Assembly (NCBI GenBank): GCA_964399055.1
Contig: CAYNPJ010000004.1
Coordinates: 11,158 to 75,157 of the forward strand
Source of the DNA: an uncultured Ignavibacteria bacterium
Lineage (GTDB): Bacteria; Zixibacteria; MSB-5A5; DSPP01; RBG-1
Direction: 5' to 3'
DNA: 64,000 nt
Under the pieces are notes generated by a model, which was not told where the DNA came from, did not search any database, and saw nothing but the letters and a program-made list of their open reading frames with translations. Within the stretch, counting starts at the first letter, position 1, and each line of letters begins with the position of its first letter. Shown one piece after another: positions 1-64,000 of the stretch. The position numbers and the translations under genes were made by a program.

Positions 1-33
1 TAATCCGACCACCAGGCTGGTTTTTGCCTTCAT
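1..33 (-). CDS. 5' end of an unknown gene running off the window (MKAKTSLVVGL...)
   Basis: ATG at 33-31 on the minus strand, preceded by GAGGTG SD; sigma-70-like promoter upstream; only 11 codons visible. Confidence 0.3.
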   Translation of the reverse strand, partial: MKAKTSLVVGL

Positions 34-115
34 AATTTCACCTCAGGCGGGGTTAAAATTGAACTTTGTCGACAAAAGACGGAGTTTTTATTACCGACTT
101 CCTCCAACTATCAAG

Positions 116-143
116 AAAATAGCCAATTTCGAGAAACTGTCAA
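116..143 (-). promoter_or_regulatory. sigma-70-like promoter TTGACA-N16-TATTTT for the gene leaving the window at position 1
   Basis: Reverse complement of 138-143 is TTGACA and of 116-121 is TATTTT, with a 16-nt spacer. Confidence 0.35.
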
Positions 144-235
144 CAGATATTTTCTGACTCTTAGCCGATTAATCCCTTGCATTACGTCAGGTTAACAATA
201 GCAAAAGTCTTCTTAGTCGGCTTAATACCAACACC

Positions 236-1474
236 TTAAGGTCTCACGACACCTAACTTCCTGAGCAATCTATTCTTACGATAATAAAGGCTTTCCAAAA
301 GTCCGTTTCCTGCCTGTAATGACAAGGAGACATTCAAATTATCAATCGCCCGCTCTACCAGTTTAAGCGCCTGCGGATACTGTCTAATGCGGTGCTCGTA
401 AAATTTGGCTAACTCCAAATAGGGCTCCAGGCAGAATCTATTATTCTCTGTGATTATTTGCCGCCAGATTGCTTCAGCCTTATCCCACTTTGCAGTCCGC
501 TTGTAGAGTCTTCCCAGCCAGAGAAGGCTGTCCATGAAAGAATCCTCGGAAGAGCCTTTCTCCTGAGATTTTTCCCAGCATAGAACAGCTCTCTCATACT
601 GGCCGGAGTAATAGAATTGCCGGCCCAAACTGAGCAAGTCCTCCGGATGTAATATTTCCAATTTTTCTGGTCTTTCCAAAATCTCACATAGATGAGCCAA
701 TAGACCAGCCATGGAGATAATGTCATATGCGTTATGCTCAGTAATAAGTTTAATTTTTTCTCTTTCCCCGCTGCGCAGGAAATCAAAATATGCCTGCGGT
801 ATCAGATAGCTGGGAATATCGAATTCTCTTGCCACTCCTAATATTTCTCTCTCTAAATTAGAGAGGCTGCAATCCTTGACTCTTCTCTTCCACACCCGCC
901 GGGCCGGAAAGAGCAAATCTAAGTGGCCCTCAAATTCCAGAGAGGCCTTGATGCGATTGAGTATGTATCTGGTCTTAAGAATGGGGATGTCGTAACCTTT
1001 GCCGTTATAGGTAACAATGTATGGATAGCTGGATAGCAACTCCGACAAATCGGCCAGCAAAGCTCTTTCCTCCCCATAATCCCGCATGAAAAACTGCCTC
1101 AAAACAAATTTATCAAGAGCAAAGTAGCCGACCCCCACCAGAAAGGGATGAGTGCCGGAGCCGCCCGCCAGGCCGGTAGTTTCGGTGTCTAAAAAGATGG
1201 TTTTGCTCAAATCTATTTCCTGCGAAAGCTGAGTTTTGGCTAAAAGAGTGATAGACCCGGAATCAGCGCTCAACAGGTCAGAAATAACCACCGACCCATG
1301 CTGGTAGGATGGTCTGTATTCCTTCTCAATGAGTACATATTCCCCCTTGGAATTAGAAATCACTCTACCATTCAGGAAATCAACCAGCGAAGAGTCCTTT
1401 TCCACCCTCTCTTTCTTTTCAGTTCTAATTAATCCCAGGCTCTTCAAACTTTGCAAGCGTTCCTGTAAATCCAT
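236..1474 (-). CDS. RNase H-like (DEDD-type, YprB/PF13482-like) predicted 3'-5' exonuclease fused to C-terminal TPR repeats
   Basis: FLDTETTGL exonuclease motif in the N half; TPR-like repeats (WLGRLYKRTAKWDKAEAIWRQ..., AKFYEHRIRQYPQALKLVERAI) in the C half; 5-nt gap to the upstream gene suggests an operon. Confidence 0.6.
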   Translation of the reverse strand: MDLQERLQSLKSLGLIRTEKKERVEKDSSLVDFLNGRVISNSKGEYVLIEKEYRPSYQHGSVVISDLLSADSGSITLLAKTQLSQEIDLSKTIFLDTETTGLAGGSGTHPFLVGVGYFALDKFVLRQFFMRDYGEERALLADLSELLSSYPYIVTYNGKGYDIPILKTRYILNRIKASLEFEGHLDLLFPARRVWKRRVKDCSLSNLEREILGVAREFDIPSYLIPQAYFDFLRSGEREKIKLITEHNAYDIISMAGLLAHLCEILERPEKLEILHPEDLLSLGRQFYYSGQYERAVLCWEKSQEKGSSEDSFMDSLLWLGRLYKRTAKWDKAEAIWRQIITENNRFCLEPYLELAKFYEHRIRQYPQALKLVERAIDNLNVSLSLQAGNGLLESLYYRKNRLLRKLGVVRP

Positions 1475-1478
1475 ACTT

Positions 1479-4412
1479 TTATCTCTTGAATTTATTTAGA
1501 ATTAATGCCAATTTCCCAGTTATGAAAGGGTGCTTCTCCTTCTCTTTCAATAGATTCAACTTGATTGCGTTTTCCATATTATCCGACCCCCCTAAAGCCT
1601 CAATTGTTGTTCCTTTCCCTCTCCAATTTTCTCTGTCATAAACCTGCCACAAGTAGTTACTAGCTGCCTGAGTTTTAGTTTTCCCCAGAGCTGATATGCA
1701 CAGAAGTCTCTTATCTCTTAACAGAGAATTTTCATATTCCCATTTCAGTTGCCCAACTGCTTTCTCTCCCAATTTACCTAATGCCTCCACTGCCGCCATC
1801 AGCACCGAGTAGTGCGGATCATCCAGAGCATAAATAAGATAATCCACTCCCCGCTCATCCTGCAGTTCCCCTAATGCATAGACCGAAGATTTTCTGACCA
1901 CTTCAACAGAATCAGATAACGCAAAAGCAACCCAGTTAAATGCGGAAGTATCTTTGGCATTTCCGATGGCCGTCAGAGCATATCCCCGCACCTGATAATC
2001 AGGATGATTGAGGATATCTATTAAATAGGGAACAGCGACAGTATCTTTCAGCTCACCCAATACCCGGCAGGCGTTCCTGAGCTTCCAATTATCTTCATTT
2101 TGCAATTCGCCTAATACTGAAGCGACCGGCAAAGTTGCCTCCGGAATTTTGCCTAATATATCCACCAGGGTTTGAATCTCTCTGGCATCTCTGGAATCAA
2201 GTTTCTTAACTAAATAAGGAATGGAATTTTCCTTCATCTCTCTCAGAGCCTGTTTTGCCGGCTCTACCCTATCCAAATGCTCCACATTAATGGCAGTTGC
2301 CTGGATAAAGAGTGAATCCACCAGCACTTTGAGGGATTCATTCTCCGGCTGAGTGGCAGTTTTCATTGCCTTTTCCCAGTCAGCCATATGAAAGGCCGGA
2401 AGGCCTGGCATTTTGAAATGGCGCTCAGTTGTGGATATTGTCTCAGGCTCAGAATAATATTCAGCCAAATCTTCTTCCTTCAAATCCAGCCCTATCCCCC
2501 ACTTTGAGCCAATCGACCACCAGGAGCCTTCTGAGCCATTGCCGGAATAATTATCATTTCCTTTCAAATCTAAAAACAAACCTATCGAGCCAAATTCCCT
2601 TCTGGGATTGCCATAGCCTCGAGTGTTGGATTTCTCTTTAGCGTAATAGCCATCATCCCCGGCCTGGTCAATCAAGATTCCGAAGCCATTTGCATTCCCT
2701 GCCCCTTGGGATAAGCCGTTGGCGTAATAATTATCATTTCCAGCTTTATCTAACAAAATCCCGGCTGAGTAATCATGCCCGCAACCCTGACCAACGCCAT
2801 TGACGCGATAAATGTCATCCCCGGCTGCATCGACTAAAGTGCCTAAAGTCATGTGCGTGCCGCAGCCCTGCGCATACTGAAAGCAGGAGTAGTAGTCATT
2901 TCCTTCTTTATCATACAGCCCTCCCCAGCCCCACCAGTAAGAGCTTCCCTGGCCGAAGATGTCCGCATTGTAGATGTCATTGCCGGAGTAGTCGAAGAGT
3001 AAACCAATACCGCCGGACATATAGGGCCTGATGCCATAGGCAAAACCCTGGGAAAGTGAGAGGTAGTGGTCTTTGTATCTTAAAATGTCCTTGTATTTCC
3101 CTCCGGCGAAGTAATTGTCGCTGCCCGATCTGTCAATCAACATCCCGCAGCCAGCCACAAAGCCGAAGCCCTGAGAGAAAAGCGCGCCATTATATGTATC
3201 CGTGCCTTCCAAATCAATCAATAGTCCCAGACCCCACCCTCCTGCTCCCTGCGTATAAGTGTCTCCGAAATATTTATCATCCCCCTTTCTGTCTATTAAT
3301 ACGCCGATTCCAAACAAACCTGAGCCCAGACTGAAATTCTTACCTATGTATGTATCATTTCCCTCTTCGTCAATGAGAATACTCCCACCAAAAAATCCCG
3401 AGGCAATGGCAAAATCAGACTTCGCTCTGTATATATCATCTCCGCTCAGATCAAGTATTGTTTGCATGCATACCAGAGAATCGTATTCCAGTTCATACAC
3501 GTCATCACCACCCAAATCAATAATCAAGGCAGGACTGCCATAGTAATAAGAACTACCGGTTCCACCAATTAAGATATCACCTATTTTAGTCTTGCCATGA
3601 AAAATGATATCATTCACTTCTTGCTTATTTTCCTCTCTCCACTTAGATCTGTGCGCCTGTTCTTCATTTTCGAAATTTATTGCGGCCTCACCAAGATAAG
3701 CACTTACAAACCACATCCAATGTATCCAATCGAATTTTTCACGGAACTTTGAAATTTGTTTGGCCAGTTCTTCCTCATACTTCTGATTCTGGTCCAGTTT
3801 CTCTGGTGTCTTAAATTGATCATTCACATCTTCCAGAAGTAAAATTGGGGCATTATGCCTTAAGAACATAAAAAGAGAGTCCTGTGGAGGTCGAACATTC
3901 CACACATGTTGCATATATAGAAATAATCGCAGTATGTAATTTGTATCCTTTCCCGTAACCTTCTTGAGGATCTTGTTAGCTTTAAAGAGGTCAGGATACT
4001 CACGCTCAGAGGGCACTCCTTCTAACTCTGTTACATCCCAAGGGTGAGGTTTACGCCTGGGTATTATCTCATTATATTTTTCATGCAAATCTAGTGCTGG
4101 TTCCCAAATAGGATGCGTTAGAAATAGGTCTAACCTTATGTCAGTCATACCACCAAAATTGTAAACAATATCCTTTAGTTCCAGTAAACTCGATATAGTG
4201 AATCCCGGTGTGTGCATAAGGCTATCCATAAGTTTTAGCCTGAAATCGTCCACCTCCGTATAATCATTCCTGAAAGTCAAATCCGCAGGCTTCATCAAAA
4301 GACATTTCAGCCCCAGAGCCAAGGCCGAATCAACTTGAGCGTTATACTTGCTCTGCGCAGACGCAATTCCAAAAAGAAATAGACCGAGCAGAGCAATCGA
4401 CACTTTCCTCAT
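1479..4412 (-). CDS. large secreted multi-domain protein: signal peptide, novel ~270-aa N-domain, ~15 tandem beta-roll/RTX-like 'G-x-L-x-D-x-x-G-N/D-D-x-Y' repeats, C-terminal PBS-lyase-type HEAT repeats
   Basis: ORF 1479..4490 opens with a TTG; an internal ATG at 4412 gives the classic signal peptide MRKVSIALLGLFLFGIASAQS; repeats such as LIDLGGDDVY, LIDEEGNDTY, LIDRKGDDKY, LLDKAGNDNYY, LIDQAGDDGYY; HEAT-like repeats (HPDYQVRGYALTAIGNAKD, DPHYSVLMAAVEALGKLG). Confidence 0.7.
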   Translation of the reverse strand: MRKVSIALLGLFLFGIASAQSKYNAQVDSALALGLKCLLMKPADLTFRNDYTEVDDFRLKLMDSLMHTPGFTISSLLELKDIVYNFGGMTDIRLDLFLTHPIWEPALDLHEKYNEIIPRRKPHPWDVTELEGVPSEREYPDLFKANKILKKVTGKDTNYILRLFLYMQHVWNVRPPQDSLFMFLRHNAPILLLEDVNDQFKTPEKLDQNQKYEEELAKQISKFREKFDWIHWMWFVSAYLGEAAINFENEEQAHRSKWREENKQEVNDIIFHGKTKIGDILIGGTGSSYYYGSPALIIDLGGDDVYELEYDSLVCMQTILDLSGDDIYRAKSDFAIASGFFGGSILIDEEGNDTYIGKNFSLGSGLFGIGVLIDRKGDDKYFGDTYTQGAGGWGLGLLIDLEGTDTYNGALFSQGFGFVAGCGMLIDRSGSDNYFAGGKYKDILRYKDHYLSLSQGFAYGIRPYMSGGIGLLFDYSGNDIYNADIFGQGSSYWWGWGGLYDKEGNDYYSCFQYAQGCGTHMTLGTLVDAAGDDIYRVNGVGQGCGHDYSAGILLDKAGNDNYYANGLSQGAGNANGFGILIDQAGDDGYYAKEKSNTRGYGNPRREFGSIGLFLDLKGNDNYSGNGSEGSWWSIGSKWGIGLDLKEEDLAEYYSEPETISTTERHFKMPGLPAFHMADWEKAMKTATQPENESLKVLVDSLFIQATAINVEHLDRVEPAKQALREMKENSIPYLVKKLDSRDAREIQTLVDILGKIPEATLPVASVLGELQNEDNWKLRNACRVLGELKDTVAVPYLIDILNHPDYQVRGYALTAIGNAKDTSAFNWVAFALSDSVEVVRKSSVYALGELQDERGVDYLIYALDDPHYSVLMAAVEALGKLGEKAVGQLKWEYENSLLRDKRLLCISALGKTKTQAASNYLWQVYDRENWRGKGTTIEALGGSDNMENAIKLNLLKEKEKHPFITGKLALILNKFKR

Positions 4413-4531
4413 AGAAGGACCTGCCGAAAATAATCCCCCTCCTGAACAAATGTCAACTTTTTTCTCTAAAAAGCAAAAGCCCTCTGACAATCGCCAGAGG
4501 GCCCGCCCTCCTATACTTAGCCCACCCCTCT

Positions 4532-5968
4532 CTAAGTCAGCTGATATTTAGCCATTCTATCTCTTAGAGTGTTCCTGCTCACCCCTAAAATCTTGGCCGA
4601 GCGCAGTTGATTGGACTCAGTCTGCTTCAAAACTTTTTCTATCAGCGCTTTTTCTAAGGCCGAGGAGATGTGGTCATAGATATGCCCGTCGGAATTGTCC
4701 ATAATCTTGCCGAAGACCGGTTCTAAAACTTCGGAAAAAAGCTTGTAGTAATCCTGCTGAATCTTCTGGAAGTCAAAGGGGATTCTCTCCCTGGTGTCGG
4801 AATACAGAGGGAAATGCTCCGGCGCCAAGATTTCTCCCTTGCACATCACCACTGCGGTGTGAATGTTGTTCTCTAATTCGCGCACGTTGCCGGGCCAGTG
4901 GTATCTGCCCAGCATCTCTTGAGCTTCCTTGGAGACGGACCTTATCTCTTTCCCCACCTGCGGGGCGTATTTTTTGAGGAAGTGTTTGGCTAAAACCGGT
5001 ATGTCGACTTTTCTTTCCCTCAAGGGAGGTAAATATATGGAGACCACTTTCAGACGGTAGAACAAATCTACCCTGAATTTGTTGTCTTTTATCAGCTCGA
5101 CTAAACTTTTATTAGTGGCAGCGATTACCCGGACATCCACCTTTATGGTCTCATTCCCCCCCACCCGCTCGAACTCCTGTTCTTGAAGGACGCGTAAGAC
5201 TTTGCTCTGGGTGACTAAGGACATGTCGGCGATTTCGTCCAAGAAAATAGTGCCATTGTGGCATTGTTCGAATTTTCCAATCTTGCGGGCATAGGCGCCG
5301 GTGAAGGCCCCTTTTTCATGGCCGAATAATTCTGATTCAAGTAAAGTCTCTGGCAGGGCCGCGCAGTTGACTGACAAAAAAGCCTTGTCGGCCCGGCGCG
5401 AATTGCGGAAAATGGCCCGGGCTACTAATTCTTTGCCAGTTCCGGATTCCCCCATGATTAATACTGAAGCGTCGGTTTTGGCAACCTGTCCAATTAATTT
5501 GGCTATCTCTACTATTTCCGGAGACTGGCCGATTATTTCATTTTCGCTAAACTCTCCGGGTTTGCCTCCGTTAGGGGCACCAGGCTTGCCCAGGTGTTTT
5601 TCCGAGAGGGCTTTGCGGACTTCACCAGCCACCTTTTCTAAGGTAAAAGGCTTAGTGATATAATCAAAAGCCCCCTCTTTCATAGCTTCGATGGCCGATT
5701 CAGTGGAGACGTAGCCGGTCAGGATAATGACCGGGACCTTGCCGTCAGTGGTCTTTATCTTTCTTAAGACTTCCAAGCCGGACATTCCCGGAAGATTCAA
5801 GTCTAAAAGAACTACGTCGGGCTGAAGTTCCGGTAGTTTGGCTAAGGCATCTTCCCCTTTTTCAAAGGAGAGCAGGCTGAATTCAGGAGGGGCTAAAAAC
5901 TGGGAAAGGGTCCCGCTTACTGCCGGGTCGTCATCAATCAGAAAGACCTTGGGAGTCTGCAGAGTCAT
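4532..5968 (-). CDS. sigma-54-dependent Fis-family response regulator (NtrC-like enhancer-binding protein), orphan with no adjacent kinase
   Basis: Receiver domain (VFLIDDDPAV...LLDLNLPGMSG); Pro/Gly-rich linker (GKPGAPNGGKPG); AAA+ motifs ESGTGKELVARAIF and GAFTGA; C-terminal HTH (KILGVSRNTLRDRMAKY). Confidence 0.9.
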   Translation of the reverse strand: MTLQTPKVFLIDDDPAVSGTLSQFLAPPEFSLLSFEKGEDALAKLPELQPDVVLLDLNLPGMSGLEVLRKIKTTDGKVPVIILTGYVSTESAIEAMKEGAFDYITKPFTLEKVAGEVRKALSEKHLGKPGAPNGGKPGEFSENEIIGQSPEIVEIAKLIGQVAKTDASVLIMGESGTGKELVARAIFRNSRRADKAFLSVNCAALPETLLESELFGHEKGAFTGAYARKIGKFEQCHNGTIFLDEIADMSLVTQSKVLRVLQEQEFERVGGNETIKVDVRVIAATNKSLVELIKDNKFRVDLFYRLKVVSIYLPPLRERKVDIPVLAKHFLKKYAPQVGKEIRSVSKEAQEMLGRYHWPGNVRELENNIHTAVVMCKGEILAPEHFPLYSDTRERIPFDFQKIQQDYYKLFSEVLEPVFGKIMDNSDGHIYDHISSALEKALIEKVLKQTESNQLRSAKILGVSRNTLRDRMAKYQLT

Positions 5969-6005
5969 TCTAAACTTTTAATCGGTATTTTTGATGAATT
6001 TTTAA

Positions 6006-6015
6006 CTGCCGGCAG
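6006..6015. promoter_or_regulatory. perfect 10-bp palindrome CTGCCGGCAG about 40 nt upstream of the sigma-54 regulator start; candidate operator
   Basis: Palindrome read directly; flanked by TTAA on both sides. Confidence 0.25.
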
Positions 6016-6089
6016 GCTTAAAAATCGTGAATTTTAGCCCTTTTAAAGCAGGAGAGTATGCAATTGATTTCGCATGTCAATCGGAATGT

Positions 6090-6127
6090 CTGTATAAAAC
6101 AGAAAGCGAGCCCTTTTGAGCTCGCTT
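6090..6127 (-). terminator. rho-independent terminator after PEP-CTERM gene 1
   Basis: Minus-strand reading AAGCGAGC-TCAAAAGG-GCTCGCTT (8-bp stem) followed by TCTGTTTTAT. Confidence 0.6.
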
Positions 6128-6158
6128 GTACCATTAAAAGCTGTTCTATATAAGTTAG

Positions 6159-6881
6159 TTACTTCTTACGTCTTAATCTGGCAAAACCGGCTGCACCTAA
6201 GAGGCCGCTGCCAAAGAGAAATAGAGTGGCCGGTTCAGGCACTTCAGGCGGAGTCTCACACAGGTCGGTGCCGTAAACAAATTTGACGTTCCTGATTTTG
6301 GCGCTGGGGTCAAAATAGGAAGAAATGCCGCTCAAGGTGAATACTACCTGATTCTGGATTAGAGCGTTACTTCCAGTAACCGCGGCATTCCCGGAAAATA
6401 AATTATCTGCGGCAGAGGTGATACCGTATTGCAATCCGTCAGGCGAATCAGGGCCTTGCAGATTAGGGCCCGGGAACCTGTCCCCTGACCCGAACAGGCC
6501 AAAGCCGGCAGAGCTTATGCCGTAGCGACCCAATCCATAGTTAGGAAAGCTGGAACTGTACCGAAAAGCCCACTCTCCGCCTACGTTGCCTCCATTAGAA
6601 GGGCCGTAGAATACAGATGAGCCTCCGCCCAGAGCGGCAGAGACCCTGCTTAGAGATGGATTGTACCTAATGTCGAAGAATACCGCGGTAAGCACTTCAT
6701 TGGGTGCCGTGACGTCAGCTGAGGAAGTGTTAGTCAGGGTGATTTGCAGATTTCCACTGACCACAGCAAATATAGCGCTGGCCGCCAGACTGCCACTGGA
6801 CCAGTTGTAAGTGAAAGGCACAGCCAAAGCCGTACCGCTGATTAATAGGGAAAGTAAAATCCCTGCTTTTATGAGCCTCAT
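6159..6881 (-). CDS. PEP-CTERM domain secreted protein (exosortase substrate)
   Basis: N-terminal signal peptide; C-terminal VPEPATLFLFGSGLLGAAGFARLRRKK (PEP motif, TM helix, basic tail); AGGAGG RBS. Confidence 0.9.
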   Translation of the reverse strand: MRLIKAGILLSLLISGTALAVPFTYNWSSGSLAASAIFAVVSGNLQITLTNTSSADVTAPNEVLTAVFFDIRYNPSLSRVSAALGGGSSVFYGPSNGGNVGGEWAFRYSSSFPNYGLGRYGISSAGFGLFGSGDRFPGPNLQGPDSPDGLQYGITSAADNLFSGNAAVTGSNALIQNQVVFTLSGISSYFDPSAKIRNVKFVYGTDLCETPPEVPEPATLFLFGSGLLGAAGFARLRRKK

Positions 6882-7019
6882 TCTCTCCTCCTGCTGGTTA
6901 GCATCCTGTTTATCTTTTTTTTGTTTCAGGGAGCAAGACTCCGCTTGAGTCCCGCTCTTTTTGGTTGTCTGTCTTAGTTATAAATCCTCATGCCATCCTG
7001 TGGCGTAAATCTTCCAGAC

Positions 7020-7658
7020 TTACTTTTTCCGGCGAAGCTTCGAAAATCCGGCTGCGCTTAGGAGTCCGCTGCCTAAGAGTAACATGGTGGCCGGCTCAGG
7101 AATTTCAGGTGTACGTCCTGGACCATACCAAGCAGTGTTTCCGTCAATCTCTTCTCTGTAGTAACCCCAGTCGAGGTGAACCAGGTATTTGGTAGTGGCT
7201 GGATTCAAATTGCATCCAGTGCCATTGAAGTCTGCCACCAGAACATTGGTGCAATCCCCTTTATGAATATAGTCGACTGGTGACCCGGTATGGGTTCCGA
7301 AAACACCTTTGGGTCTTTCGTAGCCGCCGTTGAAGTCCCAGTTGGCTATGGTAGTAACGCCGGCTGTCGTACCCCACCCAGGAACCGCAGCTTCCAAATC
7401 TGGTCCTTGATTACCGTTCTCCAAATAGACCGCAAGGGCTTTAATTCCACCGACGTTAATGATACCGCCAATTGGGGCTCCTGCATCAACGCAGACCTGG
7501 AAGGTCCAGACATTGGCAGGACCCTGAGTGCCCGTTACTGAAACAAAGCTCAAAGTCCCTGCTGAAGCGTTCAGACTTGGCCAGGGGTCAGCGTTTACGG
7601 TTGCTGCTGTCAAAACCAAAACCAGTCCCAGGATTGCCAGCAGAGTTAACTTCTTCAT
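7020..7658 (-). CDS. PEP-CTERM domain secreted protein (exosortase substrate)
   Basis: Start moved to the internal ATG at 7658 (MKKLTLLAILG..., signal peptide) preceded by AAGGAGG; C-terminal IPEPATMLLLGSGLLSAAGFSKLRRKK. Confidence 0.88.
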   Translation of the reverse strand: MKKLTLLAILGLVLVLTAATVNADPWPSLNASAGTLSFVSVTGTQGPANVWTFQVCVDAGAPIGGIINVGGIKALAVYLENGNQGPDLEAAVPGWGTTAGVTTIANWDFNGGYERPKGVFGTHTGSPVDYIHKGDCTNVLVADFNGTGCNLNPATTKYLVHLDWGYYREEIDGNTAWYGPGRTPEIPEPATMLLLGSGLLSAAGFSKLRRKK

Positions 7659-7719
7659 TGATTCCTCCTTAAAGATTTGAATTGGTTTCAAGTTATAATT
7701 CTTCATGCAGAATTAAATC

Positions 7720-7737
7720 AGCAACCGTTATGCCAAT
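7720..7737 (-). promoter_or_regulatory. sigma-54 (RpoN) promoter, -24 TGGCAT / -12 TTGCT, driving the PEP-CTERM genes
   Basis: Reverse complement of 7721-7737 is TTGGCATAACGGTTGCT, matching TGGCAC-N5-TTGCW in spacing and the GG/GC dinucleotides; about 60 nt upstream of the ATG at 7658. Confidence 0.7.
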
Positions 7738-7769
7738 GGCCAGAACTAACCTTCAAAGAGCTAACCTAT

Positions 7770-7782
7770 TGTCATTCTGACA
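7770..7782. promoter_or_regulatory. inverted repeat TGTCA-N3-TGACA, candidate enhancer (UAS) for a sigma-54 activator
   Basis: Perfect IR about 35 bp upstream of the -24 element; a second IR CTGTC-N9-GACAG lies at 7888-7906. Confidence 0.35.
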
Positions 7783-7887
7783 GTTAATTTAAACAACTTA
7801 AAGGCTGACCCCATGCCATTTGTTTGTTTTCCCGACAACCTAAAAACTCATCCTAAGATAAACTCATACAATACATTATATTCCAAC

Positions 7888-7906
7888 TGTCAGGAAAACC
7901 GACAGC
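7888..7906. promoter_or_regulatory. inverted repeat CTGTC-N9-GACAG, second candidate UAS in the divergent PEP-CTERM/exosortase intergenic region
   Basis: Read directly; shares the TGTC/GACA half-sites with the 7770-7782 repeat. Confidence 0.3.
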
Positions 7907-8036
7907 TCTTAAAATACCTCTTCATCTCACTTCAGATTTGTTGCAAGAAGATGCATGATTTACTGAGCAAATCCTCTTGATATGGACTGACTCTTCTCTT
8001 GCCATTTCCTTCCGATAGAATTAATTACAACCGTTG

Positions 8037-8897
8037 ATGGAGACAAAGACTCTGGTTTTTAAACGGCTCTTACGACCCGAAATCCTGTTAATTGGGTTAG
8101 TCCTGGCCTTAATCTATTTTCCTGTCTTTGTAGAGCTCTGGGACGACTGGGAAAGGGATTCTAATTATTCCCACGGCTTCTTAGTGCCTTTGGTCTCCTT
8201 GTTCCTGCTCTGGAAAAAGCGTCGGGAGCTAAGCCAGATTCCTGCTAAACTCTCACCTTTCGGCTTGGCCATCATTGCTGCCGGGCTCTTTCTGCTCATA
8301 GTTGGAACTGCCGGAGCTGAGTATTTTTCGGTCCGACTCTCCTTTGTGGCTCTGATCTTTGGACTGGTCTGGTACTTTGGGGGGGATAAACTGGCAAAAA
8401 GCGCTGCGGTGCCAATCTGGTACCTGGTCTTGGCCATTCCAGTTCCTTATGTGATTTACTTTGCCATGGCTTTTCCCCTTCAGCTTCTGGCCACTAAAGC
8501 GACTGTGGTCCTGCTCCACCTGATGGGCCTACCTTCCATCCGGCAGGGGAACATCATACATCTTCCGGGCTACAGTCTGGAAGTAGTGGAAGCCTGTTCC
8601 GGCTTGCGCTCTTTAATGTCCCTCTTAGCCCTGTCCGGCGTCTATGCCTATTTAACCCAGAAGACTAAACTGAGAAAATTCATTCTCTTTGCCTCTGCGG
8701 TACCGATTGCTCTGGTTGCCAATATCTTTCGAATCATAATCACTGCCTTAGGAGCTTACTTAATCTCACCTAAAATGGCTGAGGATTTCCTGCATGAGCT
8801 TTCCGGCCTGGTGGTCTTCATCATATCTTTTATCTGTCTGTTCATCTTAGGGGAAATATTAAAGCGCATCGGGGCCAAGAAACCGGCTGTCTCTTGA
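8037..8897 (+). CDS. exosortase (PEP-CTERM-processing transpeptidase, Xrt family)
   Basis: Polytopic membrane protein; conserved active-site context EVVEACSGLRSLMS (ACSG Cys motif) and IANIFRII Arg motif; adjacent to two PEP-CTERM genes; the ORF opens at TTG 8034 but the ATG at 8037 is used here. Confidence 0.85.
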   Translation: METKTLVFKRLLRPEILLIGLVLALIYFPVFVELWDDWERDSNYSHGFLVPLVSLFLLWKKRRELSQIPAKLSPFGLAIIAAGLFLLIVGTAGAEYFSVRLSFVALIFGLVWYFGGDKLAKSAAVPIWYLVLAIPVPYVIYFAMAFPLQLLATKATVVLLHLMGLPSIRQGNIIHLPGYSLEVVEACSGLRSLMSLLALSGVYAYLTQKTKLRKFILFASAVPIALVANIFRIIITALGAYLISPKMAEDFLHELSGLVVFIISFICLFILGEILKRIGAKKPAVS

Positions 8898-8932
8898 CCT
8901 TTCCGGCTCTTCTGCTTTAGTTTGATTTTAAT

Positions 8933-9859
8933 ATGCCTATTTTCAAACTTGCGGAGCTAAACTATCAGGACCTGGAAAAACTCTCGCCCGGTAAAACCGT
9001 CTTTTTTATAGTGATTTCCCCTTTAGAGGAGCATGCTCCCCACCTGCCAGTGGGGACTGACCTCTATATTGCCCGGTATTTTGCCCACCGGTGCGCTGAA
9101 GAGCTAATCCAGAGCCGTCCGGAGTGGAATGTGGTCTTAACCCTTCCCATTCCGGTCGGAGCCAATGTCTTCGAATTCAAAGGCTCGGTCCGACATTCCA
9201 TTCGGACAGTTTATGACGTATTATTAAGTTACGGGAAGGCCATCGCTGAGTGGGGGTTTAAAAACTTGGTCATCATCTCGTCGCATGGCGGAGCCGGACA
9301 CATCTCAGTTTTGGAAGAAGCAGCAATAAGAATCTCCAAAAAGTATAAAATCAAGGCCATCTCTCTTACCGGGGTAATTGCGATTGATTTTCTACAGGGT
9401 AAGTACACCGAACAGATACAGAATGCACTTTACAAGCGTCTGGACGATGAGGACCTCAAACATCTAAAATATGATTACCATGCCGGCTGGTGGGAGACCT
9501 CCATGATGCTTTTGATAAAGCCGGAATTGGTCAGGGAAGAATACAAAGAGCTCCCGCCGGTCCTGATTGAAAGCCCCCTGCAACTGAGAGCCGATGCGGC
9601 CTTGAAATTAGGACAGGGCCTGGGATATTTCGGCACCCCCTCTTTTGCGGATGTTAAGTTGGCTGAGGCATCTTCCAAAGTACTGCTAAGTGAGGGAATG
9701 AAGATTCTGTACCGGTTCTTGGATGGGGAGGATGTGAGCAAGGAAACGCAATCCATTATCTTTAAAAGCTTACTATTCCGCAGAGATTTTTTGAGACTTG
9801 CAATTTCGCTGGCAATTTTTCTTCTTATTCTGATTCTTCTTCTTATCAAATCACTCTAA
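8933..9859 (+). CDS. creatininase-family amidohydrolase (creatinine amidohydrolase/MftE-like fold) with a C-terminal transmembrane anchor
   Basis: Metal-binding motifs LEEHAPHLPVGTD and SSHGGAG typical of the creatininase family; hydrophobic C-terminus LAISLAIFLLILILLLI. Confidence 0.6.
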   Translation: MPIFKLAELNYQDLEKLSPGKTVFFIVISPLEEHAPHLPVGTDLYIARYFAHRCAEELIQSRPEWNVVLTLPIPVGANVFEFKGSVRHSIRTVYDVLLSYGKAIAEWGFKNLVIISSHGGAGHISVLEEAAIRISKKYKIKAISLTGVIAIDFLQGKYTEQIQNALYKRLDDEDLKHLKYDYHAGWWETSMMLLIKPELVREEYKELPPVLIESPLQLRADAALKLGQGLGYFGTPSFADVKLAEASSKVLLSEGMKILYRFLDGEDVSKETQSIIFKSLLFRRDFLRLAISLAIFLLILILLLIKSL

Positions 9860-9975
9860 AACGCTAGATTTTCAATAGCATCAATTCGCTTTCGAGCATT
9901 GTGCAACTCCTTGCACATTCTCTGCTAAACCCTACAGGTTTAAACCCCGACCTCGGATTCTTTGTCACAAAATCT

Positions 9976-9989
9976 AACCGATTTCGGTT
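9976..9989. promoter_or_regulatory. perfect 14-bp palindrome AACCGATTTCGGTT about 110 bp upstream of the sugar-transferase sigma-54 promoter; candidate UAS
   Basis: Read directly; sits in an AT-rich non-coding stretch at the spacing typical of enhancer-binding-protein sites. Confidence 0.35.
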
Positions 9990-10097
9990 TTCTCTCATTT
10001 TTTATAACCTCAAGCTAATTAAGGGATTAGCTAAACGAAGGAACATCTTTATTTTCACATTTTCGACAATATATATATATTTTTCCTCCCCTCCCAG

Positions 10098-10113
10098 TGG
10101 CAGTAGTTTTGCT
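10098..10113 (+). promoter_or_regulatory. sigma-54 promoter TGGCAG-N5-TTGCT upstream of the sugar transferase
   Basis: Plus-strand TGGCAGTAGTTTTGCT with exact GG-N10-GC spacing; lies inside the nominal ORF 9901..11127, whose N-terminal ~75 codons are low-complexity and AT-rich, so it is probably a leader. Confidence 0.6.
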
Positions 10114-10188
10114 ATTGACATAAGTCAAGTTGTAGATGCCGTAAGTTTAACACCCCTTAACAGAGATCGGAAGGTTGGGATAATAGAA

Positions 10189-11127
10189 TTGATAGAGATT
10201 AATATAAGTACAGCTAAACCTGCAGAATCCGGGCAGAAAATTTCTGCTCGCCGGCTAAATCCTGCAGCCAACGGTAGCAATGGCAATGGAAACGGGTCTG
10301 GCCGTCAGAATGGCAGCAACGGCAATGGCTCTGCGCTGACGTCTCGCTATTCCGAACAGGTATTATCCAACGTTTATTTAGCTTCTTACGTTTTCTATAC
10401 CTTTCTGAGAGGCCTGGATGGCGCTCAGCCGGAGGTAAAATTCACGACCCGTCTGAGGTTATCCTGCAAAAGAGTCCTGGATGTATTACTCTCCGGAATG
10501 GGCTTGATTCTGCTCTCGCCACTCTTTTTAATGCTGGCGGTATTAATCAAACTAGATTCAGAGGGGCCGGTTTTTTACAAACAAGAGAGAATCGGGCAGA
10601 ACCGGCGCAAAGGTGACCGGAGACGCTTTCAGTTTGATATGAGCAGCGACCGGCGCTTAAACCGTAACCGGCGACGCGAAGATTATTTTGGGGTGCCGTT
10701 CACAGTTTATAAATTCAGGACCATGCACAAGGACGCCGAGAAAAAGTGTGGGCCTATCTGGGCTACCAAAGACGACCCCCGGGTGACCAGAATTGGCCGT
10801 CTGCTGCGTAAGACCAGATTGGATGAGCTTCCTCAGCTCTGGAATGTGTTTAAAGGGGAAATGTCCCTGGTGGGTCCCCGACCGGAAAGACTTTATTTTG
10901 TCCGCAAATTAGCTCCCCAGGTCAGGAATTATACCATGAGACTTACTTTCAAGCCCGGCATAACCGGACTGGCTCAAGTCGAAAAAGGGTATGACTCCAG
11001 CGTGGGTGACGTTAATAAGAAATTAAAATACGACTTACTATATATTAACAACTGGAGCCTGTGGAAAGATATAAAGATTCTGGTTAAGACCACTCTGGTT
11101 GTGATAACCGGAAAGGGTGCTTTTTAA
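10189..11127 (+). CDS. polyprenyl-phosphate (undecaprenyl-phosphate) sugar phosphotransferase, 'bacterial sugar transferase' family (PglC/WbaP C-domain/EpsB-like); start uncertain
   Basis: KRVLDVLLSGMGLILLSPLFLMLAVLIKLDSEGPVFYKQERIG...YKFRTM...VGPRPE...GITGLAQV. The ORF track starts at GTG 9901, but a sigma-54 promoter at 10098 and no in-frame ATG before 10498 suggest TTG 10189 or ATG 10498 as the start. The product contains an unusual ~29-aa Arg-rich insertion. Confidence 0.75.
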   Translation: MIEINISTAKPAESGQKISARRLNPAANGSNGNGNGSGRQNGSNGNGSALTSRYSEQVLSNVYLASYVFYTFLRGLDGAQPEVKFTTRLRLSCKRVLDVLLSGMGLILLSPLFLMLAVLIKLDSEGPVFYKQERIGQNRRKGDRRRFQFDMSSDRRLNRNRRREDYFGVPFTVYKFRTMHKDAEKKCGPIWATKDDPRVTRIGRLLRKTRLDELPQLWNVFKGEMSLVGPRPERLYFVRKLAPQVRNYTMRLTFKPGITGLAQVEKGYDSSVGDVNKKLKYDLLYINNWSLWKDIKILVKTTLVVITGKGAF

Positions 11128-11148
11128 GCTGAATTTTTCAGGAGAGTG

Positions 11149-11178
11149 AGCCAGGGATAAAGCCCTGGCTTTTTTATT
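11149..11178 (+). terminator. rho-independent terminator after the sugar transferase
   Basis: AGCCAGGG-ATAAA-GCCCTGGCT followed by TTTTTTATT. Confidence 0.75.
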
Positions 11179-11187
11179 AAAAACTCC

Positions 11188-11216
11188 TTGCCATACCACA
11201 GGTTAAATCTTATACT
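11188..11216 (+). promoter_or_regulatory. sigma-70-like promoter TTGCCA-N17-TATACT for the PEGA-FN3-membrane-prsK-prsR operon
   Basis: -35 at 11188-11193 and -10 at 11211-11216; about 34 nt upstream of the ATG at 11250. Confidence 0.5.
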
Positions 11217-11249
11217 AACCTTCGCTTTTTGAAAGCCGAATAATAGCAT

Positions 11250-11975
11250 ATGAAACGGTTTGGCATTATTGCCCTGATTTTGACATTAGCCGCGGCAAGT
11301 ACAATTTGGGCTCAGGAAGACACCGCCCAGGTTACTCTGCGTATAACCTCCAATCCTCCGGGCGTTACCGTTAATCTGGATGGACCTTACCAACTCACGA
11401 CCACGACTCCATCTGACATTACCCAGGAGTTAATGGGAACTTACAGAGTCAAAGCTGAAAAATTCGGATATGAGTCCTGGAACTCCTACATCACTTTGAC
11501 ACCGGACCAGCCTGCCAGTTTGAGGATATCACTTTCGCCCAAGACCAGAATCAAAGCCGCCTTCAGGTCGGTACTCCTTCCTGGCTGGGGACAGTTTTAC
11601 AGTGATCGAAAGGGATGGGGATATTTCTTCGCGACCGGAAGCCTGGTCATGGCGACCGGTTTTGTTCTGGCGGATTTGCACTACAGCAATGAATATGATG
11701 ATTACTTGGACGCCAAAAAAGAATTCGAAGAGGCCGTCAGTATCGAAGAGAAGACTAAGCTGAAAGAGAAGCTGGATGACCGGCAGAGCAAGGCTTACGA
11801 TGCCCAGAAGTTAAGAAATGCGGCCCTCGGGGTGGGTATCGCCTTCTGGGCTTACAATGTGCTGGATAATATAATCTTCTTCCCTTCGGTACAGAGTGGC
11901 GTATTTGAGAAACTATCGACGGACTTTGACCCCAATACCGGGCAGGTCAGGCTGACCTACAATTACTCTTTCTGA
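11250..11975 (+). CDS. PEGA-domain membrane protein (signal peptide, PEGA domain, TM segment, coiled region)
   Basis: VTLRITSNPPGVTVNLDG...YRVKAEKFGYESW matches the PEGA consensus; hydrophobic helices follow. Confidence 0.55.
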   Translation: MKRFGIIALILTLAAASTIWAQEDTAQVTLRITSNPPGVTVNLDGPYQLTTTTPSDITQELMGTYRVKAEKFGYESWNSYITLTPDQPASLRISLSPKTRIKAAFRSVLLPGWGQFYSDRKGWGYFFATGSLVMATGFVLADLHYSNEYDDYLDAKKEFEEAVSIEEKTKLKEKLDDRQSKAYDAQKLRNAALGVGIAFWAYNVLDNIIFFPSVQSGVFEKLSTDFDPNTGQVRLTYNYSF

Positions 11976-11987
11976 AACTTACAAGAG

Positions 11988-13541
11988 ATGAAGAAACTCC
12001 TTTCGGTCTTTTTAATCATAGGCTTGGGCTTAATCTTCTTAAATTGTGAGCGGAAGCTGAAAGACTCTACAGGTCCTGCTTTAAATCTCAATCCGCCACC
12101 CACCCCCAAGAACATAGTTCTGGAAATTGGAGATAAGACCATAAAGCTCAGCTGGAGCGTGGACAGCTTGAACGGCATCAGCTATTTTAAGATTTACCGC
12201 TCTGACTCAGTCGGAGTGGAGCCAAAGTTATACGATTCTACGGCCACTGCCATTACGACCTATACAGACCTGGGACTCAAGAATGGCCAGGAATACTTCT
12301 ATCGAATTAGCTCGGTGGCGACGGACAAATTGGAAGGGTACAAATCGGTCAAGGTCAGCGCTGTTCCTAATCTTTTTGCAGTAACGATAAACAGCGGGGC
12401 TAAATACACTAACAATCGCAGCGTCACTATCGGACTGACCGGTGCCAGCAATACCCGGCATGTGATTATTTCGGAAGATTCTCTTTTCGGAGACGCCTCC
12501 TGGCAGACTTTTTCAGGTTCCAAGAGTTTCACCCTTTCTTTCACCGATGGAACCAAGTATGTCTACGCCAGGTTCCGGGACCAGGACGGCAATGAGAGCT
12601 CTGATTTATACTGGGATGACATAATCCTAGACACCCAGGCCAGCATTAGCAGTGTGACCGAGAATACTGCCGGACAGATTAGACAGGCCGGCCAGATAAT
12701 CCATTTTGCGGTAACCGCCGGAGAGACAGAGGGGACGGCCAGGCTCGATTTGGGGACGGTCAGAGACATAGGGCTCTTTGACGACGGCACTCACGGAGAT
12801 GCCTCTGCCAATGACGGCATCTATGAGCTGGATTACATAATTCCCGCTGATGTAGAAATTGCCGATGCTGTGGTTACAGGGGAATTCACTGACGCAGCCG
12901 GCAATCAGGCGCCATCTAAAACTGCCACAGGCCGGGTGACCATTGCCAAAGCCCCGGGGCCGGTGAATTTATTCGCCCCTTTTGCTGTCCCTAATTCTTA
13001 TAGTTCCATCACCTTAAACTGGTCGACCAGCAATGAGAGCGATTTCTCAGTTTATCGCATCTACCGCTCCACATCTTCCGGAGTGGACTTAAATGACACT
13101 TTGATTGCCAACCTTACCAATAAGTCTACTACAACCTATACGGATACGGCTTTATTTGAAAACACCTGGTACCATTATCGAGTCTTTGTCTTTGATGCCA
13201 ACAACCTCTCTGCTGGTTCGAATGAAGACTCGGCTCGCACCAATCAGAACACTCCGCCGACAGCGGTAGTCTTAGCCACGCCCTCCAGGGTCGATTCCAC
13301 CAGCCTGAAATTGGTGTGGACTCAGAATAGCGACCCTGACTTTGATTCTTATCGGATTTACCGCTCAGTCTCTGCCGGGGTGGATACTCTGGATATGTTG
13401 ATTACAGTAGTCAATCAGGCCGGTACCACCGAATATACTGATGAGAATCTGACAACCGGTCAAAATTATTTCTATCGAGTCTTTGTATTTGATCGCAAAG
13501 GACTTTTTACAGGCTCTAATGAAGTCTCTGCTGCACCCTAG
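11988..13541 (+). CDS. secreted/lipoprotein with three fibronectin type-III domains
   Basis: Signal peptide with Cys (IFLNCERK); recurring FN3 signatures (YFYRISSV, WYHYRVFVFD, YFYRVFVFD). Confidence 0.65.
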   Translation: MKKLLSVFLIIGLGLIFLNCERKLKDSTGPALNLNPPPTPKNIVLEIGDKTIKLSWSVDSLNGISYFKIYRSDSVGVEPKLYDSTATAITTYTDLGLKNGQEYFYRISSVATDKLEGYKSVKVSAVPNLFAVTINSGAKYTNNRSVTIGLTGASNTRHVIISEDSLFGDASWQTFSGSKSFTLSFTDGTKYVYARFRDQDGNESSDLYWDDIILDTQASISSVTENTAGQIRQAGQIIHFAVTAGETEGTARLDLGTVRDIGLFDDGTHGDASANDGIYELDYIIPADVEIADAVVTGEFTDAAGNQAPSKTATGRVTIAKAPGPVNLFAPFAVPNSYSSITLNWSTSNESDFSVYRIYRSTSSGVDLNDTLIANLTNKSTTTYTDTALFENTWYHYRVFVFDANNLSAGSNEDSARTNQNTPPTAVVLATPSRVDSTSLKLVWTQNSDPDFDSYRIYRSVSAGVDTLDMLITVVNQAGTTEYTDENLTTGQNYFYRVFVFDRKGLFTGSNEVSAAP

Positions 13542-13544
13542 GCC

Positions 13545-14390
13545 ATGAACTGGCTTTACAAGCTCAATAATTTCTTTCGCATCTGGGGAGCTACCTTTAA
13601 AGCCATGGGAAAGCTCAAAATCTGGCTCCCCTTGCTAATTCTGCTGATATTGCAGATACTGGTTCTTTTTCAATTAGTCAGATTCTATCAGCCCCAGGTC
13701 TCCTGGCTTTTGGTTCCTTTGTTTAAGTTGATTGCCAGCGAAAGAGCGCTGCACTACCCTCAGTTTTATTTGGCTCTTCCCTATTTGTATAACCTTTTTA
13801 ACTTAGTCCTGATTGGCTTTTTTAGCATTTTTGTCAACGCCCTGGTCATCTGGCTCCTGTCTTCACATTTCTGGGGGAAGAAACTTAGCTACAAGGAGGC
13901 CTGGCAGAACACCAGAACCAGATTCGGACATCTGTTTTTAATCTGGTTTTTTAATACCTTGGTGGCCGCTCTAATTCTGATTCTTCCCGGAGTCTTATTT
14001 TCCAACTGGATGTCCGGCTCTCCCCGGCGGACCTTTTTCATTCAAGCGGCAAGTTTTGGCGCTGGAGTTTTGGTCTCCGGACTTTTCGCCTACTGCTATA
14101 ACTCTATCTTACTTTCCGGGGACGCCTGGCTCAAATCCCTATCAACCAATTTCAGAATTTTCCAGCGCAACTTTTTCTCCACCTGTTTTTTTATTGGCAT
14201 TCCCGGATTGTTGTCCTGGGGTTACGGCATCCTGACCAGCAATACGCCTTTGATAATGTCCAAATTCAGGCCCGACATAGTGCCAGTGCTTTTAGTAATC
14301 GGCTCGGTCATAAATCTTTTGGTGGTCTTCTGGATTTTAGGCTCTTTAGCCCGGCTCTTTCTGTATGAGGTAAAAGAGGTTCAGTTGTGA
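13545..14390 (+). CDS. polytopic integral membrane protein, unknown function
   Basis: Multiple hydrophobic helices; translationally coupled between the FN3 protein and prsK. Confidence 0.5.
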   Translation: MNWLYKLNNFFRIWGATFKAMGKLKIWLPLLILLILQILVLFQLVRFYQPQVSWLLVPLFKLIASERALHYPQFYLALPYLYNLFNLVLIGFFSIFVNALVIWLLSSHFWGKKLSYKEAWQNTRTRFGHLFLIWFFNTLVAALILILPGVLFSNWMSGSPRRTFFIQAASFGAGVLVSGLFAYCYNSILLSGDAWLKSLSTNFRIFQRNFFSTCFFIGIPGLLSWGYGILTSNTPLIMSKFRPDIVPVLLVIGSVINLLVVFWILGSLARLFLYEVKEVQL

Positions 14391-14393
14391 GTT

Positions 14394-16514
14394 ATGTCAG
14401 TTCTCTTTGCCGTAATCGCCAGCCTGACCTTAATCTTCGCCGTAGTAGTACTCCTCCGCAATCCTAAAGAGCTTTCCTTTTGGGCTTTTTTTCTCACCGG
14501 CCTATTCTGGGTCTCAATTTTAGCCGGCATTCTGTTTTCACTGCGCTGGGAGTTTCCTCTCTGGGGCTCTGCTCTTCTGGCTCTGGGGATTAGTTTCCTG
14601 CCCTCCCAGGGGACTTTTTTCAGTTTCTGCTTTGCCAGAGAAAATGTCCGGGAACTGTTAAAGCGCTGGCAGTGGTTTCTGGGGCTGACTTACGCCTTCA
14701 GTATAGTTTTTTTCATCTTAGCCCTGCAGGGGAAAGTTTACGCCTTAGGAGTCGGGGAAGTCGAAGGAAAACTGCTATTGGCCTATACCAATCCGGGACG
14801 GCTCTTTCTGGCTTTCCTCTTCTTGACTACTCTGGTCAGCTTAGTCAATTTGGAAAACACTTATCGTCTATCCAAGGGTAAAGAGCGCTCCCGCTTAAAA
14901 TTGCCTCTCACTCTGTCGGTCTCTGCTTACGCCTGGTTGATTTATTCTCTGACCAGTTCCTTCGTATTGGGCTATCTGCAATACTGGGTTTTGCAGGTGG
15001 GTTTTCTCTTAATCTTGGCGGCTCTGATTTCAACCGGCGTTTATCAGCTCAAACAGAGCACTCATCTGCCGGCAATCTATATGGGGCGGAGACTGGCTTA
15101 TTCCTCAGCCGCTTTTGTGCTGGTGGGACTCTACTTAGTCTTCATCGGCCTGGTGGCCAGTTTCATACCCAAACTGGGCGGGAATTTGCAGATTTTCATC
15201 TCGGTCTTAGCCGCCCTGATGGTCTTGATTGTACTGGTAATCTTGGCCTTCTGGGAGACCTGGAGAAAGAGGCTGGAGCATTTGCTGGAAAGGCTTCTCT
15301 ATCCGGGTAAATTCGATTTTCGCGAGGAGTGGAAGAGATTTTCTGAAAATATCTCGGCTCTGCTGGATTCGGGTGAAATTCAAAAAGAGACCGACAAGGT
15401 CATCCGGGAGAATTTGCGGGTCGACCAGTTGGCAGTATATTCCCGCACCAGCAGGAACAGCGATTTGAGAATCACGCATCACTCCTCAGGCAACTATGAC
15501 CAGCCGCCGGCCCTGCCGCCGGAGGACCCTTTCTGGGGCTGGCTTCTGCGCTATGGGGAGACAGTAGAGAAGAGGCAGATAGAAAGGCTGTTGGAAACTT
15601 ATGCCAGCGGCTCTCAGATTAAACATATTTTAGAGCAGACTAAAGGTGAGGTTATAACTCCCTTGATCGCCAACCGGGAGCTGGAAGGGATGATTATCCT
15701 CTCAGACAAGGAAGAGCAGGAGGCTTATACTAACGAAGATTTCGATCTGTTAAATGCCATCTCCGGACAGGCCGCTCTAGCCCTGTTGAATGCCCGGGTA
15801 GGGCAGGAACTGATTTTAAGCAAGGAGATGGAGTCCTTTCACAAATTTGCGGCCTTTGTGGTTCATGACCTGAAGAATTCCATCTCCATGCTCTCTATGC
15901 TTTTGGCCAATGCCCAGGGGAATCTGAATAACCCTCAGTTTCTGGCCAGCGCCTTGGAGACGGTGGACCAGGCAGTCAAAAAAATGAAGACCCTGGCAGA
16001 TAAACTCTCCTCCCCGCCGGAAGGCAGCACCTTAGTGTTAAGGCAAACGGATTTGAATCAGGTCTGGCAGATGGCGGCCCGGGATTTAAAATTGGAGCTG
16101 CTGCCGAACATAAAAGTGGAGTGGCAGTTAGGCGAGTTACCTCTGGTCAACTGCGACCAGGTTCAGTTGGAGAAGGTCTTTCAGAATCTGTTTTTGAATG
16201 CGGTGGAGGCTATGCCTAAGGGAGGTTCGATTAGAGTTACCACTCAATTCTTTGAGAATCAGAATCATCTTCCGGAAGTACGGATGAGCGTCCGGGATAA
16301 CGGAGTCGGCCTAAGCCCGGAATATCTGCGCACCCGTTTATTCCAGCCCTTTGCCTCCACCAAGAAGTCCGGCTTGGGCATAGGTCTGTTTCAGTCTAAG
16401 GAGATTGTTGAACAACACGGAGGCAGAATCTGGGTGGAGACCTGCGAGGGCAAAGGAACCGTTTTTTACATCACCCTGCCAGTGAAAGCAACAGCAGCAC
16501 CGGTAAACAAGTAG
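14394..16514 (+). CDS. prsK: PEP-CTERM system sensor histidine kinase (PrsK family)
   Basis: About 8 N-terminal TM helices, a GAF-like domain, HisKA (FAAFVVHDLKNSIS) and HATPase_c (GLGIGLFQSKEIVEQHGGRIWVE); immediately upstream of the sigma-54 regulator. Confidence 0.8.
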   Translation: MSVLFAVIASLTLIFAVVVLLRNPKELSFWAFFLTGLFWVSILAGILFSLRWEFPLWGSALLALGISFLPSQGTFFSFCFARENVRELLKRWQWFLGLTYAFSIVFFILALQGKVYALGVGEVEGKLLLAYTNPGRLFLAFLFLTTLVSLVNLENTYRLSKGKERSRLKLPLTLSVSAYAWLIYSLTSSFVLGYLQYWVLQVGFLLILAALISTGVYQLKQSTHLPAIYMGRRLAYSSAAFVLVGLYLVFIGLVASFIPKLGGNLQIFISVLAALMVLIVLVILAFWETWRKRLEHLLERLLYPGKFDFREEWKRFSENISALLDSGEIQKETDKVIRENLRVDQLAVYSRTSRNSDLRITHHSSGNYDQPPALPPEDPFWGWLLRYGETVEKRQIERLLETYASGSQIKHILEQTKGEVITPLIANRELEGMIILSDKEEQEAYTNEDFDLLNAISGQAALALLNARVGQELILSKEMESFHKFAAFVVHDLKNSISMLSMLLANAQGNLNNPQFLASALETVDQAVKKMKTLADKLSSPPEGSTLVLRQTDLNQVWQMAARDLKLELLPNIKVEWQLGELPLVNCDQVQLEKVFQNLFLNAVEAMPKGGSIRVTTQFFENQNHLPEVRMSVRDNGVGLSPEYLRTRLFQPFASTKKSGLGIGLFQSKEIVEQHGGRIWVETCEGKGTVFYITLPVKATAAPVNK

Positions 16515-16523
16515 TTTGAGAAA

Positions 16524-17885
16524 ATGGACCGGGATAAGATTCTCATTGTAGACGACGAAGAGGGAATCCGCACTCAACTTGCCTGGGCTCTGTCTGCGGA
16601 ATACCGAGTCTTGCAGGCTGACTCGGCAGCGCCAGCCTTGGATATAGTCCGGGCAGAGAACCCGAATCTAATCTTGCTGGATTTAGCCTTAAGCACCACT
16701 CAGGCCGAGCCGGATGGATTGGAACTCTTGGGAACTTTTCTGGAGAAAGACCCCTTTTTGAAAGTCATTATGATCACCGGCCATGATGAAAAGCCCAATG
16801 CTTTGGAGGCCATTAAAAAGGGGGCTTACGACTTTTACGCCAAACCCATCGACTTAGATGAAATTAAAATCATCATAAAGCGGGCTCTCTACATCCAGAA
16901 ATTGGAAAAAGAGAACCGGCAATTAGCTGAAGAGTTAGAGAGTAAACAAAAATTTGAGGAAATCATTGGCACCTCAGAGAAGATGGAGCAGATTTACCGG
17001 ACCGTTTCCAGGGTTGCCCCCACTGATGCCACAGTTCTGGTAGTGGGAGAATCCGGCACCGGCAAGGAACTGATAGCCAGAGCCATTCACAGCCTGTCAC
17101 CCCGTAGTTCCAAGCCTTTTGTCACCATCAACTGCGGGGCTATTCCGCCCAATCTTTTGGAATCCGAGCTCTTTGGTCACGAAAAGGGAGCCTTTACTGA
17201 CGCCCACATCCAGCGCAAGGGGAGGTTCGAAATGGCTGAAGGCGGGACAATTTTCTTAGATGAAATCGGCGAACTCTCTCTGCCCCTGCAGGTCAAGATT
17301 CTGAGGTTTTTGCAGGAAAAAGAGATTGAACGAGTGGGAGGCCGGGAGCCAATTTACGTGGATGCCAGGGTTCTGGCGGCGACAAACAAGGCGCTGCTGG
17401 AAGAGGTCAAGCTGAAAACCTTCAGAGAAGACCTTTATTACCGGCTCAGTGTAATTACCATTAATCTTCCCTCTTTAAAAGAGAGGGGTCAGGACATATT
17501 GCTTTTGGCCCACACCTTTTTGAGCCGTTTTTCGGCAGAATACAACAAAAGCAAGCTGACTTTTAGTCCTGCGGCCGAGAGGGCCCTTTTAGCCTATCCC
17601 TGGCCCGGCAACGTGCGCGAGCTGGAGAACAAAGTCAAACGGGCGGTAATTTTAAGCCTGGGAAATAAGATTACTCCCTATGATTTGGGACTGGAACAAG
17701 AGTCCGGAGGCAAGAGGCCAACCCTGCAGGAGCTGCGGGAGCAAGTAGAGAGTCAGTTCATTCAGGAAACGCTCCAGCGCCATCAGGGGAACGTCACCAA
17801 CGCTGCTAAAGAATTAGGGGTTAGCCGGACTACTCTTTATGATATCATGGAGAAGTACAAGATTAAAAGAGAGTCTTTGGATTAA
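16524..17885 (+). CDS. prsR: PEP-CTERM-box sigma-54-dependent response regulator (PrsR family)
   Basis: Receiver domain (ILIVDDEEGIR...LLDLAL); AAA+ motifs GESGTGKELIARAIH and GAFTDA; C-terminal HTH. Confidence 0.85.
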   Translation: MDRDKILIVDDEEGIRTQLAWALSAEYRVLQADSAAPALDIVRAENPNLILLDLALSTTQAEPDGLELLGTFLEKDPFLKVIMITGHDEKPNALEAIKKGAYDFYAKPIDLDEIKIIIKRALYIQKLEKENRQLAEELESKQKFEEIIGTSEKMEQIYRTVSRVAPTDATVLVVGESGTGKELIARAIHSLSPRSSKPFVTINCGAIPPNLLESELFGHEKGAFTDAHIQRKGRFEMAEGGTIFLDEIGELSLPLQVKILRFLQEKEIERVGGREPIYVDARVLAATNKALLEEVKLKTFREDLYYRLSVITINLPSLKERGQDILLLAHTFLSRFSAEYNKSKLTFSPAAERALLAYPWPGNVRELENKVKRAVILSLGNKITPYDLGLEQESGGKRPTLQELREQVESQFIQETLQRHQGNVTNAAKELGVSRTTLYDIMEKYKIKRESLD

Positions 17886-18280
17886 CCTTGAATTAACTTT
17901 AGCCAGAGCCGGCGCGCTCGGGGCCCGTCGAATTCACAGAAGAAAATCCCCTGCCAGGTTCCTAATAATAATTTTCCCTTATCAAAGAGGATGCTCTTCG
18001 AAGAGCCGATTAAACTGGCCTTGATGTGAGCATCTGCATTCCCTTCGGTGTGATGATAATCTGCGGAGCGAGGGATGTTTTTCTCGAAAAATTCAAGCAG
18101 GTCGCGTTTGACCGAGGGGTCCGCATTTTCATTGATTGTCACTCCGGCAGTGGTGTGGGGACAATAGATGACGCAAACGCCTGAAGCTATCTTACTTTCG
18201 GAAATGAGAGCTTGAATTCTATCGGTAATGTCCTCCATCTCATTCCTGCGTGAAGTTTTAATTTCCAGTTCTTTAATCAT
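17882..18280 (-). CDS. YjbQ/UPF0047 family protein (secondary thiamine-phosphate synthase-like)
   Basis: Family hallmarks CPHTTAGVTINENADPSV...HHTEGNADAHIKASL; convergent with prsR with a 4-nt overlap. Confidence 0.7.
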   Translation of the reverse strand: MIKELEIKTSRRNEMEDITDRIQALISESKIASGVCVIYCPHTTAGVTINENADPSVKRDLLEFFEKNIPRSADYHHTEGNADAHIKASLIGSSKSILFDKGKLLLGTWQGIFFCEFDGPRARRLWLKLIQG

Positions 18281-19200
18281 TCGAACAGCGCCTCCACAAA
18301 ATCCTTGGCCTGAAATTCCTCCAAATCCTCTATCCCCTCTCCCACTCCTAAGTAGCGCACCGGCACTCCTAACTGGTCTGCAATGGCAATTACCACCCCG
18401 CCTTTGGCTGTGCCGTCTAATTTGGTTAGAATTAAGCCGGTGGGCTGGACCGCCTCCTGGAAGATTTTTACCTGAGAAAGAGCATTCAGGCCGGTAGTGG
18501 CATCCAGCACCAGTAAAACCTCTTGTGGAAAAGCCGGGTCAGTTTTGGAGATTACTCTTTTAATCTTCTTCAACTCTTCCATTAGATTCACTTTGGTGTG
18601 CAGCCTTCCGGCTGTGTCGATTATGACTACATCTAAGCCCCGCGCCAAAGCGGACTGCAGCGCATCAAAAGCCACTGCAGCCGGGTCGGCCTCTGGCTGG
18701 CTTTTGACGAACTCCGCCTGAGCCCTTTTAGCCCAGATGGAGAGCTGGTCAATGGCTGCGGCCCGGAAGGTGTCGCTGGCTGCAATTAGGGCCTTCTTGC
18801 CTTCGCTCTTGTACTTATAGGCCAGTTTGCCGATACTGGTGGTTTTGCCGGTCCCGTTCACTCCGATGACTAAAATGACCTGCGGTTTGCTTTCTGACTC
18901 AGCCGGAGAGAAACCTGTGTTTCTTTCCAGAATCTCTTGAATCTCTTCCTTAAGGAGTCTTACCACCTCCTGAGGGTCTTCAATTTTGTCTTGGGAGACT
19001 CTTTGTTTTAAACCGGATAGAATTTTTTCAGCGGTGGTTATTCCTACGTCAGCGCTTATTAAAATCTCTTCTAACTCAGATAGAAGCTCCTGGTCAATCT
19101 GCCGGTGCTGGCCCACAGCCCGGCTTAATTTTTCTACAAAGACCGACTTGGTCTTGGATAAAGACTGCTTAAGCTTGTCAAAAGAGATTTTGAAAACCAC
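18277..19200 (-). CDS. ftsY: signal recognition particle receptor FtsY (short form, NG domain only)
   Basis: GVNGTGKTTSIGKLA P-loop; DTAGRLH; SRP-GTPase family features. Confidence 0.9.
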   Translation of the reverse strand: MVFKISFDKLKQSLSKTKSVFVEKLSRAVGQHRQIDQELLSELEEILISADVGITTAEKILSGLKQRVSQDKIEDPQEVVRLLKEEIQEILERNTGFSPAESESKPQVILVIGVNGTGKTTSIGKLAYKYKSEGKKALIAASDTFRAAAIDQLSIWAKRAQAEFVKSQPEADPAAVAFDALQSALARGLDVVIIDTAGRLHTKVNLMEELKKIKRVISKTDPAFPQEVLLVLDATTGLNALSQVKIFQEAVQPTGLILTKLDGTAKGGVVIAIADQLGVPVRYLGVGEGIEDLEEFQAKDFVEALFE

Positions 19201-19208
19201 GGGAGAGG

Positions 19209-22200
19209 TTACTGAACCGCCGGCTCCTTATTCAGTCGCACTGAGACCAGCTGAGAAACCCCCGGCTCTATCATGGTCACCCCGTAAAGTGTGTCGGCCT
19301 CCTCCATGGTGAGCTTGTTGTGGGTTATGATGATGAACTGGGTCCGGTCCGTAAACTGGCGGACTAACTTGATGAACCTGCCGATGTTGGAATCATCCAA
19401 GGGAGCGTCGACTTCGTCTAAGATGCAGAAGGGGGAGGGCTTTACCAGATAGAGGGAGAATAAAAGCGAGATGGCCACCAAGGCTTTCTCTCCTCCGGAG
19501 AGCTGGGCTAAAGTGACTAATTTTTTCCCTCTGGGCTTGGCCATGATTTCGATTTTGGCCTCCAGCGGGTCGATTCCTTCTTCTAAGATTAAGTCTGCTT
19601 CTCCGCCGTCGAACAAATTGGCCAGGACTTTCTGAAAATTGGCTTTTACCTGCTGAAAGGTCTCCATGAATAATGAGCGGGCTGTGTCGTTGATTTTAGT
19701 AATAGTGGATTGCAGGGTTTCTTTGGCGGAGATTAAATCCTGTACCTGCTTTTGTAAAAAGTCCAGGCGCTCTTTTTCTCTCTGATAATCTTCCAAGGCC
19801 AAAAGGTTGACGGCCCCGTAACTCTTGAGTCGGTTGCGGAGCTGAAAAATCTCCTCCTGATAAGCCGGAATTTTCTCTTCTTCTTCTGGCGTTAAATCTG
19901 GAATTGAGTTTAAATCGATTTCATATTCTTCCCAGATACGACTCTGCAGCTGCTGAAGCCGGGTAACCAACTCATGCTTGTCTAAATCCAGCCGGTGAAT
20001 TTCCTCCTGGCCTTCTGAATGTGCCTTGCGGATGCCCTTTAATTCCTGCTCTTTCAAGTTAATCCGCTCCAAGAGTCGGTGTTCCTTCTGGGCCTGTTCA
20101 TTCAAGGAGACGAATTGTTCTTGCTTGCGGGAATCCAGCAGTTTCAATTCTTCCTGGTCTTTTATAGTCTGTTCCTCTAATGACTTTAGGTCATACTGTG
20201 TCTTCTCTTTTTGCTCGGCTTTGGCCTGGGCGCTGATTTGCGCCTGAGAGACCGCCTCTACTAAGCGCAGGCTGTCATTTTCCAGACGCTCCTTCTGCCC
20301 CTGCAGGGTAATCAGCTCAATCATCTTATCATTTAATTTCTGGCTGGTTTCTGCTAAGTCTTTTTCTTTGAGCTGGAGTTTCTGTTTGGCATCTTGCAGC
20401 GCTTTCTCTGAACTGACAGACTCGGTCTGCAGCTGTCCGAATTCAGCCTGAAGTGAGTCAATCTCACCGGAATATTCTTGGACCAGAGCCTGCAGTCTCT
20501 CAATCTCTTGCTGGTAATTGTGCAGATTCTCCAGGGTAAATGCCTGTCGGGATTTAAACTCAGTCAGGTCAATCTGGGTGTTTTGAAAGGCAGTTTTCAC
20601 CCGCTCAATTTCAGTTTCCATTATTTCTAATTCATTCTGCCAAGATTGGACTGAGGCTGAAAGGTTGTCAATGCTTTCCTTCAGCCTGGCTGCCTCTTTG
20701 CTCAGTTTCTCTATTCTAACTTCTGCCTGCTGTATCTGTTCCTGTCTTCCCACCAGGGTCGGACTCTTTTTCTTGCCGCCCTTAATGACGCCCAGGCCTG
20801 AGAACAACTCTCCGCTTGGAGTGACCAAGGTTACTTCAGGAGCTATTTCTGTCAGAAGCCTTTGAGCAGAAACAGAGTCAGGAACCAGATATACATTTTT
20901 TAACAACATTCCATAGAATTCTTCCCATCTTTCATTTACTGGTCTGACGATATTCAGAATCGGAACTAGACCTGCAGGTATATTAACTGAGCCTGAATTT
21001 TCATTGCTCGATCTGGCTTTCAAGTCGGCGATGACAAATCCTGCCTCTCCCCACTCTTGTTCTTTTAAAGTGTCAATGGCTTCCATAATCTGCTCTGAGT
21101 TGGAGGCCACTAAATAACCGGCCTTCTCCCCTAAGGCTGCCTCTACTGCCAGAGCGTAAGCCTCTTCAGTCTGCAGGAGATTGGCCACCGTGTCGGCCAG
21201 CCCGAATCTCTCTCTCTGTTCAATCAGTTTGCGGACCCCTTCCTGATAGCCCTCATAAGATTTCAAGATTTGAGTGAGGACTTCTTTTTTGGCTGTCTCC
21301 GAGGCCAGTTTTTCTTCTATCTGTTTGAGCTTTTTTTGCAGTCCTTCGATTTGTCTTTCTTCTCTTAAAACTGTTGTGTGTAATTCATCCTTCTTGCCTG
21401 TTAATTCGATAATCTGGCTCTGCAGCCGTGCTGCCTCGAATTCCTTCTGACTGAGGTCTAATTCTAACTGCGACTTGGCTTCGCTGGTTTTCTTAAGATT
21501 TTTCTCTTTCTCCTCTTGTTCTGTCTGGGTCTCCTGAAGCCGCACACGCAGAGACTCCATTCTAGTCTCTCGGTCTTTAACCGCCAGCAGTTTTTCCGAA
21601 CAAGTTTGACTTAATTCCTCTGAAGTTCTCCTGATTGAGTTAGTCTCTCTCTGCAACTGCTCCACGTCACCCTGGAACACAGTCTGCTCGGTCTTGACCT
21701 TTTCCAGACGGTCTAAAACTGCCACGGCCTCGACCTTCTTGTTGGAAATGGCTTGTTCTAAATCCACTTTTTGTTGACTGAGCTGAGCAATCTCCTCTGT
21801 TAGTCGATTGTAGTTTTCCTTTTGGCTTTCTGCCTTCTGCCGGGCGACTGAAATAGCCTCCCGTTTTCTGAATATTGCCGATGAAATTTCATCTAAGTCA
21901 GCCCTTTGAATCTGCAGGGTTTTCTCGATTTCCAAAAGCTCTAACTTGAGCTGTTCTAACTCTAATTCCCTGGTGGCCAGCTCTGCTCCACCGGATTGTC
22001 TGCCGCTCTGCAGACCCTGCAAGGCTTCCTCAATCTGGCTTAGTTTCTGGGTTGCCTCTTGTTGTCTCTTCTTATGAGTCTTGACTTCCAAGACCTTGAG
22101 TTCATCCTTTATTTTCTTATACCCCTCGGCCTTGCGCATCTGCCTTTTCAGGGAATTGACTTGTTTTTCTACTTCAGCCACTAAGTCGGTCAGGCGCAGC

Positions 22201-22763
22201 AGGTCGGCCTCAGTGCTCTCCAATTTTCGGGCGGCCAGTCTGCGTTTCAGCTTATACTTGGTGATGCCGGCTGCCTCGTCAAATACTTCACGGCGGCTGT
22301 CGTCCCGGTCTGAAATCAGAGATTCCACCATTCCCTGTTCCATTACCGTGTAAGCCGAGGCTCCTACTCCGGTGTCGGCGAACAATTCCAAAATGTCACG
22401 CAATAGACAGGGCATCCCGTTCAAGAGGTATTCGGACTCCCCGCTGCGATATAAGCGCCTGGTCACCCTGGTCTTTTCTGAGCCGTTTAATGTCAGGTCA
22501 CCATTGCTTTCGATGACTAAGCTGACTTCTGCCATGCTCCCGGAGTTCCTGGAATTGCTGCCGGTGAAAATCACTGATTCCATCCGCTCGCCCCGCAGGG
22601 ATTTGGCGCTCTGCTCTCCTAAAACCCAGCGGATGGAGTCCACTAAGTTGCTTTTGCCGCAGCCATTGGGACCCACGATGGAGGTTATTCCGGAGTTAAA
22701 ATTCAAAACCGTGCGGGTAGGAAAGGACTTAAAGCCCATCAATTCCAATTCAGCCAGACGCAT
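19209..22763 (-). CDS. smc: chromosome segregation protein SMC
   Basis: MRLAELELMGFKSF...GPNGCGKSN Walker A; long coiled coils; C-terminal LSGGEKAL signature motif. Start set at ATG 22763 (MRLAEL) rather than TTG 22790, which overlaps the upstream gene. Confidence 0.9.
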   Translation of the reverse strand: MRLAELELMGFKSFPTRTVLNFNSGITSIVGPNGCGKSNLVDSIRWVLGEQSAKSLRGERMESVIFTGSNSRNSGSMAEVSLVIESNGDLTLNGSEKTRVTRRLYRSGESEYLLNGMPCLLRDILELFADTGVGASAYTVMEQGMVESLISDRDDSRREVFDEAAGITKYKLKRRLAARKLESTEADLLRLTDLVAEVEKQVNSLKRQMRKAEGYKKIKDELKVLEVKTHKKRQQEATQKLSQIEEALQGLQSGRQSGGAELATRELELEQLKLELLEIEKTLQIQRADLDEISSAIFRKREAISVARQKAESQKENYNRLTEEIAQLSQQKVDLEQAISNKKVEAVAVLDRLEKVKTEQTVFQGDVEQLQRETNSIRRTSEELSQTCSEKLLAVKDRETRMESLRVRLQETQTEQEEKEKNLKKTSEAKSQLELDLSQKEFEAARLQSQIIELTGKKDELHTTVLREERQIEGLQKKLKQIEEKLASETAKKEVLTQILKSYEGYQEGVRKLIEQRERFGLADTVANLLQTEEAYALAVEAALGEKAGYLVASNSEQIMEAIDTLKEQEWGEAGFVIADLKARSSNENSGSVNIPAGLVPILNIVRPVNERWEEFYGMLLKNVYLVPDSVSAQRLLTEIAPEVTLVTPSGELFSGLGVIKGGKKKSPTLVGRQEQIQQAEVRIEKLSKEAARLKESIDNLSASVQSWQNELEIMETEIERVKTAFQNTQIDLTEFKSRQAFTLENLHNYQQEIERLQALVQEYSGEIDSLQAEFGQLQTESVSSEKALQDAKQKLQLKEKDLAETSQKLNDKMIELITLQGQKERLENDSLRLVEAVSQAQISAQAKAEQKEKTQYDLKSLEEQTIKDQEELKLLDSRKQEQFVSLNEQAQKEHRLLERINLKEQELKGIRKAHSEGQEEIHRLDLDKHELVTRLQQLQSRIWEEYEIDLNSIPDLTPEEEEKIPAYQEEIFQLRNRLKSYGAVNLLALEDYQREKERLDFLQKQVQDLISAKETLQSTITKINDTARSLFMETFQQVKANFQKVLANLFDGGEADLILEEGIDPLEAKIEIMAKPRGKKLVTLAQLSGGEKALVAISLLFSLYLVKPSPFCILDEVDAPLDDSNIGRFIKLVRQFTDRTQFIIITHNKLTMEEADTLYGVTMIEPGVSQLVSVRLNKEPAVQ

Positions 22764-22767
22764 GAGT

Positions 22768-23511
22768 TTATGATTTTCCTTGGATATCAACCAATTGTTT
22801 CAGGTTTTGAGAGCCAATGCTTAGACCCTGTTTGACGGATTCTTCATATACGCGCTTTTTTAACGGGTATCCGTTGATGAAGAGCTTCACTTCCCCGGGT
22901 CGGTCAATCCGCACCAAAAATCCAGATTGTGAGTTCCAGATATACTCCTGGTTTTTAGTCAGACTACCATTGAATAAAGTATCTGTGCCGGAAATTACTA
23001 ACCCGCTGCACCTTTCCTCGGCTTCAATTTTGAGAACCAGGAGTTGGGGTGATGTCTGCTGAGCTGATGCCTGACTGTCAGCCGAAACAGGTGAGAGCGG
23101 CAGGCCCTGCAGAACTTTCAGGCTGGCTTCTTCGAAATCCGAAATTTTCTGTTGCTCAGGCTTGAGAACCAGGATTAACAAAACGATTAAGCCTAATATT
23201 AGACCGCCGCCTACGAAAATATAATCTAAGTGTTTGGTGTGTCTCTTTTTTCCGGGATGGTCTATTCTCCAGACTGCAGTCTCTTCTATGAGTTCTAACT
23301 TTGGCTCCAACTCCTGCGGAGTAACCCCTAATTGATGGGCATAGGAGGAGACAAAAATTTTGCCGTAGACATTGGCGGGCAACAGGTCGAAGCGGTCCTG
23401 CTCGATAGCTTCCAGGTATTTCTGGTTAATCTTGGTGTTCTGGGCTATCTCTTCCAGGGTCAGACCCAGCTCCTCCCTCCGCCGCTTGAGGAAAGACCCT
23501 ATTGATTCCAA
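22768..23511 (-). CDS. RodZ-like cytoskeleton protein (XRE-type HTH, TM helix, C-terminal DUF4115-like domain)
   Basis: LGLTLEEIAQNTKINQKYLEAIEQDRFDLLP HTH; single TM segment (IFVGGGLILGLIVLLILVL). Confidence 0.65.
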   Translation of the reverse strand: MESIGSFLKRRREELGLTLEEIAQNTKINQKYLEAIEQDRFDLLPANVYGKIFVSSYAHQLGVTPQELEPKLELIEETAVWRIDHPGKKRHTKHLDYIFVGGGLILGLIVLLILVLKPEQQKISDFEEASLKVLQGLPLSPVSADSQASAQQTSPQLLVLKIEAEERCSGLVISGTDTLFNGSLTKNQEYIWNSQSGFLVRIDRPGEVKLFINGYPLKKRVYEESVKQGLSIGSQNLKQLVDIQGKS

Positions 23512-23512
23512 A

Positions 23513-24136
23513 TCAGGAGACCTCCGCTAAAAGTCTGAGTACAGTTGCCAGCGGCAACCCGATGACGTTGTCCAAATCTCCTTTTATCTCTTTGACCAAA
23601 AAACTCCCCATCCCCTGGATGCCGTAAGCCCCGGCTTTATCCTGGTATTCGCTGCTGGAAAGATACTCCTCAATTTGAGCCTTACTGAGCTGATTGAAGG
23701 TCACCCGGGTGGTCTGATATCCGGTGGCCTCACGCTCGCTTTCCGAATTAATTAGCGCTACGCCGGTATAAACCGTATGAGTCTGCCCGCTCAGTTTAGA
23801 AAGCATCAGTGAGGCTTCCTCTTTATTTCCTGGTTTTCCCATAACCTCATTGCCAAGAACCACGACCGTATCTGCTGCCAGAATTATGCCGGCTGAAATC
23901 TGCCCGGCAACTGCCCGGGCTTTAAACAGAGAGTATTTGGTGACGTGAACTTCCGGGGCAGAGCCGTTCAGATTCTCCTCAAGCGCCGGTGATAATATTT
24001 TAAATTTTAAGCCGATTTCGTTTAAAATCTGCTGTCGGCGAGGAGAGCTTGAGGCTAATATGAGGCTACGAGCGCCCAACAGTTTTCTTATTTCTTGACC
24101 AGCCTCCAGGAATCTGAATTCAGTTAGAAGCGGCAT
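23513..24136 (-). CDS. maf: Maf-like nucleoside triphosphate pyrophosphatase (septum formation protein)
   Basis: LILASSSPRRQQILNEIGL N-terminal signature. Confidence 0.85.
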   Translation of the reverse strand: MPLLTEFRFLEAGQEIRKLLGARSLILASSSPRRQQILNEIGLKFKILSPALEENLNGSAPEVHVTKYSLFKARAVAGQISAGIILAADTVVVLGNEVMGKPGNKEEASLMLSKLSGQTHTVYTGVALINSESEREATGYQTTRVTFNQLSKAQIEEYLSSSEYQDKAGAYGIQGMGSFLVKEIKGDLDNVIGLPLATVLRLLAEVS

Positions 24137-24137
24137 C

Positions 24138-24575
24138 TCATGACTCCAGAATGAAGGTCACCGGCCCATCGTTGAAAATCTTGACCAGCATTTTAGAACC
24201 AAATATCCCGGTCTGAATCTTGAGGCCATAGTTTTTCAACAGCTCTACAAATTTATTATACAATTTATCTGCCGAATCCGGCTCTAAGGCTTCATCAAAA
24301 CCCGGCCTGCGCCCTTTCTGGGTGTCTCCGTAAAGGGTGAATTGCGAGATTGCCAAGATTTCTGCCTGCGTATCCAGGGCTGACAGATTCATCTTTCCCT
24401 GCTGGTCTTCAAAGATTCTCAAATTGACGATTTTTTCTGCTAAATACTGGGCGTCTTTTTCCTGGTCGCCCTTTTTGGCGCCGATTAGAATAACCAGTCC
24501 TTTTTTTATCTCTCCGACTGTCTTACCGTCAACTTCGACTCTGGCTTCCTTTACTCTCTGCAGTACGACCCTCAA
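24138..24575 (-). CDS. dtd: D-aminoacyl-tRNA deacylase
   Basis: MRVVLQRV...GLVILIG...SQFTLYGD family signature; 145 aa. Confidence 0.85.
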   Translation of the reverse strand: MRVVLQRVKEARVEVDGKTVGEIKKGLVILIGAKKGDQEKDAQYLAEKIVNLRIFEDQQGKMNLSALDTQAEILAISQFTLYGDTQKGRRPGFDEALEPDSADKLYNKFVELLKNYGLKIQTGIFGSKMLVKIFNDGPVTFILES

Positions 24576-24598
24576 AACTCCTCTAAATTTCAGGGTAA

Positions 24599-24627
24599 AT
24601 TAAGGGGCAGGGGGAAATTTGTCAACA
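24599..24627 (-). promoter_or_regulatory. sigma-70-like promoter TTGACA-N17-TAATTT upstream of dtd
   Basis: Reverse complement of 24599-24627 reads TTGACAAATTTCCCCCTGCCCCTTAATTT. Confidence 0.45.
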
Positions 24628-24711
24628 GAAATTCATTGGGGGACAAGAAGTTCTTTGACTCTATTTATAAATCAGCGGGCCTTTCAGAATTTTGCAGAAA
24701 GTTTACTTATT

Positions 24712-27321
24712 TTATTTCTTTTGAATTATAATTCTTTCACCGTCTGAATCTACCCTTATAGAATCGCCGGCCTCAATTTCTTTCTTCAGAATCTTCTCAG
24801 CCAACAACTGGACAATCTCTTTTTCCATCACTCTTTTAAGTGGTCTAGCGCCAAGAGTCGGGTCAAAACCGGCTTCAGCCAGATATTCTTTGGCCCCGGC
24901 AGTAAGCTCGGCCCGGATGTCCTGCTCCTGCAATCTTTTTTGCGTTCGGGCAAAGAGCAGGTCGATTATTTTGACAAATTCCTTGGATCTCAAAGGCTGG
25001 AAGACCAGTATCTCGTCAATTCGGTTTAAGAACTCCGGCCTAACTGAGTGCCTCAGTAAGTCTAAGACGTCTTTCTTCATAGCCTGATATAGTGTTGGGT
25101 CCTCTTTGTTTCTGGAATTCTCGAATCGCTCCATTATCTGCTCTGCACCTAAATTGGAAGTCATAATCAATATGGTGTTCTTAAAGGAGATTGTCCTCCC
25201 TTGATTGTCAGTCAATCTTCCATCATCTAAGATCTGGAGGAGCAAATTAAAGACCTCCGGGTGTGCCTTTTCAAATTCATCAAAGAGTATTACCGAATAA
25301 GGTTTTCTGCGGACTCTCTCGGACAGCTGCCCTCCCTCTTCATAGCCCACATAACCTGGCGGAGCTCCGATTAGACGAGAGACTGAGAATTTCTCCATAT
25401 ATTCAGACATATCGATTCTGATTAAAGCATTCTCATTGCCGTAAAGAGACTCCGCTAAAGCTCTGGCTAATTCGGTCTTTCCCACACCGGTCGGACCCAG
25501 AAAAATGAAGGAGCCATATGGCCTCTGCGGGTCTGACAGGCCGGCTCTGCTGCTGCGCACTATCCTGGCTACGGCTCTGACTGCTTCGTCCTGTCCGACT
25601 ATTCTTCTATGTAATTCTTCTTCTAGATGGACTAATCTTTCCGATTCAGTCTGGGTTAGTTTGGTCAGGGGAATACCGGTCCATTTCGCTACTACCTCGG
25701 CGATGTCTTCTGCATCTACTACTTCTTTAATCATTCTCTTTTCTTTTTGAATTTGGGACAGCTCGCCGGTCTTGGTTTCCAACTCGTTTTGTAATCGGCT
25801 TAATTCCCCGTAGCGCAAACGGGCAGCCTTCTCGTAATCGGCTATTCTCTCAGCTTTATCTGCATCCAGCCGGACTTTCTCCATTTCCTGTTTGAGGCTG
25901 CTGATATTGTTCATCAGCGTTTTTTCCTTCAGCCATTGATTTCTCAATACCTCTCGCTGAGAATATAAATCCTTCAATTCCTCCTCAATCGGCTTCAGTC
26001 TCTCTTGGGCGTCTTTTTCTTTCTTGACCACCTCACGTTCTATTTCTAACTGGCGTATTTTCCTTTCCAGACTGTCTAACTCTGCAGGCATAGAGTCCAT
26101 CTCTATTCTCAAATCCGCCGCAGCCTCGTCAATCAAATCAATGGCCTTATCCGGAAGAAAGCGGTCGGTGATATAGCGTTCGGAGAGCTTGGCCGCGGCT
26201 ACCAGGGCTTCGTCCGAAATCTTGACCCGGTGGTGTACTTCGTATCTCTCTTTTAGGCCTCGCAGGATGGAGATGGTGTCTTCCACCGAGGGCTCGCTTA
26301 CCAAGACCGGTGCGAATCTCCGCTCCAGGGCTGGATCTTTCTCTATGTGCTTGCGGTATTCATCCAGAGTGGTGGCACCAATGCAGCGCAGAGTTCCCCG
26401 GGCCAGGGCCGGCTTTAGCATGTTGGAAGCATCCAGAGCCCCATCTACCCGGCCCGCACCAATGATGGAGTGTAATTCGTCGATAAACAGAACTATATTG
26501 CCGTTGGACTTTTCTATTTCCCTTAATATGGCCTTCAGTCTCTCTTCAAATTCCCCCCGGAACTTGGAGCCGGCCAAAAGCGCACCCATGTCCAAAGCGA
26601 CTATTTTTCTCCCCTTTAAAGACTCAGGGACATCGCCGGAGGCAATTTTATTTGCCAGTCCCTCGGCTATAGCGGTCTTGCCCACTCCTGGCTCGCCGAT
26701 TAAGACCGGGTTATTCTTTGTGCGGCGCGAGAGTATTTTGGTAACCCGCCTGATTTCCTCATCCCGTCCAATGACCGGATCTAATTTCCCCTGGCCTGCC
26801 AGTTCAGTTAGATCCCGGCTGTATTTTTCCAGAACTTGATATTTGGATTCGGGATTGGGATCGGTCACCCTCTCAGTCCCGCGAATTGCAGTCAGTGCTT
26901 GGTAGATTATATTTCGGTTGACCCCAGCCTGCCTGAGAATCTCCTGAGCTTTGGTGCCAGAGACTTCTGCCAAGGCGATTAGCAAGTGTTCCACGCTGAT
27001 AAACTCATCTTTGAGCTGAGCCGCCTCTTCTTGGGCTTGTTGCAATACCCTTCTGAAATTAGAAGAGAGATAGAGCTCCGGCTGACTCTGGCTGGAGGAG
27101 ACTTTGGGAAAGAAATCTATTTCATCTGCTAATTTGTCTTTAAGGGAACTGACCGAAGCGTTTAGTCTTTCTAGAATAGTCTTGACTAAACCCTCTTCTT
27201 GCTCCAACAATGAAAGAAGCAGATGCTCCGGCTCCAACTGCTGATTTCTACTGCTGATGGCCATCTCCTGGGCATAGGCGATGGCGTCCTGACTCTTCTC
27301 GGTGAATTTATCTAATCTCAT
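24712..27321 (-). CDS. clpB: ATP-dependent chaperone ClpB
   Basis: Clp N-domain, two AAA+ modules (GEPGVGKTA; GPTGVGKTE) and a long middle coiled-coil; start set at MRLDKFT (27321), because the upstream in-frame ATG lies inside a terminator-like hairpin. Confidence 0.92.
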
Positions 27322-27348
27322 CTTAGCTTCCACAAAAAAGCCGAGCAC

Positions 27349-27381
27349 TGAAGGCCCGGCTTATTAAACTGTCACTCTTAA
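27349..27381 (-). terminator. hairpin plus U-tract (AAGCCGGGC-CTTCAGT-GCTCGGCTTTTTTG) between fmdB and clpB
   Basis: 8-bp stem with one G-U pair, 7-nt loop and six T; ends about 25 nt before the clpB start codon. Confidence 0.5.
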
Positions 27382-27410
27382 ATCGAATCATCCCCTTTTT
27401 ATTTTCTCTG

Positions 27411-27647
27411 TCATTTTTTTTCGGGACTTGAACCCGTCTCCTCTTTGGCTTTTTTCTTATAAGAATCACTTCGGTAGTCCGTAATGTAGAATCCTGAGCC
27501 TTTGAAGAGCAGGCCCGCCCCGGGCGAGATTATCCTCTCCGGCACTCCCTTGCATTCCGGGCAGCTTCTGACCGGCTCCTCGCTCATCTTCTGAAAGACT
27601 TCAAAGCGGTGCCCGCAGCCGGAGCAGAGATACTCGTAGGTGGGCAT
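27411..27647 (-). CDS. FmdB-family zinc-ribbon protein (putative regulatory protein)
   Basis: MPTYEYLCSGCGHRFEV...CPECKG CxxC...CxxC. Confidence 0.8.
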   Translation of the reverse strand: MPTYEYLCSGCGHRFEVFQKMSEEPVRSCPECKGVPERIISPGAGLLFKGSGFYITDYRSDSYKKKAKEETGSSPEKK

Positions 27648-27901
27648 TACTCCTCCTTGAAGAGGCTTCTGCCGGATTCCTCGTAGTATTTGATTTTTCC
27701 TTCGGTCAAATCCTGCAGGGCTTTGACCGTCACCTTGGTCTTCTCGTCTAAGACCGGGTCGACCAAGTCCGGGGTAATCATGGCCGCCTCCTTTTGCCTT
27801 TTGAGCTTCTGGTTTATGGCCCTTGCTCTTTTGGAGGCAATCAACACCGCCTGGTATCGGTTGAGTGGCAATTTTTCTAACTCTCCCATCTGTTTAATCA
27901 T
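27647..27901 (-). CDS. rpoZ: DNA-directed RNA polymerase subunit omega
   Basis: LPLNRYQAVLIASKRARAIN omega signature; 84 aa. Confidence 0.8.
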   Translation of the reverse strand: MIKQMGELEKLPLNRYQAVLIASKRARAINQKLKRQKEAAMITPDLVDPVLDEKTKVTVKALQDLTEGKIKYYEESGRSLFKEE

Positions 27902-27923
27902 TGATACTCCCTTTCCTGGTCAT

Positions 27924-29819
27924 TTATTTGACCACTTCAAAGTCTGCGTCTACTGCTTTGTCTTTGCCTGAGGCAGAGGACTTGCCTGCTGTCTCTGGCT
28001 CCGCCTGAGTCTGCGCCTGGGTTGTCTGCTGATACATCCGGCTGGCTGCCTGATGCCAGACCGAATTCAGATTCTCCTGGGCCGATTTGATCGCACTGAT
28101 ATTGTCTGTTTTCAGGGCTTCTCTGACCTTCTTGACGGCATCTTCAACCCTAGCTCTGGTCTCTGAATCTATCTTGTCGCCGTACTCTTTTAGACTTTTT
28201 TCAGTCTGATAGGCTAACTGGTCGGCCTGGTTGCGGATCTCGACCTCCTGGCGCCGCTTCTTATCCTCTTCTGCATTCTGCTGGGCCTCTCTGACCATTC
28301 TCTGGATTTCGGATTCGGATAGACCCGAGGAGGCCTCGATTCTGATGGACTGTTTCTTGCCGGTGCCTCTATCCTGAGCTGATACGTGTAAAATGCCGTT
28401 GGCGTCAATGTCGAAAGTAACTTCTATCTGGGGCATTCCTCTGGGGGCTGGCGGGATTCCGTCTAAGTGGAATCTGCCTATGGATCGGTTATCTCTGGCC
28501 ATCTCTCTTTCGCCCTGAAGCACATGGATTTCCACTGAGGTCTGGCTGTCTTCAGCCGTGCTGAAGATTTCCGATTTTTTAGTCGGAATAGTAGTGTTGC
28601 GCTCGATTAGTTTGGTAAAGACTCCGCCCAGGGTCTCCACGCCCAGAGAAAGCGGGGTTACGTCTAATAAGAGCACTTCTTTGACTTCGCCGGCAAGAAC
28701 TCCTCCCTGTATAGCGGCGCCAACTGCCACTACCTCGTCCGGATTCACGCCTTTGTGCGGCTCTTTCTTAAACAATTCTCGAACGACTTCCTGAACCTTG
28801 GGCATTCTGGTCATTCCACCCACCAAGACGACCTCATCTATGTCAGAGGCGCCTAACTTTGCATCAGCCAAGGCTCTCCGGCACGGCTCGACTGTTCGCT
28901 GAATCAGGTCATCTACTAACTGCTCTAACTTAGACCGGGTTAAGTTCAAGTTCAGATGCTTTGGCCCATTGGCATCCGCGGTAATAAAAGGCAGATTGAT
29001 TTGGGTCTCTAAGGCAGAGGAAAGCTCGCATTTTGCCTTCTCCGCCGCCTCTTTTAACCTCTGCATGGCCATGGGGTCTCGGGAAAGGTCAATCCCCTCT
29101 TGCATTTTGAACTCAGCCACAATCCAGTCTATAACCCGTTTATCAAAATCGTCTCCACCCAAATGAGTATCTCCATTGGTGGCCCGGACTTCAAAAACTC
29201 CCTCGCCGATTTCTAATATAGAGATGTCAAAGGTGCCGCCGCCTAAATCATACACCGCTATCTTCTCGTCCTTCTTCTTATCTAAGCCATAGGCTAAAGA
29301 GGCTGCAGTCGGCTCATTGATGATTCTTTTTACATCTAAGCCGGCAATTCGACCGGCATCTTTGGTGGCCTGTCTCTGGGAGTCATTGAAATAAGCTGGA
29401 ACCGTAATGACCGCCTCTGTGACCTTTTCTCCTAAGTAGTCTTCTGCGGTCTGTTTCATCTTCTGCAGAATCAAGGCTGAGATTTCCGGAGGAGTGTATT
29501 CTTTGCCCGCCACTTTGACCACGGCCAAGTCGCTATTCCCTCTGGCAACCTGATAGGGTACTATTTTGATTTCCTCGCCGACTTCGCCATAGCGCCGGCC
29601 CATGAATCTTTTAATGGAATAAACCGTGTTCTGCGGGTTGGTGATGGCCTGGCGCTTGGCCACCTGGCCGACCAAAATTTCTCCGCTTTTAGTAAAAGCC
29701 ACCACCGAAGGGGTAGTGCGGGCACCCTCGGAATTGGGGATAACCGCCGGCTTTCCTGCTTCCACGACTGCCACACAGGAATTGGTAGTGCCTAAGTCTA
29801 TGCCTATAATTTTACTCAT
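27924..29819 (-). CDS. dnaK: molecular chaperone DnaK (Hsp70)
   Basis: [18 protein letters not shown]..., DLGGGTFD, full Hsp70 architecture. Confidence 0.97.
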
Positions 29820-29848
29820 TTAAGAATCAACTCCTCCGGGGATCCTAT

Positions 29849-29877
29849 ATTTTAAACGTTAATCTTGCTTTCGTCAA
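29849..29877 (-). promoter_or_regulatory. sigma-70-like promoter TTGACG-N17-TAAAAT upstream of dnaK
   Basis: Reverse complement reads TTGACGAAAGCAAGATTAACGTTTAAAAT; GGAGGAG SD follows. Confidence 0.5.
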
Positions 29878-29959
29878 GTCTAATGTTGTTAAATTACACC
29901 CCAGACTGGCTGCCCCGACTGTCTGAAGGACAGCCGGAGCAGCGCCGGGCCTGAATTAC

Positions 29960-30409
29960 TTACTTTCCGGATATAGTAATCGGAATCTCTTTGGGCTTCA
30001 CTTCTTCAGCCTTGGGTAATTCCACCCGCAGGATTCCATTCTCGTAAGCCGCCTTAATCTTATCCGCCTTGACCATAGTAGGCAGACTGAAGGAGCGGGT
30101 GAAGAAGCCGTAGTTCCGCTCGAGGCGGTGATAATTAGTATCTTTATCCTCTTTCTCCTGGTGCTTCTCACCCCGGATAGTGAGGATGTTATCCTGGACC
30201 GAAACCTTGATGTCGTCTCTCTTCATTCCAGGGAGTTCTAACGAGACCACCACATCATCCTTAGTCTCGTAGATGTCAGTGGCCGGAAGCCACATCCCAC
30301 CATCTTCTATCTGGCGAGTTCCCCGGTCGAAGAAGCCTTCGAACATCCGGTTAACTTCATCCTGTAGATTGTACAGGTCTCTAAATGGTCTCCATCTTAC
30401 TAACGTCAT
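29960..30409 (-). CDS. Hsp20/alpha-crystallin family small heat-shock protein
   Basis: Alpha-crystallin domain (VSLELPGMKRDDIKVSVQDNILTIRGEK...GILRVELPK); AGGAGG RBS. Confidence 0.9.
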   Translation of the reverse strand: MTLVRWRPFRDLYNLQDEVNRMFEGFFDRGTRQIEDGGMWLPATDIYETKDDVVVSLELPGMKRDDIKVSVQDNILTIRGEKHQEKEDKDTNYHRLERNYGFFTRSFSLPTMVKADKIKAAYENGILRVELPKAEEVKPKEIPITISGK

Positions 30410-30450
30410 TTCATGTTCCTCCTTTCTGTCATTTTTGCACTACTATGAAA

Positions 30451-30465
30451 GCAAGTAGTATGCCA
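30451..30465 (-). promoter_or_regulatory. sigma-54 promoter TGGCAT-N5-TTGCT directly upstream of hsp20
   Basis: Reverse complement of 30451-30465 is TGGCATACTACTTGC(T); same -24/-12 hexamers as the PEP-CTERM promoter; contains the ACTACT/AGTAGT inverted repeat. Confidence 0.6.
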
Positions 30466-30667
30466 CAGAGTGTCTGGCCGGTGTGAAGACCTATAACTTA
30501 ATATGTATAAGTAACTTACGGCCAATTTATACCTTGAATGATATTTTGGAATAGTTTTTCATAACTGCCATTTTGACTTAATCAGTAGAATTTGACAGAA
30601 AAATAATGCCGAATTGAATGACTTACTGTATTTCTGGCAGAGGCAAGCAAAAGATCTGATATGAAGT

Positions 30668-31780
30668 TTATCTGAAGCAATATAAATACTTATCTTCTCC
30701 GCCTATATAATATTTCCCATCTCCAAAAGAGGCGGAGGAACTCAGGATACCTTCGGTCTGGAAATCAAAAACAACTTTCCCGGTCTCTTTATTTAAGGCA
30801 TAGAACTTCTTATCAAAAGACCCGAAACAGACCCATTTTCCCACCAAAATTGGAGAAGAGTGAATCAAGCTGCCAGCTTGAAATTTCCAGACCAATTGAC
30901 CGCTTTCTTTATCCAGACAGAAGAGATAACTGTCATTGGAGCCGAAGTAAACTCTGTTTGAGTCAAGAGCGGCTGAACTGTAAATGGCCCCTTCGGTCTT
31001 GAATCTCCAAATCTCCTTTCCTCCCACAGACAGAGCATAAAAAGTCCCATCCTGGGAGCCAAAGTAGACTTTATCTCTGTTCAAAACTGGGCTGGTATGA
31101 ATCCCGCCAGCGGTCTTAAACTTCCAGATTTCATCTCCCTTATCAAGACCGAGGCAATACAGGAAGCCATCCAGGCTGCCGAAGAATATCTTCTCTTCAG
31201 CGACTGCTGGAGCAGAATGGACAACGTCTCCGGTCTTAAAGCTCCACAGCTCTTTCCCACTGTTCTTATCCAGACAGAACAACTTGCCTTCTCCGGTTCC
31301 GGCTAAGAGCCGGTTGCCTGCCAACACCATGGGACCAGTGACTTCGCCTAATTTAGCCTCCCAGAGCATGACTTCCTGCACAAAATTGAAGGCATAGAGC
31401 TTCTTGTTCTTAGGAGTAGCAAAAAAAATAACATCTCCAGATAGGCAGGGCGTGGTCAATACCATTCCGGGCAGGGAAAGATGATTGATTTTAAGCCCGG
31501 TTAAAGCATTGACAAAATAGAGCTTCTTTTCGGCAGTGCCGAAAATGACGGTATTCCCTCTCAATAGAGGAGTCGTGGTAACTGCCCCGCCGGCCTTGAA
31601 TTTCCACAAAAGACCGCTGGGAGAAGGAACTTCTTTCTCTAAGCAGGCGGAATTAGTCAGATCGTTTCTGAAACTTGCCCAAAAAACCTGGCCGGTGCCT
31701 AAGTTCCGGGGATGAAACTGGAAGCCTCCTGCGCAGGAGAGGATTAAACCGACTAAGAATATGACCCCTTTTTTAATCAA
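30668..31780 (-). CDS. PQQ-like beta-propeller repeat protein (BamB-like fold), secreted
   Basis: Signal peptide; repeated '...G.LY.LD..TG...W.F.T' PQQ-type blades. Confidence 0.7.
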   Translation of the reverse strand: MIKKGVIFLVGLILSCAGGFQFHPRNLGTGQVFWASFRNDLTNSACLEKEVPSPSGLLWKFKAGGAVTTTPLLRGNTVIFGTAEKKLYFVNALTGLKINHLSLPGMVLTTPCLSGDVIFFATPKNKKLYAFNFVQEVMLWEAKLGEVTGPMVLAGNRLLAGTGEGKLFCLDKNSGKELWSFKTGDVVHSAPAVAEEKIFFGSLDGFLYCLGLDKGDEIWKFKTAGGIHTSPVLNRDKVYFGSQDGTFYALSVGGKEIWRFKTEGAIYSSAALDSNRVYFGSNDSYLFCLDKESGQLVWKFQAGSLIHSSPILVGKWVCFGSFDKKFYALNKETGKVVFDFQTEGILSSSASFGDGKYYIGGEDKYLYCFR

Positions 31781-31790
31781 CAGCCCTCAC

Positions 31791-34580
31791 TTAAAAGTTC
31801 CAGCCAAAGAAAAAGTCGAAATTAGGTCCTGGTGTAATCTTGTGAAAATTGTGGGTCCAGGCCCAGTCAAACCGGAGCACCGTGAAGTAGCCTAAGCTTA
31901 ATCGGGCGCCGAATCCCATACTGCCGTACATTCTCCCCACCTCATCCTCCCAGGCCTTGCCGGCATCAGTGAAAATAGCACCCCGGATGGCTTTGAATCC
32001 GAATTTGCCGATGGGAAAGCCGATGAACAAGTCATCAATCAAGGGGAAACGCAGCTCGGCATTGGCTAAGAAGAGATGCCGGCCCAAAAAGGCCTTGCGG
32101 TCGAAGCCCCTCAGACTCCAGCTTCCGCCTAAATACAGTCTCTGAGGCTCTGAGCCGTCTGAAGTATACCCGACCACCCGGGTGGCTAAGCTGGAATTAT
32201 TCCCCAAACGGAAGTACTGGCGGACGTCAGCCGAGAGGATGCGATTGTAAGTCTTCACTTGATTTAATCCGTAAGTCAAGCCAAAGGTGAAGTTCCAGCG
32301 GGTGCCTTCCAATGGCCCGGTCTGTTCCCACAAAGAGGTATCCTTTATCCAGGAAAGGTAATTGGTGGCTAATATGGCTTTGCGGTCCCTGGGAGAGTAG
32401 AGCCAGTCTCTCTCTGAGTTCCGCAAAAAGAAACTGCTCTCTATTCTCTGAAATTTAGAAAAAGGGTAGGAGGCAAAAACTGCCCCGCCGATCTGTCTTT
32501 CCCGGTAGTCCCCTTTAATCTCGTCTAAGTAGCGCTCATAGAAGTGGTAGAAACCGTAGCCATAATTGAGTCTTTTGGTGCGGTTGATATAGGTGACGGC
32601 CAGATTGAAGCTGGTCAAAAAGTCCGATTTGGTCTCAGCCGAATTGCTGACTAAGAAGACATACTGGTGGTCGCCTAACATATCTGACACCGCGGCCTGG
32701 AAGCCTCCCCCCACCCCGAAGAAGGCGTCATAGGCAATGGCTGACTGGGCGATGTCAAAAGAAAAGCGGTTCTGGTACTTCAGGGTCCCCTGAGTGCTGG
32801 GCAAGAGCAGCCCCTGGGGCTGCCAGCTCTTTTTCTCTTCTGTGACCTGCGCCACGGGGACGCTTTCAATTTCGGTCGAGTCTAAATTCAGCGAATAGAT
32901 GTGGAAACTGTAATTTTCGAATCCAGAAAAGAATATCTTCCTGTGGTCAGAAGCAAACTGCGGGTCAAAACAGCCGGTCACAAAGTGAGTCAGCTGTTGT
33001 AATTGGCCCAGGCTGTCTATAAGATAAAGATTCATTATTCCTTCCCTATCGGAACTGAAGACTATCTGTTGGCCGTCTTTTGACCAGGCCGGGGTCTGGT
33101 CCCGAAAAAGGCCAAAGGTGAGCTGGGTCACTTCTCTGGTATCTAAATTCAACTTGAAAAGATTCAGTGCGCCGGTTTTACCCTCTGTCCCCTGGTCGGA
33201 AGAGAAGACTATTTCGTCTGCGACCGGCGACCAGGCCGGGTCTCTTTCCTGATAGATATTGTCAGTCAGTTGAGTAAGTCTTTGTCGGTCTAAATCGAAA
33301 ACATACAGGTTGGTAAATCCGGCTTTAGTCACCCCGGCAAAACAGACTAGATTTGCTCTGGGGGACCAGGCCGGCGAAGTAATGGCCACTAGTTCCTCAA
33401 AGGCATAGCTTTTGGTGATTTTACCGGCCCGGGTATCATAGATATAAAGGAAATCCCGCTCCTGATTCTTGGAGGCAAAGACAATCTCTCCTCTGGCATT
33501 GGCTGAAATCTTGCTTTTTAAAAGATGGAGCGATTCAAACGCGGCTGACCTCTCCCCCTTTACCAACGTTTTCAGTTTATCCTTCTCGCCCGATTCCGGC
33601 ATCAGACAAATAGTCGAATAGCCCCGGCGATTGGTTTTAAAGGCGATTTGATTCTCTTTTTTGCCGGACTGTTTTGTGTTAATCAGAGCCGGAGAGACAT
33701 TGAAACCTTCCTTAGTTAATCGGCTGGCCTGATGGCTTAGGAATTCTTTGCCCTGGATATCCGGAAAGTACTTCTGCTTGAGATAGAGTTGCCATTCCTT
33801 ATCTAACTGTTCGATGGATTTGCGAAAGACTTTACTAAGCACGTCCTCGAAATTCTTCCCGCGCCAGTACTCGTCAAATATCCTGGTTAATTTTTCTTGG
33901 CCGTAATTCTCGGCCACGAAATGACAGAATGATTCACCCTCCTTATACATTAAAAAGGTGCCGTAGATGGAAAACATGTCGCTCAGAGGTACTAACTGCC
34001 CGGAAATCGCCAGGTCGCGCATAATCATCTCGGCCTGGCTGTCCATCTGGCCAGACCAGAACTCGGCAATCCCTTCTGAAAACCATAGGGGCAGGGGACT
34101 GTAATCTAATTTGCGGTGCTGGCTGTGATTGTAGCTGAGCTTCTCATAGGAAAACACATGCACCAGCTCATGTTTTATGACCCTGGCAAAAGCGAAATAA
34201 GAGCCGTCAAAGGGAATCACCATCCGGCCTTTGATGAACTCGGTGAAGCCGGCCACGTTTTCCGGAAGTAACTGGGGAATGACGTTGGTCTGCTCAAAAT
34301 AATGGGGAGAGCTGTAAACGATGAAAGGGATGGGCTTGAATATCTCGTGGTTGAATTTCTGTCGCAGATCTGCGTAAGCCTCCTCTGCGATTTGGGCTCC
34401 GATGTGGCCCAGCTGCTCTTCCGCCTGGTAAAAATAAACCTCAAAATGCTCGGTCTTCAGGACCCGCCAGTCGAAGCGAGTGTACTGGACCTTATTTTTG
34501 CCGAAGTAAAACTGGCTCTGGGCCGGTCCGCTCCAGAAGAGGAAAATTGCCGGCCAGAAAAGGAAAACAAGCTTCTTCAT
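31791..34580 (-). CDS. large outer-membrane-type protein: signal peptide, HExxH segment, TolB-like WD40 beta-propeller repeats, C-terminal beta-barrel (Omp85/surface-antigen-like) ending in aromatic residues
   Basis: HELVHVF motif; three 'PAWSP...VF.S' TolB-type blades; C-terminus FDFFFGWNF. Confidence 0.55.
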   Translation of the reverse strand: MKKLVFLFWPAIFLFWSGPAQSQFYFGKNKVQYTRFDWRVLKTEHFEVYFYQAEEQLGHIGAQIAEEAYADLRQKFNHEIFKPIPFIVYSSPHYFEQTNVIPQLLPENVAGFTEFIKGRMVIPFDGSYFAFARVIKHELVHVFSYEKLSYNHSQHRKLDYSPLPLWFSEGIAEFWSGQMDSQAEMIMRDLAISGQLVPLSDMFSIYGTFLMYKEGESFCHFVAENYGQEKLTRIFDEYWRGKNFEDVLSKVFRKSIEQLDKEWQLYLKQKYFPDIQGKEFLSHQASRLTKEGFNVSPALINTKQSGKKENQIAFKTNRRGYSTICLMPESGEKDKLKTLVKGERSAAFESLHLLKSKISANARGEIVFASKNQERDFLYIYDTRAGKITKSYAFEELVAITSPAWSPRANLVCFAGVTKAGFTNLYVFDLDRQRLTQLTDNIYQERDPAWSPVADEIVFSSDQGTEGKTGALNLFKLNLDTREVTQLTFGLFRDQTPAWSKDGQQIVFSSDREGIMNLYLIDSLGQLQQLTHFVTGCFDPQFASDHRKIFFSGFENYSFHIYSLNLDSTEIESVPVAQVTEEKKSWQPQGLLLPSTQGTLKYQNRFSFDIAQSAIAYDAFFGVGGGFQAAVSDMLGDHQYVFLVSNSAETKSDFLTSFNLAVTYINRTKRLNYGYGFYHFYERYLDEIKGDYRERQIGGAVFASYPFSKFQRIESSFFLRNSERDWLYSPRDRKAILATNYLSWIKDTSLWEQTGPLEGTRWNFTFGLTYGLNQVKTYNRILSADVRQYFRLGNNSSLATRVVGYTSDGSEPQRLYLGGSWSLRGFDRKAFLGRHLFLANAELRFPLIDDLFIGFPIGKFGFKAIRGAIFTDAGKAWEDEVGRMYGSMGFGARLSLGYFTVLRFDWAWTHNFHKITPGPNFDFFFGWNF

Positions 34581-34612
34581 GGATTATTTGAACTCTGGAA
34601 AATATACGCAAA

Positions 34613-36826
34613 TCAAGCCTGAGATGACAAGGGCGCAGTCGCCTTATGCCTGGCTACCAGGGCAGATATCTTGGCCTCTAAGGGGTCCTTCTTGAGGAAG
34701 GAAAAGAGGTTTTTGTGCATCTCGTGTAAATATTGTTCCAATTGGGCAATAATGGCCGGGCTTGCTTTGTGGCAGAAGTAATTTAAAGCTAACGCCCTGA
34801 CTTCATCCTCGGGCTTGATCTTAAAATTAAACCCTTTTCTACTTCTTCCGGTCAGAAGACTGAGGAAGAAATCCTCCGCATATTGACATTCTAACTGGGA
34901 TAGCGCCTGGCAGACTGATTTCCTGTCCTCAGCGTAGTCGGAAAAGTGATTAATCAGCATCTGTACTGCTCTGGTATCTGCGCCCTCTGCGACAGACTCT
35001 ATTGCCTCCTGGCGAATTTTAGGGTCGGTATCCTTCAGGTAAAGATAGAGAATCACCTTGGCTTCCTGTTTCAGGGGATGCAGGCCTAAGTATTTTATCG
35101 CCTCCGCACGAATATCTGAATCCGGGTCGTTTTTGAGCCTTCCCAAGAGCTGTAGGGCCTGTTTCTCTTCTACTAAAGTCAGTATCCGGGTAATGAGTAA
35201 CATCTTCGGTTTGTCAGCTGAGGAAATGGCAGAACTGCTGCCTGTCGATTCTCCCAGCCTGACATTTATCAAATGGTCAAAATATGACAGCAGGGCCTCT
35301 GGCATAGACCTGAGCAGATTTACCGCTTGCTCTGTTTGCAGCTGACTATAATGGCTCCAGCCGGAGAGAATTTCCTCAATAACCGGTTCGGTTGCCAGTA
35401 GCTTGAGGAGAGCCTGAGCTTCCCCGGACTGGGCCCGGTCCGAAGACCTTAGCCAGTCCTGGAGCAACTGACTGGCAGTCTCCTGATTGCCCAGAGCCGT
35501 GACCAGTTCCAGAGAGGCCTTTTGAACCTTTTCTGAAAAGACCACTTCTTTGTGACAGCGGGATCTGACCCCCAGGACGATTTCTTTGACAGGTCTATAA
35601 TCCTTTTTACGGATGAGCCAGCGGGTCAAAGGAAGCGCAGTCTTAAGATATTCTAAATAAAGGGGCTCGCTCAACTTGACCTCTCTGATGCGCTGGACAG
35701 TTACCTCTTTAATATGCTCTATCTCCCGGAGCCGATTAGCGCTGAGAGCTTGGTTCAGGATGGCCTGTAAGAGCAGGCTGGCGGTTTGCCTTGATTCGCT
35801 CCGGGGAGACTCTATTTCTGCAATTAGCCGCTCAATGGCCAGCTCTGAGAGCTTATCGTCTTCTAAAGTCAGCAATCTCCGGGCCATTTCGTTCAATTTC
35901 TGAGAATCACAAGTCTCACTCTTCAAGGCCGAAGAGAAATCCTCTACAATCTTCTCGCTCTTTTCCCGGCGCTCCTGCAAAGTCTTCTTCAGAATCTTCT
36001 GATTCAAGAGCCCGTAGCGCTCAGCAATTATCTCTAATTGGGGAAAGAGATTCTTCAATTCCTGGGACTGAAGCGCCGCCAGGACTGTTTCCAGGTCTTC
36101 TTTCTTCTGGACTTCCTCGGTCAAGACTTTCTCCAATTCCCGCTTAATCTTGCCGGAGATTAAGCTGAGCAGGTTTTCATCTGAGAGCTGCGAGATCTCC
36201 TGTTCTAATACGGCCACGATTTTATCCTCGGGCAGTTCTATCCGATACCTGTTTTTCAGGGCTTCCGCAGTACCCGGGCCGCCGAACAATATCTCCTTCA
36301 GGATTTGAGGATTTTCTTTCAATGTTGCTGCGAACTGGCTCTTCAGGTCTATCTTTAGTTTTTCGGTCTTGCTGATTACTTCCTGCCTCTCGGAGACCTC
36401 TACGTAATGGACTTTGTTGGCAACTATGGAACTGATACCCTCCCCATTTAAGAATTCCTCCAGAGCCTGATGATAGTGCCGGTCCATTATCCGCCTGGCA
36501 TAGTAATTCAGAAAAGATTTAAACTCTTCTCCGGAAACGCTGGATTTAAACTCGACCGACTTTACCGCGGCCTGCTGGAAAAGCTGGAAGAAGACATTCT
36601 GAGTGAAATCCTCCGGTATGGTCTCTCCGTTGATGACAAATTTATTCTCCTTGACCGACACCACTAATCTCTGGTCGCGGGACAAGATGTTTTGTAAGAG
36701 CTCAAATGGCCCGGCCGCTGCTACACTCTGGGTAGGATGGCCGGGCGGATAAAAGGAGAATTTTTTAATGGCGGCGATGGTCCCCTTGAGCCAAGATGAA
36801 TAGAGCTTTACTTTCTCTTCGGACAT
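34613..36826 (-). CDS. HEAT-repeat (PBS-lyase-type) protein, unknown function
   Basis: C-terminal HEAT repeats (DPDSDIRAEAIKYLGL, DTDPKIRQEAIESVAEG); alpha-helical throughout. Confidence 0.5.
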   Translation of the reverse strand: MSEEKVKLYSSWLKGTIAAIKKFSFYPPGHPTQSVAAAGPFELLQNILSRDQRLVVSVKENKFVINGETIPEDFTQNVFFQLFQQAAVKSVEFKSSVSGEEFKSFLNYYARRIMDRHYHQALEEFLNGEGISSIVANKVHYVEVSERQEVISKTEKLKIDLKSQFAATLKENPQILKEILFGGPGTAEALKNRYRIELPEDKIVAVLEQEISQLSDENLLSLISGKIKRELEKVLTEEVQKKEDLETVLAALQSQELKNLFPQLEIIAERYGLLNQKILKKTLQERREKSEKIVEDFSSALKSETCDSQKLNEMARRLLTLEDDKLSELAIERLIAEIESPRSESRQTASLLLQAILNQALSANRLREIEHIKEVTVQRIREVKLSEPLYLEYLKTALPLTRWLIRKKDYRPVKEIVLGVRSRCHKEVVFSEKVQKASLELVTALGNQETASQLLQDWLRSSDRAQSGEAQALLKLLATEPVIEEILSGWSHYSQLQTEQAVNLLRSMPEALLSYFDHLINVRLGESTGSSSAISSADKPKMLLITRILTLVEEKQALQLLGRLKNDPDSDIRAEAIKYLGLHPLKQEAKVILYLYLKDTDPKIRQEAIESVAEGADTRAVQMLINHFSDYAEDRKSVCQALSQLECQYAEDFFLSLLTGRSRKGFNFKIKPEDEVRALALNYFCHKASPAIIAQLEQYLHEMHKNLFSFLKKDPLEAKISALVARHKATAPLSSQA

Positions 36827-36991
36827 AAAATGTCTAACTTGGATTATTCATCCGTCCATAGGTATATCGGCAGTTACGGTAACTTAATAAACGCTAAAAC
36901 GTTACAGAGCTTATCCGATTGAACTGTTCCGAGTAATTGGGCAAAAGAGAATAAGTAGTAAGAGCGGTTTGAGATATGACAGATAAATAAC

Positions 36992-37693
36992 TTAACGGGC
37001 CGTGATTCTCACCACAATTATGCTGATTTCATAAAGGATGTATAGCGGGATTCCTAAGAGAAGCTGGGAAAAAACGTCCGGCGAGGGGGTAAGAACAGCG
37101 GCTAAAATTAATATAGAAACAAAGGCATATTTCCTGCCTTTGGCCAAGGAATACGAGCTGACGATGCCTAATTTCCCCAAGAAAAAAGTGATTATCGGCA
37201 ATTGGAAAACCAGGCCGAAGGCCAAGACCATCCAGGAGACAAAGCTGATGTAATCTCCGATCTTAATCAAAGGGAGAAGTTTCTCAGTCTGATAGCCTAA
37301 CAGGAACTTGATGCCTAAGGGGAGGACTAGAAAGTAGCAGAATACTACTCCTCCGAAGAAAAATAGAGTAGAAACAGAGACTACCGGTATGACATATCCG
37401 ACCTCTCTTTTGCTCAGGCCCGGGACGATAAACTGCCAGAGCTGGTATAGAATTACGGGAATTGAAGCGATAAGTCCCAGAATCAAAGAGAGTTTAATCC
37501 GGACCGCAAAAGCCTCAGTTGGCGCTGTAAAATAGACCGTCCCCACCGGCCGGGAGAGATAATCTATTATCTGTTCGGAAAAAAAGTAAATCGCTATCGA
37601 GAATATCAGAATCGAGGCAATCGATTTTATCAGTCTCCGGCGCAGCTCCTCTAAGTGGTCGAGGAAGCTCATCACTTTGGGGTCAGAGGGCAT
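36992..37693 (-). CDS. tatC: twin-arginine translocase subunit TatC
   Basis: MSFLDHLEELRRRL start and six TM helices typical of TatC. Confidence 0.85.
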   Translation of the reverse strand: MPSDPKVMSFLDHLEELRRRLIKSIASILIFSIAIYFFSEQIIDYLSRPVGTVYFTAPTEAFAVRIKLSLILGLIASIPVILYQLWQFIVPGLSKREVGYVIPVVSVSTLFFFGGVVFCYFLVLPLGIKFLLGYQTEKLLPLIKIGDYISFVSWMVLAFGLVFQLPIITFFLGKLGIVSSYSLAKGRKYAFVSILILAAVLTPSPDVFSQLLLGIPLYILYEISIIVVRITAR

Positions 37694-37739
37694 GGACTTA
37701 AGGGAAATTTATATGGCAGGCTGAAACTTGAGAGCTCAA

Positions 37740-38192
37740 TTAATCTAACAGCCCCTTAAGTTCTTCCAGGAATTCGCTTTTATCTTTAAACTTCCGGTAG
37801 ACCGAAGCAAAGCGGACGTAAGCCACCTCGTCCAGAGATTTTAACCGCTCCATCACCAGTTCCCCTATTTTTTTGCTGGTCACCTCGGTTCCTTTGGAGG
37901 AGTTCTGCAGCTCCTCCTCCAGTTGAGAAACCAGGTTATTTATCTGTTCTTCTGAGACAGGCCTTTTGTTGCAGGCCAGGGCAATACCCTTGAAAAGCTT
38001 CTGCCGGTCAAAGTCCTCTCTGCGTCCGTCACTTTTTACTACGCTCAGAGTTACTTTCTCTACGTATTCGTAAGTCGTGTAGCGTTTGCCGCAGGAAAGA
38101 CATTCCCTTCTTCGTCTGACTGAACGCCCGTCCTGGGCCGCTCTGGAGTCGACCACCTTATCTTCTTCTGAATCACAAAAAGGACATTTCAT
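37740..38192 (-). CDS. nrdR: transcriptional repressor NrdR
   Basis: MKCPFCDSEEDKVVDSRAAQDGRSVRRRRECLSCGKRYTTYE zinc ribbon plus ATP-cone. Confidence 0.92.
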   Translation of the reverse strand: MKCPFCDSEEDKVVDSRAAQDGRSVRRRRECLSCGKRYTTYEYVEKVTLSVVKSDGRREDFDRQKLFKGIALACNKRPVSEEQINNLVSQLEEELQNSSKGTEVTSKKIGELVMERLKSLDEVAYVRFASVYRKFKDKSEFLEELKGLLD

Positions 38193-38965
38193 AGAGATAT
38201 TTCTATTTTGTCGCCCACTTTGGCTTTGAGTTTTGAGCGGGCATTACCTTCACGCAGTCCTATTTCCAGAAAATCGCTGCTTCCGATATAGGCTAACAAC
38301 TCTCCTCTTTTGACCTCGGCAAAAGTTCTGCTGAGGGCTGGTATCGTGTGTCCTTTTATTCTCATTTTAAATCCATCAACCTGGCCCAGGTCTTGGGCCG
38401 TTACATTACTAACCAAATTCCCGAATTTGTCAATATGTATAATCTGGCCGATTATTCTGGCTTTGCTCTTCTTGATTCTGGGCAGGTCAAGTTCCTGGAT
38501 GTTTTTAAGTTTTGTCCCGAATTCCTCGGTTTTGATTCCTAAGGATAGGTAAGCCGCCACCGGCGCAAAAATATCCCGGCCCTGAAAAGTCGGGGAATTC
38601 CAACCTAGAAAATATCGTGAATTTTTGAGCTCAATGGCCTTTATAACTTTGTCTTTTCGCAGGATTAGACCAAAAATGCCATTGTCCGGGCCTATTAAAT
38701 AAAATCTCTCAGTCTGTATCAGAACTGCCTTTCTCTTACTCCCCACGCCCGGGTCGACTACAGCTAAGTGGATTGTCTCCCTGGGAAAAAGAGGAGCCGA
38801 ATTAAACAGACAGCAAGCCCCGGCCAGAACATTTTGAGAGGGAATCCGATGAGAAATATCAACTATATTTACTTTAGGATTAATGCTGAGAATGACACCC
38901 TTGATTGCGCCGGCATATCCATCCTGGGTGCCGAAATCAGTGGTCAGGGCGATGATTCTTTTCAA
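38189..38965 (-). CDS. SAM hydroxide adenosyltransferase family protein (DUF62, fluorinase/chlorinase-like fold)
   Basis: IIALTTDFGTQDGYAGAIKGVI...VVDPGVGS family motifs. Confidence 0.75.
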   Translation of the reverse strand: MKRIIALTTDFGTQDGYAGAIKGVILSINPKVNIVDISHRIPSQNVLAGACCLFNSAPLFPRETIHLAVVDPGVGSKRKAVLIQTERFYLIGPDNGIFGLILRKDKVIKAIELKNSRYFLGWNSPTFQGRDIFAPVAAYLSLGIKTEEFGTKLKNIQELDLPRIKKSKARIIGQIIHIDKFGNLVSNVTAQDLGQVDGFKMRIKGHTIPALSRTFAEVKRGELLAYIGSSDFLEIGLREGNARSKLKAKVGDKIEISL

Positions 38966-39388
38966 TTAAGAGAGGTCCAAGAGCTTTAAGCCAATTTCTG
39001 CATCCAATTTTCTGGAGACCGCCAGGCTGAAATCAAGAATAGTAATCTCGCCGGTGGCGTGTATCTGGGCTGAAAAAAGGTGGCCGCCAAAAGCCCGGCA
39101 GTCCTCATCGGAAATGGTCATATGGGCGTGAATGAGGGGCTTCCCCTCAAACTGAGAGATGTTTCCGGTAAGATTGACGATTTCAAATTCACCCTCAAAG
39201 GTTTCGCTCTGATATTCTTTGGTCTTCAGGTCATAATAGCCCAATTTAGGATTGGCTACTGCTCCGAGCCCGAACAGAAATCCTGATTGAAGTTTTTCTT
39301 TCTCTGCCAGAGAAGTGAGTGAAGCGATAATCTCTTCGCCTCGTTGTAATCTGATAAAATATCCGAATTTAGTCTTTTTGTATTCCAT
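38966..39388 (-). CDS. PPC/DUF296-domain protein
   Basis: About 140 aa with the typical DUF296 N-terminus (FIRLQRGEEIIASL) and a Gly-rich loop. Confidence 0.5.
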   Translation of the reverse strand: MEYKKTKFGYFIRLQRGEEIIASLTSLAEKEKLQSGFLFGLGAVANPKLGYYDLKTKEYQSETFEGEFEIVNLTGNISQFEGKPLIHAHMTISDEDCRAFGGHLFSAQIHATGEITILDFSLAVSRKLDAEIGLKLLDLS

Positions 39389-39711
39389 TAACTCCTCTTA
39401 GTCCCTTTCCTGACCCAGCTTAGATAATGTTTTTCCCCGGCGGCAATTGGAAGGGCAATTATCTCCGGAACCTCATAGCTGTGGTGTCTTTTCACCGAGG
39501 CAGAAAGCTTGGAAAACAGAACTCTATTGGTTTTAACCAGCAACAATGCCTCATTTTCTTCATTCAGCTTCTTGTTCCAGAAGAACAATGACTTAATTTC
39601 CGGCATGACATTCACGCAGGCCGCCAATCTTTTCTCCACCAACTCCTTCCCAATTTTTTCGGCTTCTGCGGAATTACGACAGGTAACCAGCACCACACAA
39701 AACTGGCTCAT
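39388..39711 (-). CDS. cutA: divalent-cation tolerance protein CutA
   Basis: VVLVTCRNSAEAEKIGKELVEKRLAACVNV...SWV CutA1 signature. Confidence 0.8.
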   Translation of the reverse strand: MSQFCVVLVTCRNSAEAEKIGKELVEKRLAACVNVMPEIKSLFFWNKKLNEENEALLLVKTNRVLFSKLSASVKRHHSYEVPEIIALPIAAGEKHYLSWVRKGTKRS

Positions 39712-40010
39712 CGCTTAATCTTGCGGCCTAAAGTCTTCTCCACTGAGTCAACTTTTGCTTTCAGTCTTCCTTTGGCCCCTTTGCGGTCGTCCAATTTGAT
39801 TACCCCATAGACCCGGTCGTGGTTTTTTCTAAGAGTGTGGTGGCATTTTTTGATTAAATTAAAAACCTCATCATAGTCTCCTTCCACCAAAGTGCCCATC
39901 GAGGTAGTTTGATAAGCCAGACCGGATTTATCAATAATGTCAATAATTCGTGAGACCGGCTTGGTCAAAGATTTTTCGCCGACCGGAAACAACGAAAATT
40001 GCACTAACAT
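39708..40010 (-). CDS. MTH1187/YkoF-family (UPF0045/DUF77) small protein
   Basis: About 100 aa; VQFSLFPVG...TSMGTLVEGDYDEVF pattern. Confidence 0.6.
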   Translation of the reverse strand: MLVQFSLFPVGEKSLTKPVSRIIDIIDKSGLAYQTTSMGTLVEGDYDEVFNLIKKCHHTLRKNHDRVYGVIKLDDRKGAKGRLKAKVDSVEKTLGRKIKR

Positions 40011-40018
40011 AACTCCTC

Positions 40019-41281
40019 CTATACCTCAACCTCTTCCATCAATCTCTCTTGATACAGAGGAAATTCCAGGCAAAGCTCCCGCACTTCTTCGCCAACTTCT
40101 TTGTAAACTGTTTCGTTGCCTAAACTAGATATGACCCGGTGGATAAACTTGGCAATCCTCTTCATTTCCGGCTCCTTCATTCCGCGTGTGGTTACTGCAG
40201 GCGTACCAATTCGAATGCCGGAGGTAATGAAAGGCTTTTGCGGGTCAAAGGGTACTGTGTTCTTATTGACGGTGATGCCTGCCTGCTCCAAGGCCTTTTC
40301 AATCTCTTTGCCAGTCAAGCCTTTTTCAATAAAAGAGAGCAACAGCAAATGCGTGTCCGTCCCGCCGGAAACCACATGATAGTCATAATTCTTCAACTCC
40401 CCTGCTAAGGTTTTGGCATTTTTCACAATCTGCTTTTGATATTCCTTAAACTCAGGCTCGAGCGCCTCTTTGAAAGCCACGGCCTTAGCGGCGATGATGT
40501 GCATCAAAGGCCCCCCCTGAATACCTGGCATGACCATCCCGTCGATTTCCTTGGCATATTTTTCCTTGCACATTATCATGCCGGCCCGGGGACCGCGTAA
40601 AGTCTTGTGCGTGGTGGTGGTAACGAAATCGGCATAAGGAATGGGCGATTGGTGCAGACCAGCTACTATAAGACCAGCAATATGGGCGATATCTACCATC
40701 AAGTAGGCGCCGACCGCATCCGCAGCTTCTCTGAATTTTTTGAAATCAAGCTCCCTTGGATAAGCCGAAGCCCCGGCGACAATCATCCTGGGCTTGTGTT
40801 CTTTGGCAATGGCTATTAACTCATCATAGTCGATGACTTCGGTATCCTTTCTGACTCCGTATGGCACGACTTTGTAAAAGCGCCCGGAAAAATTGACCGG
40901 ATGGCCATGAGTCAGATGCCCGCCATGCGAGAGATTCAAGCCTAAGATAGTGTCTCCCGGCTTCAGGAAGGCAAAATAGACCGCCATATTCGCCTGCGAG
41001 CCGGAATGAGGCTGGACATTGACATGCTCACAGCCGAAGAGCAGTTTAGCTCTCTCTCTGGCCAAGTTTTCAACCACATCGACAAATTCACAGCCGCCGT
41101 AGTATCTTTTCCCCGGATACCCCTCCGCATACTTATTGGTCATCACCGAGCCGGCCGCCTCCATCACCGCGTAGGAAACAAAGTTCTCCGAGGCGATGAG
41201 CTCTAATTTGTAAGCCTGGCGCTTAGTCTCGTTTAAGATGGCTTGATAGACTTCCGGGTCGGTTGTTTTCAAATAATTCAT
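40019..41281 (-). CDS. glyA: serine hydroxymethyltransferase
   Basis: SHMT motifs ([17 protein letters not shown]-lysine context); 420 aa. Confidence 0.95.
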
Positions 41282-41292
41282 AGATGTATCGC

Positions 41293-41742
41293 TTAGAGTT
41301 TTCTGTCTAAATCTAAGATTTTTTTCACCCTTCTCTCATGCCTCCCCCCCTCAAATTTAGTCCCCATCCAGGCATCCACAATCTTCTTTGCCTCTGCCTC
41401 AGTCGTAAATGCGCCGGACAGCGCCAGCAGATTCGCATCATTATGTCCCCGCGCCAGTTTAGTATCTTCCACGGTTCGGACAACTGCCGCCCGAACGCCC
41501 TTAACTTTATTGGCCGCTATTGACATCCCGATCCCAGATTTACAAACCAAAACCCCCCAGTCCACTATCTTCTGCGAGACCTGCTCGGCCACTTTGACCG
41601 CAAAATCCGGATAATCCACCGACTCAGTCGAATTAGTCCCCAAATCTAAAGTCTCCACTCCTTTAGACTGCAGATACTTTTTAACTTTCTCTTTCAACTC
41701 ATAGCCGGCGTGGTCAGCGCCCAAAGCGACTTTCAATTTCAC
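41293..41742 (-). CDS. rpiB: ribose-5-phosphate isomerase B
   Basis: [20 protein letters not shown]...; 149 aa RpiB/LacAB family. Confidence 0.88.
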
Positions 41743-42650
41743 CTCTGCTGGACAAAGGTCAGCCAGTGCAGTTTTTCCGGGTCCTGGGCAGTGACAATCT
41801 TCATGAATCTCTCCTGCAACTGGCGGGTGAACTGGCCCGGCTCCCCGCAGCCGATTTTAATCTTATCGATATAAGTAATCGGGGAAATCTCTGCCGCAGT
41901 GCCGGTGAAAAAGACCTCGTCTGCCACATAGAGCGCTTCCCTGGGAATGTTCTCTTCGATGACCTTCAGGCCCATCTCCTGGGCCATGGTTATAACAGTA
42001 TTTCTGGTAATCCCCGGGAGAATCGAAGCCGCATAAGGCGGAGTAATCAGAGCTTTGTCCCGGACAATGAAGATATTCTCGCCGGAGCCTTCGGAGACGT
42101 AGCCGTAAGCATCCAGGGCAATCCCTTCCCCATAGCCATGGCTGAGGGCTTCTAACTTTATTAGCTGGGAATTCATATAGTTGGCCCCGGATTTGGCCAT
42201 AGAGGGCAATGTATTGGGAGCGATTCTAATCCAGGAGGAGACACAGGCAGTCGTATTCTGAAGATACTTGCCCCATTTCCAGACCCCGATGGCCACGTCA
42301 ATCGGCGTGCCAGTAGGGTCTACGCCTAAGTGACTGTAGCCCCGGTAAGCCACTGGCCGGATATAGCATTCTTCCATCTGGTTAGCTTTGACCGTATCGA
42401 TTATGGCCTGATTAATCTGTTCTTCAGTATAGGGGATTTCCATCCGGTAGATTTTGGCAGAATTGAATAACCTCTCGGTATGCTCCTTGAGCCGGAACAC
42501 AGCCGGGCCTTTTTGGGTCTTGTAGCAGCGAATCCCCTCGAAGACCGAGGAGCCGTAATGCACCACGTGGGACATGACGTGAATCTTAGCTTCGGCCCAC
42601 TCGGTCATTTTGCCGTTCATCCAGATTTTTCCCTTTCCTTCAAAAGGCAT
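41739..42650 (-). CDS. ilvE: branched-chain amino acid aminotransferase
   Basis: Fold type IV PLP aminotransferase motifs (YIRPVAYRG..., EVFFTGTAAEISPI). Confidence 0.88.
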   Translation of the reverse strand: MPFEGKGKIWMNGKMTEWAEAKIHVMSHVVHYGSSVFEGIRCYKTQKGPAVFRLKEHTERLFNSAKIYRMEIPYTEEQINQAIIDTVKANQMEECYIRPVAYRGYSHLGVDPTGTPIDVAIGVWKWGKYLQNTTACVSSWIRIAPNTLPSMAKSGANYMNSQLIKLEALSHGYGEGIALDAYGYVSEGSGENIFIVRDKALITPPYAASILPGITRNTVITMAQEMGLKVIEENIPREALYVADEVFFTGTAAEISPITYIDKIKIGCGEPGQFTRQLQERFMKIVTAQDPEKLHWLTFVQQR

Positions 42651-42666
42651 AGGCTCTCCTTAGATG

Positions 42667-43806
42667 CTATAAGTTTTTCAAAAGCTGACGCGCGATCACG
42701 ATTCTTAGAATCTCTGAGGTCCCTTCCCCGATTTCGCACAGCTTCTGGTCCCGGTACATTCTCTCCAGGGGGTAAGAGGACATATATCCGTATCCGCCCA
42801 AGATTTGCATGGCCTGATAGACTACCTGCCGGCCAATCTCAGAGGCAAAGAGCTTGGCCATGGCCGCTTCTCTGGTAAAGGGCTTGCCTGAGTCCTTTAA
42901 ATAAGCGGCATTATAGACCAAATTTCTGGCAGCCTCAATCTTGGTAGCCATGTCAGCCAGTTTCCACTGGATGGCCTGGAACTCTGAAATAGAGTGACCG
43001 AACTGTTTTCTCTGCTTGGCGAACTTCAGGGCAATCTCAAGAGCAGCCTGTGCAATTCCTACTGACATAGCCCCTATGCCGATGCGGCCCGCATCCAAAA
43101 TCTGCAGGAACTGCTTGAACCCCTCTCCTTCTTTGCCCAACAGGTTCTCTTTGGGAACCTTGATTTCTTCGAAGTGAATCAAGGCTGTGTCAGAGGCCCG
43201 CAAACCCATTTTATCCTCTTTTTTCCCCACTGAGAATCCGGGCCATTTGCTTTCCACTATGAAAGAGCTTATCTCCCTGGCCTTGGCCGAATCGGCTCTC
43301 TTGGCGGTGATTATCAGCACTCCCCCGATGCTCCCATTGGTGATGAAACATTTGCTGCCATTGAGAACATAGGCCCCCCCGTTTTCTGAGAAATTGGTCT
43401 TGGTGCCTCCGGCATCCGAGCCGGCCTCCGGCTCGGTCAGGCCGAAGGCGCCCAGAATCTCGCCTCGTGCCAGTGGAGGGACGTATTTTTCGCGTTGAGA
43501 CTGATTACCGAAGTTGAAGATGGGATTCAGACACAGGGAATTGTGAGCCGCATAGGTTATGGCCGTAGAGCCGCAAACCGCCGAGAGCTCCTCCAGCACG
43601 ATTAAGTAGTGGAAAGTGCTCAGACCCAACCCCCCATACTCCTTGGGTATCATTATCCCCAGGAAGCCCTTTTGAGCTAGCTTCCTGATGTTTTCAGCCG
43701 GGAATTCCATGGACTGGTCAATCTGGTCGGCAGTCGGAGCAATCTCTGACCGGGCGAACTCATTTATTTCGGCTCTAAACTTCTCTAATTCAGGCGAAAG
43801 TTTCAT
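42667..43806 (-). CDS. acyl-CoA dehydrogenase
   Basis: ACAD N/middle/C domains; catalytic Glu context YEGTSEI. Confidence 0.9.
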   Translation of the reverse strand: MKLSPELEKFRAEINEFARSEIAPTADQIDQSMEFPAENIRKLAQKGFLGIMIPKEYGGLGLSTFHYLIVLEELSAVCGSTAITYAAHNSLCLNPIFNFGNQSQREKYVPPLARGEILGAFGLTEPEAGSDAGGTKTNFSENGGAYVLNGSKCFITNGSIGGVLIITAKRADSAKAREISSFIVESKWPGFSVGKKEDKMGLRASDTALIHFEEIKVPKENLLGKEGEGFKQFLQILDAGRIGIGAMSVGIAQAALEIALKFAKQRKQFGHSISEFQAIQWKLADMATKIEAARNLVYNAAYLKDSGKPFTREAAMAKLFASEIGRQVVYQAMQILGGYGYMSSYPLERMYRDQKLCEIGEGTSEILRIVIARQLLKNL

Positions 43807-43849
43807 CTGGCCTTATAGCGATTTAATGTATTTATCAAATCTCTAAAAT

Positions 43850-44992
43850 CTAATCCCTCAAAAGCTCTCTGGATATAACTATTCTCTGCGCTTCTGAAGT
43901 CCCTTCGTAAATCTCGGTGATGCGGGCATCCCGGAAATATCTTTCCACGGCATACTCCTTCATGTAGCCGTAGCCGCCGTGAATCTGGACTGCCTCGTTG
44001 GCTACGTAATTGCACGTTTCCGAGGCAAACAGCTTGGCCATGGAGGATTCTTTAGTAAAAGGCTGTCCGGTAGACTGTAAATGAGCCGCCTGATAGACTA
44101 ACCATCTGGCCGCCTCAATTCGCATGGCCATGTCCGCTAACTTGAATTGAATGCCCTGGAAATTGGCAATTGGCTGGCCGAATTGCTTGCGCTGGAGGGA
44201 ATATCTGATAGATTCGTCCAAAGCGGCTTCCGCAATCCCCAGAGCCTGGGCTCCCACTCCGATTCGGCCATGGTTGAGAATGGTTAAAGCCATTCTGAAG
44301 CCGTGATTCTCTTCGCCGATTAAATTCTCCTTGGGAACCGGAGTGTCGGAGAGAGAAACTTCTCTGGTGTCAGAGCATTTAATTCCCAACTTTTTTTCCG
44401 GAGCCCCTAGGGTCAGGCCCGAAGACTTGGCTTCTACCACAAATCCAGAAATGCCCCTCGATTTCAAATCCGGCTTGGTCAGGGCAAACACCAAGAAGAT
44501 GTCCGCAATTCCGGCATTGGTGACAAAGGATTTGGTGCCGTTGAGAATGTATTGCTCTCCGCGCAGAACTGCAGTGGCAGACATTCCGCCGGCATCAGTT
44601 CCAGAACCGGGCTCGGTCAGGCAATAAGCGCCAATTAACTCTCCTTTGGCCATGCGCGGCAGATACTTCTGCTTTAATTGTTCGGAGCCGAATTGCACCA
44701 ATCCCTCGCAGAATAAAGTATTGTGGACTGACACCACAATCATCAATCCGGCTGAAACCTTGGCCAGCTCTTCTAACATCAGGACGTAAGAAAGCATATC
44801 TAAATCTAAGCCGCCGTACTCCTCCGGTATGCGGATTCCAAAATACCCTAATTCGGCCAGCTCCTGCAGAATTTCTCTGGGTACTTCTTCTTTTTCATCC
44901 ATCTCCCTGGCCAGGGAGGTAATCCTTTTCTGGGCGAATTCCCGGGCTGCCTCCTGGACAGTTTTCTGGTCTTCGGTCAGTTCGAAATTCAT
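43850..44992 (-). CDS. acyl-CoA dehydrogenase (short-chain/butyryl-CoA dehydrogenase-like)
   Basis: ACAD signature; IYEGTSEAQRIVI. Confidence 0.9.
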   Translation of the reverse strand: MNFELTEDQKTVQEAAREFAQKRITSLAREMDEKEEVPREILQELAELGYFGIRIPEEYGGLDLDMLSYVLMLEELAKVSAGLMIVVSVHNTLFCEGLVQFGSEQLKQKYLPRMAKGELIGAYCLTEPGSGTDAGGMSATAVLRGEQYILNGTKSFVTNAGIADIFLVFALTKPDLKSRGISGFVVEAKSSGLTLGAPEKKLGIKCSDTREVSLSDTPVPKENLIGEENHGFRMALTILNHGRIGVGAQALGIAEAALDESIRYSLQRKQFGQPIANFQGIQFKLADMAMRIEAARWLVYQAAHLQSTGQPFTKESSMAKLFASETCNYVANEAVQIHGGYGYMKEYAVERYFRDARITEIYEGTSEAQRIVISRELLRD

Positions 44993-45001
44993 TTTTTCCT
45001 C

Positions 45002-46195
45002 TCAGAGCATGTCCACTGCTAAGGCCACGGCGTTTCCTCCGCCCAGACATAGAGTGGCTAATCCCCGCTTGCCGCCTTTATCTTTCAGCGCGTAAAGAAG
45101 TGTGGTTAGAATTCTGGCGCCTGAGGCTCCAATCGGATGTCCTAAGGCTACGGCACCGCCATGAACGTTGACCTTCTTCCAGTCCCAACCGAGCTCTTTG
45201 CCATCGGCTAAGCACTGGGCTGAGAAAGCCTCATTAGCCTCAACCAGGTCAAATTGATTGATTTCTTTATTACCGAGCTTGTCCATCAAACTGCGAACCG
45301 CATAGATAGGGGCATAGAACAACAACTCCGGCGGTGTTCCTGCGGTGGCGTAGTTAACGATTTTGGCTATTGGTTTAATCCCTTTCTCCTTAGCTTTGTC
45401 TGCGGACATGACCACTAAGGCAGAAGCGCCATCGTTTAATCCTGGAGCATTGCCGGCAGTCACAGTCCCATCCTTCTGGAAAGCCGGTCTCAGTTTAGCT
45501 AAGGTTTCCATCGAAGTATTCGGCCTGGGCCCTTCGTCGGTGTCGAAAATTATGGGGTCGCCCTTCTTCTGAGGTATGGATACGGGGACAATTTCTGCCT
45601 TGAATTTGCCTGCTTTTTGCGCGGCCACTGCTTTCATATGGGAGTTGTAAGCGTACTCATCCTGCTGTTCCCTGGTAATATTGGACTTCTTGGCAGTCAA
45701 TTCTGCTGCATTTCCCATATGGAAGTTATTGAAAGAATCCCACAGGCCGTCTAATATCATTGAATCCAAAAGAGTCTGGTGCCCGAACTTGAAACCTCCT
45801 TTAGCGCCATGCAGAACATATGGCGTTGAAGACATCGACTCCATCCCTCCGGCTACAATTATGTCGGCATCTCCACAACGAATAGCCTGAGCGGCCAGCA
45901 TAACTGCTTTCAAACCTGAGCCGCAGACTTTATTTATTGTGACTGCGCCTTTTTCAGCCGGAATCCCAGCATGAATGGCCGCCTGACGGCCAGGCGCCTG
46001 GCCAGCTCCGGCTTGGACCACGTGGCCCATTATTACTTCATCTACATCTTCCGGTTTAATTCCGGCCCGGTTGACTGCTTCTTTGATGACAATCGAGCCT
46101 AATTGCGGCGCGGTAAAGGACGCCAGGCCGCTCAAAATGTTACCTATGGCTGTCCGACAGGCGGACACTATTACTGCATCTCTTAATTCTGGCAT
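45002..46195 (-). CDS. acetyl-CoA C-acetyltransferase (thiolase II)
   Basis: Thiolase catalytic Cys context (VNKVCGSGL), NVHGGAVALGHPIGASG, C-terminal CLGGG. Confidence 0.93.
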   Translation of the reverse strand: MPELRDAVIVSACRTAIGNILSGLASFTAPQLGSIVIKEAVNRAGIKPEDVDEVIMGHVVQAGAGQAPGRQAAIHAGIPAEKGAVTINKVCGSGLKAVMLAAQAIRCGDADIIVAGGMESMSSTPYVLHGAKGGFKFGHQTLLDSMILDGLWDSFNNFHMGNAAELTAKKSNITREQQDEYAYNSHMKAVAAQKAGKFKAEIVPVSIPQKKGDPIIFDTDEGPRPNTSMETLAKLRPAFQKDGTVTAGNAPGLNDGASALVVMSADKAKEKGIKPIAKIVNYATAGTPPELLFYAPIYAVRSLMDKLGNKEINQFDLVEANEAFSAQCLADGKELGWDWKKVNVHGGAVALGHPIGASGARILTTLLYALKDKGGKRGLATLCLGGGNAVALAVDML

Positions 46196-46224
46196 GACAA
46201 CCTCCTATTTATTTAGGACTATTC

Positions 46225-47034
46225 TTATTTGATTTTATCAATATCAAAATCATTTCCTTTAATCTTTCGATTTAGAAGATAAATTTCATCTATGTTTTTG
46301 TGAACATTAGGGCCCTCTTGAACCATAAGTTTCATTGCATTTGGTTCAGGAAAGGAGTGACCTTCACGACTATTAATAGCCAACAAGATGGTTTTCTTGC
46401 CCTCTTCTTTTGGGATTGCTAACTTTGCGTTATTGTCAAGAATTACTGCTCGCAGAGCATTATTACCTATTTCAGTGCCTATACCAATTCCATACCCTCC
46501 ATCTGTGTTAGACAAGATCAATATTCCAGGCTTTGCTGCGTCGACCACACTTAAGGAACAGTTTACTCGTAAGGTGTCGTTCAACTTGAGTGTCCTGACT
46601 ATTCTTTGAGGGTTATCTATATTTTCATATGCGGTAGTCATCCATTTCAGTAACTCGGTGACCCTAGCTTTACATTCTGTACTCTCATCTCTCAAGGGTA
46701 CTCTATTAAAATCTATATTAAATATATATTCCTTGGTAGGTGTAAATTCTTTAGAAAGTTCGCGTCGCAATTCTTCTACAAAATTCGCATATATATTGGA
46801 ATCCCTCATATCAGCTTCGCTTTTGTAGATTCCACCTAGCTCTACGGCTAATGAAGGGTCACGCCCATATTGTTCTTGATAAAGAAAATCATATGTTCCA
46901 TTGATCTGCTTGGAGATTGGGTCAGTTTTATCCTCTGGTCTACACTTAAATTGATACTCCATGCCGTTTCGTTTGTTATAATACACTATGAATTTATCCA
47001 CTTGGAATCTTTCTTCCACATGCTTAAGCGCCAT
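46225..47034 (-). CDS. hypothetical protein, compositionally foreign (about 35% GC) ORFan inside the CoA-transferase/thiolase operon
   Basis: Uninterrupted 270-280 codon ORF with GAGGGG SD before ATG 47034 (alternative TTG 47067 overlaps the atoA-like stop); no recognisable motif; AT-rich codon usage unlike its neighbours. Confidence 0.55.
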   Translation of the reverse strand: MALKHVEERFQVDKFIVYYNKRNGMEYQFKCRPEDKTDPISKQINGTYDFLYQEQYGRDPSLAVELGGIYKSEADMRDSNIYANFVEELRRELSKEFTPTKEYIFNIDFNRVPLRDESTECKARVTELLKWMTTAYENIDNPQRIVRTLKLNDTLRVNCSLSVVDAAKPGILILSNTDGGYGIGIGTEIGNNALRAVILDNNAKLAIPKEEGKKTILLAINSREGHSFPEPNAMKLMVQEGPNVHKNIDEIYLLNRKIKGNDFDIDKIK

Positions 47035-47063
47035 TTTCCCCTCTTGAAATACACCGTTGCTTG

Positions 47064-47732
47064 TCAAATCTCCATCTCCTTCACATCCGGCGCCACCACA
47101 AAGTCTGCTTCTGTGGCTTTCTTTACATCATCAACCGTGACTCCAGGAGCGGTTTCTTTTAGCACTAATTTCCCCAGATTGTAATCCACGTCCATCACTG
47201 CCAGCTCACTAATAATACGATGAACCACTTTTTTACCCGTAAGAGGAAGGGTGCACTTTTTCAGAATCTTCGATTTCCCCTCTTTGGTAACATGCTGCAT
47301 CATCACCACCACTCTCTTGGCACCGGCCACCAGATCCATGGCTCCCCCCATCCCTTTGACCATCTTGCCCGGAATCATCCAGTTGGCCAAATTTCCTTCC
47401 TGGTCTACCTCCATGGCCCCTAAAATGGTCAAGTCAACATGACCCCCTCGAATCATGGCAAAAGAGTCAGCTGAAGAGAAAAAAGAAGCGCCGGGAAGAG
47501 TAGTGACAGTCTGCTTGCCGGCATTGATTAAATCCGGGTCCTCTTCTCCTTCATAAGGGAAGGGTCCCATCCCCAAAATACCATTTTCGGATTGAAAGAT
47601 AATCTCCATGCCGGGCGGGATGTGATTGGAGACTAAGGTGGGCATGCCGATGCCTAAATTGACGTAATAGCCGTCTTTTAGCTCTTTAGCCGTTCTTAGG
47701 ACGAGTAGTTCTTTGCTCGATACGCTTTTCAT
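47064..47732 (-). CDS. 3-oxoacid/acetate CoA-transferase subunit B
   Basis: [31 protein letters not shown]...; start set at ATG 47732, which overlaps the end of the A subunit by 47 nt. Confidence 0.85.
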
Positions 47733-48399
47733 AGTTTTTTCCCTGAAAGATGTACTTGACATAGATACCCGGCGTATGAATTCCCTCCGGGTCCAACTCA
47801 CCCGGCTCCACCAGATGCTCCACCTCCGCAATCGTAATCTTCGCCGCCGTGGCCATCATCGGATTAAAATTCCGGGCACTCATCCGGTAGACTAAATTCC
47901 CTAATTTGTCTCCTTTATAAGCTTTCACGAAAGCGAATTCCGCCTTCAAAGGCTTCTCCAAGATATATTCCTTGCCTTCAATTACGCGCGCTTCTTTCCC
48001 TTCTGCAATCACAGTACCGGCTCCGGTAGGAGTGAAAAATCCGGCAATCCCCGCACCTCCGGCTCTGATTCTCTCCGAAAAAGTCCCCTGCGGCACGAAT
48101 TCTAATTCTAAGATGCCGTCCAGAAATTGCCGCTCGAAAATGGCATTCTCCCCCACGTAGGTGGAGACCATCTTCCTAACCTGCCTGGTCTGTAGAAGTA
48201 ATCCCAAGCCAAAGTCATCCACTCCGGCGTTGTTGGATATCACCGTCAGATTCTTATAACCCAAATCCCGCAGAGCTAAAATCAGATTCTCCGGAATCCC
48301 GCACAGGCCGAACCCCCCCATCATAAGGGTGGCGCCATCTTTTATCCCGGCTTTCAGTATGGCTTCTTTAGCGTCAGAGACTACCTTTTTTATGGGCAC
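47686..48399 (-). CDS. 3-oxoacid/acetate CoA-transferase subunit A
   Basis: [15 protein letters not shown]...; GTG start preceded by GGAGG. Confidence 0.88.
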
Positions 48400-48419
48400 G
48401 TTTCCTCCATCGAAAGTCC

Positions 48420-48448
48420 AATATAATAGCTTCTCCAGCTGAGTTCAA
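48420..48448 (-). promoter_or_regulatory. sigma-70-like promoter TTGAAC-N17-TATATT upstream of CoA-transferase A
   Basis: Reverse complement of 48420-48448; a perfect 6-bp IR GTGCCG-N12-CGGCAC lies just upstream at about 48451-48474. Confidence 0.4.
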
Positions 48449-48466
48449 CCCTGAGTGCCGATTCTG

Positions 48467-49012
48467 TTAAGCCGGCACAAAATAGACATCCGTAGGTTTG
48501 AATTTAGAGAGCCTCTTGAACTTCGCCTTCACCTTCATGCCTATTTTAATGTCCTTTTCTTCTGCTCCTATCAGCCGGGACAGAAACAAAGTATTAACCC
48601 CGTCAAATTCCACTAGGATTAAGTTAAAAGGGCACTCCGGCAAAAACTCCTCTGAGCCGAAGTAACAGGTGGTCCAGGTATGAACCCTGCCGGTTTGAGG
48701 CAATTCGAACCACTTGGTTTTGCTCCCGCAATACATGCAGTGCCCCTTGGGAGTGGCATAGCGATATTTGCACTTGGGGCATTCGGTGCCTAATAGCTTT
48801 TTGTTGGTCAAACCGGCAAAGAAGGGGGAGTCCTGCCCGTAGCTGTGGATGTAGTCGATTTGATAGGGGGATTTGATAATAATGGGCGCCAGCTTGTCTA
48901 AGTCTCTCAAATCCATGGGCAAAGGGACATTGTAAACTACTGTGCCGTCTAAAACTTCTTCCATTTTCACGTTTTCGAATTCTTTGGCTTTTTTGCTGGT
49001 TTTCTTAGGCAT
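48467..49012 (-). CDS. DUF35 Zn-ribbon/OB-fold protein (thiolase partner)
   Basis: CPKCKYRYATPKGHCMYCGS zinc ribbon plus OB fold; typically partnered with SCP-x-type thiolases. Confidence 0.8.
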   Translation of the reverse strand: MPKKTSKKAKEFENVKMEEVLDGTVVYNVPLPMDLRDLDKLAPIIIKSPYQIDYIHSYGQDSPFFAGLTNKKLLGTECPKCKYRYATPKGHCMYCGSKTKWFELPQTGRVHTWTTCYFGSEEFLPECPFNLILVEFDGVNTLFLSRLIGAEEKDIKIGMKVKAKFKRLSKFKPTDVYFVPA

Positions 49013-49020
49013 TTTTCCTC

Positions 49021-50313
49021 CTATACTCTTTCCATTATGCTGACCGTGACATAAGTGCCGGTTCCGGCGTGGGAGTGAATCAAGCCTCTTTTGGCGTTCT
49101 TAATCTGCAGTTTGGTGTTTCCGAAGTGTTTGCCGATGGTGCTTTGCAGCTGCCAGAAGGCAAAAACTGCCTGCATCAGACCTGTGGCCCCGACTGGATG
49201 TCCACAGGCAATCAGGCCGCCTGAAGGGTTGACCGGACACTGACCCCCGACTTCCACTTTGCCGGACTCGGCTAAGGGACCGCCTTCCCCGTATTTGCAC
49301 AGGCCTAAGTCTTCGTAAGTCTGAATTTCAGAAGAGGTATAGGCGTCATGGAGTTCAATGAAGTCTATTTCTTCGATTGGTTCAGTAACACCTGCCATCT
49401 CGTAAGCCATCTTGCCTGCGGTTCTTCCGGCCCGGAAGGAATGCACTCCCGGATATTTTAGTTTCTTGTAATCCGAGGGCTTCTCCCTGGGGATGAGTAT
49501 TACCTCGCCGTGCGGCCGGTCAGCCATGCGCATGGCATCAGTTCCTCTCCCTATGCCGGTTATCTTCACTGGCTTAATTGACTGACGGGTGGCTTTCTGC
49601 AATTTCTTCAGTCCTTCTTCTGAAGCCAAAATACAGACCGCTGCCCCATCAGACATGACGCAAATATCTAAACGGGTCAAGGGATAAGCCACCATTGGAG
49701 AATTGCGCACATCCTCCACGGTCAAATCCGGGATTCTCTTTTGAGCATAGGGATTCCAGAAGGCATTCTTATGATTCTTGATGGAGACTTTGGCCATCTG
49801 TTCTACGGTGGTGCCGAACTCGTACATGTGCCTGACCACCATCATGGCATAGTAGCCGGAGTAGAAACCGCCTACCGGGTAGTCGAAGCTGACGTCTGAG
49901 GCTAAGGCGATGAATTCATTCCCCTTCCAGGTCTGGACATGGGACATGGTCTCAAAGCCGTAAGCCACACAGACATCCATGTGTCCTGAAGCCACGCTCT
50001 TCCAGGCTTCCTGAAAACAGAGTCCGCCAGTTGCTCCTCCCCCTTCTACCCGGTGAGAGGGCTTGGGGCAGAGGCCCAGATAGTCCTGCACCATGATGCC
50101 TGACATCAATTGTCGTTGAAAATGGTCTGAGAAATAGGAAGCCACCGACCCATCCACCAGCTCGGTAAACCTTTTCTGGGAAAGACCTAAGTCCTGCAGG
50201 GCATAATCGTAAGCCTCCTTGACCATTGGTTGAAATGTTATGTCCGGACGGGCTTTGGCAAATTTCGACACCCCGCCGGAGACCATGTAAACTGGACGCT
50301 GTGGTTTTTGCAT
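49021..50313 (-). CDS. SCP-x-type thiolase-like protein (lipid-transfer-protein-family acyltransferase)
   Basis: Thiolase fold without a classic N-terminal Cys-loop; adjacent DUF35 partner. Confidence 0.8.
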   Translation of the reverse strand: MQKPQRPVYMVSGGVSKFAKARPDITFQPMVKEAYDYALQDLGLSQKRFTELVDGSVASYFSDHFQRQLMSGIMVQDYLGLCPKPSHRVEGGGATGGLCFQEAWKSVASGHMDVCVAYGFETMSHVQTWKGNEFIALASDVSFDYPVGGFYSGYYAMMVVRHMYEFGTTVEQMAKVSIKNHKNAFWNPYAQKRIPDLTVEDVRNSPMVAYPLTRLDICVMSDGAAVCILASEEGLKKLQKATRQSIKPVKITGIGRGTDAMRMADRPHGEVILIPREKPSDYKKLKYPGVHSFRAGRTAGKMAYEMAGVTEPIEEIDFIELHDAYTSSEIQTYEDLGLCKYGEGGPLAESGKVEVGGQCPVNPSGGLIACGHPVGATGLMQAVFAFWQLQSTIGKHFGNTKLQIKNAKRGLIHSHAGTGTYVTVSIMERV

Positions 50314-50372
50314 CTATGCCTCCCGGCTCTTTACAGTATAATATAGTGACATATGCTACTCCCTTCCTGTTT

Positions 50373-50765
50373 TTAGCTTTCTTTCAATTCAATCAGTACT
50401 CCACCGGTGCTGCGCGGGTGCAGGAAGACAATTCTCTTGCCTGAGCCGCCGACAGTCGGGCTACCTATGATTTCAACTTCTTTTTTCTTTAAGTAATCCA
50501 ATGTCCGGTCAAGGTTTTCCACCTCAAGGCAAATATGATGTAGTCCCTCCCCCCTCTTCTCCAAGAATTTTGCAATCGGGCTTTCTGGCGAAGCAGGAGA
50601 AGTCAGTTCGATCTTAGCTCCTTCAGTCTCCCCGAAGCGTAAATAAACCTTCTGGGAATCCACCAGTCTGCCAGGAGTGAATTTGATGCCGAACAACTTC
50701 TTGTACAGCTCTGCAAATTTATCTATATCTTTGACCGCAATGCTGACGTGATTCAATTTAGGCAT
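50373..50765 (-). CDS. methylmalonyl-CoA epimerase (VOC/glyoxalase fold)
   Basis: MPKLNHVSIAVKDIDKFAELY...HHICLEVENLD. Confidence 0.85.
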   Translation of the reverse strand: MPKLNHVSIAVKDIDKFAELYKKLFGIKFTPGRLVDSQKVYLRFGETEGAKIELTSPASPESPIAKFLEKRGEGLHHICLEVENLDRTLDYLKKKEVEIIGSPTVGGSGKRIVFLHPRSTGGVLIELKES

Positions 50766-50774
50766 TTTTTAATA

Positions 50775-52355
50775 TCATTTCTCCTTATATTCTCCCCAGA
50801 CCCCGCGCAGAACCTCGCAAATTTCCCCGATGGTACAGTAACTGCGCGCACATTCCAAGATGACCGGCATCAGATTCTCCGTCCCCTCTGCGGCTGATTT
50901 TAGAGATTTGAGACTCTTTTCGACCTTATTATGGTCTCTATTTGTTCTCAATATATTCAATCTTTCAATCTGCTCGGCAGTGATTTTCTGGTTAACCCTG
51001 TGAATGGGCGGTTCCTGAATTTCTTCAGTGATAAATTGATTTACTCCAACTACGATTTCCTCGCCGGACTCAACTTTCTTTTGATATTCATAGGCCGACC
51101 TGGCAATCTCGCTTTGATAGAATCCTGTTTCGATTGCACGCAAGGCTCCCCCCATAGTCTCTATTTTTTCGATGTATTCCCAGGCCTTTTTTTCTAATTC
51201 ATTAGTAAGGTGTTCTATGTAATAGGAACCAGCCAAGGGGTCTACGGTATTCGTAACTTTGCTTTCGTATGCTATTATCTGCTGAGTCCGCAGAGCTAAC
51301 TGAACCGCCTGTTCCGTAGGCAATGCCAGGGCTTCGTCTTTGGAATTGGTGTGCAGGGATTGAGTTCCGCCCAGAACTGCGGAGAGCGCCTGCAAAGTTA
51401 CCCTGACCACATTGTTATCAATCTGTTGAGCAGTTAAACTGCTGCCTGAAGTTTGGGTATGGAAGCGCAGCTTGAGCGAATCTTCTATATTGGCATTGAA
51501 TCTCTCTTTCATGATTTTCGCCCACATCCTCCGCGCAGCCCGGAATTTGGCTATTTCCTCCAAGAAATCAGAGCCGGAGATGAAGAAGAAAGATAAACGC
51601 CCGGCGAAATCATCCACATTCAGTCCGGCTTCAACAGCATTCTGGACATAGCAGATGGCATTGGAAAAAGTAAAAGCCAACTCCTGCACCGCCGTGGCTC
51701 CGGCTTCCCGCATATGATAGCCGGAAATCGATATCGGATTCCAGCGCGGAACTTTCTGACTGCAGAATTTGAAAACGTCCGCAATCAGGCGCAGAGAAGG
51801 CCCGGGCGGAAATATGTAAGTCTTGCGGGAGATATATTCTTTCAGGATGTCATTCTGAATCGTTCCCGAGAGCCGGTCAAAGGCAATGCCTCTCTTTTCT
51901 GCCAGGGCCAGGTAAAAGGCCAAAAGGATTGGAGCCGTGGCATTGATGGTCATGGAAACGCTCACCTTTTCCTGCGGTATACCGTCGAAGAGAATTTCCA
52001 TGTCTTCCAAACTGCAAATCGCCACTCCGGTGCGTCCCACCTCACCTCCTGCCATCTTATGGTCAGAGTCATAGCCCATCTGGGTGGGCAAGTCGAAAGC
52101 CACTGAAAGACCGGTCTGGCCGTGGGAGAGCAGATATTTGAATCTCTGATTGGTCTCTTTGGCGGTGCCGAAACCGGAGTACTGCCGCATGGTCCAGAGC
52201 TTGCCCCGGTAAAGGTCTTTATGAATGCCGCGGGTAAAAGGGTAGCTGCCCGGGTCGGCTAAGTTCTGCTGATAATCTATCCGGACCTTGTCGTGACTGT
52301 AGAATTCTTCACTGGGTATCCCTGAGGCGGTCTGGAAGTTTTTTGTACTCTTCAA
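50775..52355 (-). CDS. methylmalonyl-CoA mutase-family large subunit (catalytic TIM-barrel part, no fused B12 domain)
   Basis: Mutase N-terminal substrate-binding barrel motifs ([24 protein letters not shown]...); 526 aa. Confidence 0.88.
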
Positions 52356-52363
52356 TCCTTCAC

Positions 52364-52861
52364 CTAATCAAAGATTATCAATGGCTGGTCCTTTTCCACG
52401 GTTTGTTTTTCTCTGACCAGAATCTTTTTTATCTTTCCCGGAAAAGACGATTTGATTTCGTTCTCCATCTTCATGGCCTCTAAAATCAGGATTCCCTGAC
52501 CCGCCTTCACTTCCTCTTCTTCCTGAACTTCGACTTTGACCACCACTCCCGGCAACGGGGACTTTAATTCTCTGACCAGCGTTCTTGTAACCGGAGAGGA
52601 TTTTTCAATCTCGGCCAGTCTCTTATCTTCCACCTGTGCTTCGAATTTTTCTCCATTCCAAACCAGCCGCTGCGTTGAATTAACTTGTTCTGATTCCAAT
52701 TCAATCACCCGGTTGCCTAACAGAATCGAGTAGTGCGGAGAGGCAGACTCCAATATTCGGGCAGGATATTCCTTTCCGTTCAGCCTCACCGTGAGACGGT
52801 TTGCTTTTTCAAGAATCTCAATTTCCAATTCCCTTTCTGCAATCCTGACCAGATACTTCAT
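52364..52861 (-). CDS. biotin carboxyl carrier protein (biotinyl domain)
   Basis: C-terminal EAMKMENEI biotinylation motif. Confidence 0.85.
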
Positions 52862-54372
52862 TCCCGGTTTCTCAAGGCCGCCTGTCTGGCCTGCATCTTC
52901 CAGTTGCTCTTGTGATGGCCGTTGGCCGGAAAAATCCTGGTCCTCTTTCTGTTCTCCCAGTGCTCGATTAAAGCAGAAGAAATGGCCATTAAATTGATTT
53001 CTTCGGGACTCAACTTCTTTCTTTGCACGGCTTGACCGAACTCCTCGGCAATGAATTGAGTGGATAATTCCCCGGCTACAAAGCGTGGGTTGTCCATCAC
53101 CCGGCTGTGGAACTCCACAGTCGTATTTACTCCCGCAACTTTGTACTCAGCCAGGGCCCGTTTCATTCTTATAATGGCTTCGGTTCGGTCCTTTCCCCAG
53201 GCAATGAGTTTGGATATAAGCGGGTCATAATACAGTGATACTTCGCTCCCTTTGCTCACCCCGGAATCGACTCTTACGCCCGGCCCTCCTGGCTCGCGGT
53301 AATCGGTAATCTTTCCGCTGGAAGGGAAGAAATTGTTCTCAAAATCTTCAGCATAAATTCGACACTCGATAGCCCAGCCGGTAGATTTGATCTGCTCCTG
53401 TGTCAAAGTCAGCGCCTCTCCCTGCGCAATTAGTATCTGCCATTTGACCAGATCTAAACCGGTGACCATTTCGGTGACCGGGTGTTCTACTTGTAAGCGG
53501 GCATTGACCTCTAAGAAGTAAAAATTCTTGTCCTGGTCTAAAAGAAACTCCACTGTGCCGGCATTGACGTAGCCAACAGTTTCAGCCACTCCCACTGCGG
53601 CACGGCCCATCTTCTGGCGCAGTTTCTGGTCTAGTAGAGTTGAGGGGGACTCCTCGATTAACTTCTGATGTCTCCTCTGAATCGAACACTCCCTTTCTCC
53701 CAAATAGATGCAGTTGCCCTGCGAGTCTGCTAAGATCTGTATCTCAATATGTCTGGGTTTTGCTAAATATTTCTCAAGATAGATCCGCTCATCCCCGAAA
53801 GCCGATTTGGCTTCATGTCTGGCTCCCCGCAGAGCCGCGGACATCTCATGGCCGGAATGCACGATTCGCATCCCTTTTCCGCCACCCCCTCCGGCTGCTT
53901 TCAAAAGCACTGGATAGCCGATCTGCTCGGCTATCTCCAGAGCATCTTTTTCCGAGGCGACTGATTCTGAGCCTAGGACCACCGGGATACCGTGCTGGCG
54001 GATTAATCTGCGGGCATCTAATTTGTCGCCGCTTAATTTCATCGCCTCTGCCGGCGGCCCTATGAAGCTTATTCCCGCTCGGCTGACTTTTTCTGCAAAC
54101 TCTGAATTCTCAGCCAAGAATCCATACCCAGGATGAATCGCATCTACCTTGCATTCTCTGGCTATCTGGATAATTTTTTCTTGATTGAGATAACTTTGTG
54201 CAGCCGGAGCAGGCCCGACCAAATAGGCTTCATCTGCCAGGCGAACGTGCAGGGAACTCTGGTCTGCTTCTGAAAAAATCACTACTGGAGAAATATCTAA
54301 CTCCCGGCAGGCTCTGATTATTCGAACTGCAATCTCCCCCCGGTTGGCGATTATAATCTTTTTGAATTTCAT
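52858..54372 (-). CDS. biotin carboxylase subunit of acyl-CoA (propionyl/acetyl-CoA) carboxylase
   Basis: [22 protein letters not shown]...; ATP-grasp and BC C-terminal domains. Confidence 0.92.
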   Translation of the reverse strand: MKFKKIIIANRGEIAVRIIRACRELDISPVVIFSEADQSSLHVRLADEAYLVGPAPAAQSYLNQEKIIQIARECKVDAIHPGYGFLAENSEFAEKVSRAGISFIGPPAEAMKLSGDKLDARRLIRQHGIPVVLGSESVASEKDALEIAEQIGYPVLLKAAGGGGGKGMRIVHSGHEMSAALRGARHEAKSAFGDERIYLEKYLAKPRHIEIQILADSQGNCIYLGERECSIQRRHQKLIEESPSTLLDQKLRQKMGRAAVGVAETVGYVNAGTVEFLLDQDKNFYFLEVNARLQVEHPVTEMVTGLDLVKWQILIAQGEALTLTQEQIKSTGWAIECRIYAEDFENNFFPSSGKITDYREPGGPGVRVDSGVSKGSEVSLYYDPLISKLIAWGKDRTEAIIRMKRALAEYKVAGVNTTVEFHSRVMDNPRFVAGELSTQFIAEEFGQAVQRKKLSPEEINLMAISSALIEHWENRKRTRIFPANGHHKSNWKMQARQAALRNRE

Positions 54373-55922
54373 CACAGAGGAATATTGCCGTGCTTTTTAG
54401 GCGGGTTGGTATCTTTCTTGGTCGACAGCATCTCCAGGGCTTTAATTAAACGCGGCCTGGTCTCTTTCGGCTCAATGATGTCGTCCACGTAACCCCGCTC
54501 GGCTGCGGTGTAAGGATTGGCAAACCTTTCCCGGTATTCCTGCTCTTTTTCAGCCAACATTTTTTCTGGGTCCTTGGCCGTCCCAATCTCTTTCTTAAAA
54601 ATAATCTCTGCCGCGCCCCGGGGGCCCATCACCGCTATCTCCGCAGTGGGCCAGGCATAATTGATGTCTCCCCGGATGTGCTTGGAGTTCATGACGTCAT
54701 AGGCGCCGCCGTAGGCTTTTCTGGTGATGACCGTGACCTTGGGTACGGTCGCCTCAGCGTAGGCGTAGAGTAACTTGGCGCCATGACGAATGATTCCGCC
54801 GAATTCCTGATTCTTGCCAGGGAGAAAGCCCGGCACGTCCTCAAAAGTTATCAAGGGGATGTTGAAGGCATCGCAAAATCTGACAAAGCGCGCTCCTTTA
54901 TCCGACGAATCAATGTCCAAAACTCCGGCCAGAACCGCCGGCTGGTTGCCGATTATTCCGACCGGCTTGCCGCTCATTCTGGCAAATCCGACCACAATAT
55001 TCTGCGCGAAATTCTCATGCACTTCCAAAAATTCTCCGTTATCCATCACTCGTTTGATAATCTCTTTGATGTCGTAGGGCTTGTTGGGATTCTCCGGAAC
55101 TAATCGGTTCAGTTCTTCATCCTGCCGGTCAACCGGGTCGTCATTTTCAATCACCGGCGGGTCATCCAAATTATTCAAGGGGATATAGCTCATCAATCTT
55201 CTTATCAGCTTAAGAGCCTCGGCCTCGTTTTCGCTGGCAAAATGCGCTACTCCGGATTTAGTCGCATGGGTAAGCGCCCCTCCCAATTCTTCGAAGGAGA
55301 CCTCTTCATGGGTGACGGTCTTCACCACGTTTGGCCCGGTAACAAACATGTAGCTGGTATTTTTGACCATGATGATAAAATCTGTGATGGCCGGCGAATA
55401 CACTGCCCCGCCAGCACAGGGACCTAAAACGACCGAAATTTGAGGAATTACTCCGGAAGCAAGTGTGTTACGCAGGAATATGTCAGCATAGCCGCCTAAG
55501 CTGACCACCCCCTCCTGAATCCTGGCCCCCCCTGAATCATTTAATCCAATCACTGGCGCTCCGATTTTCATGGCCATATCCATTATCTTGCAAATTTTTT
55601 CTGCGTGCGCTTCAGATAAAGAGCCTCCGAACACGGTGAAATCCTGGGAGAAAACGAATACTAATCGTCCATCGATAGTGCCGTAGCCAGTAACCACCCC
55701 ATCTCCTAAATACTGTTGCTTTTCCAGGCCGAACTCCCGGCTGCGGTGTACCATGAACATGTCGAATTCTTCGAAAGAGCCCTCGTCTAAGAGGATTTCC
55801 AGTCTCTCCCGGGCGGTCAGTTTCCCCTTTTTATGCTGTTCCTCGATTCTCTTTTCCCCGCCCCCTAACTTAGCCTCCTTTTTTTTCTGCCGGAGGAGTT
55901 TCAGTTTCTCTTCTATGTTCAT
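54372..55922 (-). CDS. acyl-CoA carboxylase carboxyltransferase subunit (propionyl-CoA carboxylase beta / methylmalonyl-CoA carboxyltransferase-like)
   Basis: Carboxyltransferase N and C domains (crotonase-like); 516 aa. Confidence 0.9.
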
Positions 55923-55940
55923 TGACTCTTGAACTTTTTG

Positions 55941-56786
55941 TTATGAGGTTACGATCGGTTCCGCGTAGATGGTCCCTTCTGAGTCCTTTTTTAATTTGGC
56001 GATTTTAACATTCAAATCGTGGTCAAAGGCAACATACCATCCCTGCTCAATCGCCTCCGGGATAATTTGCTTTTTAACTTTCATGGTCTGGCGGGGATAT
56101 AAGTCTAAACCGGCAACATAATGCGGCTTGAGATGGTGGGAAGTCGGTACGATATCGCCGTAATAGATTAACTTTTCCCCGTTGGCTGAGATTTCAATTC
56201 CCTGGTGACCCTCAGTATGTCCTCCGGTCTTCACCACTTTTAATCCAGGCAGGATTTCCGCTTCCCCGTCTACCAACTCTAAAACCTTATAGTTATCTAA
56301 AACAGAGAGGTGATTCATCAGATATCCGGCTGTAGTCCTCTCGTCTAAGTTGAGTGCATCTTCCCATTCTGCCTTCTGCAGGACTATTTTAGCCTTTTTA
56401 AAGCGAGGCACTCCTCTGCCATTTTCGGCCTTAATTGTTCCGCAGGCATGGTCGGCGTGCAGATGAGAGAGTATTACTATATCTATCTCCTCCGGTTTGA
56501 CGCCCAGAGCTAATAATCCGACTTCCAGATTGGAAGGATTGTAAGCCGCATAGACCTTTCTTTCGCGGTCGGTAAATACGTCTCCTAAACCTGAATCAAT
56601 TAAAACATTTTTCCCCTGAGCCTTGACTAGGAGTAGATTTGTGTCTAAGGGAATTAAGTTCTTGTCATTAGGGGGAATCAGCTTCTCCCAGAAAATCTTA
56701 GGGACGATGCCGAACATGGCTCCCCCGTCTAAATGAAATCTCCCCTCGACTAAGGAGAAAATTTGGAAATCGCCTATTTTTAGCAT
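55941..56786 (-). CDS. MBL-fold metallo-hydrolase
   Basis: HLHADHACG metal-binding motif. Confidence 0.8.
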   Translation of the reverse strand: MLKIGDFQIFSLVEGRFHLDGGAMFGIVPKIFWEKLIPPNDKNLIPLDTNLLLVKAQGKNVLIDSGLGDVFTDRERKVYAAYNPSNLEVGLLALGVKPEEIDIVILSHLHADHACGTIKAENGRGVPRFKKAKIVLQKAEWEDALNLDERTTAGYLMNHLSVLDNYKVLELVDGEAEILPGLKVVKTGGHTEGHQGIEISANGEKLIYYGDIVPTSHHLKPHYVAGLDLYPRQTMKVKKQIIPEAIEQGWYVAFDHDLNVKIAKLKKDSEGTIYAEPIVTS

Positions 56787-57947
56787 CTATCCCCGCAGGT
56801 AATTGCCGGAGATGATTAGGCGCTGAATCTCCGAGGTGCCTTCATAGATTTCGGTCAGCCGCTGGTCCCGGTAGAGTTTCTCCACCATGCTGAACTCGCC
56901 GATGTAGCCGTAGCCGCCGTGAATCTGCATGCAGCGGTCCACGCAGAACTTGGCCGCCTCTGTAGCATATACCTTGGCCTGGGAAGCTTCCAAAGTGACC
57001 TTCTGCCCCTGGTCATAGAGCTGGGCTGCCTTATAGGTCAGGCATCTGGCCGCCTCCAATCGCAGAGACATATCCGCCACCATCCACTGAATGGCCTGGT
57101 ATTTGGCAATCGGCTGGCCGAAGGTGACTCTGGTGCGGGCATATTTGACCGCTTCATCGAAGGCGCGCTGGGCTATTCCCACGGCCTGAGCCGCTATTCC
57201 GATTCTGGCGCCGTCCAAGGTCTGCAGAGCAATTCTGAAGCCTTTGCCCTTTTCACCTAATAGATTGGAGACCGGCACCCGCACGTCCTCGAACCAGACC
57301 CGGGCTGTGGTGGCGCATTTCATCCCCATTTTGTACTCCAAAGTCTTGGCTTTTAAACCCGGGGTCCCTTTTTCCACGATGATGGCAGATATGGTGGATT
57401 TGTCGGACTTATGCGCATCTTCGGTGATTTTGCAGAAGACCACATGCACGTGGGCCACATCCCCGTGCATGATAAAGATTTTCTCGCCGTTAATTACGAA
57501 ATGCCCGTCCTCAATCCTGGCGCTGCTCTGCTGATTGCCGGCATCTGACCCGGCTGAAGGCTCGGTTAAATCGTAGGCGGCCAGATATTCGCCCGAAGCT
57601 ATTTTAGGAATGTATTTTTTCTTTTGCTCTTGGTTGCCAAATACTTCAATGGGATAACAGGCTAATGAAGAGACTGCTGCCAAAAGGCAGACCGCCGCAT
57701 CGAAATAGGCCAGTTCCTCCAGCAAAGTAGCCTCCAGAAGCTTTCTTGAACCGGCTCCTCCAAACTCCTTAGGCATGGAGAATCCCACTATTCCGTAATC
57801 TGATAGTTTCTTGTACAAATCATAGGGGAATTTCTGCGGCTCCGGCCTCCGGTCTAATTCTACGCTTAAGGGAACTATTTCTTTCTCGCAAAACTTCCTG
57901 GCCCATTCTCTGATTTCCTGCTGTCCAGGGTCAACATTGTAAGGCAT
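56787..57947 (-). CDS. acyl-CoA dehydrogenase
   Basis: ACAD signature; IYEGTSEIQRLII. Confidence 0.88.
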   Translation of the reverse strand: MPYNVDPGQQEIREWARKFCEKEIVPLSVELDRRPEPQKFPYDLYKKLSDYGIVGFSMPKEFGGAGSRKLLEATLLEELAYFDAAVCLLAAVSSLACYPIEVFGNQEQKKKYIPKIASGEYLAAYDLTEPSAGSDAGNQQSSARIEDGHFVINGEKIFIMHGDVAHVHVVFCKITEDAHKSDKSTISAIIVEKGTPGLKAKTLEYKMGMKCATTARVWFEDVRVPVSNLLGEKGKGFRIALQTLDGARIGIAAQAVGIAQRAFDEAVKYARTRVTFGQPIAKYQAIQWMVADMSLRLEAARCLTYKAAQLYDQGQKVTLEASQAKVYATEAAKFCVDRCMQIHGGYGYIGEFSMVEKLYRDQRLTEIYEGTSEIQRLIISGNYLRG

Positions 57948-57961
57948 CTATCCTCCTGGGA

Positions 57962-58381
57962 TTAAAAGATGGCTTCCTTTTTTCTTCTGCCCGGAACCGC
58001 CTGCTTGACATACTCTATTATCTCCGAAGTAGGAGTGCCCGGGCCGAACAATTTTCCGATTCCTATTTTTTCTAAAGCCTGCATGTCTTCTTTGGGTATG
58101 ATTCCTCCTCCGAAAAGTAGAATATGCTCTGCATTTTTCTCTCTTAAAAGCTGCCAGGTTTTGGGAAACAAAGTCATGTGCGCGCCGGAGAGGATGGACA
58201 GGCCGACCGCATCCGCATCCTCCTGAATGGCCGCCTCCACTACCATCTCCGGGGTCTGCCGCAGGCCTAAATAGATTACTTCTAACCCGGCATCCCGCAT
58301 GGCCGCGGCAATGACTTTTAACCCCCGGTCATGCCCGTCTAAGCCCGGCTTGGCTAACACCACTCTGATTTTCTTTTCCAT
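57962..58381 (-). CDS. methylmalonyl-CoA mutase small subunit (cobalamin-binding domain)
   Basis: [27 protein letters not shown]12-binding DxHxxG. Confidence 0.9.
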
Positions 58382-58414
58382 ATTTCAGCTCACTCTCTCT
58401 TCTTCTTTCCAGTT

Positions 58415-60094
58415 TTAAAACCAGGCCGGCTCCCGGTAATCTCCGTATACCTCTTTGAGGGAATTGACTATTTCACCTTCCGTAGCATAAGCTTTGACGC
58501 ACTCAATTAAATGCGGCATGGTATTCTCTGTTCCGGCCGCGGCTTTTTTCAAATCTTCAAGAGTGTGTTTAACCTTATCATTGTCTCTGGTCTCTTTTAC
58601 GGTCTTAATGCTTTGAGCCTGCTCTCTGGCCACCGATTCGTCAATCTTCAAGATGGGAATATCAACTTTTTCATCTTCCTCCACAAATTCATTGACCCCG
58701 ACGTGGAATTTTTCCTTCCGCTCCAAGGCCTGCTGATATTCAAAAGCCGCCTGCGCGATTTCCTTCTGAAAAAATCCCTCTTCAATGCACTTTAAAACCC
58801 CGCCCCGTCTTTCAATTTCAGCAAAATACTTTTCTGCCTCCTCTTCCATCCTATTGGTCAGGGCTTCGATAAAATAAGAGCCGCCTAAAGGGTCAATGGT
58901 ATTGGTCACCCCGGTCTCGCAGGCTATTATCTGCTGGGTGCGTAAGGCAATCTTGACCGCCTTTTCAGTGGGCAAGGCCCAGGTCTCATCCATGGAATTG
59001 GTGTGCAGGGATTGTGTGCCACCCAAAACCGCAGCCAAAGCTTCATAGGCAGTTCGAACAATGTTATTCTCCGGCTGCTGAGCGGTTAAAGAAACACCCG
59101 CTGTTTGAGTGTGAAATCTCATCAGCCAGGATTCCTTTTTCTTGGCTTTGTATCTCTCCCGCATGTGCCGAGCCCAGATTCTCCTGGCGGCCCGGTATTT
59201 GGCGATTTCTTCGAAGAAATCCAAATGGGAGTTGAAGAAAAAAGATAAACGCGGGGCAAAATCATCCACATTCAGTCCGGCATTGATGCCTGCTTCTACA
59301 TAGGCAAACCCATCCGCCAGAGTGAAAGCTAACTCCTGAACCGCAGTTGAACCGGCTTCGCGGATGTGATAACCGGAAATTGAAACGTAATTGTACTTGG
59401 GCATATGCTGGGTGCAGAATTTCATCATATCCACAATCAGACGCATGGAAGGCTCCGGCGGAAATATCCACTCTTTCTGAGCAATGTATTCTTTGAGAAT
59501 ATCTGTCTGGCAGGTGCCGGCTAACTTTCTGACTGGAACTTTCTTCTTTTCTCCGGTGGCGATGTACATGGCCAAGACAATAGGAGCAGGACCATTGATG
59601 GTCATGGAAGTAGTAATATTGCCTAAGTCTATTCCGTCGAACAGAATTTCCATATCCCGCAGAGAGTCGACTGCCACCCCGCAGATGCCCACTTCTCCTT
59701 CAGACCAGGGGTCGTCTGAATCATGTCCCATCAGAGTGGGTAAATCGTAAGCTACGGAAAGGCCTGTCTGGCCATGCTTGAGCAGGAACTTGTATCTCTC
59801 ATTGGTCTGCCGGGGGGTGCCGAATCCGGAGAACTGCCTCATAGTCCAGAGTCTGCCCCGGTACATTGAGTGTCTGATTCCTCTGGTATAAGGGAATTCT
59901 CCAGGGAAATTCAGGTCTTTGAAATAGTCGATTTCTTGGAGGTCTAAGGGTGTGTAGAGTTCATTAATTGGTTGCCCGGAAATGGTGCTAAATTTGCTGT
60001 TCTGGCAATGAGGGTTCAGTTTGCGATACTCTTCTTCCCATTTTTTCCGCTCCTGCTGAACGTTTCTCAAAAATTCTTTTTCAAACATCTCCAC
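58415..60094 (-). CDS. methylmalonyl-CoA mutase-family large subunit (second paralogue)
   Basis: About 60% similar to the 50775..52355 product over the barrel; immediately upstream of the B12-binding subunit. Confidence 0.9.
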
Positions 60095-60096
60095 TC

Positions 60097-61035
60097 CTAA
60101 GATTTCCAGGATTTTAAGATTTTATCTGCCAGACTGTAAGGGGTCTCTTTTTTCTGAAGGATTTGCAGCGCCAAATCGTCCCAGTCCAAATCAGATTTTA
60201 GTTGATTCCTGACCGCCGATTTTATCTGCTTTTCCAAGATTCTCTGTAACTGGTTTTTTAATTGCAACTTTCTCCTCTTAAGCAATAGGTCGTTCTTCTC
60301 CAGAAAACCGCGGTGCTGATTGACCGTCTGCCACAACTCCTTTATCCCCTGACCGCCGGTGGCCACGGTAGACAAAACCGGATAGCTCCATTTTTCATTT
60401 TTTCTTTTTAGCTCTAAACTCATGTTTAGTTGCACCGCCAGTCGGTCAGCTCCTTCTCGGTCGGTTTTGTTGACCACGAATATGTCTCCGATCTCCATCA
60501 GGCCGGCCTTGAAGGTTTGGATGGAGTCCCCGGACTCCGGGGAGAGCACCACCACGATGCTGTCGCTGTGCTGGGCCACCTCCAATTCAATCTGACCCAC
60601 GCCGACCGTCTCTAAAATTATCAAATCCTTGCCAAAGGCGTCAAGTATTAAACAGGCCTCAAAAGTCGTGGCTGACAGTCCGCCCAAGGAGCCCCGGGAG
60701 GCCATGCTACGGATGTAGACATTCAATTTGCCGGCCAGAGTCTGCATTCTGATCCGATCTCCTAAGAAAGCCCCGCCGGAGAACGGGCTGCTCGGGTCCA
60801 CGGCGATAATTCCCACCTTGGCGTCGTCCCTGACAATTTCGTTTACCAGAGCATCTACTAAGGTGCTTTTGCCTGCTCCTGGAGGACCGGTAATGCCTAA
60901 CTTGTAAGCCCTGCCGGTGCGGGGAAATATGGCAGAGATAATCTCCTGGTATCCGTTGGACTGGTTTTCCACCTCACTTATCAGCCGGGACAGAGCCTGT
61001 ATCTCGCCGGAGTAAAATTTCTCCAAAAGTGACAT
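60097..61035 (-). CDS. meaB: methylmalonyl-CoA mutase-associated G-protein chaperone MeaB/ArgK
   Basis: [19 protein letters not shown]-loop; ArgK family. Confidence 0.9.
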
Positions 61036-61037
61036 AT

Positions 61038-62746
61038 TTAAGGGCTGAACCTCACGTCTTTGATTCTGAGCTGAATGTTAGTCTGGCCATTCCAGGAGTT
61101 GTTTTCTAATACATAGGCTAGATCAAAAGTACCGGCATTTGTGGCTATGGGCTTGGCCCATTGTCCTAAGGAAAATCCGATGGCGTCAAACTCTGTGCCA
61201 GACTGAGCCACCCGCAATTTAAGATGATTATTCCCCACTATTCCCGGAAAATCTGCCTTGGAGATTTTGCGACTGGCGAAGACCGGCCTCATATTTCCAG
61301 GCCCGAAAGGAGTCAAGAGTTCTATAGATTCCAACAAGCCCTGGTCTATCTCTTTTAACTCCAGTTCGGCATCAATCTGTTGCCTGGGAATTAAATCCTG
61401 TTCAGACAGTCTCTCGGATGCTATCTGCAAGAAATTATGCCGGAATTCTTCAAACTTGGCGGGTCTGACAGTCAGGCCAACAGCCTGTCTATGCCCGCCA
61501 AACTTTTCTAAACATCTTTCACACTCTTTCAGGGCGGCAAATAAGTCGAAGCCGGGTATAGAGCGACCAGAACCTTTCCCCTCACTCTGGTCGAAAGTGA
61601 CTAAAATCGTGGGGCGGTAGTAACTCTCGGCTATCCTTGCTGCCACAATGCCCAAGATTCCGGGATGCCAATCAGGCCGGGAGAGAATGACGGCTTTGTC
61701 TTGAGACAGATTGACAGTTCTTTCAATTAGCTCCTCGGCCTCCTTCTGAGTCCTCTCGTCCAACTTTCTTCTCTTGCTGTTTTCGGATTCTAAAAATCCA
61801 GCTATTTGAAAGGCTTCATTTTCGTTTTTGGTGACCAGAAGCTTGATGGAGGAGACAGCGTCTCCCAGTCTTCCCACCGCATTCAAACGCGGGGCTAACA
61901 TAAAAACCACCTGGGCTGTGCCAATTGGCCTTCCCTGCAGGCCGGCTGAATTGATTAAAGCCTTCAGGCCGGGTTTGGTGGTCTTGGCTATCTGCTCCAG
62001 ACCGAATTTGCACAAAATTCGATTCTCTCCGGTCAGAGGAACCACATCCGCAGAGGTACCTAAAGCCACCAAATCCAGATGTTCTTCCAAGCCGCTCTCG
62101 TCCAGGTCCAGTTTACGGTACAGCGCCTGAACAATCTTGAAAGCCACCCCCACCCCGGCTAATTCTCCGCCCGGGTATTCGCTCTGCTGAAATTTGGGAT
62201 TTATGATGGCATAGGCCCTAGGAATATTGTCCCCGGCTAGGTGGTGGTCAGTGATGATTAAGTCCAGTCCTAATCCCTTGGCATAATCAGCCTCTTCCAC
62301 TGCGGTCATCCCGCAGTCAGTAGAGATTACTAAGCTAGCTCCTCTTCGCTTAGCTTCATCCATTCCCTCCGGCGAGAGCCCATATCCCTCAGTCAGGCGA
62401 TGAGGCAAGTAATAGCTCACTTCAGCACCCAGCTGGCTTAGGACCAGATATATAAGCGCAGTGGCGGAAATTCCGTCCACGTCATAATCTCCGAAAATCA
62501 TGATTTTTTCTCTGTTTTCCAGAGCCTGGCAGATACGAGTGATGGCTTTCTCCATTTCCGGAAGAACAAAAGGGTCAATTAGGTCGGAGAGTTTAGGATA
62601 GAGAAAACTCCGGGCCTGCTCAGGAGTGGCAATGCCTCTCTGAGAGAGAATCTGGCCTAAGACTCTGGGCAACCGAAGCGAGTCGGTCCACTCCGGCGCA
62701 TAAGCGGAGGCAAACTGCGGCCTGAATTCCCAGATAGTCTGCATAT
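61038..62746 (-). CDS. recJ: single-stranded-DNA-specific exonuclease RecJ
   Basis: DHH motifs (IFGDYDVDGISATALI; ITDHH) and DHHA1 domain. The ORF-track start at 62795 overlaps the 3' end of rnpB, so the start is moved to ATG 62746 (MQTIWEF...). Confidence 0.85.
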
Positions 62747-62752
62747 AAACTT

Positions 62753-63100
62753 GAGCCAGAGCAGGCCGTAAGCCGAGTTCTGTTTGGGTCATCATCTATC
62801 TGGGCCGACTGTCGCCAGCCGGCTCAAGCGGCCTACCCGGAAGTAATAGCGGAACAGGCTCTTCCTTCTTCCTTATTTGGCCTTGCTCCAGGTGGGGTTT
62901 GCCAGCCCCCGATATCACTATCGGGGCGGTGGTCTCTTACACCACCCTTTCACCCTTGCCCCGAGCTAGTCGGGGTGGTCTGGTCTCTGTGGCACTTTCC
63001 ATATTCTTGCGAATCCCTGGGATTACCAGGCGCCCTGCCTTAGGAGCTCGGACTTTCCTCCCCGATGACTATCGGGGCGATGACCTGGTCTGCTCCGGCT
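62753..63100 (-). ncRNA. rnpB: RNase P RNA, bacterial type A
   Basis: Minus-strand sequence carries GGAAAGTCCGAGCTCC, AAGGCAGGGCGCCTGGTAATCCCAGGG, GTGCCACAGAGACCAGACC, AGGGTGAAAGGGTGGTGTAAGAGACCACC, CACCTGGAGCAAGGCCAAATAAGG, GGGTAGGCCGCTTGAGCC and ACAGAACTCGGCTTAC; P1 pairs the 5' GCCGGAGCAGACC with the 3' GGCCTGCTCTGGC. Ends are approximate to about 10 nt. Confidence 0.93.
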
Positions 63101-63215
63101 TAAACTTTTTCTTCACCTCCTGAAGGTTTCTTGATTTTGTCTCCTTAACAAGTTACGATTTTCACTTGGGATTAGGCACTTATTTTGTTCACGAGAAATG
63201 TAGTGCATCGAAAAC

Positions 63216-64000
63216 TTACTGCCTCATCCTGTAATTAGGCGCTTCTTTGGTGATGAAGACTGAATGGGGGTGGCTTTCCCTTAACCCCGCCTCGGTCAAG
63301 CGAACAAAGCGCGCTTTCCGTTTCAGCTCCGCAATATATTTGGCACCACACATCCCCATGCCGGCCCGCAGGCCGCCTATTAGCTGAAAGATTGTATCTG
63401 CTAAGCTTCCTTTGTAGGGGACTAAACCCTCTATTCCTTCCGGGACAAGTTTAGCCGACTCTTGCTGTTCCTCCTGAAAATATCTGTCCTTACTGCCGGA
63501 TTTCATGGCTTCAATCGAGCCCATCCCTCGGTAGGCTTTGAAGGTTCTTCCCTCCCACAGAATGGTTTCACCCGGGCTTTCTTCTGTGCCAGCAAACAAA
63601 GAGCCAATCATGACTGCATCAGAGCCGGCAGCTAAGGCTTTGACAATATCGCCGGAATAGCGGATGCCTCCGTCTGAAATCAGAGGAACACTATATTGCG
63701 TGCACACTTCTGCGCACTCGCTTATGGCAGTAACTTGTGGAACCCCGGCCCCGATTACCACCCGGGTGGTACAGATTGAGCCCGGGCCGACCCCGACTTT
63801 AATTGAATCAGCCCCGGCCTTGATTAAATCTAAAGCCCCTTCCCGAGTGGCCACGTTGCCGGCCATGACTGGCACTCTGGGAAACCATTTTTTAAGATTT
63901 TCCACTGCCTGTAAGACATTTTTGGAGTGCCCGTGAGAAGAATCGACTGCTAAGAAATCTACCCCTTCTTTGACTAAGGCGGCGGCCCTCTCTTTCAAAT
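63216..64000 (-). CDS. guaB: inosine-5'-monophosphate dehydrogenase, C-terminal part; the gene continues beyond the window
   Basis: IMPDH catalytic-loop motifs ([40 protein letters not shown]); the N-terminal half and CBS domains lie outside the window. Confidence 0.9.

Follow-up and report, generated by a model that had tools for sequence, protein, structure and literature searches.

The three co-directional reading frames on the minus strand at 236–1474, 1479–4490, and 4532–5968 of the window (the whole stretch of DNA analysed, 64,000 nucleotides) probably belong to separate, neighbouring units in Zixibacteria rather than to one system; we put the probability of this reading at roughly 0.6. 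The regulator gene is a separate unit because a terminator (4504–4477) and a promoter (4456–4427), both conserved, lie between it and the next gene, and because no sigma-54 element is located 5' of that gene, which encodes an exported β-solenoid–HEAT protein. The exported protein and the exonuclease encoded behind it may function independently, since the solenoid–HEAT pair occurs without the exonuclease, the exonuclease occurs without the pair, and the neighbours of distant solenoid–HEAT genes are unrelated. The features of the region are as follows.

236–1474, minus strand: MrfB/YprB-family DEDDh 3'-5' exonuclease with C-terminal TPR (412 residues; compare PDB 8UN9)
1479–4412, minus strand: exported β-solenoid–HEAT fusion protein (977 residues; ATG at 4412; Sec signal peptide at residues 1–20)
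1482–2375, minus strand: HEAT (PBS-lyase-like) repeat domain of the exported protein (residues 680–977)
2484–3611, minus strand: β-solenoid core of the exported protein (residues 268–643; 12 D-x-x-G-x-D-x-Y rungs of 26–27 residues each)
4427–4456, minus strand: sigma-A-type promoter TTGACA-N18-TATTTT(CG) for the solenoid–HEAT/exonuclease unit (10/12 matches)
4477–4504, minus strand: intrinsic terminator after the regulator gene (12-bp stem, GGGCCCTCTG-gcga/ttgt-CAGAGGGC, then TTTTGCTTTTT)
4532–5968, minus strand: NtrC-family sigma-54 enhancer-binding response regulator, designated EBP-A (478 residues; assigned by Pfam, NCBIfam, and motifs)
6104–6127, minus strand: intrinsic terminator following the second PEP-CTERM gene; it bounds the regulator's transcription unit on the upstream side

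The preliminary description recognised the three reading frames and joined them into a single operon, with spacings of 41 nt and 4 nt. The second spacing stands; the first depends on a start codon that proved wrong. As listed from a TTG codon, the middle frame spans 1479–4490 and 1003 residues. However, the TTG at 4490 sits in the loop of the terminator and is not retained in the closest relative, and the real start is the ATG at 4412, which opens the Sec signal peptide (MRKVSIALLGLFLFGIASA|Q) and agrees with the N-termini of the homologues. The gap is therefore 119 nt rather than 41 nt. The promoter sequence had likewise been recognised; it spans 4456–4427 and lies 3' of the terminator within the 119-nt gap and not within a gap of 41 nt. 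Comparison of this gap with related loci (denoted by L numbers) revealed that (i) it is 93% identical between the window and L001; (ii) the terminator stem carries compensatory changes in L001, in which the promoter is identical; (iii) analogous terminators follow the regulator gene in L003, L004, and L006, with TTGACA-N18-TAGCTTGG at the equivalent position; and (iv) the order of regulator, terminator, and TTGACA-N18 promoter is also that of the RBG-1 clade. An Rfam scan of positions 1–8100 returned nothing meaningful in this highly conserved intergenic gap. The terminator and the conserved promoter thus break the proposed operon between the regulator and the exported-protein gene, and they support the earlier suggestion that the latter is expressed independently. 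At the next junction, the exonuclease gene starts 4 nt past the stop codon of the exported-protein gene and no terminator intervenes, consistent with co-transcription.

It is very unlikely that the regulator, the exported protein, and the exonuclease nevertheless form one operon or regulon in which the enhancer-binding protein controls the downstream genes. Such an arrangement would suit the position of the regulator gene, which is immediately upstream and co-directional, with 61–87% identity, in the window, L001, L003–L006, L011, L076, and L077. Against it, besides the strong conserved terminator and the promoter that follows, neither the window nor the loci carrying its regulator type have a -24/-12 element 5' of the solenoid gene, and most loci with the solenoid–HEAT–exonuclease trio do not carry this regulator type. 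Enhancer-binding proteins are known to act only with sigma-54. An enhancer-binding protein is found upstream of the solenoid gene in 2 non-orthologous forms, the adjoining window type and a pilin-linked type located 2.6–3.5 kb upstream, and this recurrence is a coincidence that the separate-units reading does not fully explain. The window regulator and its pilin-linked counterpart fall in separate clades, and orthology between them was therefore rejected.

The gene at 4532–5968 encodes a complete NtrC-type response regulator and is monocistronic, with terminators on both sides. Pfam assigns it REC, Sigma54_activat, AAA_lid, and HTH_8 domains. The receiver (Response_reg, E = 4.2e-29) carries the phospho-acceptor Asp56 within LLDLNLPG; the AAA+ domain (Sigma54_activat, E = 2.4e-71) has a Walker A motif, GESGTGKE, at residue 173 and GAFTGA at residue 220; and the C-terminal Fis-type helix-turn-helix (HTH_8, E = 5.9e-9) covers residues 438–475. 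The linker GKPGAPNGGKPG is located at residue 127. The domain content first described was recovered in all three proteins: the regulator with its linker, HEAT_2 in the exported protein, and RNase_H_2 with TPR in the exonuclease. Two PEP-CTERM genes lie directly upstream of the regulator gene, as had been noted. No histidine kinase gene was found among the flanking genes, so the term "orphan" applied to this regulator is right only locally: a canonical PrsK/PrsR pair lies 8.4 kb away within the same exosortase locus, and PrsK is the nearest candidate kinase. This locus contains the following features.

7720–7735, minus strand: sigma-54 -24/-12 promoter TGGCATAACGGTTGCT, 5' of the PEP-CTERM gene at 7020–7706 (conserved in L001)
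7942–7955, no strand assigned: candidate enhancer (UAS) palindrome TGCA-N6-TGCA, located upstream of the PEP-CTERM sigma-54 promoter at a distance of 220 nt, start to start
9902–9915, no strand assigned: candidate enhancer palindrome TGTGCAA-N4-TTGCACA (TGCA-N6-TGCA), located upstream of the glycosyl-transferase sigma-54 promoter at a distance of 196 nt (conserved in L001, L003, L004, and L011)
10098–10113, plus strand: sigma-54 promoter TGGCAGTAGTTTTGCT, 5' of the corrected start of the Bac_transf priming glycosyl-transferase (the frame listed from a GTG at 9901 is over-extended)
14394–16514, plus strand: PrsK histidine kinase (NCBIfam TIGR02916, 334.7; cutoff 300)
16524–17885, plus strand: PrsR regulator (NCBIfam TIGR02915, 571.3; cutoff 502.6)

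The two sigma-54 promoters are the only intergenic ones in the 20 kb scanned. The palindrome TGCA-N6-TGCA occurs twice in the 64-kb window (0.86 copies expected by chance), and both copies are located 196–220 nt upstream of these promoters. Across 1.35 Mb of loci, the composite of palindrome and promoter at 191–220 nt is present in all loci of the window regulator type with enough upstream sequence except L076, which has the regulator and lacks the composite; outside the loci of this type, it occurs only in L020. Most likely, the regulator activates both sigma-54 promoters of the flanking exosortase/EPS locus through TGCA-N6-TGCA. Either PrsK or an unlinked kinase would phosphorylate the regulator, and it would bind the palindrome approximately 200 bp upstream of each promoter, of which one would drive the PEP-CTERM gene and the other the priming glycosyl-transferase.

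The regulator resembles the PrsR system in its REC-AAA+(GAFTGA)-HTH_8 architecture, in its exosortase/EPS locus, and in having PEP-CTERM neighbours with a sigma-54 promoter. Dependence on sigma-54 and PrsR is classical for PEP-CTERM genes, and the proteobacterial PrsR box, 17 nt long with TTTACA at its end and located approximately 63 nt upstream (Haft et al. 2006, PMC1569441), differs from the TGCA-N6-TGCA palindrome approximately 200 bp upstream in the window. The regulator is not PrsR itself: it scores 401.3 bits against a TIGR02915 cutoff of 502.6, has no adjoining kinase, and forms its own clade, apart from both PrsR and the pilin-linked enhancer-binding proteins. There is a fair chance, though well short of even, that PrsK has a second output in the regulator, which would then act with or instead of PrsR to control PEP-CTERM and EPS expression and would not be an independent orphan. 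The PrsK/PrsR pair in the same locus, the classical PrsR dependence of PEP-CTERM genes, the rank of PEP_resp_reg as third-best model for the regulator (401 bits), and the sigma-54 promoters with candidate enhancer sites on its flank all point this way. The score below the PrsR cutoff and the separate clustering point the other way, as do the RBG-1-type loci, in which Bac_transf adjoins the regulator gene and exosortase, PEP-CTERM, and PrsK genes are absent within 10 kb.

The exported protein is predicted to consist of an N-terminal helical domain, a solenoid resembling a Ca2+-dependent β-helix, and a HEAT domain. The earlier term "β-roll" is loose: no Pfam match to the RTX-type HemolysinCabind nonapeptide (GGxGxDxUx) was found in the protein, and its repeat is the 26–27-residue rung, present 12 times; even so, the solved fold closest to it is a Ca2+-dependent β-helix, PDB 3P4G (whole-model mean pLDDT 70, with the solenoid at moderate confidence). 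No Pfam family matched the solenoid, and a PDB sequence search with the solenoid profile found no relative. Conservation of the solenoid is unusually high, and the core carries a nearly invariant insertion of approximately 30 residues (residues 436–466), a loop rich in His, Lys, Arg, and Asp. These two properties favour an enzyme or a ligand-binding protein that acts outside the cytoplasm with a HEAT partner, rather than a fast-evolving adhesin. The solenoid differs from the antifreeze/ice-binding adhesin of Marinomonas primoryensis (PDB 3P4G), with which no sequence-family relationship was detected, in its nearly invariant 30-residue insertion and in the HEAT partner or fusion found nearly everywhere; its very high conservation is also unlike that of adhesins. 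The rung of the antifreeze protein has 19 residues, compared with 26–27 residues and the D-x-x-G-x-D-x-Y pattern here.

The C-terminus of the exported protein matches HEAT_2 and HEAT_PBS, and its fold matches CpcE/CpcF and alphaRep. The likeness to PBS-lyase-type HEAT proteins (CpcE/CpcF, NblB, and YibA) extends only to the level of the C-terminal HEAT repeat; the present protein is exported, has no phycobilisome context, and scores far below the equivalog cutoffs. The protein is the fused form of a gene pair that adjoins in nearly all of 80 related loci: the HEAT gene adjoins the solenoid gene in about 67 of the 69 testable loci, and in L002, L003, L004, and L073 the two are separate adjoining genes, each with a signal peptide. 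The solenoid family comprises 3,388 clusters at 50% identity, in which fusions are common (one PDZ–solenoid member is from Nitrospinota). The pair is core to Zixibacteria and widespread beyond. A 737-residue HEAT-containing protein encoded after TatC in the window (34613–36826) was considered as a paralogue of the solenoid and was ruled out by BLAST and hhalign.

The preliminary description regarded the region as not assignable to a known system, a view that the solenoid–HEAT fusion and the identity of the exonuclease both contradict. The supposed fusion of an RNase-H-like exonuclease to TPR repeats is the canonical MrfB/YprB architecture of a predicted exonuclease, and its homologues carry the annotation "YprB with RNaseH-like and TPR domain". 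In Bacillus subtilis, MrfB (YprB) is a mitomycin C repair exonuclease (PDB 8UN9; PMC11194089). Residues 44–263 match the MrfB structure (E = 5.5e-36), and RNase_H_2 (PF13482) matches with E = 2.7e-36. The catalytic DEDDh set is intact, with Asp96, Glu98, Asp162, His247, and Asp251 corresponding to Asp107, Glu109, Asp172, His258, and Asp262 of MrfB, and the wedge residue Leu102 corresponds to Leu113. TPR_2, TPR_6, and TPR_14 matched at residues 278–357, each just under its own cutoff, and the TPR structure of LapB aligns to residues 280–377 (E = 3.7e-4). The two proteins are alike in a homologous core with identical DEDDh residues and a Leu wedge, in a long N-terminal extension before β1, in a C-terminal TPR, and in a length of approximately 410 residues. 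The protein is predicted to be a cytoplasmic 3'-5' DNA exonuclease, presumably acting in DNA repair.

The gene context of the exonuclease is unlike that of MrfB. MrfB-type homologues in other phyla adjoin the MrfA/YprA helicase, as in L087 and L088, where homologues 40% identical over the full length are encoded 3 nt downstream of MrfA; a tblastn search with the L087 MrfA gave no match in either the window or 85 related loci. In the window, the exonuclease gene instead comes last in a unit headed by the gene for the exported protein. The sigma-A-type promoter would drive both genes on one transcript, and translation of the exonuclease might be coupled to that of the exported protein. In relatives, the spacing between the two genes is a 1-nt gap (L001 and L076) or an 11-nt overlap (L073).

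The gene order of regulator, solenoid/HEAT, and exonuclease is kept in the closest clades. Neither of the two observations that the preliminary description named as fatal to its proposal, an order shared by no relative or an exonuclease lacking the DEDD residues, was therefore made. The solenoid–HEAT–MrfB order occurs in 37 of the 69 testable loci, spans deep lineages of Zixibacteria, and is absent outside the phylum; in the deep lineages, the MrfB-like proteins are only 31–39% identical to that of the window, with start codons that adjoin or overlap the stop codons. Conservation of such a degree often signals a functional link, and this deep conservation of order speaks against the separate-units reading. 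A module specific to Zixibacteria that links an envelope component to DNA processing would account for it: the solenoid/HEAT protein and the exonuclease might serve extracellular DNA uptake and handling or envelope-coupled DNA repair, with the TPR recruiting a partner other than MrfA. The absence of MrfA from all loci searched agrees with this proposal, and so do the type IV pilin genes directly upstream in many loci (one with a weak ComP_DUS match; no type IV pilin motif was found in the window) and the ComEC gene adjoining the pair in L002. We nevertheless consider such a module unlikely. The predicted compartments differ, as signal peptides mark the solenoid and HEAT proteins but not the exonuclease. 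The pair is retained at other places, with no exonuclease, in all non-Zixibacteria loci and in one large derived clade (about 25 loci), in which it follows TatC; the window itself has the SAM_HAT–NrdR–TatC context at a different position. Conversely, L086 has the exonuclease without the solenoid, and close homologues of the exonuclease pair with MrfA in a DNA-repair context. The separate-units reading, in which the exonuclease and the exported protein would have no functional dependence on each other, is thus the one we favour.

These results bear first on annotation: three over-extended starts are corrected, an apparent operon is split into transcription units, and an "RNase-H-like/TPR fusion" can now be named as a DNA-repair exonuclease of the MrfB family. 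The sigma-54 promoters with TGCA-N6-TGCA approximately 200 bp upstream offer a candidate regulon that can be tested, that of a second enhancer-binding protein in a PEP-CTERM/exosortase locus. The solenoid-plus-HEAT proteins stand out as a very large, highly conserved exported family that has no Pfam model and is core to Zixibacteria. The phylum-wide linkage of this pair to an MrfB homologue without a local MrfA also deserves attention, although neither finding overturns current knowledge. The absence of its usual partner locally leaves room for a different role of the exonuclease. It is a speculative and rather improbable idea that the MrfB-type exonuclease of Zixibacteria was uncoupled from MrfA and recruited with the exported Ca2+-β-solenoid and HEAT proteins, the pair on its own being a large family of extracytoplasmic enzymes. 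If such recruitment took place, it would represent an undescribed link between the envelope or cell surface and a cytoplasmic DNA exonuclease, possibly in dealing with incoming or extracellular DNA together with the neighbouring type IV pilins.

The source organism belongs to the Zixibacteria, and segment 236–5968 of the window holds three ORFs, all on the minus strand and in the same direction. The most upstream encodes a response regulator situated in an exosortase locus with the following features:

4532–5968 (−): complete NtrC-type enhancer-binding response regulator (Response_reg, Sigma54_activat, AAA_lid_14, HTH_8)
upstream of the regulator (−): two PEP-CTERM genes, on the same strand as the regulator
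divergent from the PEP-CTERM genes: XrtA-type exosortase, creatininase-family gene and Bac_transf priming glycosyl-transferase
14394–17885 (+): canonical PrsK/PrsR two-component pair, both proteins exceeding the NCBIfam cutoffs

The regulator retains Asp56, the Walker A and GAFTGA motifs and the GKPGAPNGGKPG linker. Its top NCBIfam models are NtrC and AtoC, and the PrsR model gives it 401 bits, below the cutoff of 502.6. The regulator had been called an orphan; because PrsK/PrsR are encoded in the same exosortase locus, this locus has two sigma-54 activators.

The three genes had been read as one operon of an unassignable system, with the big gene beginning 41 nt after the regulator. Three elements separate the transcription units:

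4504–4477 (−): intrinsic terminator after the regulator gene, a 12-bp stem and then TTTTGCTTTTT
4456–4427 (−): TTGACA-N18-TATTTT promoter, downstream of this terminator and upstream of ATG 4412
6127–6104 (−): second terminator, at the end of the PEP-CTERM unit that precedes the regulator

The 41-nt spacing depends on TTG 4490, the listed start of the big gene, which lies within the loop of the 12-bp terminator. Measured from ATG 4412, the first codon of a Sec signal peptide and a start that agrees with the N-termini of homologues, the gap is 119 nt. This gap (window 4413–4531) is 93% identical to positions 9881–10000 of L001, the closest related locus, compared with just 64–87% for the proteins flanking it. 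In L001, the TTG is absent and the terminator stem shows compensatory substitutions; L003, L004, and L006 (RBG-1 clade) have a different terminator after the regulator and TTGACA-N18-TAGCTTGG before the solenoid gene. The gap has no match in Rfam, and no sigma-54 −24/−12 element was found upstream of the big gene in the window or the related loci. The conserved gap includes approximately 30 nt right after the regulator stop codon (AGAGGGGTGGGCTAAGTATAGGAGGGCGG). Since a terminator and a promoter follow the regulator gene and the second terminator lies upstream, the regulator is monocistronic. Between the big gene and the exonuclease gene there are 4 nt and no terminator, and the two probably share a transcript made from their own sigma-A-type promoter.

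The first 20 kb contains just two intergenic sigma-54-type promoters, each with a palindrome upstream:

7735–7720 (−): sigma-54 promoter TGGCATAACGGTTGCT, upstream of a PEP-CTERM gene
7942–7955: TGCA-N6-TGCA palindrome, candidate enhancer, 220 nt upstream of the PEP-CTERM sigma-54 promoter
10098–10113 (+): sigma-54 promoter TGGCAGTAGTTTTGCT, upstream of the true Bac_transf start
9902–9915: TGCA-N6-TGCA palindrome, candidate enhancer, 196 nt upstream of the Bac_transf sigma-54 promoter

These are the only 2 copies of the palindrome in the entire 64-kb window, versus 0.86 expected by chance. The composite of palindrome and sigma-54 promoter, at a spacing of 191–220 nt, is found at both promoters in L001 and, in L003, L004, and L011, ahead of Bac_transf, which in these three loci is directly upstream of the regulator. 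Elsewhere in 1.35 Mb of loci it was seen once, in L020, before a homologue of a T9SS-cargo gene. PEP-CTERM genes are classically sigma-54-dependent and controlled by PrsK/PrsR (PMC1569441); the proteobacterial PrsR box differs from the TGCA-N6-TGCA sites in both motif and distance (PMC1569441). From these sequence features we infer that the regulator, or alternatively PrsR, may drive these surface/EPS promoters.

Three ORF starts in this region are over-extended: 4490, ATG 7706 (signal-peptide Met at about 7658), and GTG 9901, whose ORF runs over the Bac_transf sigma-54 promoter and candidate enhancer. In L076 (3308–8137), upstream of a window-type regulator, a 390-aa Mur_ligase_M protein is followed by 154-aa and 389-aa ORFs. 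By ORF sizes and the Mur ligase match alone, this set resembles a poly-gamma-glutamate synthase (PgsB/C/A-like), in which case it would be another exopolymer locus adjoining this regulator.

The C-terminus of the big ORF carries HEAT_2 repeats, and the first ~650 residues match no Pfam family. These residues constitute a highly conserved family (>2,000 matches at ~50% identity, mostly 654 aa; 3,388 clusters at 50% identity, E<=1e-3), with relatives in 467 species-level genomes, mostly Zixibacteria and some Eisenbacteria, Stahlbacteria, and Cloacimonadota. A separate gene immediately downstream, with its own signal peptide, encodes the HEAT part in most genomes, and about 67 of the 69 testable loci have HEAT after the solenoid gene. 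Among distant representatives, fusions of 900–1000 aa are common and PDZ–solenoid variants also occur. The AlphaFold2 model (mean pLDDT 70) comprises a helical N-domain, a 13-rung β-solenoid (aa 268–643), and a HEAT solenoid, modelled confidently; the sequence has 12 D-x-x-G-x-D-x-Y rungs with a period of 26–27 residues. The earlier term "beta-roll" is therefore a fair structural analogy, not a sign of RTX membership. The solenoid carries one insertion:

3014–3106 (−), aa 436–466: ~30 residues (AGGKYKDILRYKDHYLSLSQGFAYGIRPYMS), almost invariant across 105 homologues

The insertion, where model confidence is very low, may form an active or binding site. The solenoid protein is extremely conserved and has invariant His, Lys, Arg, and Asp residues, which suggests an enzyme or ligand-binding protein and not an adhesin.

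The exonuclease ORF (236–1474) contains RNase_H_2 (PF13482, E=2.7e-36), then TPR repeats, and is homologous to Bacillus subtilis MrfB (PDB 8UN9, E=5.5e-36). Alignment to MrfB, for which the DEDDh catalytic residues and a Leu wedge have been defined (PMC11194089), revealed that every catalytic residue is retained (D96, E98, D162, H247, and D251), together with the wedge L102. MrfB likewise has a C-terminal TPR domain, and homologues are widely annotated as 'YprB with RNaseH-like and TPR domain'; therefore, the exonuclease–TPR "fusion" is the normal family architecture. In other phyla, homologues with 40% identity across their entire length are encoded 3 nt behind an MrfA-type helicase gene, between an AP endonuclease gene and RadC. 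A search of the window and 85 related loci found no MrfA helicase.

Segment 1–143 (−) holds a gene that begins at about 33 (MKAKTSLVVGL...), runs off the window and has its own TTGACA-N16-TATTTT promoter at 143–116. Relatives have a 944–963-aa FlgD_ig/Por_Secre_tail T9SS-cargo gene at that place, downstream of the exonuclease gene, and the window gene is presumably a homologue; its L020 homologue is the one bearing the TGCA-N6-TGCA and sigma-54 composite. Two paralogous methylmalonyl-CoA mutase large-subunit genes (50775–52355 and 58415–60094, −) are clustered with acyl-CoA dehydrogenases, thiolases, and biotin carboxylase/carboxyl-transferase; this cluster is ordinary metabolism with no relation to the three-gene region.

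The gene order recurs in relatives. The order regulator, solenoid(–HEAT), exonuclease, and T9SS-cargo gene is also present in L001, L003–L006, and L011, accompanied in L001 by exosortase and PEP-CTERM genes; in L076 and L077, the order regulator, solenoid, HEAT, exonuclease is preserved, with no T9SS-cargo match. The solenoid–HEAT–exonuclease trio occurs in 37 of 69 testable loci across most deep Zixibacteria lineages, in which the exonuclease is merely 31–39% identical and the genes abut or overlap. A derived clade (about 25 loci) has TatC–solenoid–HEAT without the exonuclease, and L086 lacks the solenoid but carries the exonuclease and T9SS-cargo genes. Exonuclease and regulator are both absent from the non-Zixibacteria loci and distant fusions examined. 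The window retains the SAM_HAT–NrdR–TatC context (36992–38965), where the next protein is unrelated to the solenoid. In many loci, another, non-orthologous enhancer-binding protein, encoded 2.6–3.5 kb upstream, precedes 1–2 sigma-54-dependent type IV pilin genes in a PilR/pilA-like layout.

In L073 (7219–9868), L056, L052, L057, L071, L074, L075, and L054, this PilR-like REC–AAA+–HTH regulator is encoded ahead of the solenoid gene; there, each pilin gene has a sigma-54 promoter and an HDOD/HD protein gene comes after the exonuclease gene. At 34613–38965 (−) of the window, the genes after SAM_HAT, NrdR, and TatC encode a 737-aa cytoplasmic HEAT-repeat protein, then a Peptidase_MA/TolB-propeller/Omp85 fusion of 929 aa and a BamB-like protein; the solenoid–HEAT pair is directly behind the counterpart of this TatC gene in another Zixibacteria clade.

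The recurring trio and its abutting or overlapping genes are what a genuine functional module of solenoid/HEAT and exonuclease would have in its favor; with solenoid–HEAT pairs and exonucleases also occurring apart, and MrfA-linked homologues in other phyla, we consider such a module unlikely. We favor, with a confidence of 0.6, a stand-alone regulator followed by a two-gene unit, whose order reflects phylum-level synteny and not a demonstrated common function. The regulator would act on the adjacent surface/EPS promoters, the unit would join an exported solenoid–HEAT protein to an MrfB-type repair exonuclease, and the order would be maintained as synteny. The preliminary observation was largely right, its operon and single-system interpretation just partly so. 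A functional module of solenoid/HEAT and exonuclease, if true, would be the interesting outcome.

What the first reader, a model, noticed from the sequence alone, without database searches (positions are those of the whole stretch)
1479..4412. 1000-aa secreted protein combining an unknown N-domain, ~15 beta-roll-like 'xLxDxxGNDxY' repeats and C-terminal HEAT repeats
After a clean signal peptide, residues ~45-300 have no motif I recognise. Next comes a ~400-residue array of 20-24-aa repeats with the invariant pattern G-[ILV]-L-[IL]-D-x-x-G-[ND]-D-x-Y. This resembles the Ca-binding RTX nonapeptide half-site (GNDxL) and predicts a parallel beta-roll or beta-solenoid. The C-terminal ~250 residues are PBS-lyase-type HEAT repeats. 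A beta-solenoid fused to HEAT repeats in one secreted polypeptide is an unusual combination. The gene is co-oriented and probably co-transcribed with an orphan sigma-54 regulator upstream and an exonuclease-TPR fusion downstream, and it sits next to the PEP-CTERM cargo genes.
Basis: partly seen in the sequence, partly recalled or inferred. Interest (0 to 1): 0.55.

Follow-up and report, generated by a model that had tools for sequence, protein, structure and literature searches.

The report
Exported calcium-type beta-solenoid fused to HEAT partner
This gene is a real, natural fusion of two neighbouring genes that always travel together in Zixibacteria and related phyla: an exported protein built around a previously undescribed 27-residue, RTX-like beta-solenoid repeat, and a HEAT-repeat partner. 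The pair belongs to a large family whose function is unknown.

Summary
The gene lies on the minus strand (1479-4412) and encodes 977 aa. It has a Sec signal peptide, an unannotated helical N-domain, a repeat array carrying D-x-x-G-[NDST]-D-x-Y, and C-terminal PBS-type HEAT repeats.

Corrections:
- There are 12 full repeats, not about 15.
- The period is 27 residues, not 20-24.

The combination is not an oddity. The solenoid protein ('X', about 650 aa) and a signal-peptide-bearing HEAT protein are adjacent, separate genes in 69 of 85 related loci and fused in 8. Many distant relatives are also fused. The family has about 4000 clusters at 50% identity across Zixibacteria, Eisenbacteria, TA06, Delongbacteria and others.

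The fusion is evolutionary, not a sequencing error. The link to the PEP-CTERM/exosortase locus is incidental. Co-transcription with the sigma-54 regulator is unlikely, because a terminator and the gene's own promoter lie between them. Coupling to the downstream exonuclease-TPR gene is conserved.

Function is unresolved. My best guess is a Ca2+-stiffened periplasmic binding platform for an envelope polymer, with the HEAT arm as its obligate partner.

The parts
1479..4412 (-). Whole gene, 977 aa plus stop: signal peptide, helical N-domain, 27-residue-repeat beta-solenoid, linker and HEAT repeats (a fusion of 'X' and its HEAT partner).
   Evidence: ORF list and translation. An identical protein, P0001, is in public data. 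Fused orthologues P0002-P0006 are 972-974 aa.
4353..4412 (-). Sec-type signal peptide, aa 1-20 (MRKVSIALLGLFLFGIASA|Q). No lipobox and no twin-arginine motif.
   Evidence: Read from the sequence. Homologues all carry similar N-terminal hydrophobic leaders.
3618..4352 (-). All-helical N-domain, aa 21-265, with no family match. Only the first ~50 residues are conserved (motif L..AL.C..M...DL.FR.DY...D.FRL). PDZ domains replace part of it in some relatives.
   Evidence: No Pfam or NCBIfam hit at E<=10. AF2 helices. Conservation profile. PDZ fusions.
2478..3617 (-). Beta-solenoid, aa 266-645: an N-cap, 12 units of ~27 aa (xGxGxLxDxxG[ND]DxYx6QGxGxx) and a C-cap. The putative Ca2+ turns are DxxGNDxY. 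A conserved stripe lies on the QG-loop face of turns 6-11 (K441-H449 loop, R462, Y492, W493, Y513, H520, C544, H546, D547, N575, R604, R605).
2328..2477 (-). Fusion linker, aa 646-695. It has low predicted order. It takes the place of the stop codon, the intergenic spacer and the HEAT protein's signal peptide seen in relatives with separate genes.
   Evidence: Junction comparison with L004, L005 and L002. pLDDT below 50 at 649-675.
1482..2327 (-). PBS-lyase-type HEAT repeat domain, aa 696-977, about 8-9 helical hairpins. It is orthologous to the separate ~280-350 aa secreted HEAT protein of relatives.
   Evidence: HEAT_2, HEAT_PBS and HEAT hits. alphaRep PDB hits. AF2 pLDDT 85-95. Separate HEAT genes with their own signal peptides.
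4427..4456 (-). Sigma-70-like promoter match (TTGACA-18-TATTTT) immediately upstream of the gene. A TTGACA hexamer sits at the same place in relatives.
4477..4504 (-). Intrinsic-terminator-like hairpin (12 pairs, 7 G-C, T-tail) directly after the sigma-54 regulator gene. It separates that gene from this one.
   Evidence: Similar hairpins after the regulator are visible in the upstream sequences of L002, L004, L006 and L011 (read by eye).
236..1474 (-). Downstream gene, 4 nt after the stop codon: a DEDDh-type RNase_H_2 exonuclease plus TPR, with no signal peptide. It is a conserved third member of the gene string in Zixibacteria.
   Evidence: Pfam. Directly downstream of HEAT, or of the fusion, in 31 loci. 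Sequence.
4532..5968 (-). Sigma-54-dependent response regulator (NtrC-like). It is not PrsR. It is a frequent upstream neighbour of X in Zixibacteria, often with type IV pilin genes in between.
   Evidence: The genuine PrsK/PrsR pair is at 14394-17885.

Best explanation
Shown:
- The gene is a natural in-frame fusion of a conserved two-gene module.
- Part one ('X') is a Sec-exported protein. It has a variable helical N-domain and a very strongly conserved 12-turn right-handed beta-helix made of a 27-residue repeat that no library describes.
- Part two is a PBS-type HEAT-repeat protein. In most relatives it is a separate, adjacent gene with its own signal peptide.
- The fusion removed that internal signal peptide and replaced it with a ~50-aa flexible linker.
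- The gene has its own sigma-70-type promoter match. It is packed tightly (4-nt spacer) against a conserved downstream exonuclease-TPR gene.

Inferred mechanism:
- Both halves act together as one complex in the periplasm or cell envelope.
- Each DxxG(N/D)DxY turn binds a Ca2+ ion between stacked coils, as in RTX-type solenoids. That would make a rigid rod about 6 nm long.
- The functional surface is not the Ca2+ edge, whose exposed residues vary. It is the opposite 'QG-loop' face of turns 6-11, where non-repeating residues are 80-100% conserved across about 150 diverse homologues (Y492, W493, Y513, H520, C544, H546, D547, N575). Two conserved basic insertion loops flank it (K441-H449 and R604/R605).
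- I take this to be a groove that binds, and possibly processes, a linear envelope polymer. A glycan strand (exopolysaccharide, lipid-linked glycan or peptidoglycan) is the most likely candidate. The HEAT arm and the N-domain would act as protein-recruiting modules.

Confidence by layer: about 0.9 for the architecture and the fusion, about 0.6 for Ca2+ binding, and about 0.3 for glycan or envelope-polymer binding.
For: Gene pair and fusion:
- X and HEAT are adjacent and separate in 69 of 85 loci and fused in 8. The separate HEAT proteins carry signal peptides.
- Junction anatomy.
- Fused orthologues come from separate JGI and Logan contigs.
- Thirteen of the distant 700-1100-aa representatives I scanned with Pfam end in HEAT_2.

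Fold:
- AF2 pLDDT 90.2, pTM 0.92.
- MpAFP region IV is a Ca2+-bound RTX-like beta-helix of thirteen 19-aa repeats, with peptides such as IDAGTGNDEIY (PMC3492233).

Conservation:
- The invariant repeated residues are G, L, D, G, D, Y, Q and G. The turn residues are variable. The repeat-specific invariant stripe lies on the QG-loop side.

Envelope and glycan context, in separate lineages:
- A Bac_transf phosphoglycosyl transferase two to three genes upstream in the window clade.
- TMEM260-like GT-C+TPR, GT2, GT4 and a methyltransferase directly upstream in L034, L042, L052 and L071.
- PMT_2+TPR next to X in Eisenbacteria loci.
- A MurJ/Polysacc_synt_3 flippase overlapping the stop codon by 4 bp in two Delongbacteria-like loci.

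Transcription.
Against: - No experiment and no solved structure exist. Ca2+ binding is inferred only from fold similarity and Asp/Gly-rich turns, and no sequence model of RTX matches.
- I could not inspect model coordinates. The 'stripe' is deduced from repeat register, not measured in 3D.
- The conserved face could simply be the docking site for the HEAT partner rather than a ligand groove.
- Glycan-related neighbours occur in only about 20% of loci. Glycosyltransferases are common genes, so the enrichment is weak.
- Other lineages show quite different neighbours. These include TatC and housekeeping genes (25 loci), type IV pilins (18 loci), PilMN and a secretin, and RibD and NFACT.
- Domain fusions point to peptides or proteins (PDZ, M14, C45) rather than sugars.
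- The conserved cytoplasmic exonuclease-TPR neighbour is unexplained by this model.
Confidence: 0.5

Rival explanations
1. Accessory, tip or adhesin component, or a secreted substrate, of a type IV pilus or type II secretion-like machine. X-HEAT would be made together with pilins and either ride on or pass through the filament system.
For: - One to three type IV pilin-like genes (N_methyl; a weak ComP-like hit) lie directly upstream on the same strand in 18 loci of one Zixibacteria clade. They are usually preceded by the sigma-54 response regulator (PilR-like layout) and followed by an HDOD signalling protein.
- In a TA06-like locus, X::HEAT directly follows a PilM/PilN fusion gene, with two pseudopilins and a secretin nearby.
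- Some relatives carry an N-terminal PDZ domain, as T2SS GspC does (the GspC comparison is from my own knowledge).
Against: - The window locus and its clade have no pilin between the regulator and X.
- No PilMN or secretin lies within 10 kb in any of the other 87 loci searched, or anywhere in the 64-kb window.
- Eisenbacteria relatives in the same subgroup as the TA06 locus lack this context.
- The TatC clade (25 loci) and the Delongbacteria-like and Bacteroidota-labelled lineages have housekeeping neighbours.
Confidence: 0.17
2. Periplasmic adaptor or scaffold for proteolysis or peptide processing (for example control of cell-wall hydrolases or stem-peptide trimming). The solenoid-HEAT unit would present substrates to proteases.
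For: - N-terminal fusions of X to Peptidase_M14 (P0254), to a C45/AAT Ntn-hydrolase plus PDZ (P0264), and to PDZ alone (P0214, P0219, P0233).
- M50 site-2 protease genes lie directly upstream (L022, L025) or three genes downstream (TatC clade).
- HEAT and TPR scaffolds commonly act as protease adaptors (my own knowledge, e.g. NlpI-Prc).
Against: - Such fusions are rare, about 5 of 150 representatives. Several are singletons on short contigs that could be merged gene calls.
- The window protein has no protease or PDZ domain.
- There is no consistent protease neighbour across lineages.
Confidence: 0.13
3. A purely structural Ca2+-dependent adhesin or matrix protein belonging to the neighbouring exosortase/PEP-CTERM exopolysaccharide system. 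This is.
For: - In the window and in L002 the gene sits about 3.6 kb from XrtA, next to two PEP-CTERM proteins and an EPS sugar transferase.
- Beta-solenoid adhesins are among the fold matches: EtpA, HMW1, Ag43 and the MpAFP adhesin.
Against: - XrtA lies within 10 kb only in the window and its closest relative among 86 loci.
- The protein has no PEP-CTERM tail and no recognisable outer-membrane or T9SS sorting signal.
- The PEP-CTERM system's own regulators are elsewhere.
- The family appears as a single gene per locus and often sits among housekeeping genes.
Confidence: 0.1
4. The long ORF is an artefact: two genes joined by a sequencing or assembly error.
For: In the nearest split-gene relatives (L004, L005, L006, L011) X and HEAT are separate genes.
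Against: - Orthologues of the same fused length (972-974 aa, 62-66% identity to the query, which excludes the HEAT repeats) come from separate JGI and Logan contigs.
- L002 shows the same in-frame linker, conserved at protein level.
- The internal signal peptide has been replaced rather than read through.
- Fusions recur in several other lineages.
Confidence: 0.02

Closest known systems
Region IV of the Marinomonas primoryensis ice-binding adhesin (MpAFP/MpIBP RIV, PDB 3p4g): a Ca2+-bound RTX-like right-handed beta-helix
   Same: - Both are long regular parallel beta-helices of about 12-13 coils.
- Both have a Gly/Asx-rich turn containing G-N-D followed by an aromatic or aliphatic residue (X: uDxxGNDxY; MpAFP peptide IDAGTGNDEIY, PMC3492233).
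   Different: - The repeat is 27 residues, not 19, with an extra QGxG loop side.
- There is no detectable sequence homology.
- The exposed turn residues are variable rather than a flat Thr/Asx ice-binding array.
- X has an N-terminal Sec signal rather than T1SS export, and it is not part of a giant adhesin.
- Its partner is a HEAT domain.
Classical RTX beta-roll (HemolysinCabind, PF00353; GGxGxDxUx nonapeptides)
   Same: Asp/Gly-rich turns with a G-[ND]-D core. A parallel beta-solenoid. Ca2+-dependent rigidity is expected.
   Different: - The Pfam model does not match even at E<=10.
- The period is 27 rather than 9 or 18.
- There is one G-N-D turn per coil instead of two.
- X uses a Sec signal peptide rather than a C-terminal T1SS signal.
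Pectin-lyase-fold right-handed beta-helix proteins acting on polysaccharides (PL6 alginate lyases, AlgG epimerase, polygalacturonases, NosD, phage tailspikes)
   Same: - A conserved stripe flanked by insertion loops along the helix, which is how these enzymes build substrate grooves (the stripe is; the comparison is from my own knowledge).
- Periplasmic or extracellular location.
   Different: - No Beta_helix, NosD or PbH1 HMM match.
- The repeat is much more regular.
- No known catalytic constellation was identified.
- The similarity is no better than to any other beta-helix.
PBS-lyase HEAT-like repeat proteins (PF03130/PF13646; CpcE/F, NblB, YibA, alphaRep designs)
   Same: The C-terminal ~280 aa match these repeat models strongly.
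   Different: - Scores are far below the equivalog cut-offs for CpcE, CpcF, NblB and CpeY (48-53 bits against 214-600).
- The domain is exported, whereas those proteins are cytoplasmic.
- There is no phycobilisome context.

Membership tests
RTX / HemolysinCabind (PF00353) | Match to the nonapeptide GGxGxDxUx profile | tested here: not met
   No PF00353 hit for the full protein (E<=0.01) or for the repeat region alone (E<=10).
RTX / HemolysinCabind (PF00353) | 9-residue repeat, 18 residues per beta-roll turn | tested here: not met
   Autocorrelation peaks at 27 and 54. Units are 26-27 aa.
RTX / HemolysinCabind (PF00353) | Type I secretion: C-terminal secretion signal and no N-terminal signal peptide | tested here: not met
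   An N-terminal Sec-type leader is present and the C-terminus is a HEAT domain. No T1SS genes were seen among the neighbours annotated.
RTX / HemolysinCabind (PF00353) | Ca2+ bound in the Gly/Asp turns | not testable with these tools
   Inferred only from invariant D/G/D residues and fold similarity to 3p4g.
MpAFP RIV-type Ca2+-bound beta-helix | Right-handed parallel beta-helix superimposable on 3p4g | tested here: met
   [not shown]
MpAFP RIV-type Ca2+-bound beta-helix | 19-residue repeat with a flat Thr/Asx ice-binding face | tested here: not met
   27-residue repeat. Exposed turn positions +1 and +2 are charged and variable, 14-30% conserved.
PBS lyase HEAT-like repeats (PF03130 / PF13646) | HMM match above the gathering threshold | tested here: met
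   HEAT_2 76.9 bits (cut-off 27.7). HEAT_PBS 41.7 bits (cut-off 20.9).
Phycobiliprotein lyases and NblB (CpcE/CpcF/CpeY/NblB equivalogs) | Score above the NCBIfam equivalog cut-off | tested here: not met
   19-53 bits against cut-offs of 214-600.
PEP-CTERM exosortase cargo | C-terminal PEP-CTERM sorting motif | tested here: not met
   No PF07589 or TIGR02595 hit, whereas both neighbouring genes do hit. The C-terminus reads ...LALILNKFKR.
PEP-CTERM exosortase cargo | Co-occurrence with an exosortase locus in relatives | tested here: not met
   XrtA lies within 10 kb only in the window and in L002 among 86 loci.
Pectin-lyase-fold (PbH1 / Beta_helix / NosD) proteins | PbH1, Beta_helix or NosD profile match, or a specific fold match | tested here: inconclusive
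   [not shown]
X-HEAT module (the uncharacterised family defined here) | Signal peptide, helical N-domain and 12 x 27-aa DxxGxDxY solenoid, with a HEAT protein adjacent or fused | tested here: met

The most novel reading that the evidence does not exclude
X-HEAT may be a previously unrecognised component of the periplasm or cell envelope. It is present across Zixibacteria and in MAGs labelled Eisenbacteria, TA06, Delongbacteria, Stahlbacteria and Calditrichaeota. Its 27-residue Ca2+-solenoid would carry a new conserved active or binding site (Tyr/Trp/His/Cys/His-Asp stripe flanked by basic loops). That site would act on an envelope polymer, or the rod would serve as a rigid periplasmic spacer or scaffold. 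This would be a new functional class of beta-solenoid, not merely another adhesin.
Probability: 0.3. Interest if true: 0.65.

Novelty: new variant of a known kind. Interest (0 to 1): 0.45.

Why it matters
- The family is large: about 4000 clusters at 50% identity and 442 GTDB species representatives.
- It is highly conserved. The solenoid keeps 54-76% identity across most of the 85 related loci compared, and 88% in the closest relative.
- It has no annotation at all. Every source calls it 'hypothetical protein', and there is no Pfam, NCBIfam or PDB relative.
- The organisms that carry it are candidate phyla known only from metagenomes.
- Recognising the obligate solenoid-HEAT partnership, through repeated separate fusions, gives a testable handle: co-expression, complex structure and Ca2+ dependence.
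- A high-confidence model defines a new 27-residue variant of the Ca2+-type beta-solenoid repeat. That variant could be added to domain libraries.
- It may point to an envelope function specific to these lineages.

Tried and rejected
- Translating the + strand at the given coordinates gives only stop codons. The gene is on the - strand.
- Pfam and NCBIfam at E<=10 on the N-domain and on the repeat region separately found nothing meaningful.
- PDB sequence searches with the single protein, with a family profile and with the repeat region alone found only HEAT hits or nothing.
- Foldseek against PDB gave no significant hit (best E 0.23). The afdb50 library was unavailable.
- The first AF2 run, on the full-length protein with 82 close homologues, gave low-confidence loops (pLDDT 70). 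It was superseded by the deeper X-only run.
- A sigma-54 promoter upstream of the gene was not found. No match lies in 4413-4531 and none in five relatives.
- A Tat signal was considered because TatC is adjacent in 25 loci. No twin-arginine leaders are present, so I treat the adjacency as operon neighbourhood only.
- tblastn for PilMN, secretin, CsgG-like, bactofilin-like and pseudopilin proteins from L088 against all other loci and the whole window found none. Only the generic ABC ATPase and FtsX-type permease queries matched a few loci.
- A literature search for Zixibacteria plus HEAT repeat returned nothing relevant.
- An ice-binding role was rejected because the turn residues are variable and charged.
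- The sequencing-error explanation for the fusion was rejected.


Full report
**1. What is at the coordinates**

The feature is a gene on the minus strand. The longest ORF runs 1479-4490 from a TTG. The ATG at 4412 gives a 977-aa protein beginning MRKVSIALLGLFLFGIASAQS, the same start that its orthologues use. Translating the plus strand gives only stop codons. By eye the N-terminus is a Sec signal peptide, with no lipobox cysteine and no twin-arginine motif.

Pfam and NCBIfam recognise only the C-terminus: HEAT_2 at E 1.5e-21, plus HEAT_PBS and HEAT, covering aa ~740-950. Residues 21-700 match nothing, even at E<=10 when the N-domain and the repeat region are submitted separately. PDB sequence searches return only alphaRep/PBS-HEAT designs for the C-terminus. 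They return nothing for the rest, whether the query is the single protein, a family profile or the repeat region alone.

**2. The repeats**

The motif D-x-x-G-x-D-x-[YF] occurs 12 times between aa 299 and 622. Shuffled sequences give 0.06-0.09 on average and never more than 2. Residue autocorrelation has a sharp peak at lag 27 and a second at 54.

The units are 26-27 residues, with three exceptions:
- one of 22;
- one of 47, which carries a conserved insertion (GGKYKDILRYKDHYLSLS);
- one of 33.

The consensus is xGxGxLxDxxG(N/D)DxYxxxxxxQGxGxx.

**3. Family and the nature of the 'combination'**

A search with aa 21-711 found more than 1500 relatives, all annotated 'hypothetical protein' and mostly from Zixibacteria. 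Only the closest few (P0002-P0007, 62-69% identity) have the ~972-aa fused form. Most are ~654 aa with no Pfam domain.

Gene neighbourhoods show that the 650-aa form is followed immediately by a separate 280-350-aa HEAT_2 protein. A scan of one genome per GTDB species found 442 species with a relative. Across the first 85 loci fetched (L001-L085), the counts were:

| State of X and HEAT | Loci (of 85) |
|---|---|
| Adjacent, separate genes | 69 |
| Fused | 8 |
| No HEAT match found (in several of these the contig ends just after X) | 8 |

The separate HEAT proteins carry their own signal peptides.

At the junction, split-gene relatives end X at ...WGVGLDLEMR*. The mature HEAT protein then starts near ...DSLKQLVDSLFI. 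In the window a ~50-aa in-frame linker (aa 646-695) replaces the stop codon, the spacer and the signal peptide. The same linker is conserved in the separately assembled relative L002.

The ORF is therefore a fusion of two genes, but a natural one. Fusion of two genes that are separate neighbours elsewhere is a classic sign that the two proteins work together.

An exhaustive profile search gave these counts:

| E-value threshold | Clusters at 50% identity |
|---|---|
| <=1e-3 | 4002 |
| <=1e-30 | 2075 |

Many representatives are 880-1000 aa. Thirteen of the distant representatives I scanned with Pfam end in HEAT_2. Named members include TA06, Delongbacteria and a Bacteroidota-labelled MAG. GTDB loci add Eisenbacteria, Stahlbacteria, Calditrichaeota and GN15.

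Clustering of the solenoid region places the window with split-gene relatives (L004, L005, L006, L011), which share 74-76% identity in the solenoid. Its fusion is therefore a recent, secondary event. Fusion or fission has happened several times.

**4. Structure**

The first AlphaFold run used the full-length protein with 82 close homologues. It gave a confident HEAT solenoid, but the repeat region had low-confidence loops (pLDDT 70). The second run used aa 21-655 with 148 diverse homologues. It gave pLDDT 90.2 and pTM 0.92.

The model has two parts:
- an all-helical N-domain (aa ~25-258);
- a regular 12-13-turn beta-helix (aa 269-643), with pLDDT 95-99.

MpAFP RIV is a 322-residue Ca2+-bound right-handed beta-helix of thirteen 19-aa RTX-like repeats. 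It contains peptides such as IDAGTGNDEIY (PMC3492233), which resembles the uDxxGNDxY turn here. The protein is nevertheless not a member of the RTX family. It has no HMM match, its period is 27, and it has a Sec leader rather than a T1SS signal.

**5. Where the function probably sits**

Across 148 homologues the N-domain is poorly conserved, apart from its first ~50 residues. The solenoid is extremely conserved. A register-aligned table separates two kinds of conserved residue.

- Residues conserved in every repeat are presumably structural or Ca2+-binding. Numbered relative to the first Asp of each motif, they are G-6, G-4, L-2, D0, G+3, N/D+4, D+5, Y+7, Q+14, G+15 and G+17.
- Residues conserved only in particular repeats are the candidates for function.

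The exposed residues of the Asp-Gly turn (+1, +2) and of the two main strands are variable (14-40% conserved). The third, 'QG-loop' side of turns 6-11 carries non-repeating residues that are 80-100% conserved: Y492, W493, Y513, H520, C544, H546, D547 and N575. Two conserved basic insertions (K441...H449 with R462, and N602-P603-R604-R605) sit in the same angular register.

I infer a continuous conserved stripe along one edge of the helix. I could not inspect the coordinates, so this is deduced from repeat register and not measured. Aromatic, His/Asp and Arg residues flanked by insertion loops are how beta-helix enzymes and binders build grooves for linear polymers (my own knowledge). The same face could instead be the docking surface for the HEAT partner.

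**6. Genomic context**

*In the window.* A 12-bp G+C-rich hairpin with a T-tail (4504-4477) follows the sigma-54 regulator gene. The best sigma-70-like match in the region (TTGACA-18-TATTTT, 4456-4427) precedes the ATG. Five relatives at two levels of divergence keep the TTGACA hexamer just upstream of the start codon, and most show a hairpin with a T-tail after the regulator. None has a -24/-12 element. Co-transcription with the regulator is therefore unlikely. The downstream RNase_H_2 (DEDDh) + TPR gene starts 4 nt after the stop codon. It follows HEAT, or the fusion, in 31 loci. It has no signal peptide, and its link to an exported pair is unexplained.

*The PEP-CTERM link.* This is incidental:
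- XrtA lies within 10 kb only in the window and in L002.
- The protein has no PEP-CTERM tail.
- The true PrsK/PrsR pair lies at 14394-17885.

*Across lineages.* Only HEAT is a constant neighbour of X. Other neighbours vary by clade:

| Lineage or loci | Neighbours of X |
|---|---|
| 25 Zixibacteria loci | TatC directly upstream, then NrdR and housekeeping genes |
| 18 loci of one Zixibacteria clade | Sigma-54 regulator, 1-3 type IV pilins, X, HEAT, exonuclease-TPR, HDOD |
| L034, L042, L052, L071 | TMEM260-like GT-C+TPR, GT2, GT4 and a methyltransferase upstream |
| Eisenbacteria loci | PMT_2+TPR GT-C alongside |
| Two Delongbacteria-like loci | MurJ/Polysacc_synt_3 flippase overlapping the stop by 4 bp |
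| A TA06-like locus | PilM/PilN, secretin and pseudopilins |
| A Bacteroidota-labelled lineage | RibD, a secreted TPR protein and NFACT |

*Rare N-terminal domain fusions.* These add PDZ (P0214, P0219, P0233), C45 Ntn-hydrolase plus PDZ (P0264), Peptidase_M14 (P0254) and a PbH1 Beta_helix (P0230).

All themes concern the cell envelope, but none is universal. The glycan theme has the most separate occurrences. It covers only about 20% of loci, however, which is weak enrichment.

**7. Most likely mechanism and rivals**

*Shown.* This is an exported, naturally fused solenoid-HEAT protein with a new 27-residue RTX-like repeat. It belongs to a large uncharacterised family whose two halves are obligate genomic partners.

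*Inferred:*
- Ca2+ ions are bound at the stacked DxxGNDxY turns, making a rigid rod about 6 nm long (confidence about 0.6).
- A conserved groove on the opposite face binds, or processes, a linear envelope polymer, most plausibly a glycan or peptidoglycan. The HEAT arm and the N-domain would be protein-recruiting modules (confidence about 0.3).

*Rivals:*
- a type IV pilus or T2SS accessory or substrate (0.17);
- a periplasmic protease or peptide-processing adaptor (0.13);
- a structural adhesin of the exosortase system (0.10);
- a sequencing artefact (0.02, effectively excluded).

**8. Comparison with known families, and novelty**

The protein works like, and looks like, a Ca2+-type beta-solenoid (MpAFP RIV, RTX), joined to a PBS-type HEAT scaffold. 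It fails the membership tests for three groups:
- RTX: no profile match, wrong period, wrong secretion route;
- phycobiliprotein lyases and NblB: far below the cut-offs;
- PEP-CTERM cargo: no sorting motif.

It passes only the generic HEAT_2/HEAT_PBS repeat test. I rate it a new variant of a known kind: a new solenoid repeat family with a fixed HEAT partner and unknown function. It is of moderate interest. A specialist would not be shocked by another beta-solenoid. The size, conservation and complete lack of annotation of the family, and the clean fusion evidence for partnership, make it a worthwhile and tractable target.

Noticed in passing
window 7721-7735 (-): A near-consensus sigma-54 -24/-12 element (TGGCATAACGGTTGC, 1 mismatch) lies just upstream of the PEP-CTERM protein gene 7020-7706 (-). 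This fits control by the PrsK/PrsR system encoded at 14394-17885. Such matches are not enriched in the window overall (51 found against 50 expected).
   Followed up: partly
window 14394-16514 (+) and 16524-17885 (+): These are a bona fide XrtA/PEP-CTERM histidine kinase PrsK (334.7 bits, cut-off 300) and response regulator PrsR (571.3 bits, cut-off 502.6). The sigma-54 regulator next to the finding (4532-5968) therefore belongs to a different module.
   Followed up: yes
window 236-1474 (-), and 31 related loci: A cytoplasmic DEDDh RNase_H_2 exonuclease fused to TPR repeats is conserved directly downstream of the exported X-HEAT pair, with a 4-nt spacer in the window. Why a nuclease is linked to an envelope module is unexplained.
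   Followed up: partly
L020, L047, L053, L056-L058, L063, L065, L068, L069, L072, L073, L079, L080 and others (upstream of X): One to three paralogous type IV pilin-like genes (~146 aa, N_methyl motif, weak ComP_DUS hit) lie between a sigma-54 response regulator and X in one Zixibacteria clade. An HDOD protein and a ~650-aa protein with no Pfam match (on the opposite strand) lie downstream.
   Followed up: partly
L034, L042, L052, L071; L046, L050, L054, L055: Bacterial homologues of eukaryotic protein O-mannosyltransferases lie next to X in two lineages. They are TMEM260-like + TPR and PMT_2 + TPR. In the first set of loci they come with a GT2, a GT4 and a methyltransferase. X could be their glycosylation substrate.
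   Followed up: no
P0254, P0264, P0214, P0219, P0233, P0230, P0255 (family representatives): Alternative architectures: Peptidase_M14+X, C45 Ntn-hydrolase+PDZ+X, PDZ+X (three cases), PbH1 Beta_helix+X and RibD+X::HEAT. The last is probably a merged gene call, because RibD is a neighbour in L090. Several are singletons on short contigs.
   Followed up: partly
window 6159-6881 (-): The PEP-CTERM protein here belongs to the XDD4 family of exosortase-dependent surface proteins (220 bits, cut-off 40). The neighbouring PEP-CTERM protein (7020-7706) has no subfamily assignment.
   Followed up: no
window 11250-13541 (+): A PEGA + DUF5683 protein and an fn3-containing protein with a 'choice-of-anchor X' motif follow the EPS sugar transferase. 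An unannotated 281-aa ORF (13545-14390) precedes PrsK.
   Followed up: no
window 18277-27348 (-): A housekeeping block: FtsY (SRP54 GTPase), SMC, a RodZ-like HTH protein, Maf and ClpB.
   Followed up: no
L004, L006, L011 (intergenic regions upstream of X; L004 also between X and HEAT): The intergenic regions contain several short inverted-repeat elements, for example GTCGGG...CCCGAC and CCCTCCCCT...AGGGGAGGG. They look like dispersed REP-like or miniature repeats and recur between loci.
   Followed up: no

Follow-up and report, generated by a model that had tools for sequence, protein, structure and literature searches.

The described systems closest to the locus analyzed here are the XrtA system with PrsK, PrsR, and PrsT (PMC1569441; models TIGR03109, TIGR02916, and TIGR02915) and the floc-forming systems of Zoogloea and Aquincola (PepA, RpoN1, PrsK/PrsR/PrsT; PMC9850573). 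Haft et al. 2006 (PMC1569441) reported that PrsK and PrsR proteins track PEP-CTERM genomes, that a sigma-54 promoter type tied to PrsK/PrsR precedes PEP-CTERM genes, and that genomes with two or fewer PEP-CTERM proteins are possibly degenerate. They also described a PrsR-site sequence, motif 1, for Proteobacteria only. In Aquincola, the RpoN-dependence of a PEP-CTERM gene has been proven by experiment (PMC9850573).

We analyzed a 64-kb stretch of DNA (the window) from an uncultured Zixibacteria MAG. An original prediction had placed a complete PEP-CTERM/exosortase locus with a PrsK/PrsR two-component system in this window. The locus resembles the XrtA system in its exosortase with invariant Cys, Arg, and His; in its cargo proteins with signal peptide, PEP motif, hydrophobic helix, and basic tail; in its tandem PrsK-PrsR genes; in a candidate sigma-54 -24/-12 promoter about 60 nt upstream of cargo; and in a Bac_transf-family transferase nearby. 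It differs from the XrtA system of Proteobacteria in its phylum (Zixibacteria, FCB group) and in its partner genes, which encode a PEGA/DUF5683 protein, an FN3 lipoprotein, and a CysZ-like membrane protein. Furthermore, the locus has no EpsI, PrsT was not found, the transferase fails the EpsB_2 model, a large exopolysaccharide locus is lacking, the XrtA cutoff is only just exceeded, and proteobacterial motif 1 was not seen. As in Zoogloea and Aquincola, PrsK/PrsR are encoded along with a small PEP-CTERM protein behind a candidate sigma-54 promoter; however, those systems adjoin large exopolysaccharide clusters and need PrsT (PMC9850573), whereas this locus has a single priming transferase under a predicted sigma-54 promoter. 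Because the locus combines a known sorting system with a recurring, undescribed set of envelope genes, we regard it as a variant of known PEP-CTERM/exosortase sorting and not as a new kind of system.

Gene content of the locus

We located all ten predicted ORFs of the locus at the coordinates originally given, each of them intact, and annotated the following features, including several beyond those ten:

4532-5968, minus strand: NtrC-like sigma-54 enhancer-binding response regulator (478 aa), a conserved neighbor of the gene cassette described below
6104-6127, minus strand: terminator-like hairpin downstream of the XDD4 gene (10-pair stem, then a T-rich tail)
6159-6881, minus strand: PEP-CTERM cargo 1, XDD4 family, with signal peptide and tail VPEPATLFLFGSGLLGAAGFARLRRKK
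7020-7658, minus strand: PEP-CTERM cargo 2 (212 aa), with unclassified N-terminal domain and tail IPEPATMLLLGSGLLSAAGFSKLRRKK
7720-7735, minus strand: sigma-54 (-24/-12) promoter-like element TGGCATAACGGTTGCT, located 61 nt before the start codon of cargo 2 and differing from the consensus at one position
8037-8897, plus strand: exosortase, EpsI-less and XrtA-like (PF09721, 247 bits; TIGR02602, 213.5 bits, cutoff 105.6)
8933-9859, plus strand: metallo-amidohydrolase of the creatininase family, with a C-terminal transmembrane helix as its tail anchor; 35 nt separate its gene from that of the exosortase
10098-10113, plus strand: sigma-54 promoter-like element TGGCAGTAGTTTTGCT, upstream of the transferase gene and within its over-extended ORF
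10189-11127, plus strand: priming polyprenyl-phosphate glycosyl-phosphotransferase (Bac_transf), about 312 aa, start probably TTG 10189
11148-11171, plus strand: terminator-like hairpin just past the transferase stop codon (9-pair stem, then TTTTATT)
11250-11975, plus strand: secreted PEGA + DUF5683 protein (PF08308, 40.7 bits; PF18935, 41.8 bits), conserved in the cassette
11988-13541, plus strand: FN3-repeat putative lipoprotein (PF00041, 58 bits; NF041940, choice-of-anchor-X, 31.8 bits)
13545-14390, plus strand: polytopic membrane protein (280 aa) from a family not yet described; it carries a GExALHYP motif and models with a CysZ/choline-transporter-like fold
14394-16514, plus strand: PrsK sensor histidine kinase (TIGR02916, 334.7 bits, cutoff 300; polytopic N-terminal domain, GAF_3, HATPase_c)
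16524-17885, plus strand: PrsR sigma-54-dependent response regulator (TIGR02915, 571.3 bits, cutoff 502.6)

In profile searches against NCBIfam and Pfam, the named families each exceeded their curated cutoffs, including the equivalog cutoffs for both PrsK and PrsR; thus, the central claim of the original prediction, a PEP-CTERM/exosortase locus with this regulatory pair, was confirmed. The description of the locus as complete cannot be upheld, given that PrsT and EpsI were not found, the EpsB_2 assignment failed, and there is one glycan-synthesis gene. For PrsT (TIGR02917), there was no match among the 30 window proteins scanned (NCBIfam, E 1e-2 to 1e-10), a set to which the ORFs at 45002-62795 do not belong.

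In the sequence of each cargo protein, we could read a signal peptide and a tail made up of a PEP motif, a hydrophobic helix, and a cluster of basic residues, and the predicted tails passed TIGR02595 (cutoff 16) and PF07589 (cutoff 20.7), with 25.5 and 28.6 bits for cargo 1 and 23.8 and 24.8 bits for cargo 2. These are the only two PEP-CTERM tails in the 64-kb window, in agreement with the two cargo proteins originally noticed. Cargo 1 is a full-length match to the XDD4 family of exosortase-dependent surface proteins (NF045504, 220 bits, cutoff 40). Among the related loci that we examined (numbered with the prefix L), L082 encodes an XDD4 orthologue that is 70% identical, and both L082 and L087 encode cargo 2 orthologues. 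Cargo 2 most likely starts at ATG 7658, not 7706; the gene caller also gives 212 aa. We found no sigma-54 element ahead of the XDD4 gene, and no terminator separates it from cargo gene 2; the two genes are probably co-transcribed.

The exosortase, which most likely starts at ATG 8037 (8034 is the listed alternative), carries the predicted ACSG motif within VEACSGLRSL and matches the exosortase signature TIGR04178 (78.8 bits). Cys187, Arg232, and His253 are invariant across 20 aligned exosortases. Its score against the XrtA model is marginal (TIGR03109, 211.4 bits, cutoff 208), and the N-terminal halves of the XrtW and XrtD models gave scores near it (204 and 203.6 bits). As predicted, EpsI is absent: we found neither an adjacent nor a fused form among the ten locus proteins (0/10 in profile searches) or in the window (tblastn with the EpsI of L089). 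In searches with the same query, an EpsI gene follows the exosortase in 56 of 83 sampled relatives. In a neighbor-joining tree, which has no bootstrap support, all seven cassette-linked exosortases cluster together, each of them without adjacent EpsI. Among the closest exosortases with readable downstream DNA, those of L082, L087, L088, L090, L091, and L175 are followed by the cassette, and that of L089 is followed by EpsI. As to subtype, then, the exosortase just reaches the XrtA cutoff and groups with cassette-linked exosortases, but the EpsI and EpsB_2 partners are lacking. This compact, EpsI-less exosortase subgroup has not been described previously.

The creatininase-family protein matches PF02633 over its full length (131.3 bits, gathering score 31.3) and has a hydrophobic anchor at its C-terminus, which bears out the predicted membrane-anchored hydrolase. 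No equivalog model matches it, and the best NCBIfam model, MftE, scored 56.8 bits, far under its cutoff of 172. The residues E32, H34, D43, H118, H183, and E188 are invariant among 22 homologues and presumably correspond to the metal ligands of creatininase; the closest solved structures are creatinine amidohydrolases (E about 1e-11). Inspection of its sequence reveals no signal peptide and places basic residues ahead of the C-terminal helix; the catalytic domain is predicted to lie on the cytoplasmic side. The protein shares the full-length Pfam match and the two-metal-binding positions with described members of the family (creatinine amidohydrolase, MftE, ArfB, and IolN), but differs from them by its C-terminal membrane anchor, its linkage to a priming glycosyl-phosphotransferase, and its lack of an equivalog.

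The listed transferase ORF (9901-11127) begins at GTG 9901 and encodes 408 aa. Because relatives are 264 to 324 aa in length and a conserved candidate sigma-54 promoter lies inside the extension, we read this ORF as over-extended by about 96 codons; the sequence and the lengths of the relatives indicate that TTG 10189 is probably the true start. The protein, originally predicted to be a PglC/EpsB-like transferase, passes Bac_transf (PF02397, 229 bits) and TIGR03025 (304.3 bits, cutoff 295.6) but falls below the cutoff of the XrtA-system EpsB_2 model (TIGR03013, 237.4 bits, cutoff 393.35). The hairpin that follows the stop codon suggests that the transferase is a single-gene sigma-54 unit. It is the one glycan-synthesis enzyme at the locus, which has no polymerase, known-family flippase, or exporter.

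Downstream of the transferase, the predicted PEGA protein also contains DUF5683, and the predicted FN3 lipoprotein has a matching fn3 domain together with the choice-of-anchor-X match, its lipoprotein status being putative. Elsewhere among the cassette loci, the FN3 protein measures 511 to 524 aa, except in L174 (722 aa). The 280-aa membrane protein matched no family in profile searches. A confident structure model has a fold like that of CysZ and the choline-transporter-like proteins (SLC44, Pns1); however, sequence identity to these is 8 to 9%, no sequence model matches, and the genomic context is an envelope/glycan cassette rather than sulfate or choline metabolism. The family comprises about 260 sequence clusters without annotation. 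A word-indexed protein search with its alignment returned nine proteins, all close relatives except one alignment member on a 1.7-kb contig, and we obtained the contexts of distant members through cluster look-ups.

Predicted sigma-54 promoters and candidate activators

A scan of the whole window for the sigma-54 consensus was at chance level (31 elements found, 29 expected); only position and conservation across loci give individual elements meaning. The cargo 2 element is kept in position in L082, L087, and L088 (perfect match), and a sigma-54 element lies 54 to 64 nt upstream of the cargo gene in 4/4 loci. Upstream of Bac_transf, a TGGCA-N6-TTTGC element with at most 2 consensus mismatches occurs in all 12 loci checked (the window, L082, L083, L085, L087, L088, L090, L091, L171, L172, L173, and L175), against a background of 0.095 hits per kb of strand at up to 2 mismatches. 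This conservation identifies the elements at cargo 2 and the transferase as predicted sigma-54 promoters.

When we inspected the upstream regions for the proteobacterial PrsR-site motif 1 (ending in TTTACA, some 63 nt ahead of the sigma-54 element), we did not find it. A conserved block, TAATGTATTGTA, lies near 7868-7885, about 135 to 150 nt upstream; it is unlike motif 1 and could equally be the -10 region of a divergent exosortase promoter. We also looked for an activator site shared by both promoters; the inverted repeat AGCTAAT-N6-ATTAGCT (10014-10033) of the window is not conserved in L082.

The NtrC-like protein at 4532-5968 scored 468.6 bits against ntrC and 401.3 bits against TIGR02915, each under the cutoff (502.6 bits for TIGR02915), and is not a PrsR. 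Orthologues with 56 to 87% identity adjoin the transferase or the cassette in L082, L083, L085, L087, L088, L171, L172, and L173, and the transferase promoter co-occurs with this second activator more consistently than with PrsR. This conserved gene, both predicted sigma-54 promoters, the wrongly placed transferase start, and the CysZ/choline-transporter-like fold of the 280-aa protein were overlooked in the original prediction.

Modular composition among relatives

The order Bac_transf, PEGA/DUF5683, FN3, 280-aa membrane protein, PrsK, and PrsR constitutes a cassette that recurs in L082, L087, L088, L090, L091, and L171-L175, which include relatives and distant metagenomic lineages, some of them partial. 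The full gene order of the window is common to L082 and L087, in which the creatininase gene is retained downstream of the exosortase. L088, L090, L091, and L175 combine an exosortase and the cassette without the creatininase gene, which is also absent from L171-L174 (the L174 contig begins just upstream of PEGA and holds the PEGA-to-PrsR part). In L171-L173, the available sequence around the cassette contains no exosortase, so the cassette may work independently; L171/L172 also lack PrsK and PrsR, and L171/L172 and L173 have a PorV/PorQ-like gene immediately upstream of the transferase. The PrsK and PrsR proteins of L173 and L174 exceed the cutoffs. In L083-L085, only the NtrC-like activator and the creatininase with its adjoining transferase are present; the exosortase, cargo, PEGA/FN3, and PrsK/R genes are all missing. 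Locus proteins share 54 to 92% identity across relatives, which also preserve the catalytic residues, the two tails, and the two promoters. On these comparisons, we interpret the locus as a mosaic of an exosortase with its cargo, a recurring cassette, and a tail-anchored creatininase-family enzyme.

The original prediction saw no obvious precedent for this composition. The accessory genes are indeed not curated as exosortase partners in NCBIfam or Pfam, yet the gene order recurs elsewhere. Literature searches combining exosortase with Zixibacteria or with creatininase returned nothing, and exosortase combined with PEGA returned only unrelated work on gellan biosynthesis. The view of the creatininase as an addition to the sorting system fared less well: it is missing from several cassette loci, persists without an exosortase, and does not belong to the system generally. 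For 14 membrane-anchored relatives in other phyla (35 to 40% identity), we found no exosortase or Bac_transf within 10 kb, and we rejected a general tie between this subfamily and exosortases or sugar transferases on the basis of these neighborhoods. Some of the relatives in other phyla adjoin an acyltransferase-domain gene.

Proposed mechanism and alternative explanations

We consider it probable that the locus is a working PEP-CTERM/exosortase sorting system built from three modules with separate evolutionary histories and regulated by sigma-54. The exosortase gene is transcribed divergently from those of the two cargo proteins, which would be exported by Sec and held in the inner membrane via the PEP-CTERM helix and RRKK tail. 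By analogy to sortase and archaeosortase, the exosortase would cleave at the PEP motif and hand the cargo to an envelope acceptor. PrsK would sense an envelope signal and phosphorylate PrsR, and PrsR, the second activator, or both may turn on the sigma-54 promoters of cargo gene 2 and the transferase. The most likely role of the cassette is to make or process a lipid-linked glycan at the envelope and to control both its own genes and the cargo. The creatininase-family enzyme would be an accessory of the transferase, probably modifying its sugar or lipid-linked substrate and probably not the cargo. We know of no exosortase system for which the transfer acceptor has been identified; therefore, only gene neighborhood connects the glycan cassette to sorting.

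It is unlikely that this adjacency is coincidental, with the cassette forming a self-contained envelope or glycan system whose PrsK/PrsR govern the cassette and not sorting. Such independence would fit L171/L172 and L173, which have no exosortase or PEP-CTERM tail in 14 to 20 kb, as well as the predicted sigma-54-driven transferase kept without an exosortase in L083-L085 and the closer association of the transferase promoter with the second activator than with PrsR. However, L171-L174 are metagenome contigs, and an exosortase could sit elsewhere in those genomes. Coincidence would also have to account for the nearest exosortases, which precede the cassette and cluster together with the sole exception of L089, and for the same promoter class at the cargo genes. 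In addition, TIGR02916 and TIGR02915 are curated by NCBI as XrtA/PEP-CTERM equivalogs, whose members track PEP-CTERM genomes (PMC1569441).

A second alternative assigns the creatininase-family protein to the exosortase itself, as an integral processing enzyme, for instance a peptidase acting on the PEP-CTERM anchor peptide after cleavage to trim or recycle it. MftE, a member of the creatininase family, trims the C-terminus of a peptide, and it is the best NCBIfam match here, though far under the cutoff; the protein is also membrane-anchored, its gene is probably co-transcribed with the exosortase gene 35 nt upstream, and this position is kept in L082 and L087. We find this role quite improbable, as the gene is missing from the exosortase-plus-cassette loci L088, L090, L091, and L175, always adjoins the transferase in L083-L085 where there is no exosortase, and has 14 anchored relatives with neither exosortase nor Bac_transf nearby, and the predicted cytoplasmic orientation places the enzyme on the membrane side opposite exosortase cleavage. 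Finally, a decaying remnant that may no longer sort, as two cargo genes in 64 kb, no EpsI, no PrsT, one glycan gene, the clear loss of most of the locus in L083-L085, and the possible degeneracy of genomes with so few cargo proteins (PMC1569441) might imply, is very improbable given intact ORFs, conservation of catalytic residues, tails, and promoters at 54 to 92% protein identity, and a window that is only part of the genome.

Within the sorting system that we favor, the cassette could be the acceptor pathway of the exosortase: the transferase would make a lipid-linked sugar, the 280-aa protein would move it across the membrane, the PEGA/DUF5683 and FN3 proteins would present it, the exosortase would attach cargo to it, and, in the lineage of the window, the creatininase-family enzyme would tailor the sugar. 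We regard this reading as unlikely, but if it is true, the attachment target of an exosortase would become directly testable with a compact set of genes. Exosortase systems are widespread in environmental bacteria. The locus offers a small, defined gene set for probing a link between protein sorting and glycan handling, namely, an exosortase, one regulated priming transferase, and three conserved envelope proteins. With this locus, the predicted control of PEP-CTERM genes by PrsK/PrsR and sigma-54 reaches beyond Proteobacteria into Zixibacteria, a phylum of the FCB group.

Gene identities and exosortase subtype

Searches of the window recovered all ten open reading frames of the original prediction, and curated models backed every identity. 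TIGR02602 detected the exosortase, PrsK and PrsR scored above their cut-offs, and both predicted cargo proteins carry a PEP-CTERM domain, theirs being the only PEP-CTERM tails in the entire window. The DNA derives from a metagenome assembly, and the names of homologues assign the organism to candidate division Zixibacteria.

Genes of the locus in the window (bit scores, with model cut-offs where given)
6159-6881 (-), cargo 1, XDD4-family exosortase-dependent surface protein; full-length, with PEP-CTERM domain; NF045504, 220 (cut-off 40)
7020-7706 (-), cargo 2, PEP-CTERM domain; TIGR02595, 23.8 (cut-off 16); PF07589, 24.8 (cut-off 20.7)
8034-8897 (+), exosortase; PF09721, 247; TIGR02602, 213.5
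8933-9859 (+), creatininase-family protein with C-terminal hydrophobic helix; 131
9901-11127 (+), Bac_transf priming transferase; TIGR03025, 304.3 (cut-off 295.6)
11250-11975 (+), PEGA and DUF5683 protein
11988-13541 (+), fn3 repeats and choice-of-anchor-X motif
13545-14390 (+), 280-aa membrane protein; no family match
14394-16514 (+), PrsK; 334.7 (cut-off 300)
16524-17885 (+), PrsR; 571.3 (cut-off 502.6)

For cargo 2, the gene caller starts at ATG 7658, which is preceded by a ribosome-binding site and gives 212 aa. The transferase frame from GTG 9901 is longer than its relatives in the locus comparison (264 to 324 aa) and holds a conserved promoter within its first 96 codons; it is over-extended, and the gene most likely begins at TTG 10189. 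Its N-terminal region has a low-complexity Asn/Gly/Ser stretch (10240-10330) ahead of the membrane helix, and an arginine-rich insertion at residues ~226-255 of the frame splits the Bac_transf match in two. Elsewhere, the window has a bacterial class A RNase P RNA gene at 62754-63096 (-) (Rfam RF00010, 289.6 bits) and no tRNA genes.

The exosortase scored 211.4 bits against the XrtA model (cut-off 208), a margin of only 3 bits, and the XrtW and XrtD models gave nearly the same score through their exosortase halves. The transferase (237 bits) missed the cut-off of 393 for EpsB_2, the transferase model of the XrtA system. In a search with EpsI from locus L089, 56 of the 83 relatives sampled had EpsI directly 3' of their exosortase; as originally predicted, the window had none, and L082, L087, L088, L090, L091, and L175 also had no match. 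In a neighbor-joining tree of 75 exosortases, without bootstrap support, all seven enzymes followed by the cassette (Bac_transf, PEGA/DUF5683, FN3 lipoprotein, 280-aa protein, PrsK, PrsR) group together, nested within an EpsI-linked radiation.

Distribution of the modules among related loci

We compared the window with homologous loci on other genomes' contigs. The composition had been described as without obvious precedent, which does not stand for the cassette, since it recurs in distant lineages. L082 matches the window in gene content and order, with proteins 68 to 87% identical. L087 (Zixibacteria RBG_16_50_21; 64 to 83% identical) keeps the order with a single cargo gene and one extra gene, encoding a 449-aa FG-GAP repeat protein (11913-13262) between the creatininase gene and the transferase, which shows that this junction is variable. 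In L088 and L175, whose exosortases are 54 to 56% identical to that of the window, the order is PorV-like outer-membrane protein, exosortase, Bac_transf, PEGA/DUF5683, FN3, and 280-aa protein, and neither locus has the creatininase gene. Downstream of the 280-aa gene in L088 come PrsK and PrsR, then a PEP-CTERM gene and a second sigma-54 activator, the NtrC-like response regulator found in the window at 4532-5968 (-); L090 and L091 resemble this arrangement.

The cassette also surrounds distant members of the 280-aa family (25 to 30% identical). The L173 locus comprises a PorV/PorQ-family gene, Bac_transf, PEGA/DUF5683, FN3, the 280-aa gene, PrsK (317 bits), PrsR (570 bits), plus the second activator, with neither exosortase nor PEP-CTERM tail within 14 kb. 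L171 and L172 have the cassette and second activator and lack both kinase and exosortase, and L174 has the PEGA-to-PrsR portion. The zixibacterial loci L083 to L085 (creatininase 61 to 67% identical) keep only creatininase, transferase, and second activator; in L083 and L084 this trio adjoins FtsY and SMC, the chromosomal neighborhood of the window's locus. From this distribution and that of creatininase homologues, the cassette is an old gene unit, which the module of exosortase and cargo joins in one group of lineages only, and the creatininase gene accompanies the transferase in a lineage-specific way. Cassette and sorting module could be functionally independent, a reading we consider unlikely.

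In other lineages, a PorV/PorQ-family beta-barrel gene (NF033709, 167 bits in L173) lies directly 5' of the exosortase or transferase. The window has none at the matching position; the protein may be an outer-membrane component of the cassette.

PorV/PorQ-family outer-membrane genes
L088, 8540-9520
L171, 5337-6278
L173, 694-1614
L175, 5857-6837

The 280-aa family comprises 263 clusters (50% identity, E<=1e-3), with lengths mostly of ~265-300 aa among the best 150 of the 263, and a GExALHYP motif is common to the 32 members aligned. The confident AlphaFold model (pLDDT 93.7, input 32 sequences) predicts a transporter-like fold.

The closest solved structures to the creatininase-family protein are creatinine amidohydrolases (E ~1e-11). 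Across 22 homologues, six residues never vary (E32, H34, D43, H118, H183, and E188); because we take these to be the metal-ligand and catalytic-histidine positions of creatininase structures, the enzyme is probably active. Since it lacks a signal peptide and has basic residues ahead of its C-terminal helix, its catalytic domain is predicted to be cytoplasmic, on the side of the transferase active site and opposite the expected side of exosortase cleavage. None of 14 membrane-anchored homologues at 35 to 40% identity (Acidobacteriota, Methylomirabilota, Cloacimonadota, and others) has an exosortase or Bac_transf gene within 10 kb. That the protein is a peptidase processing the cargo is a reading we consider quite improbable. 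In five acidobacterial and methylomirabilotal loci (L003, L009, L010, L014, L033), a conserved 450-520 aa gene lies 5' of the distant homologue; an acyltransferase domain (PF01553), present in at least one of the copies, hints at a lipid-related substrate for the subfamily.

Putative sigma-54 promoters

A sigma-54 consensus scan of the entire window gave a total at chance level, with five one-mismatch matches, two of them notable by position.

Sigma-54 elements, each with one mismatch
7720-7735 (-), TGGCATAACGGTTGCT, 61 nt 5' of cargo gene 2
10098-10113 (+), TGGCAGTAGTTTTGCT, 5' of the transferase

The cargo 2 element is at the same position in L082 and L087 and matches the consensus perfectly in L088; all 11 further loci inspected, down to the most distant, have a counterpart of the transferase element. 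The background is 0.095 matches per kb of strand. The cargo 2 arrangement agrees with that of proteobacterial PEP-CTERM genes, which have a large upstream region and a -24/-12 element averaging 71 nt from the start codon (Haft et al., PMC1569441). It also agrees with the Aquincola pepA promoter, mapped by experiment as RpoN-dependent (PMC9850573). Inspection of the regions 5' of the window's elements did not reveal the activator-site motif of Proteobacteria.

There is no terminator between cargo 2 and XDD4, and a strong hairpin lies 3' of XDD4. A hairpin also lies 3' of the transferase stop codon, and this gene may thus form a sigma-54 unit by itself. The second activator accompanies the transferase promoter even in L083, L085, and L171, which lack PrsR, making it a candidate activator of that promoter. 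Genes for a 1,003-aa secreted protein (1479-4490, -), with an extended glycine/aspartate-rich repeat region and HEAT repeats at its C terminus, and an adjoining RNase_H_2/TPR protein (236-1474, -) both remain neighbors of this activator in L082 and L085; in L083 and L087 the RNase_H_2 gene does so too. A further element, TGGCATACTACTTGCT (30450-30465, -; one mismatch), lies 41 nt 5' of an Hsp20-family small heat-shock gene (29960-30409, -) situated between dnaK and a BamB-like gene; the heat-shock gene may be another sigma-54-dependent gene of the organism.

Proposed pathway and novelty

The analysis establishes the gene identities, the conservation of catalytic residues and promoters, and the distribution of the modules; the pathway built on them is a proposal. 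PrsK would sense an envelope signal, and PrsR, the second activator, or both would then activate the cargo genes and the priming transferase at their sigma-54 promoters. Sec would carry the cargo over the inner membrane, where the exosortase would cut it at PEP. Cassette proteins would make or handle a lipid-linked glycan, possibly the acceptor or matrix, and the creatininase-family enzyme may tailor the transferase's substrate. That the system is a remnant is very unlikely, given its conserved catalytic residues and promoters.

No publication turned up when exosortase was searched in the literature together with Zixibacteria or with creatininase, and its combination with PEGA gave one unrelated paper. 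PEP-CTERM/exosortase systems with PrsK/PrsR are a known class. What is new, and what stands of the claim of novelty, is a coherent EpsI-less exosortase subgroup, linked in Zixibacteria and their relatives to an uncurated cassette, together with a priming transferase under putative sigma-54 control.
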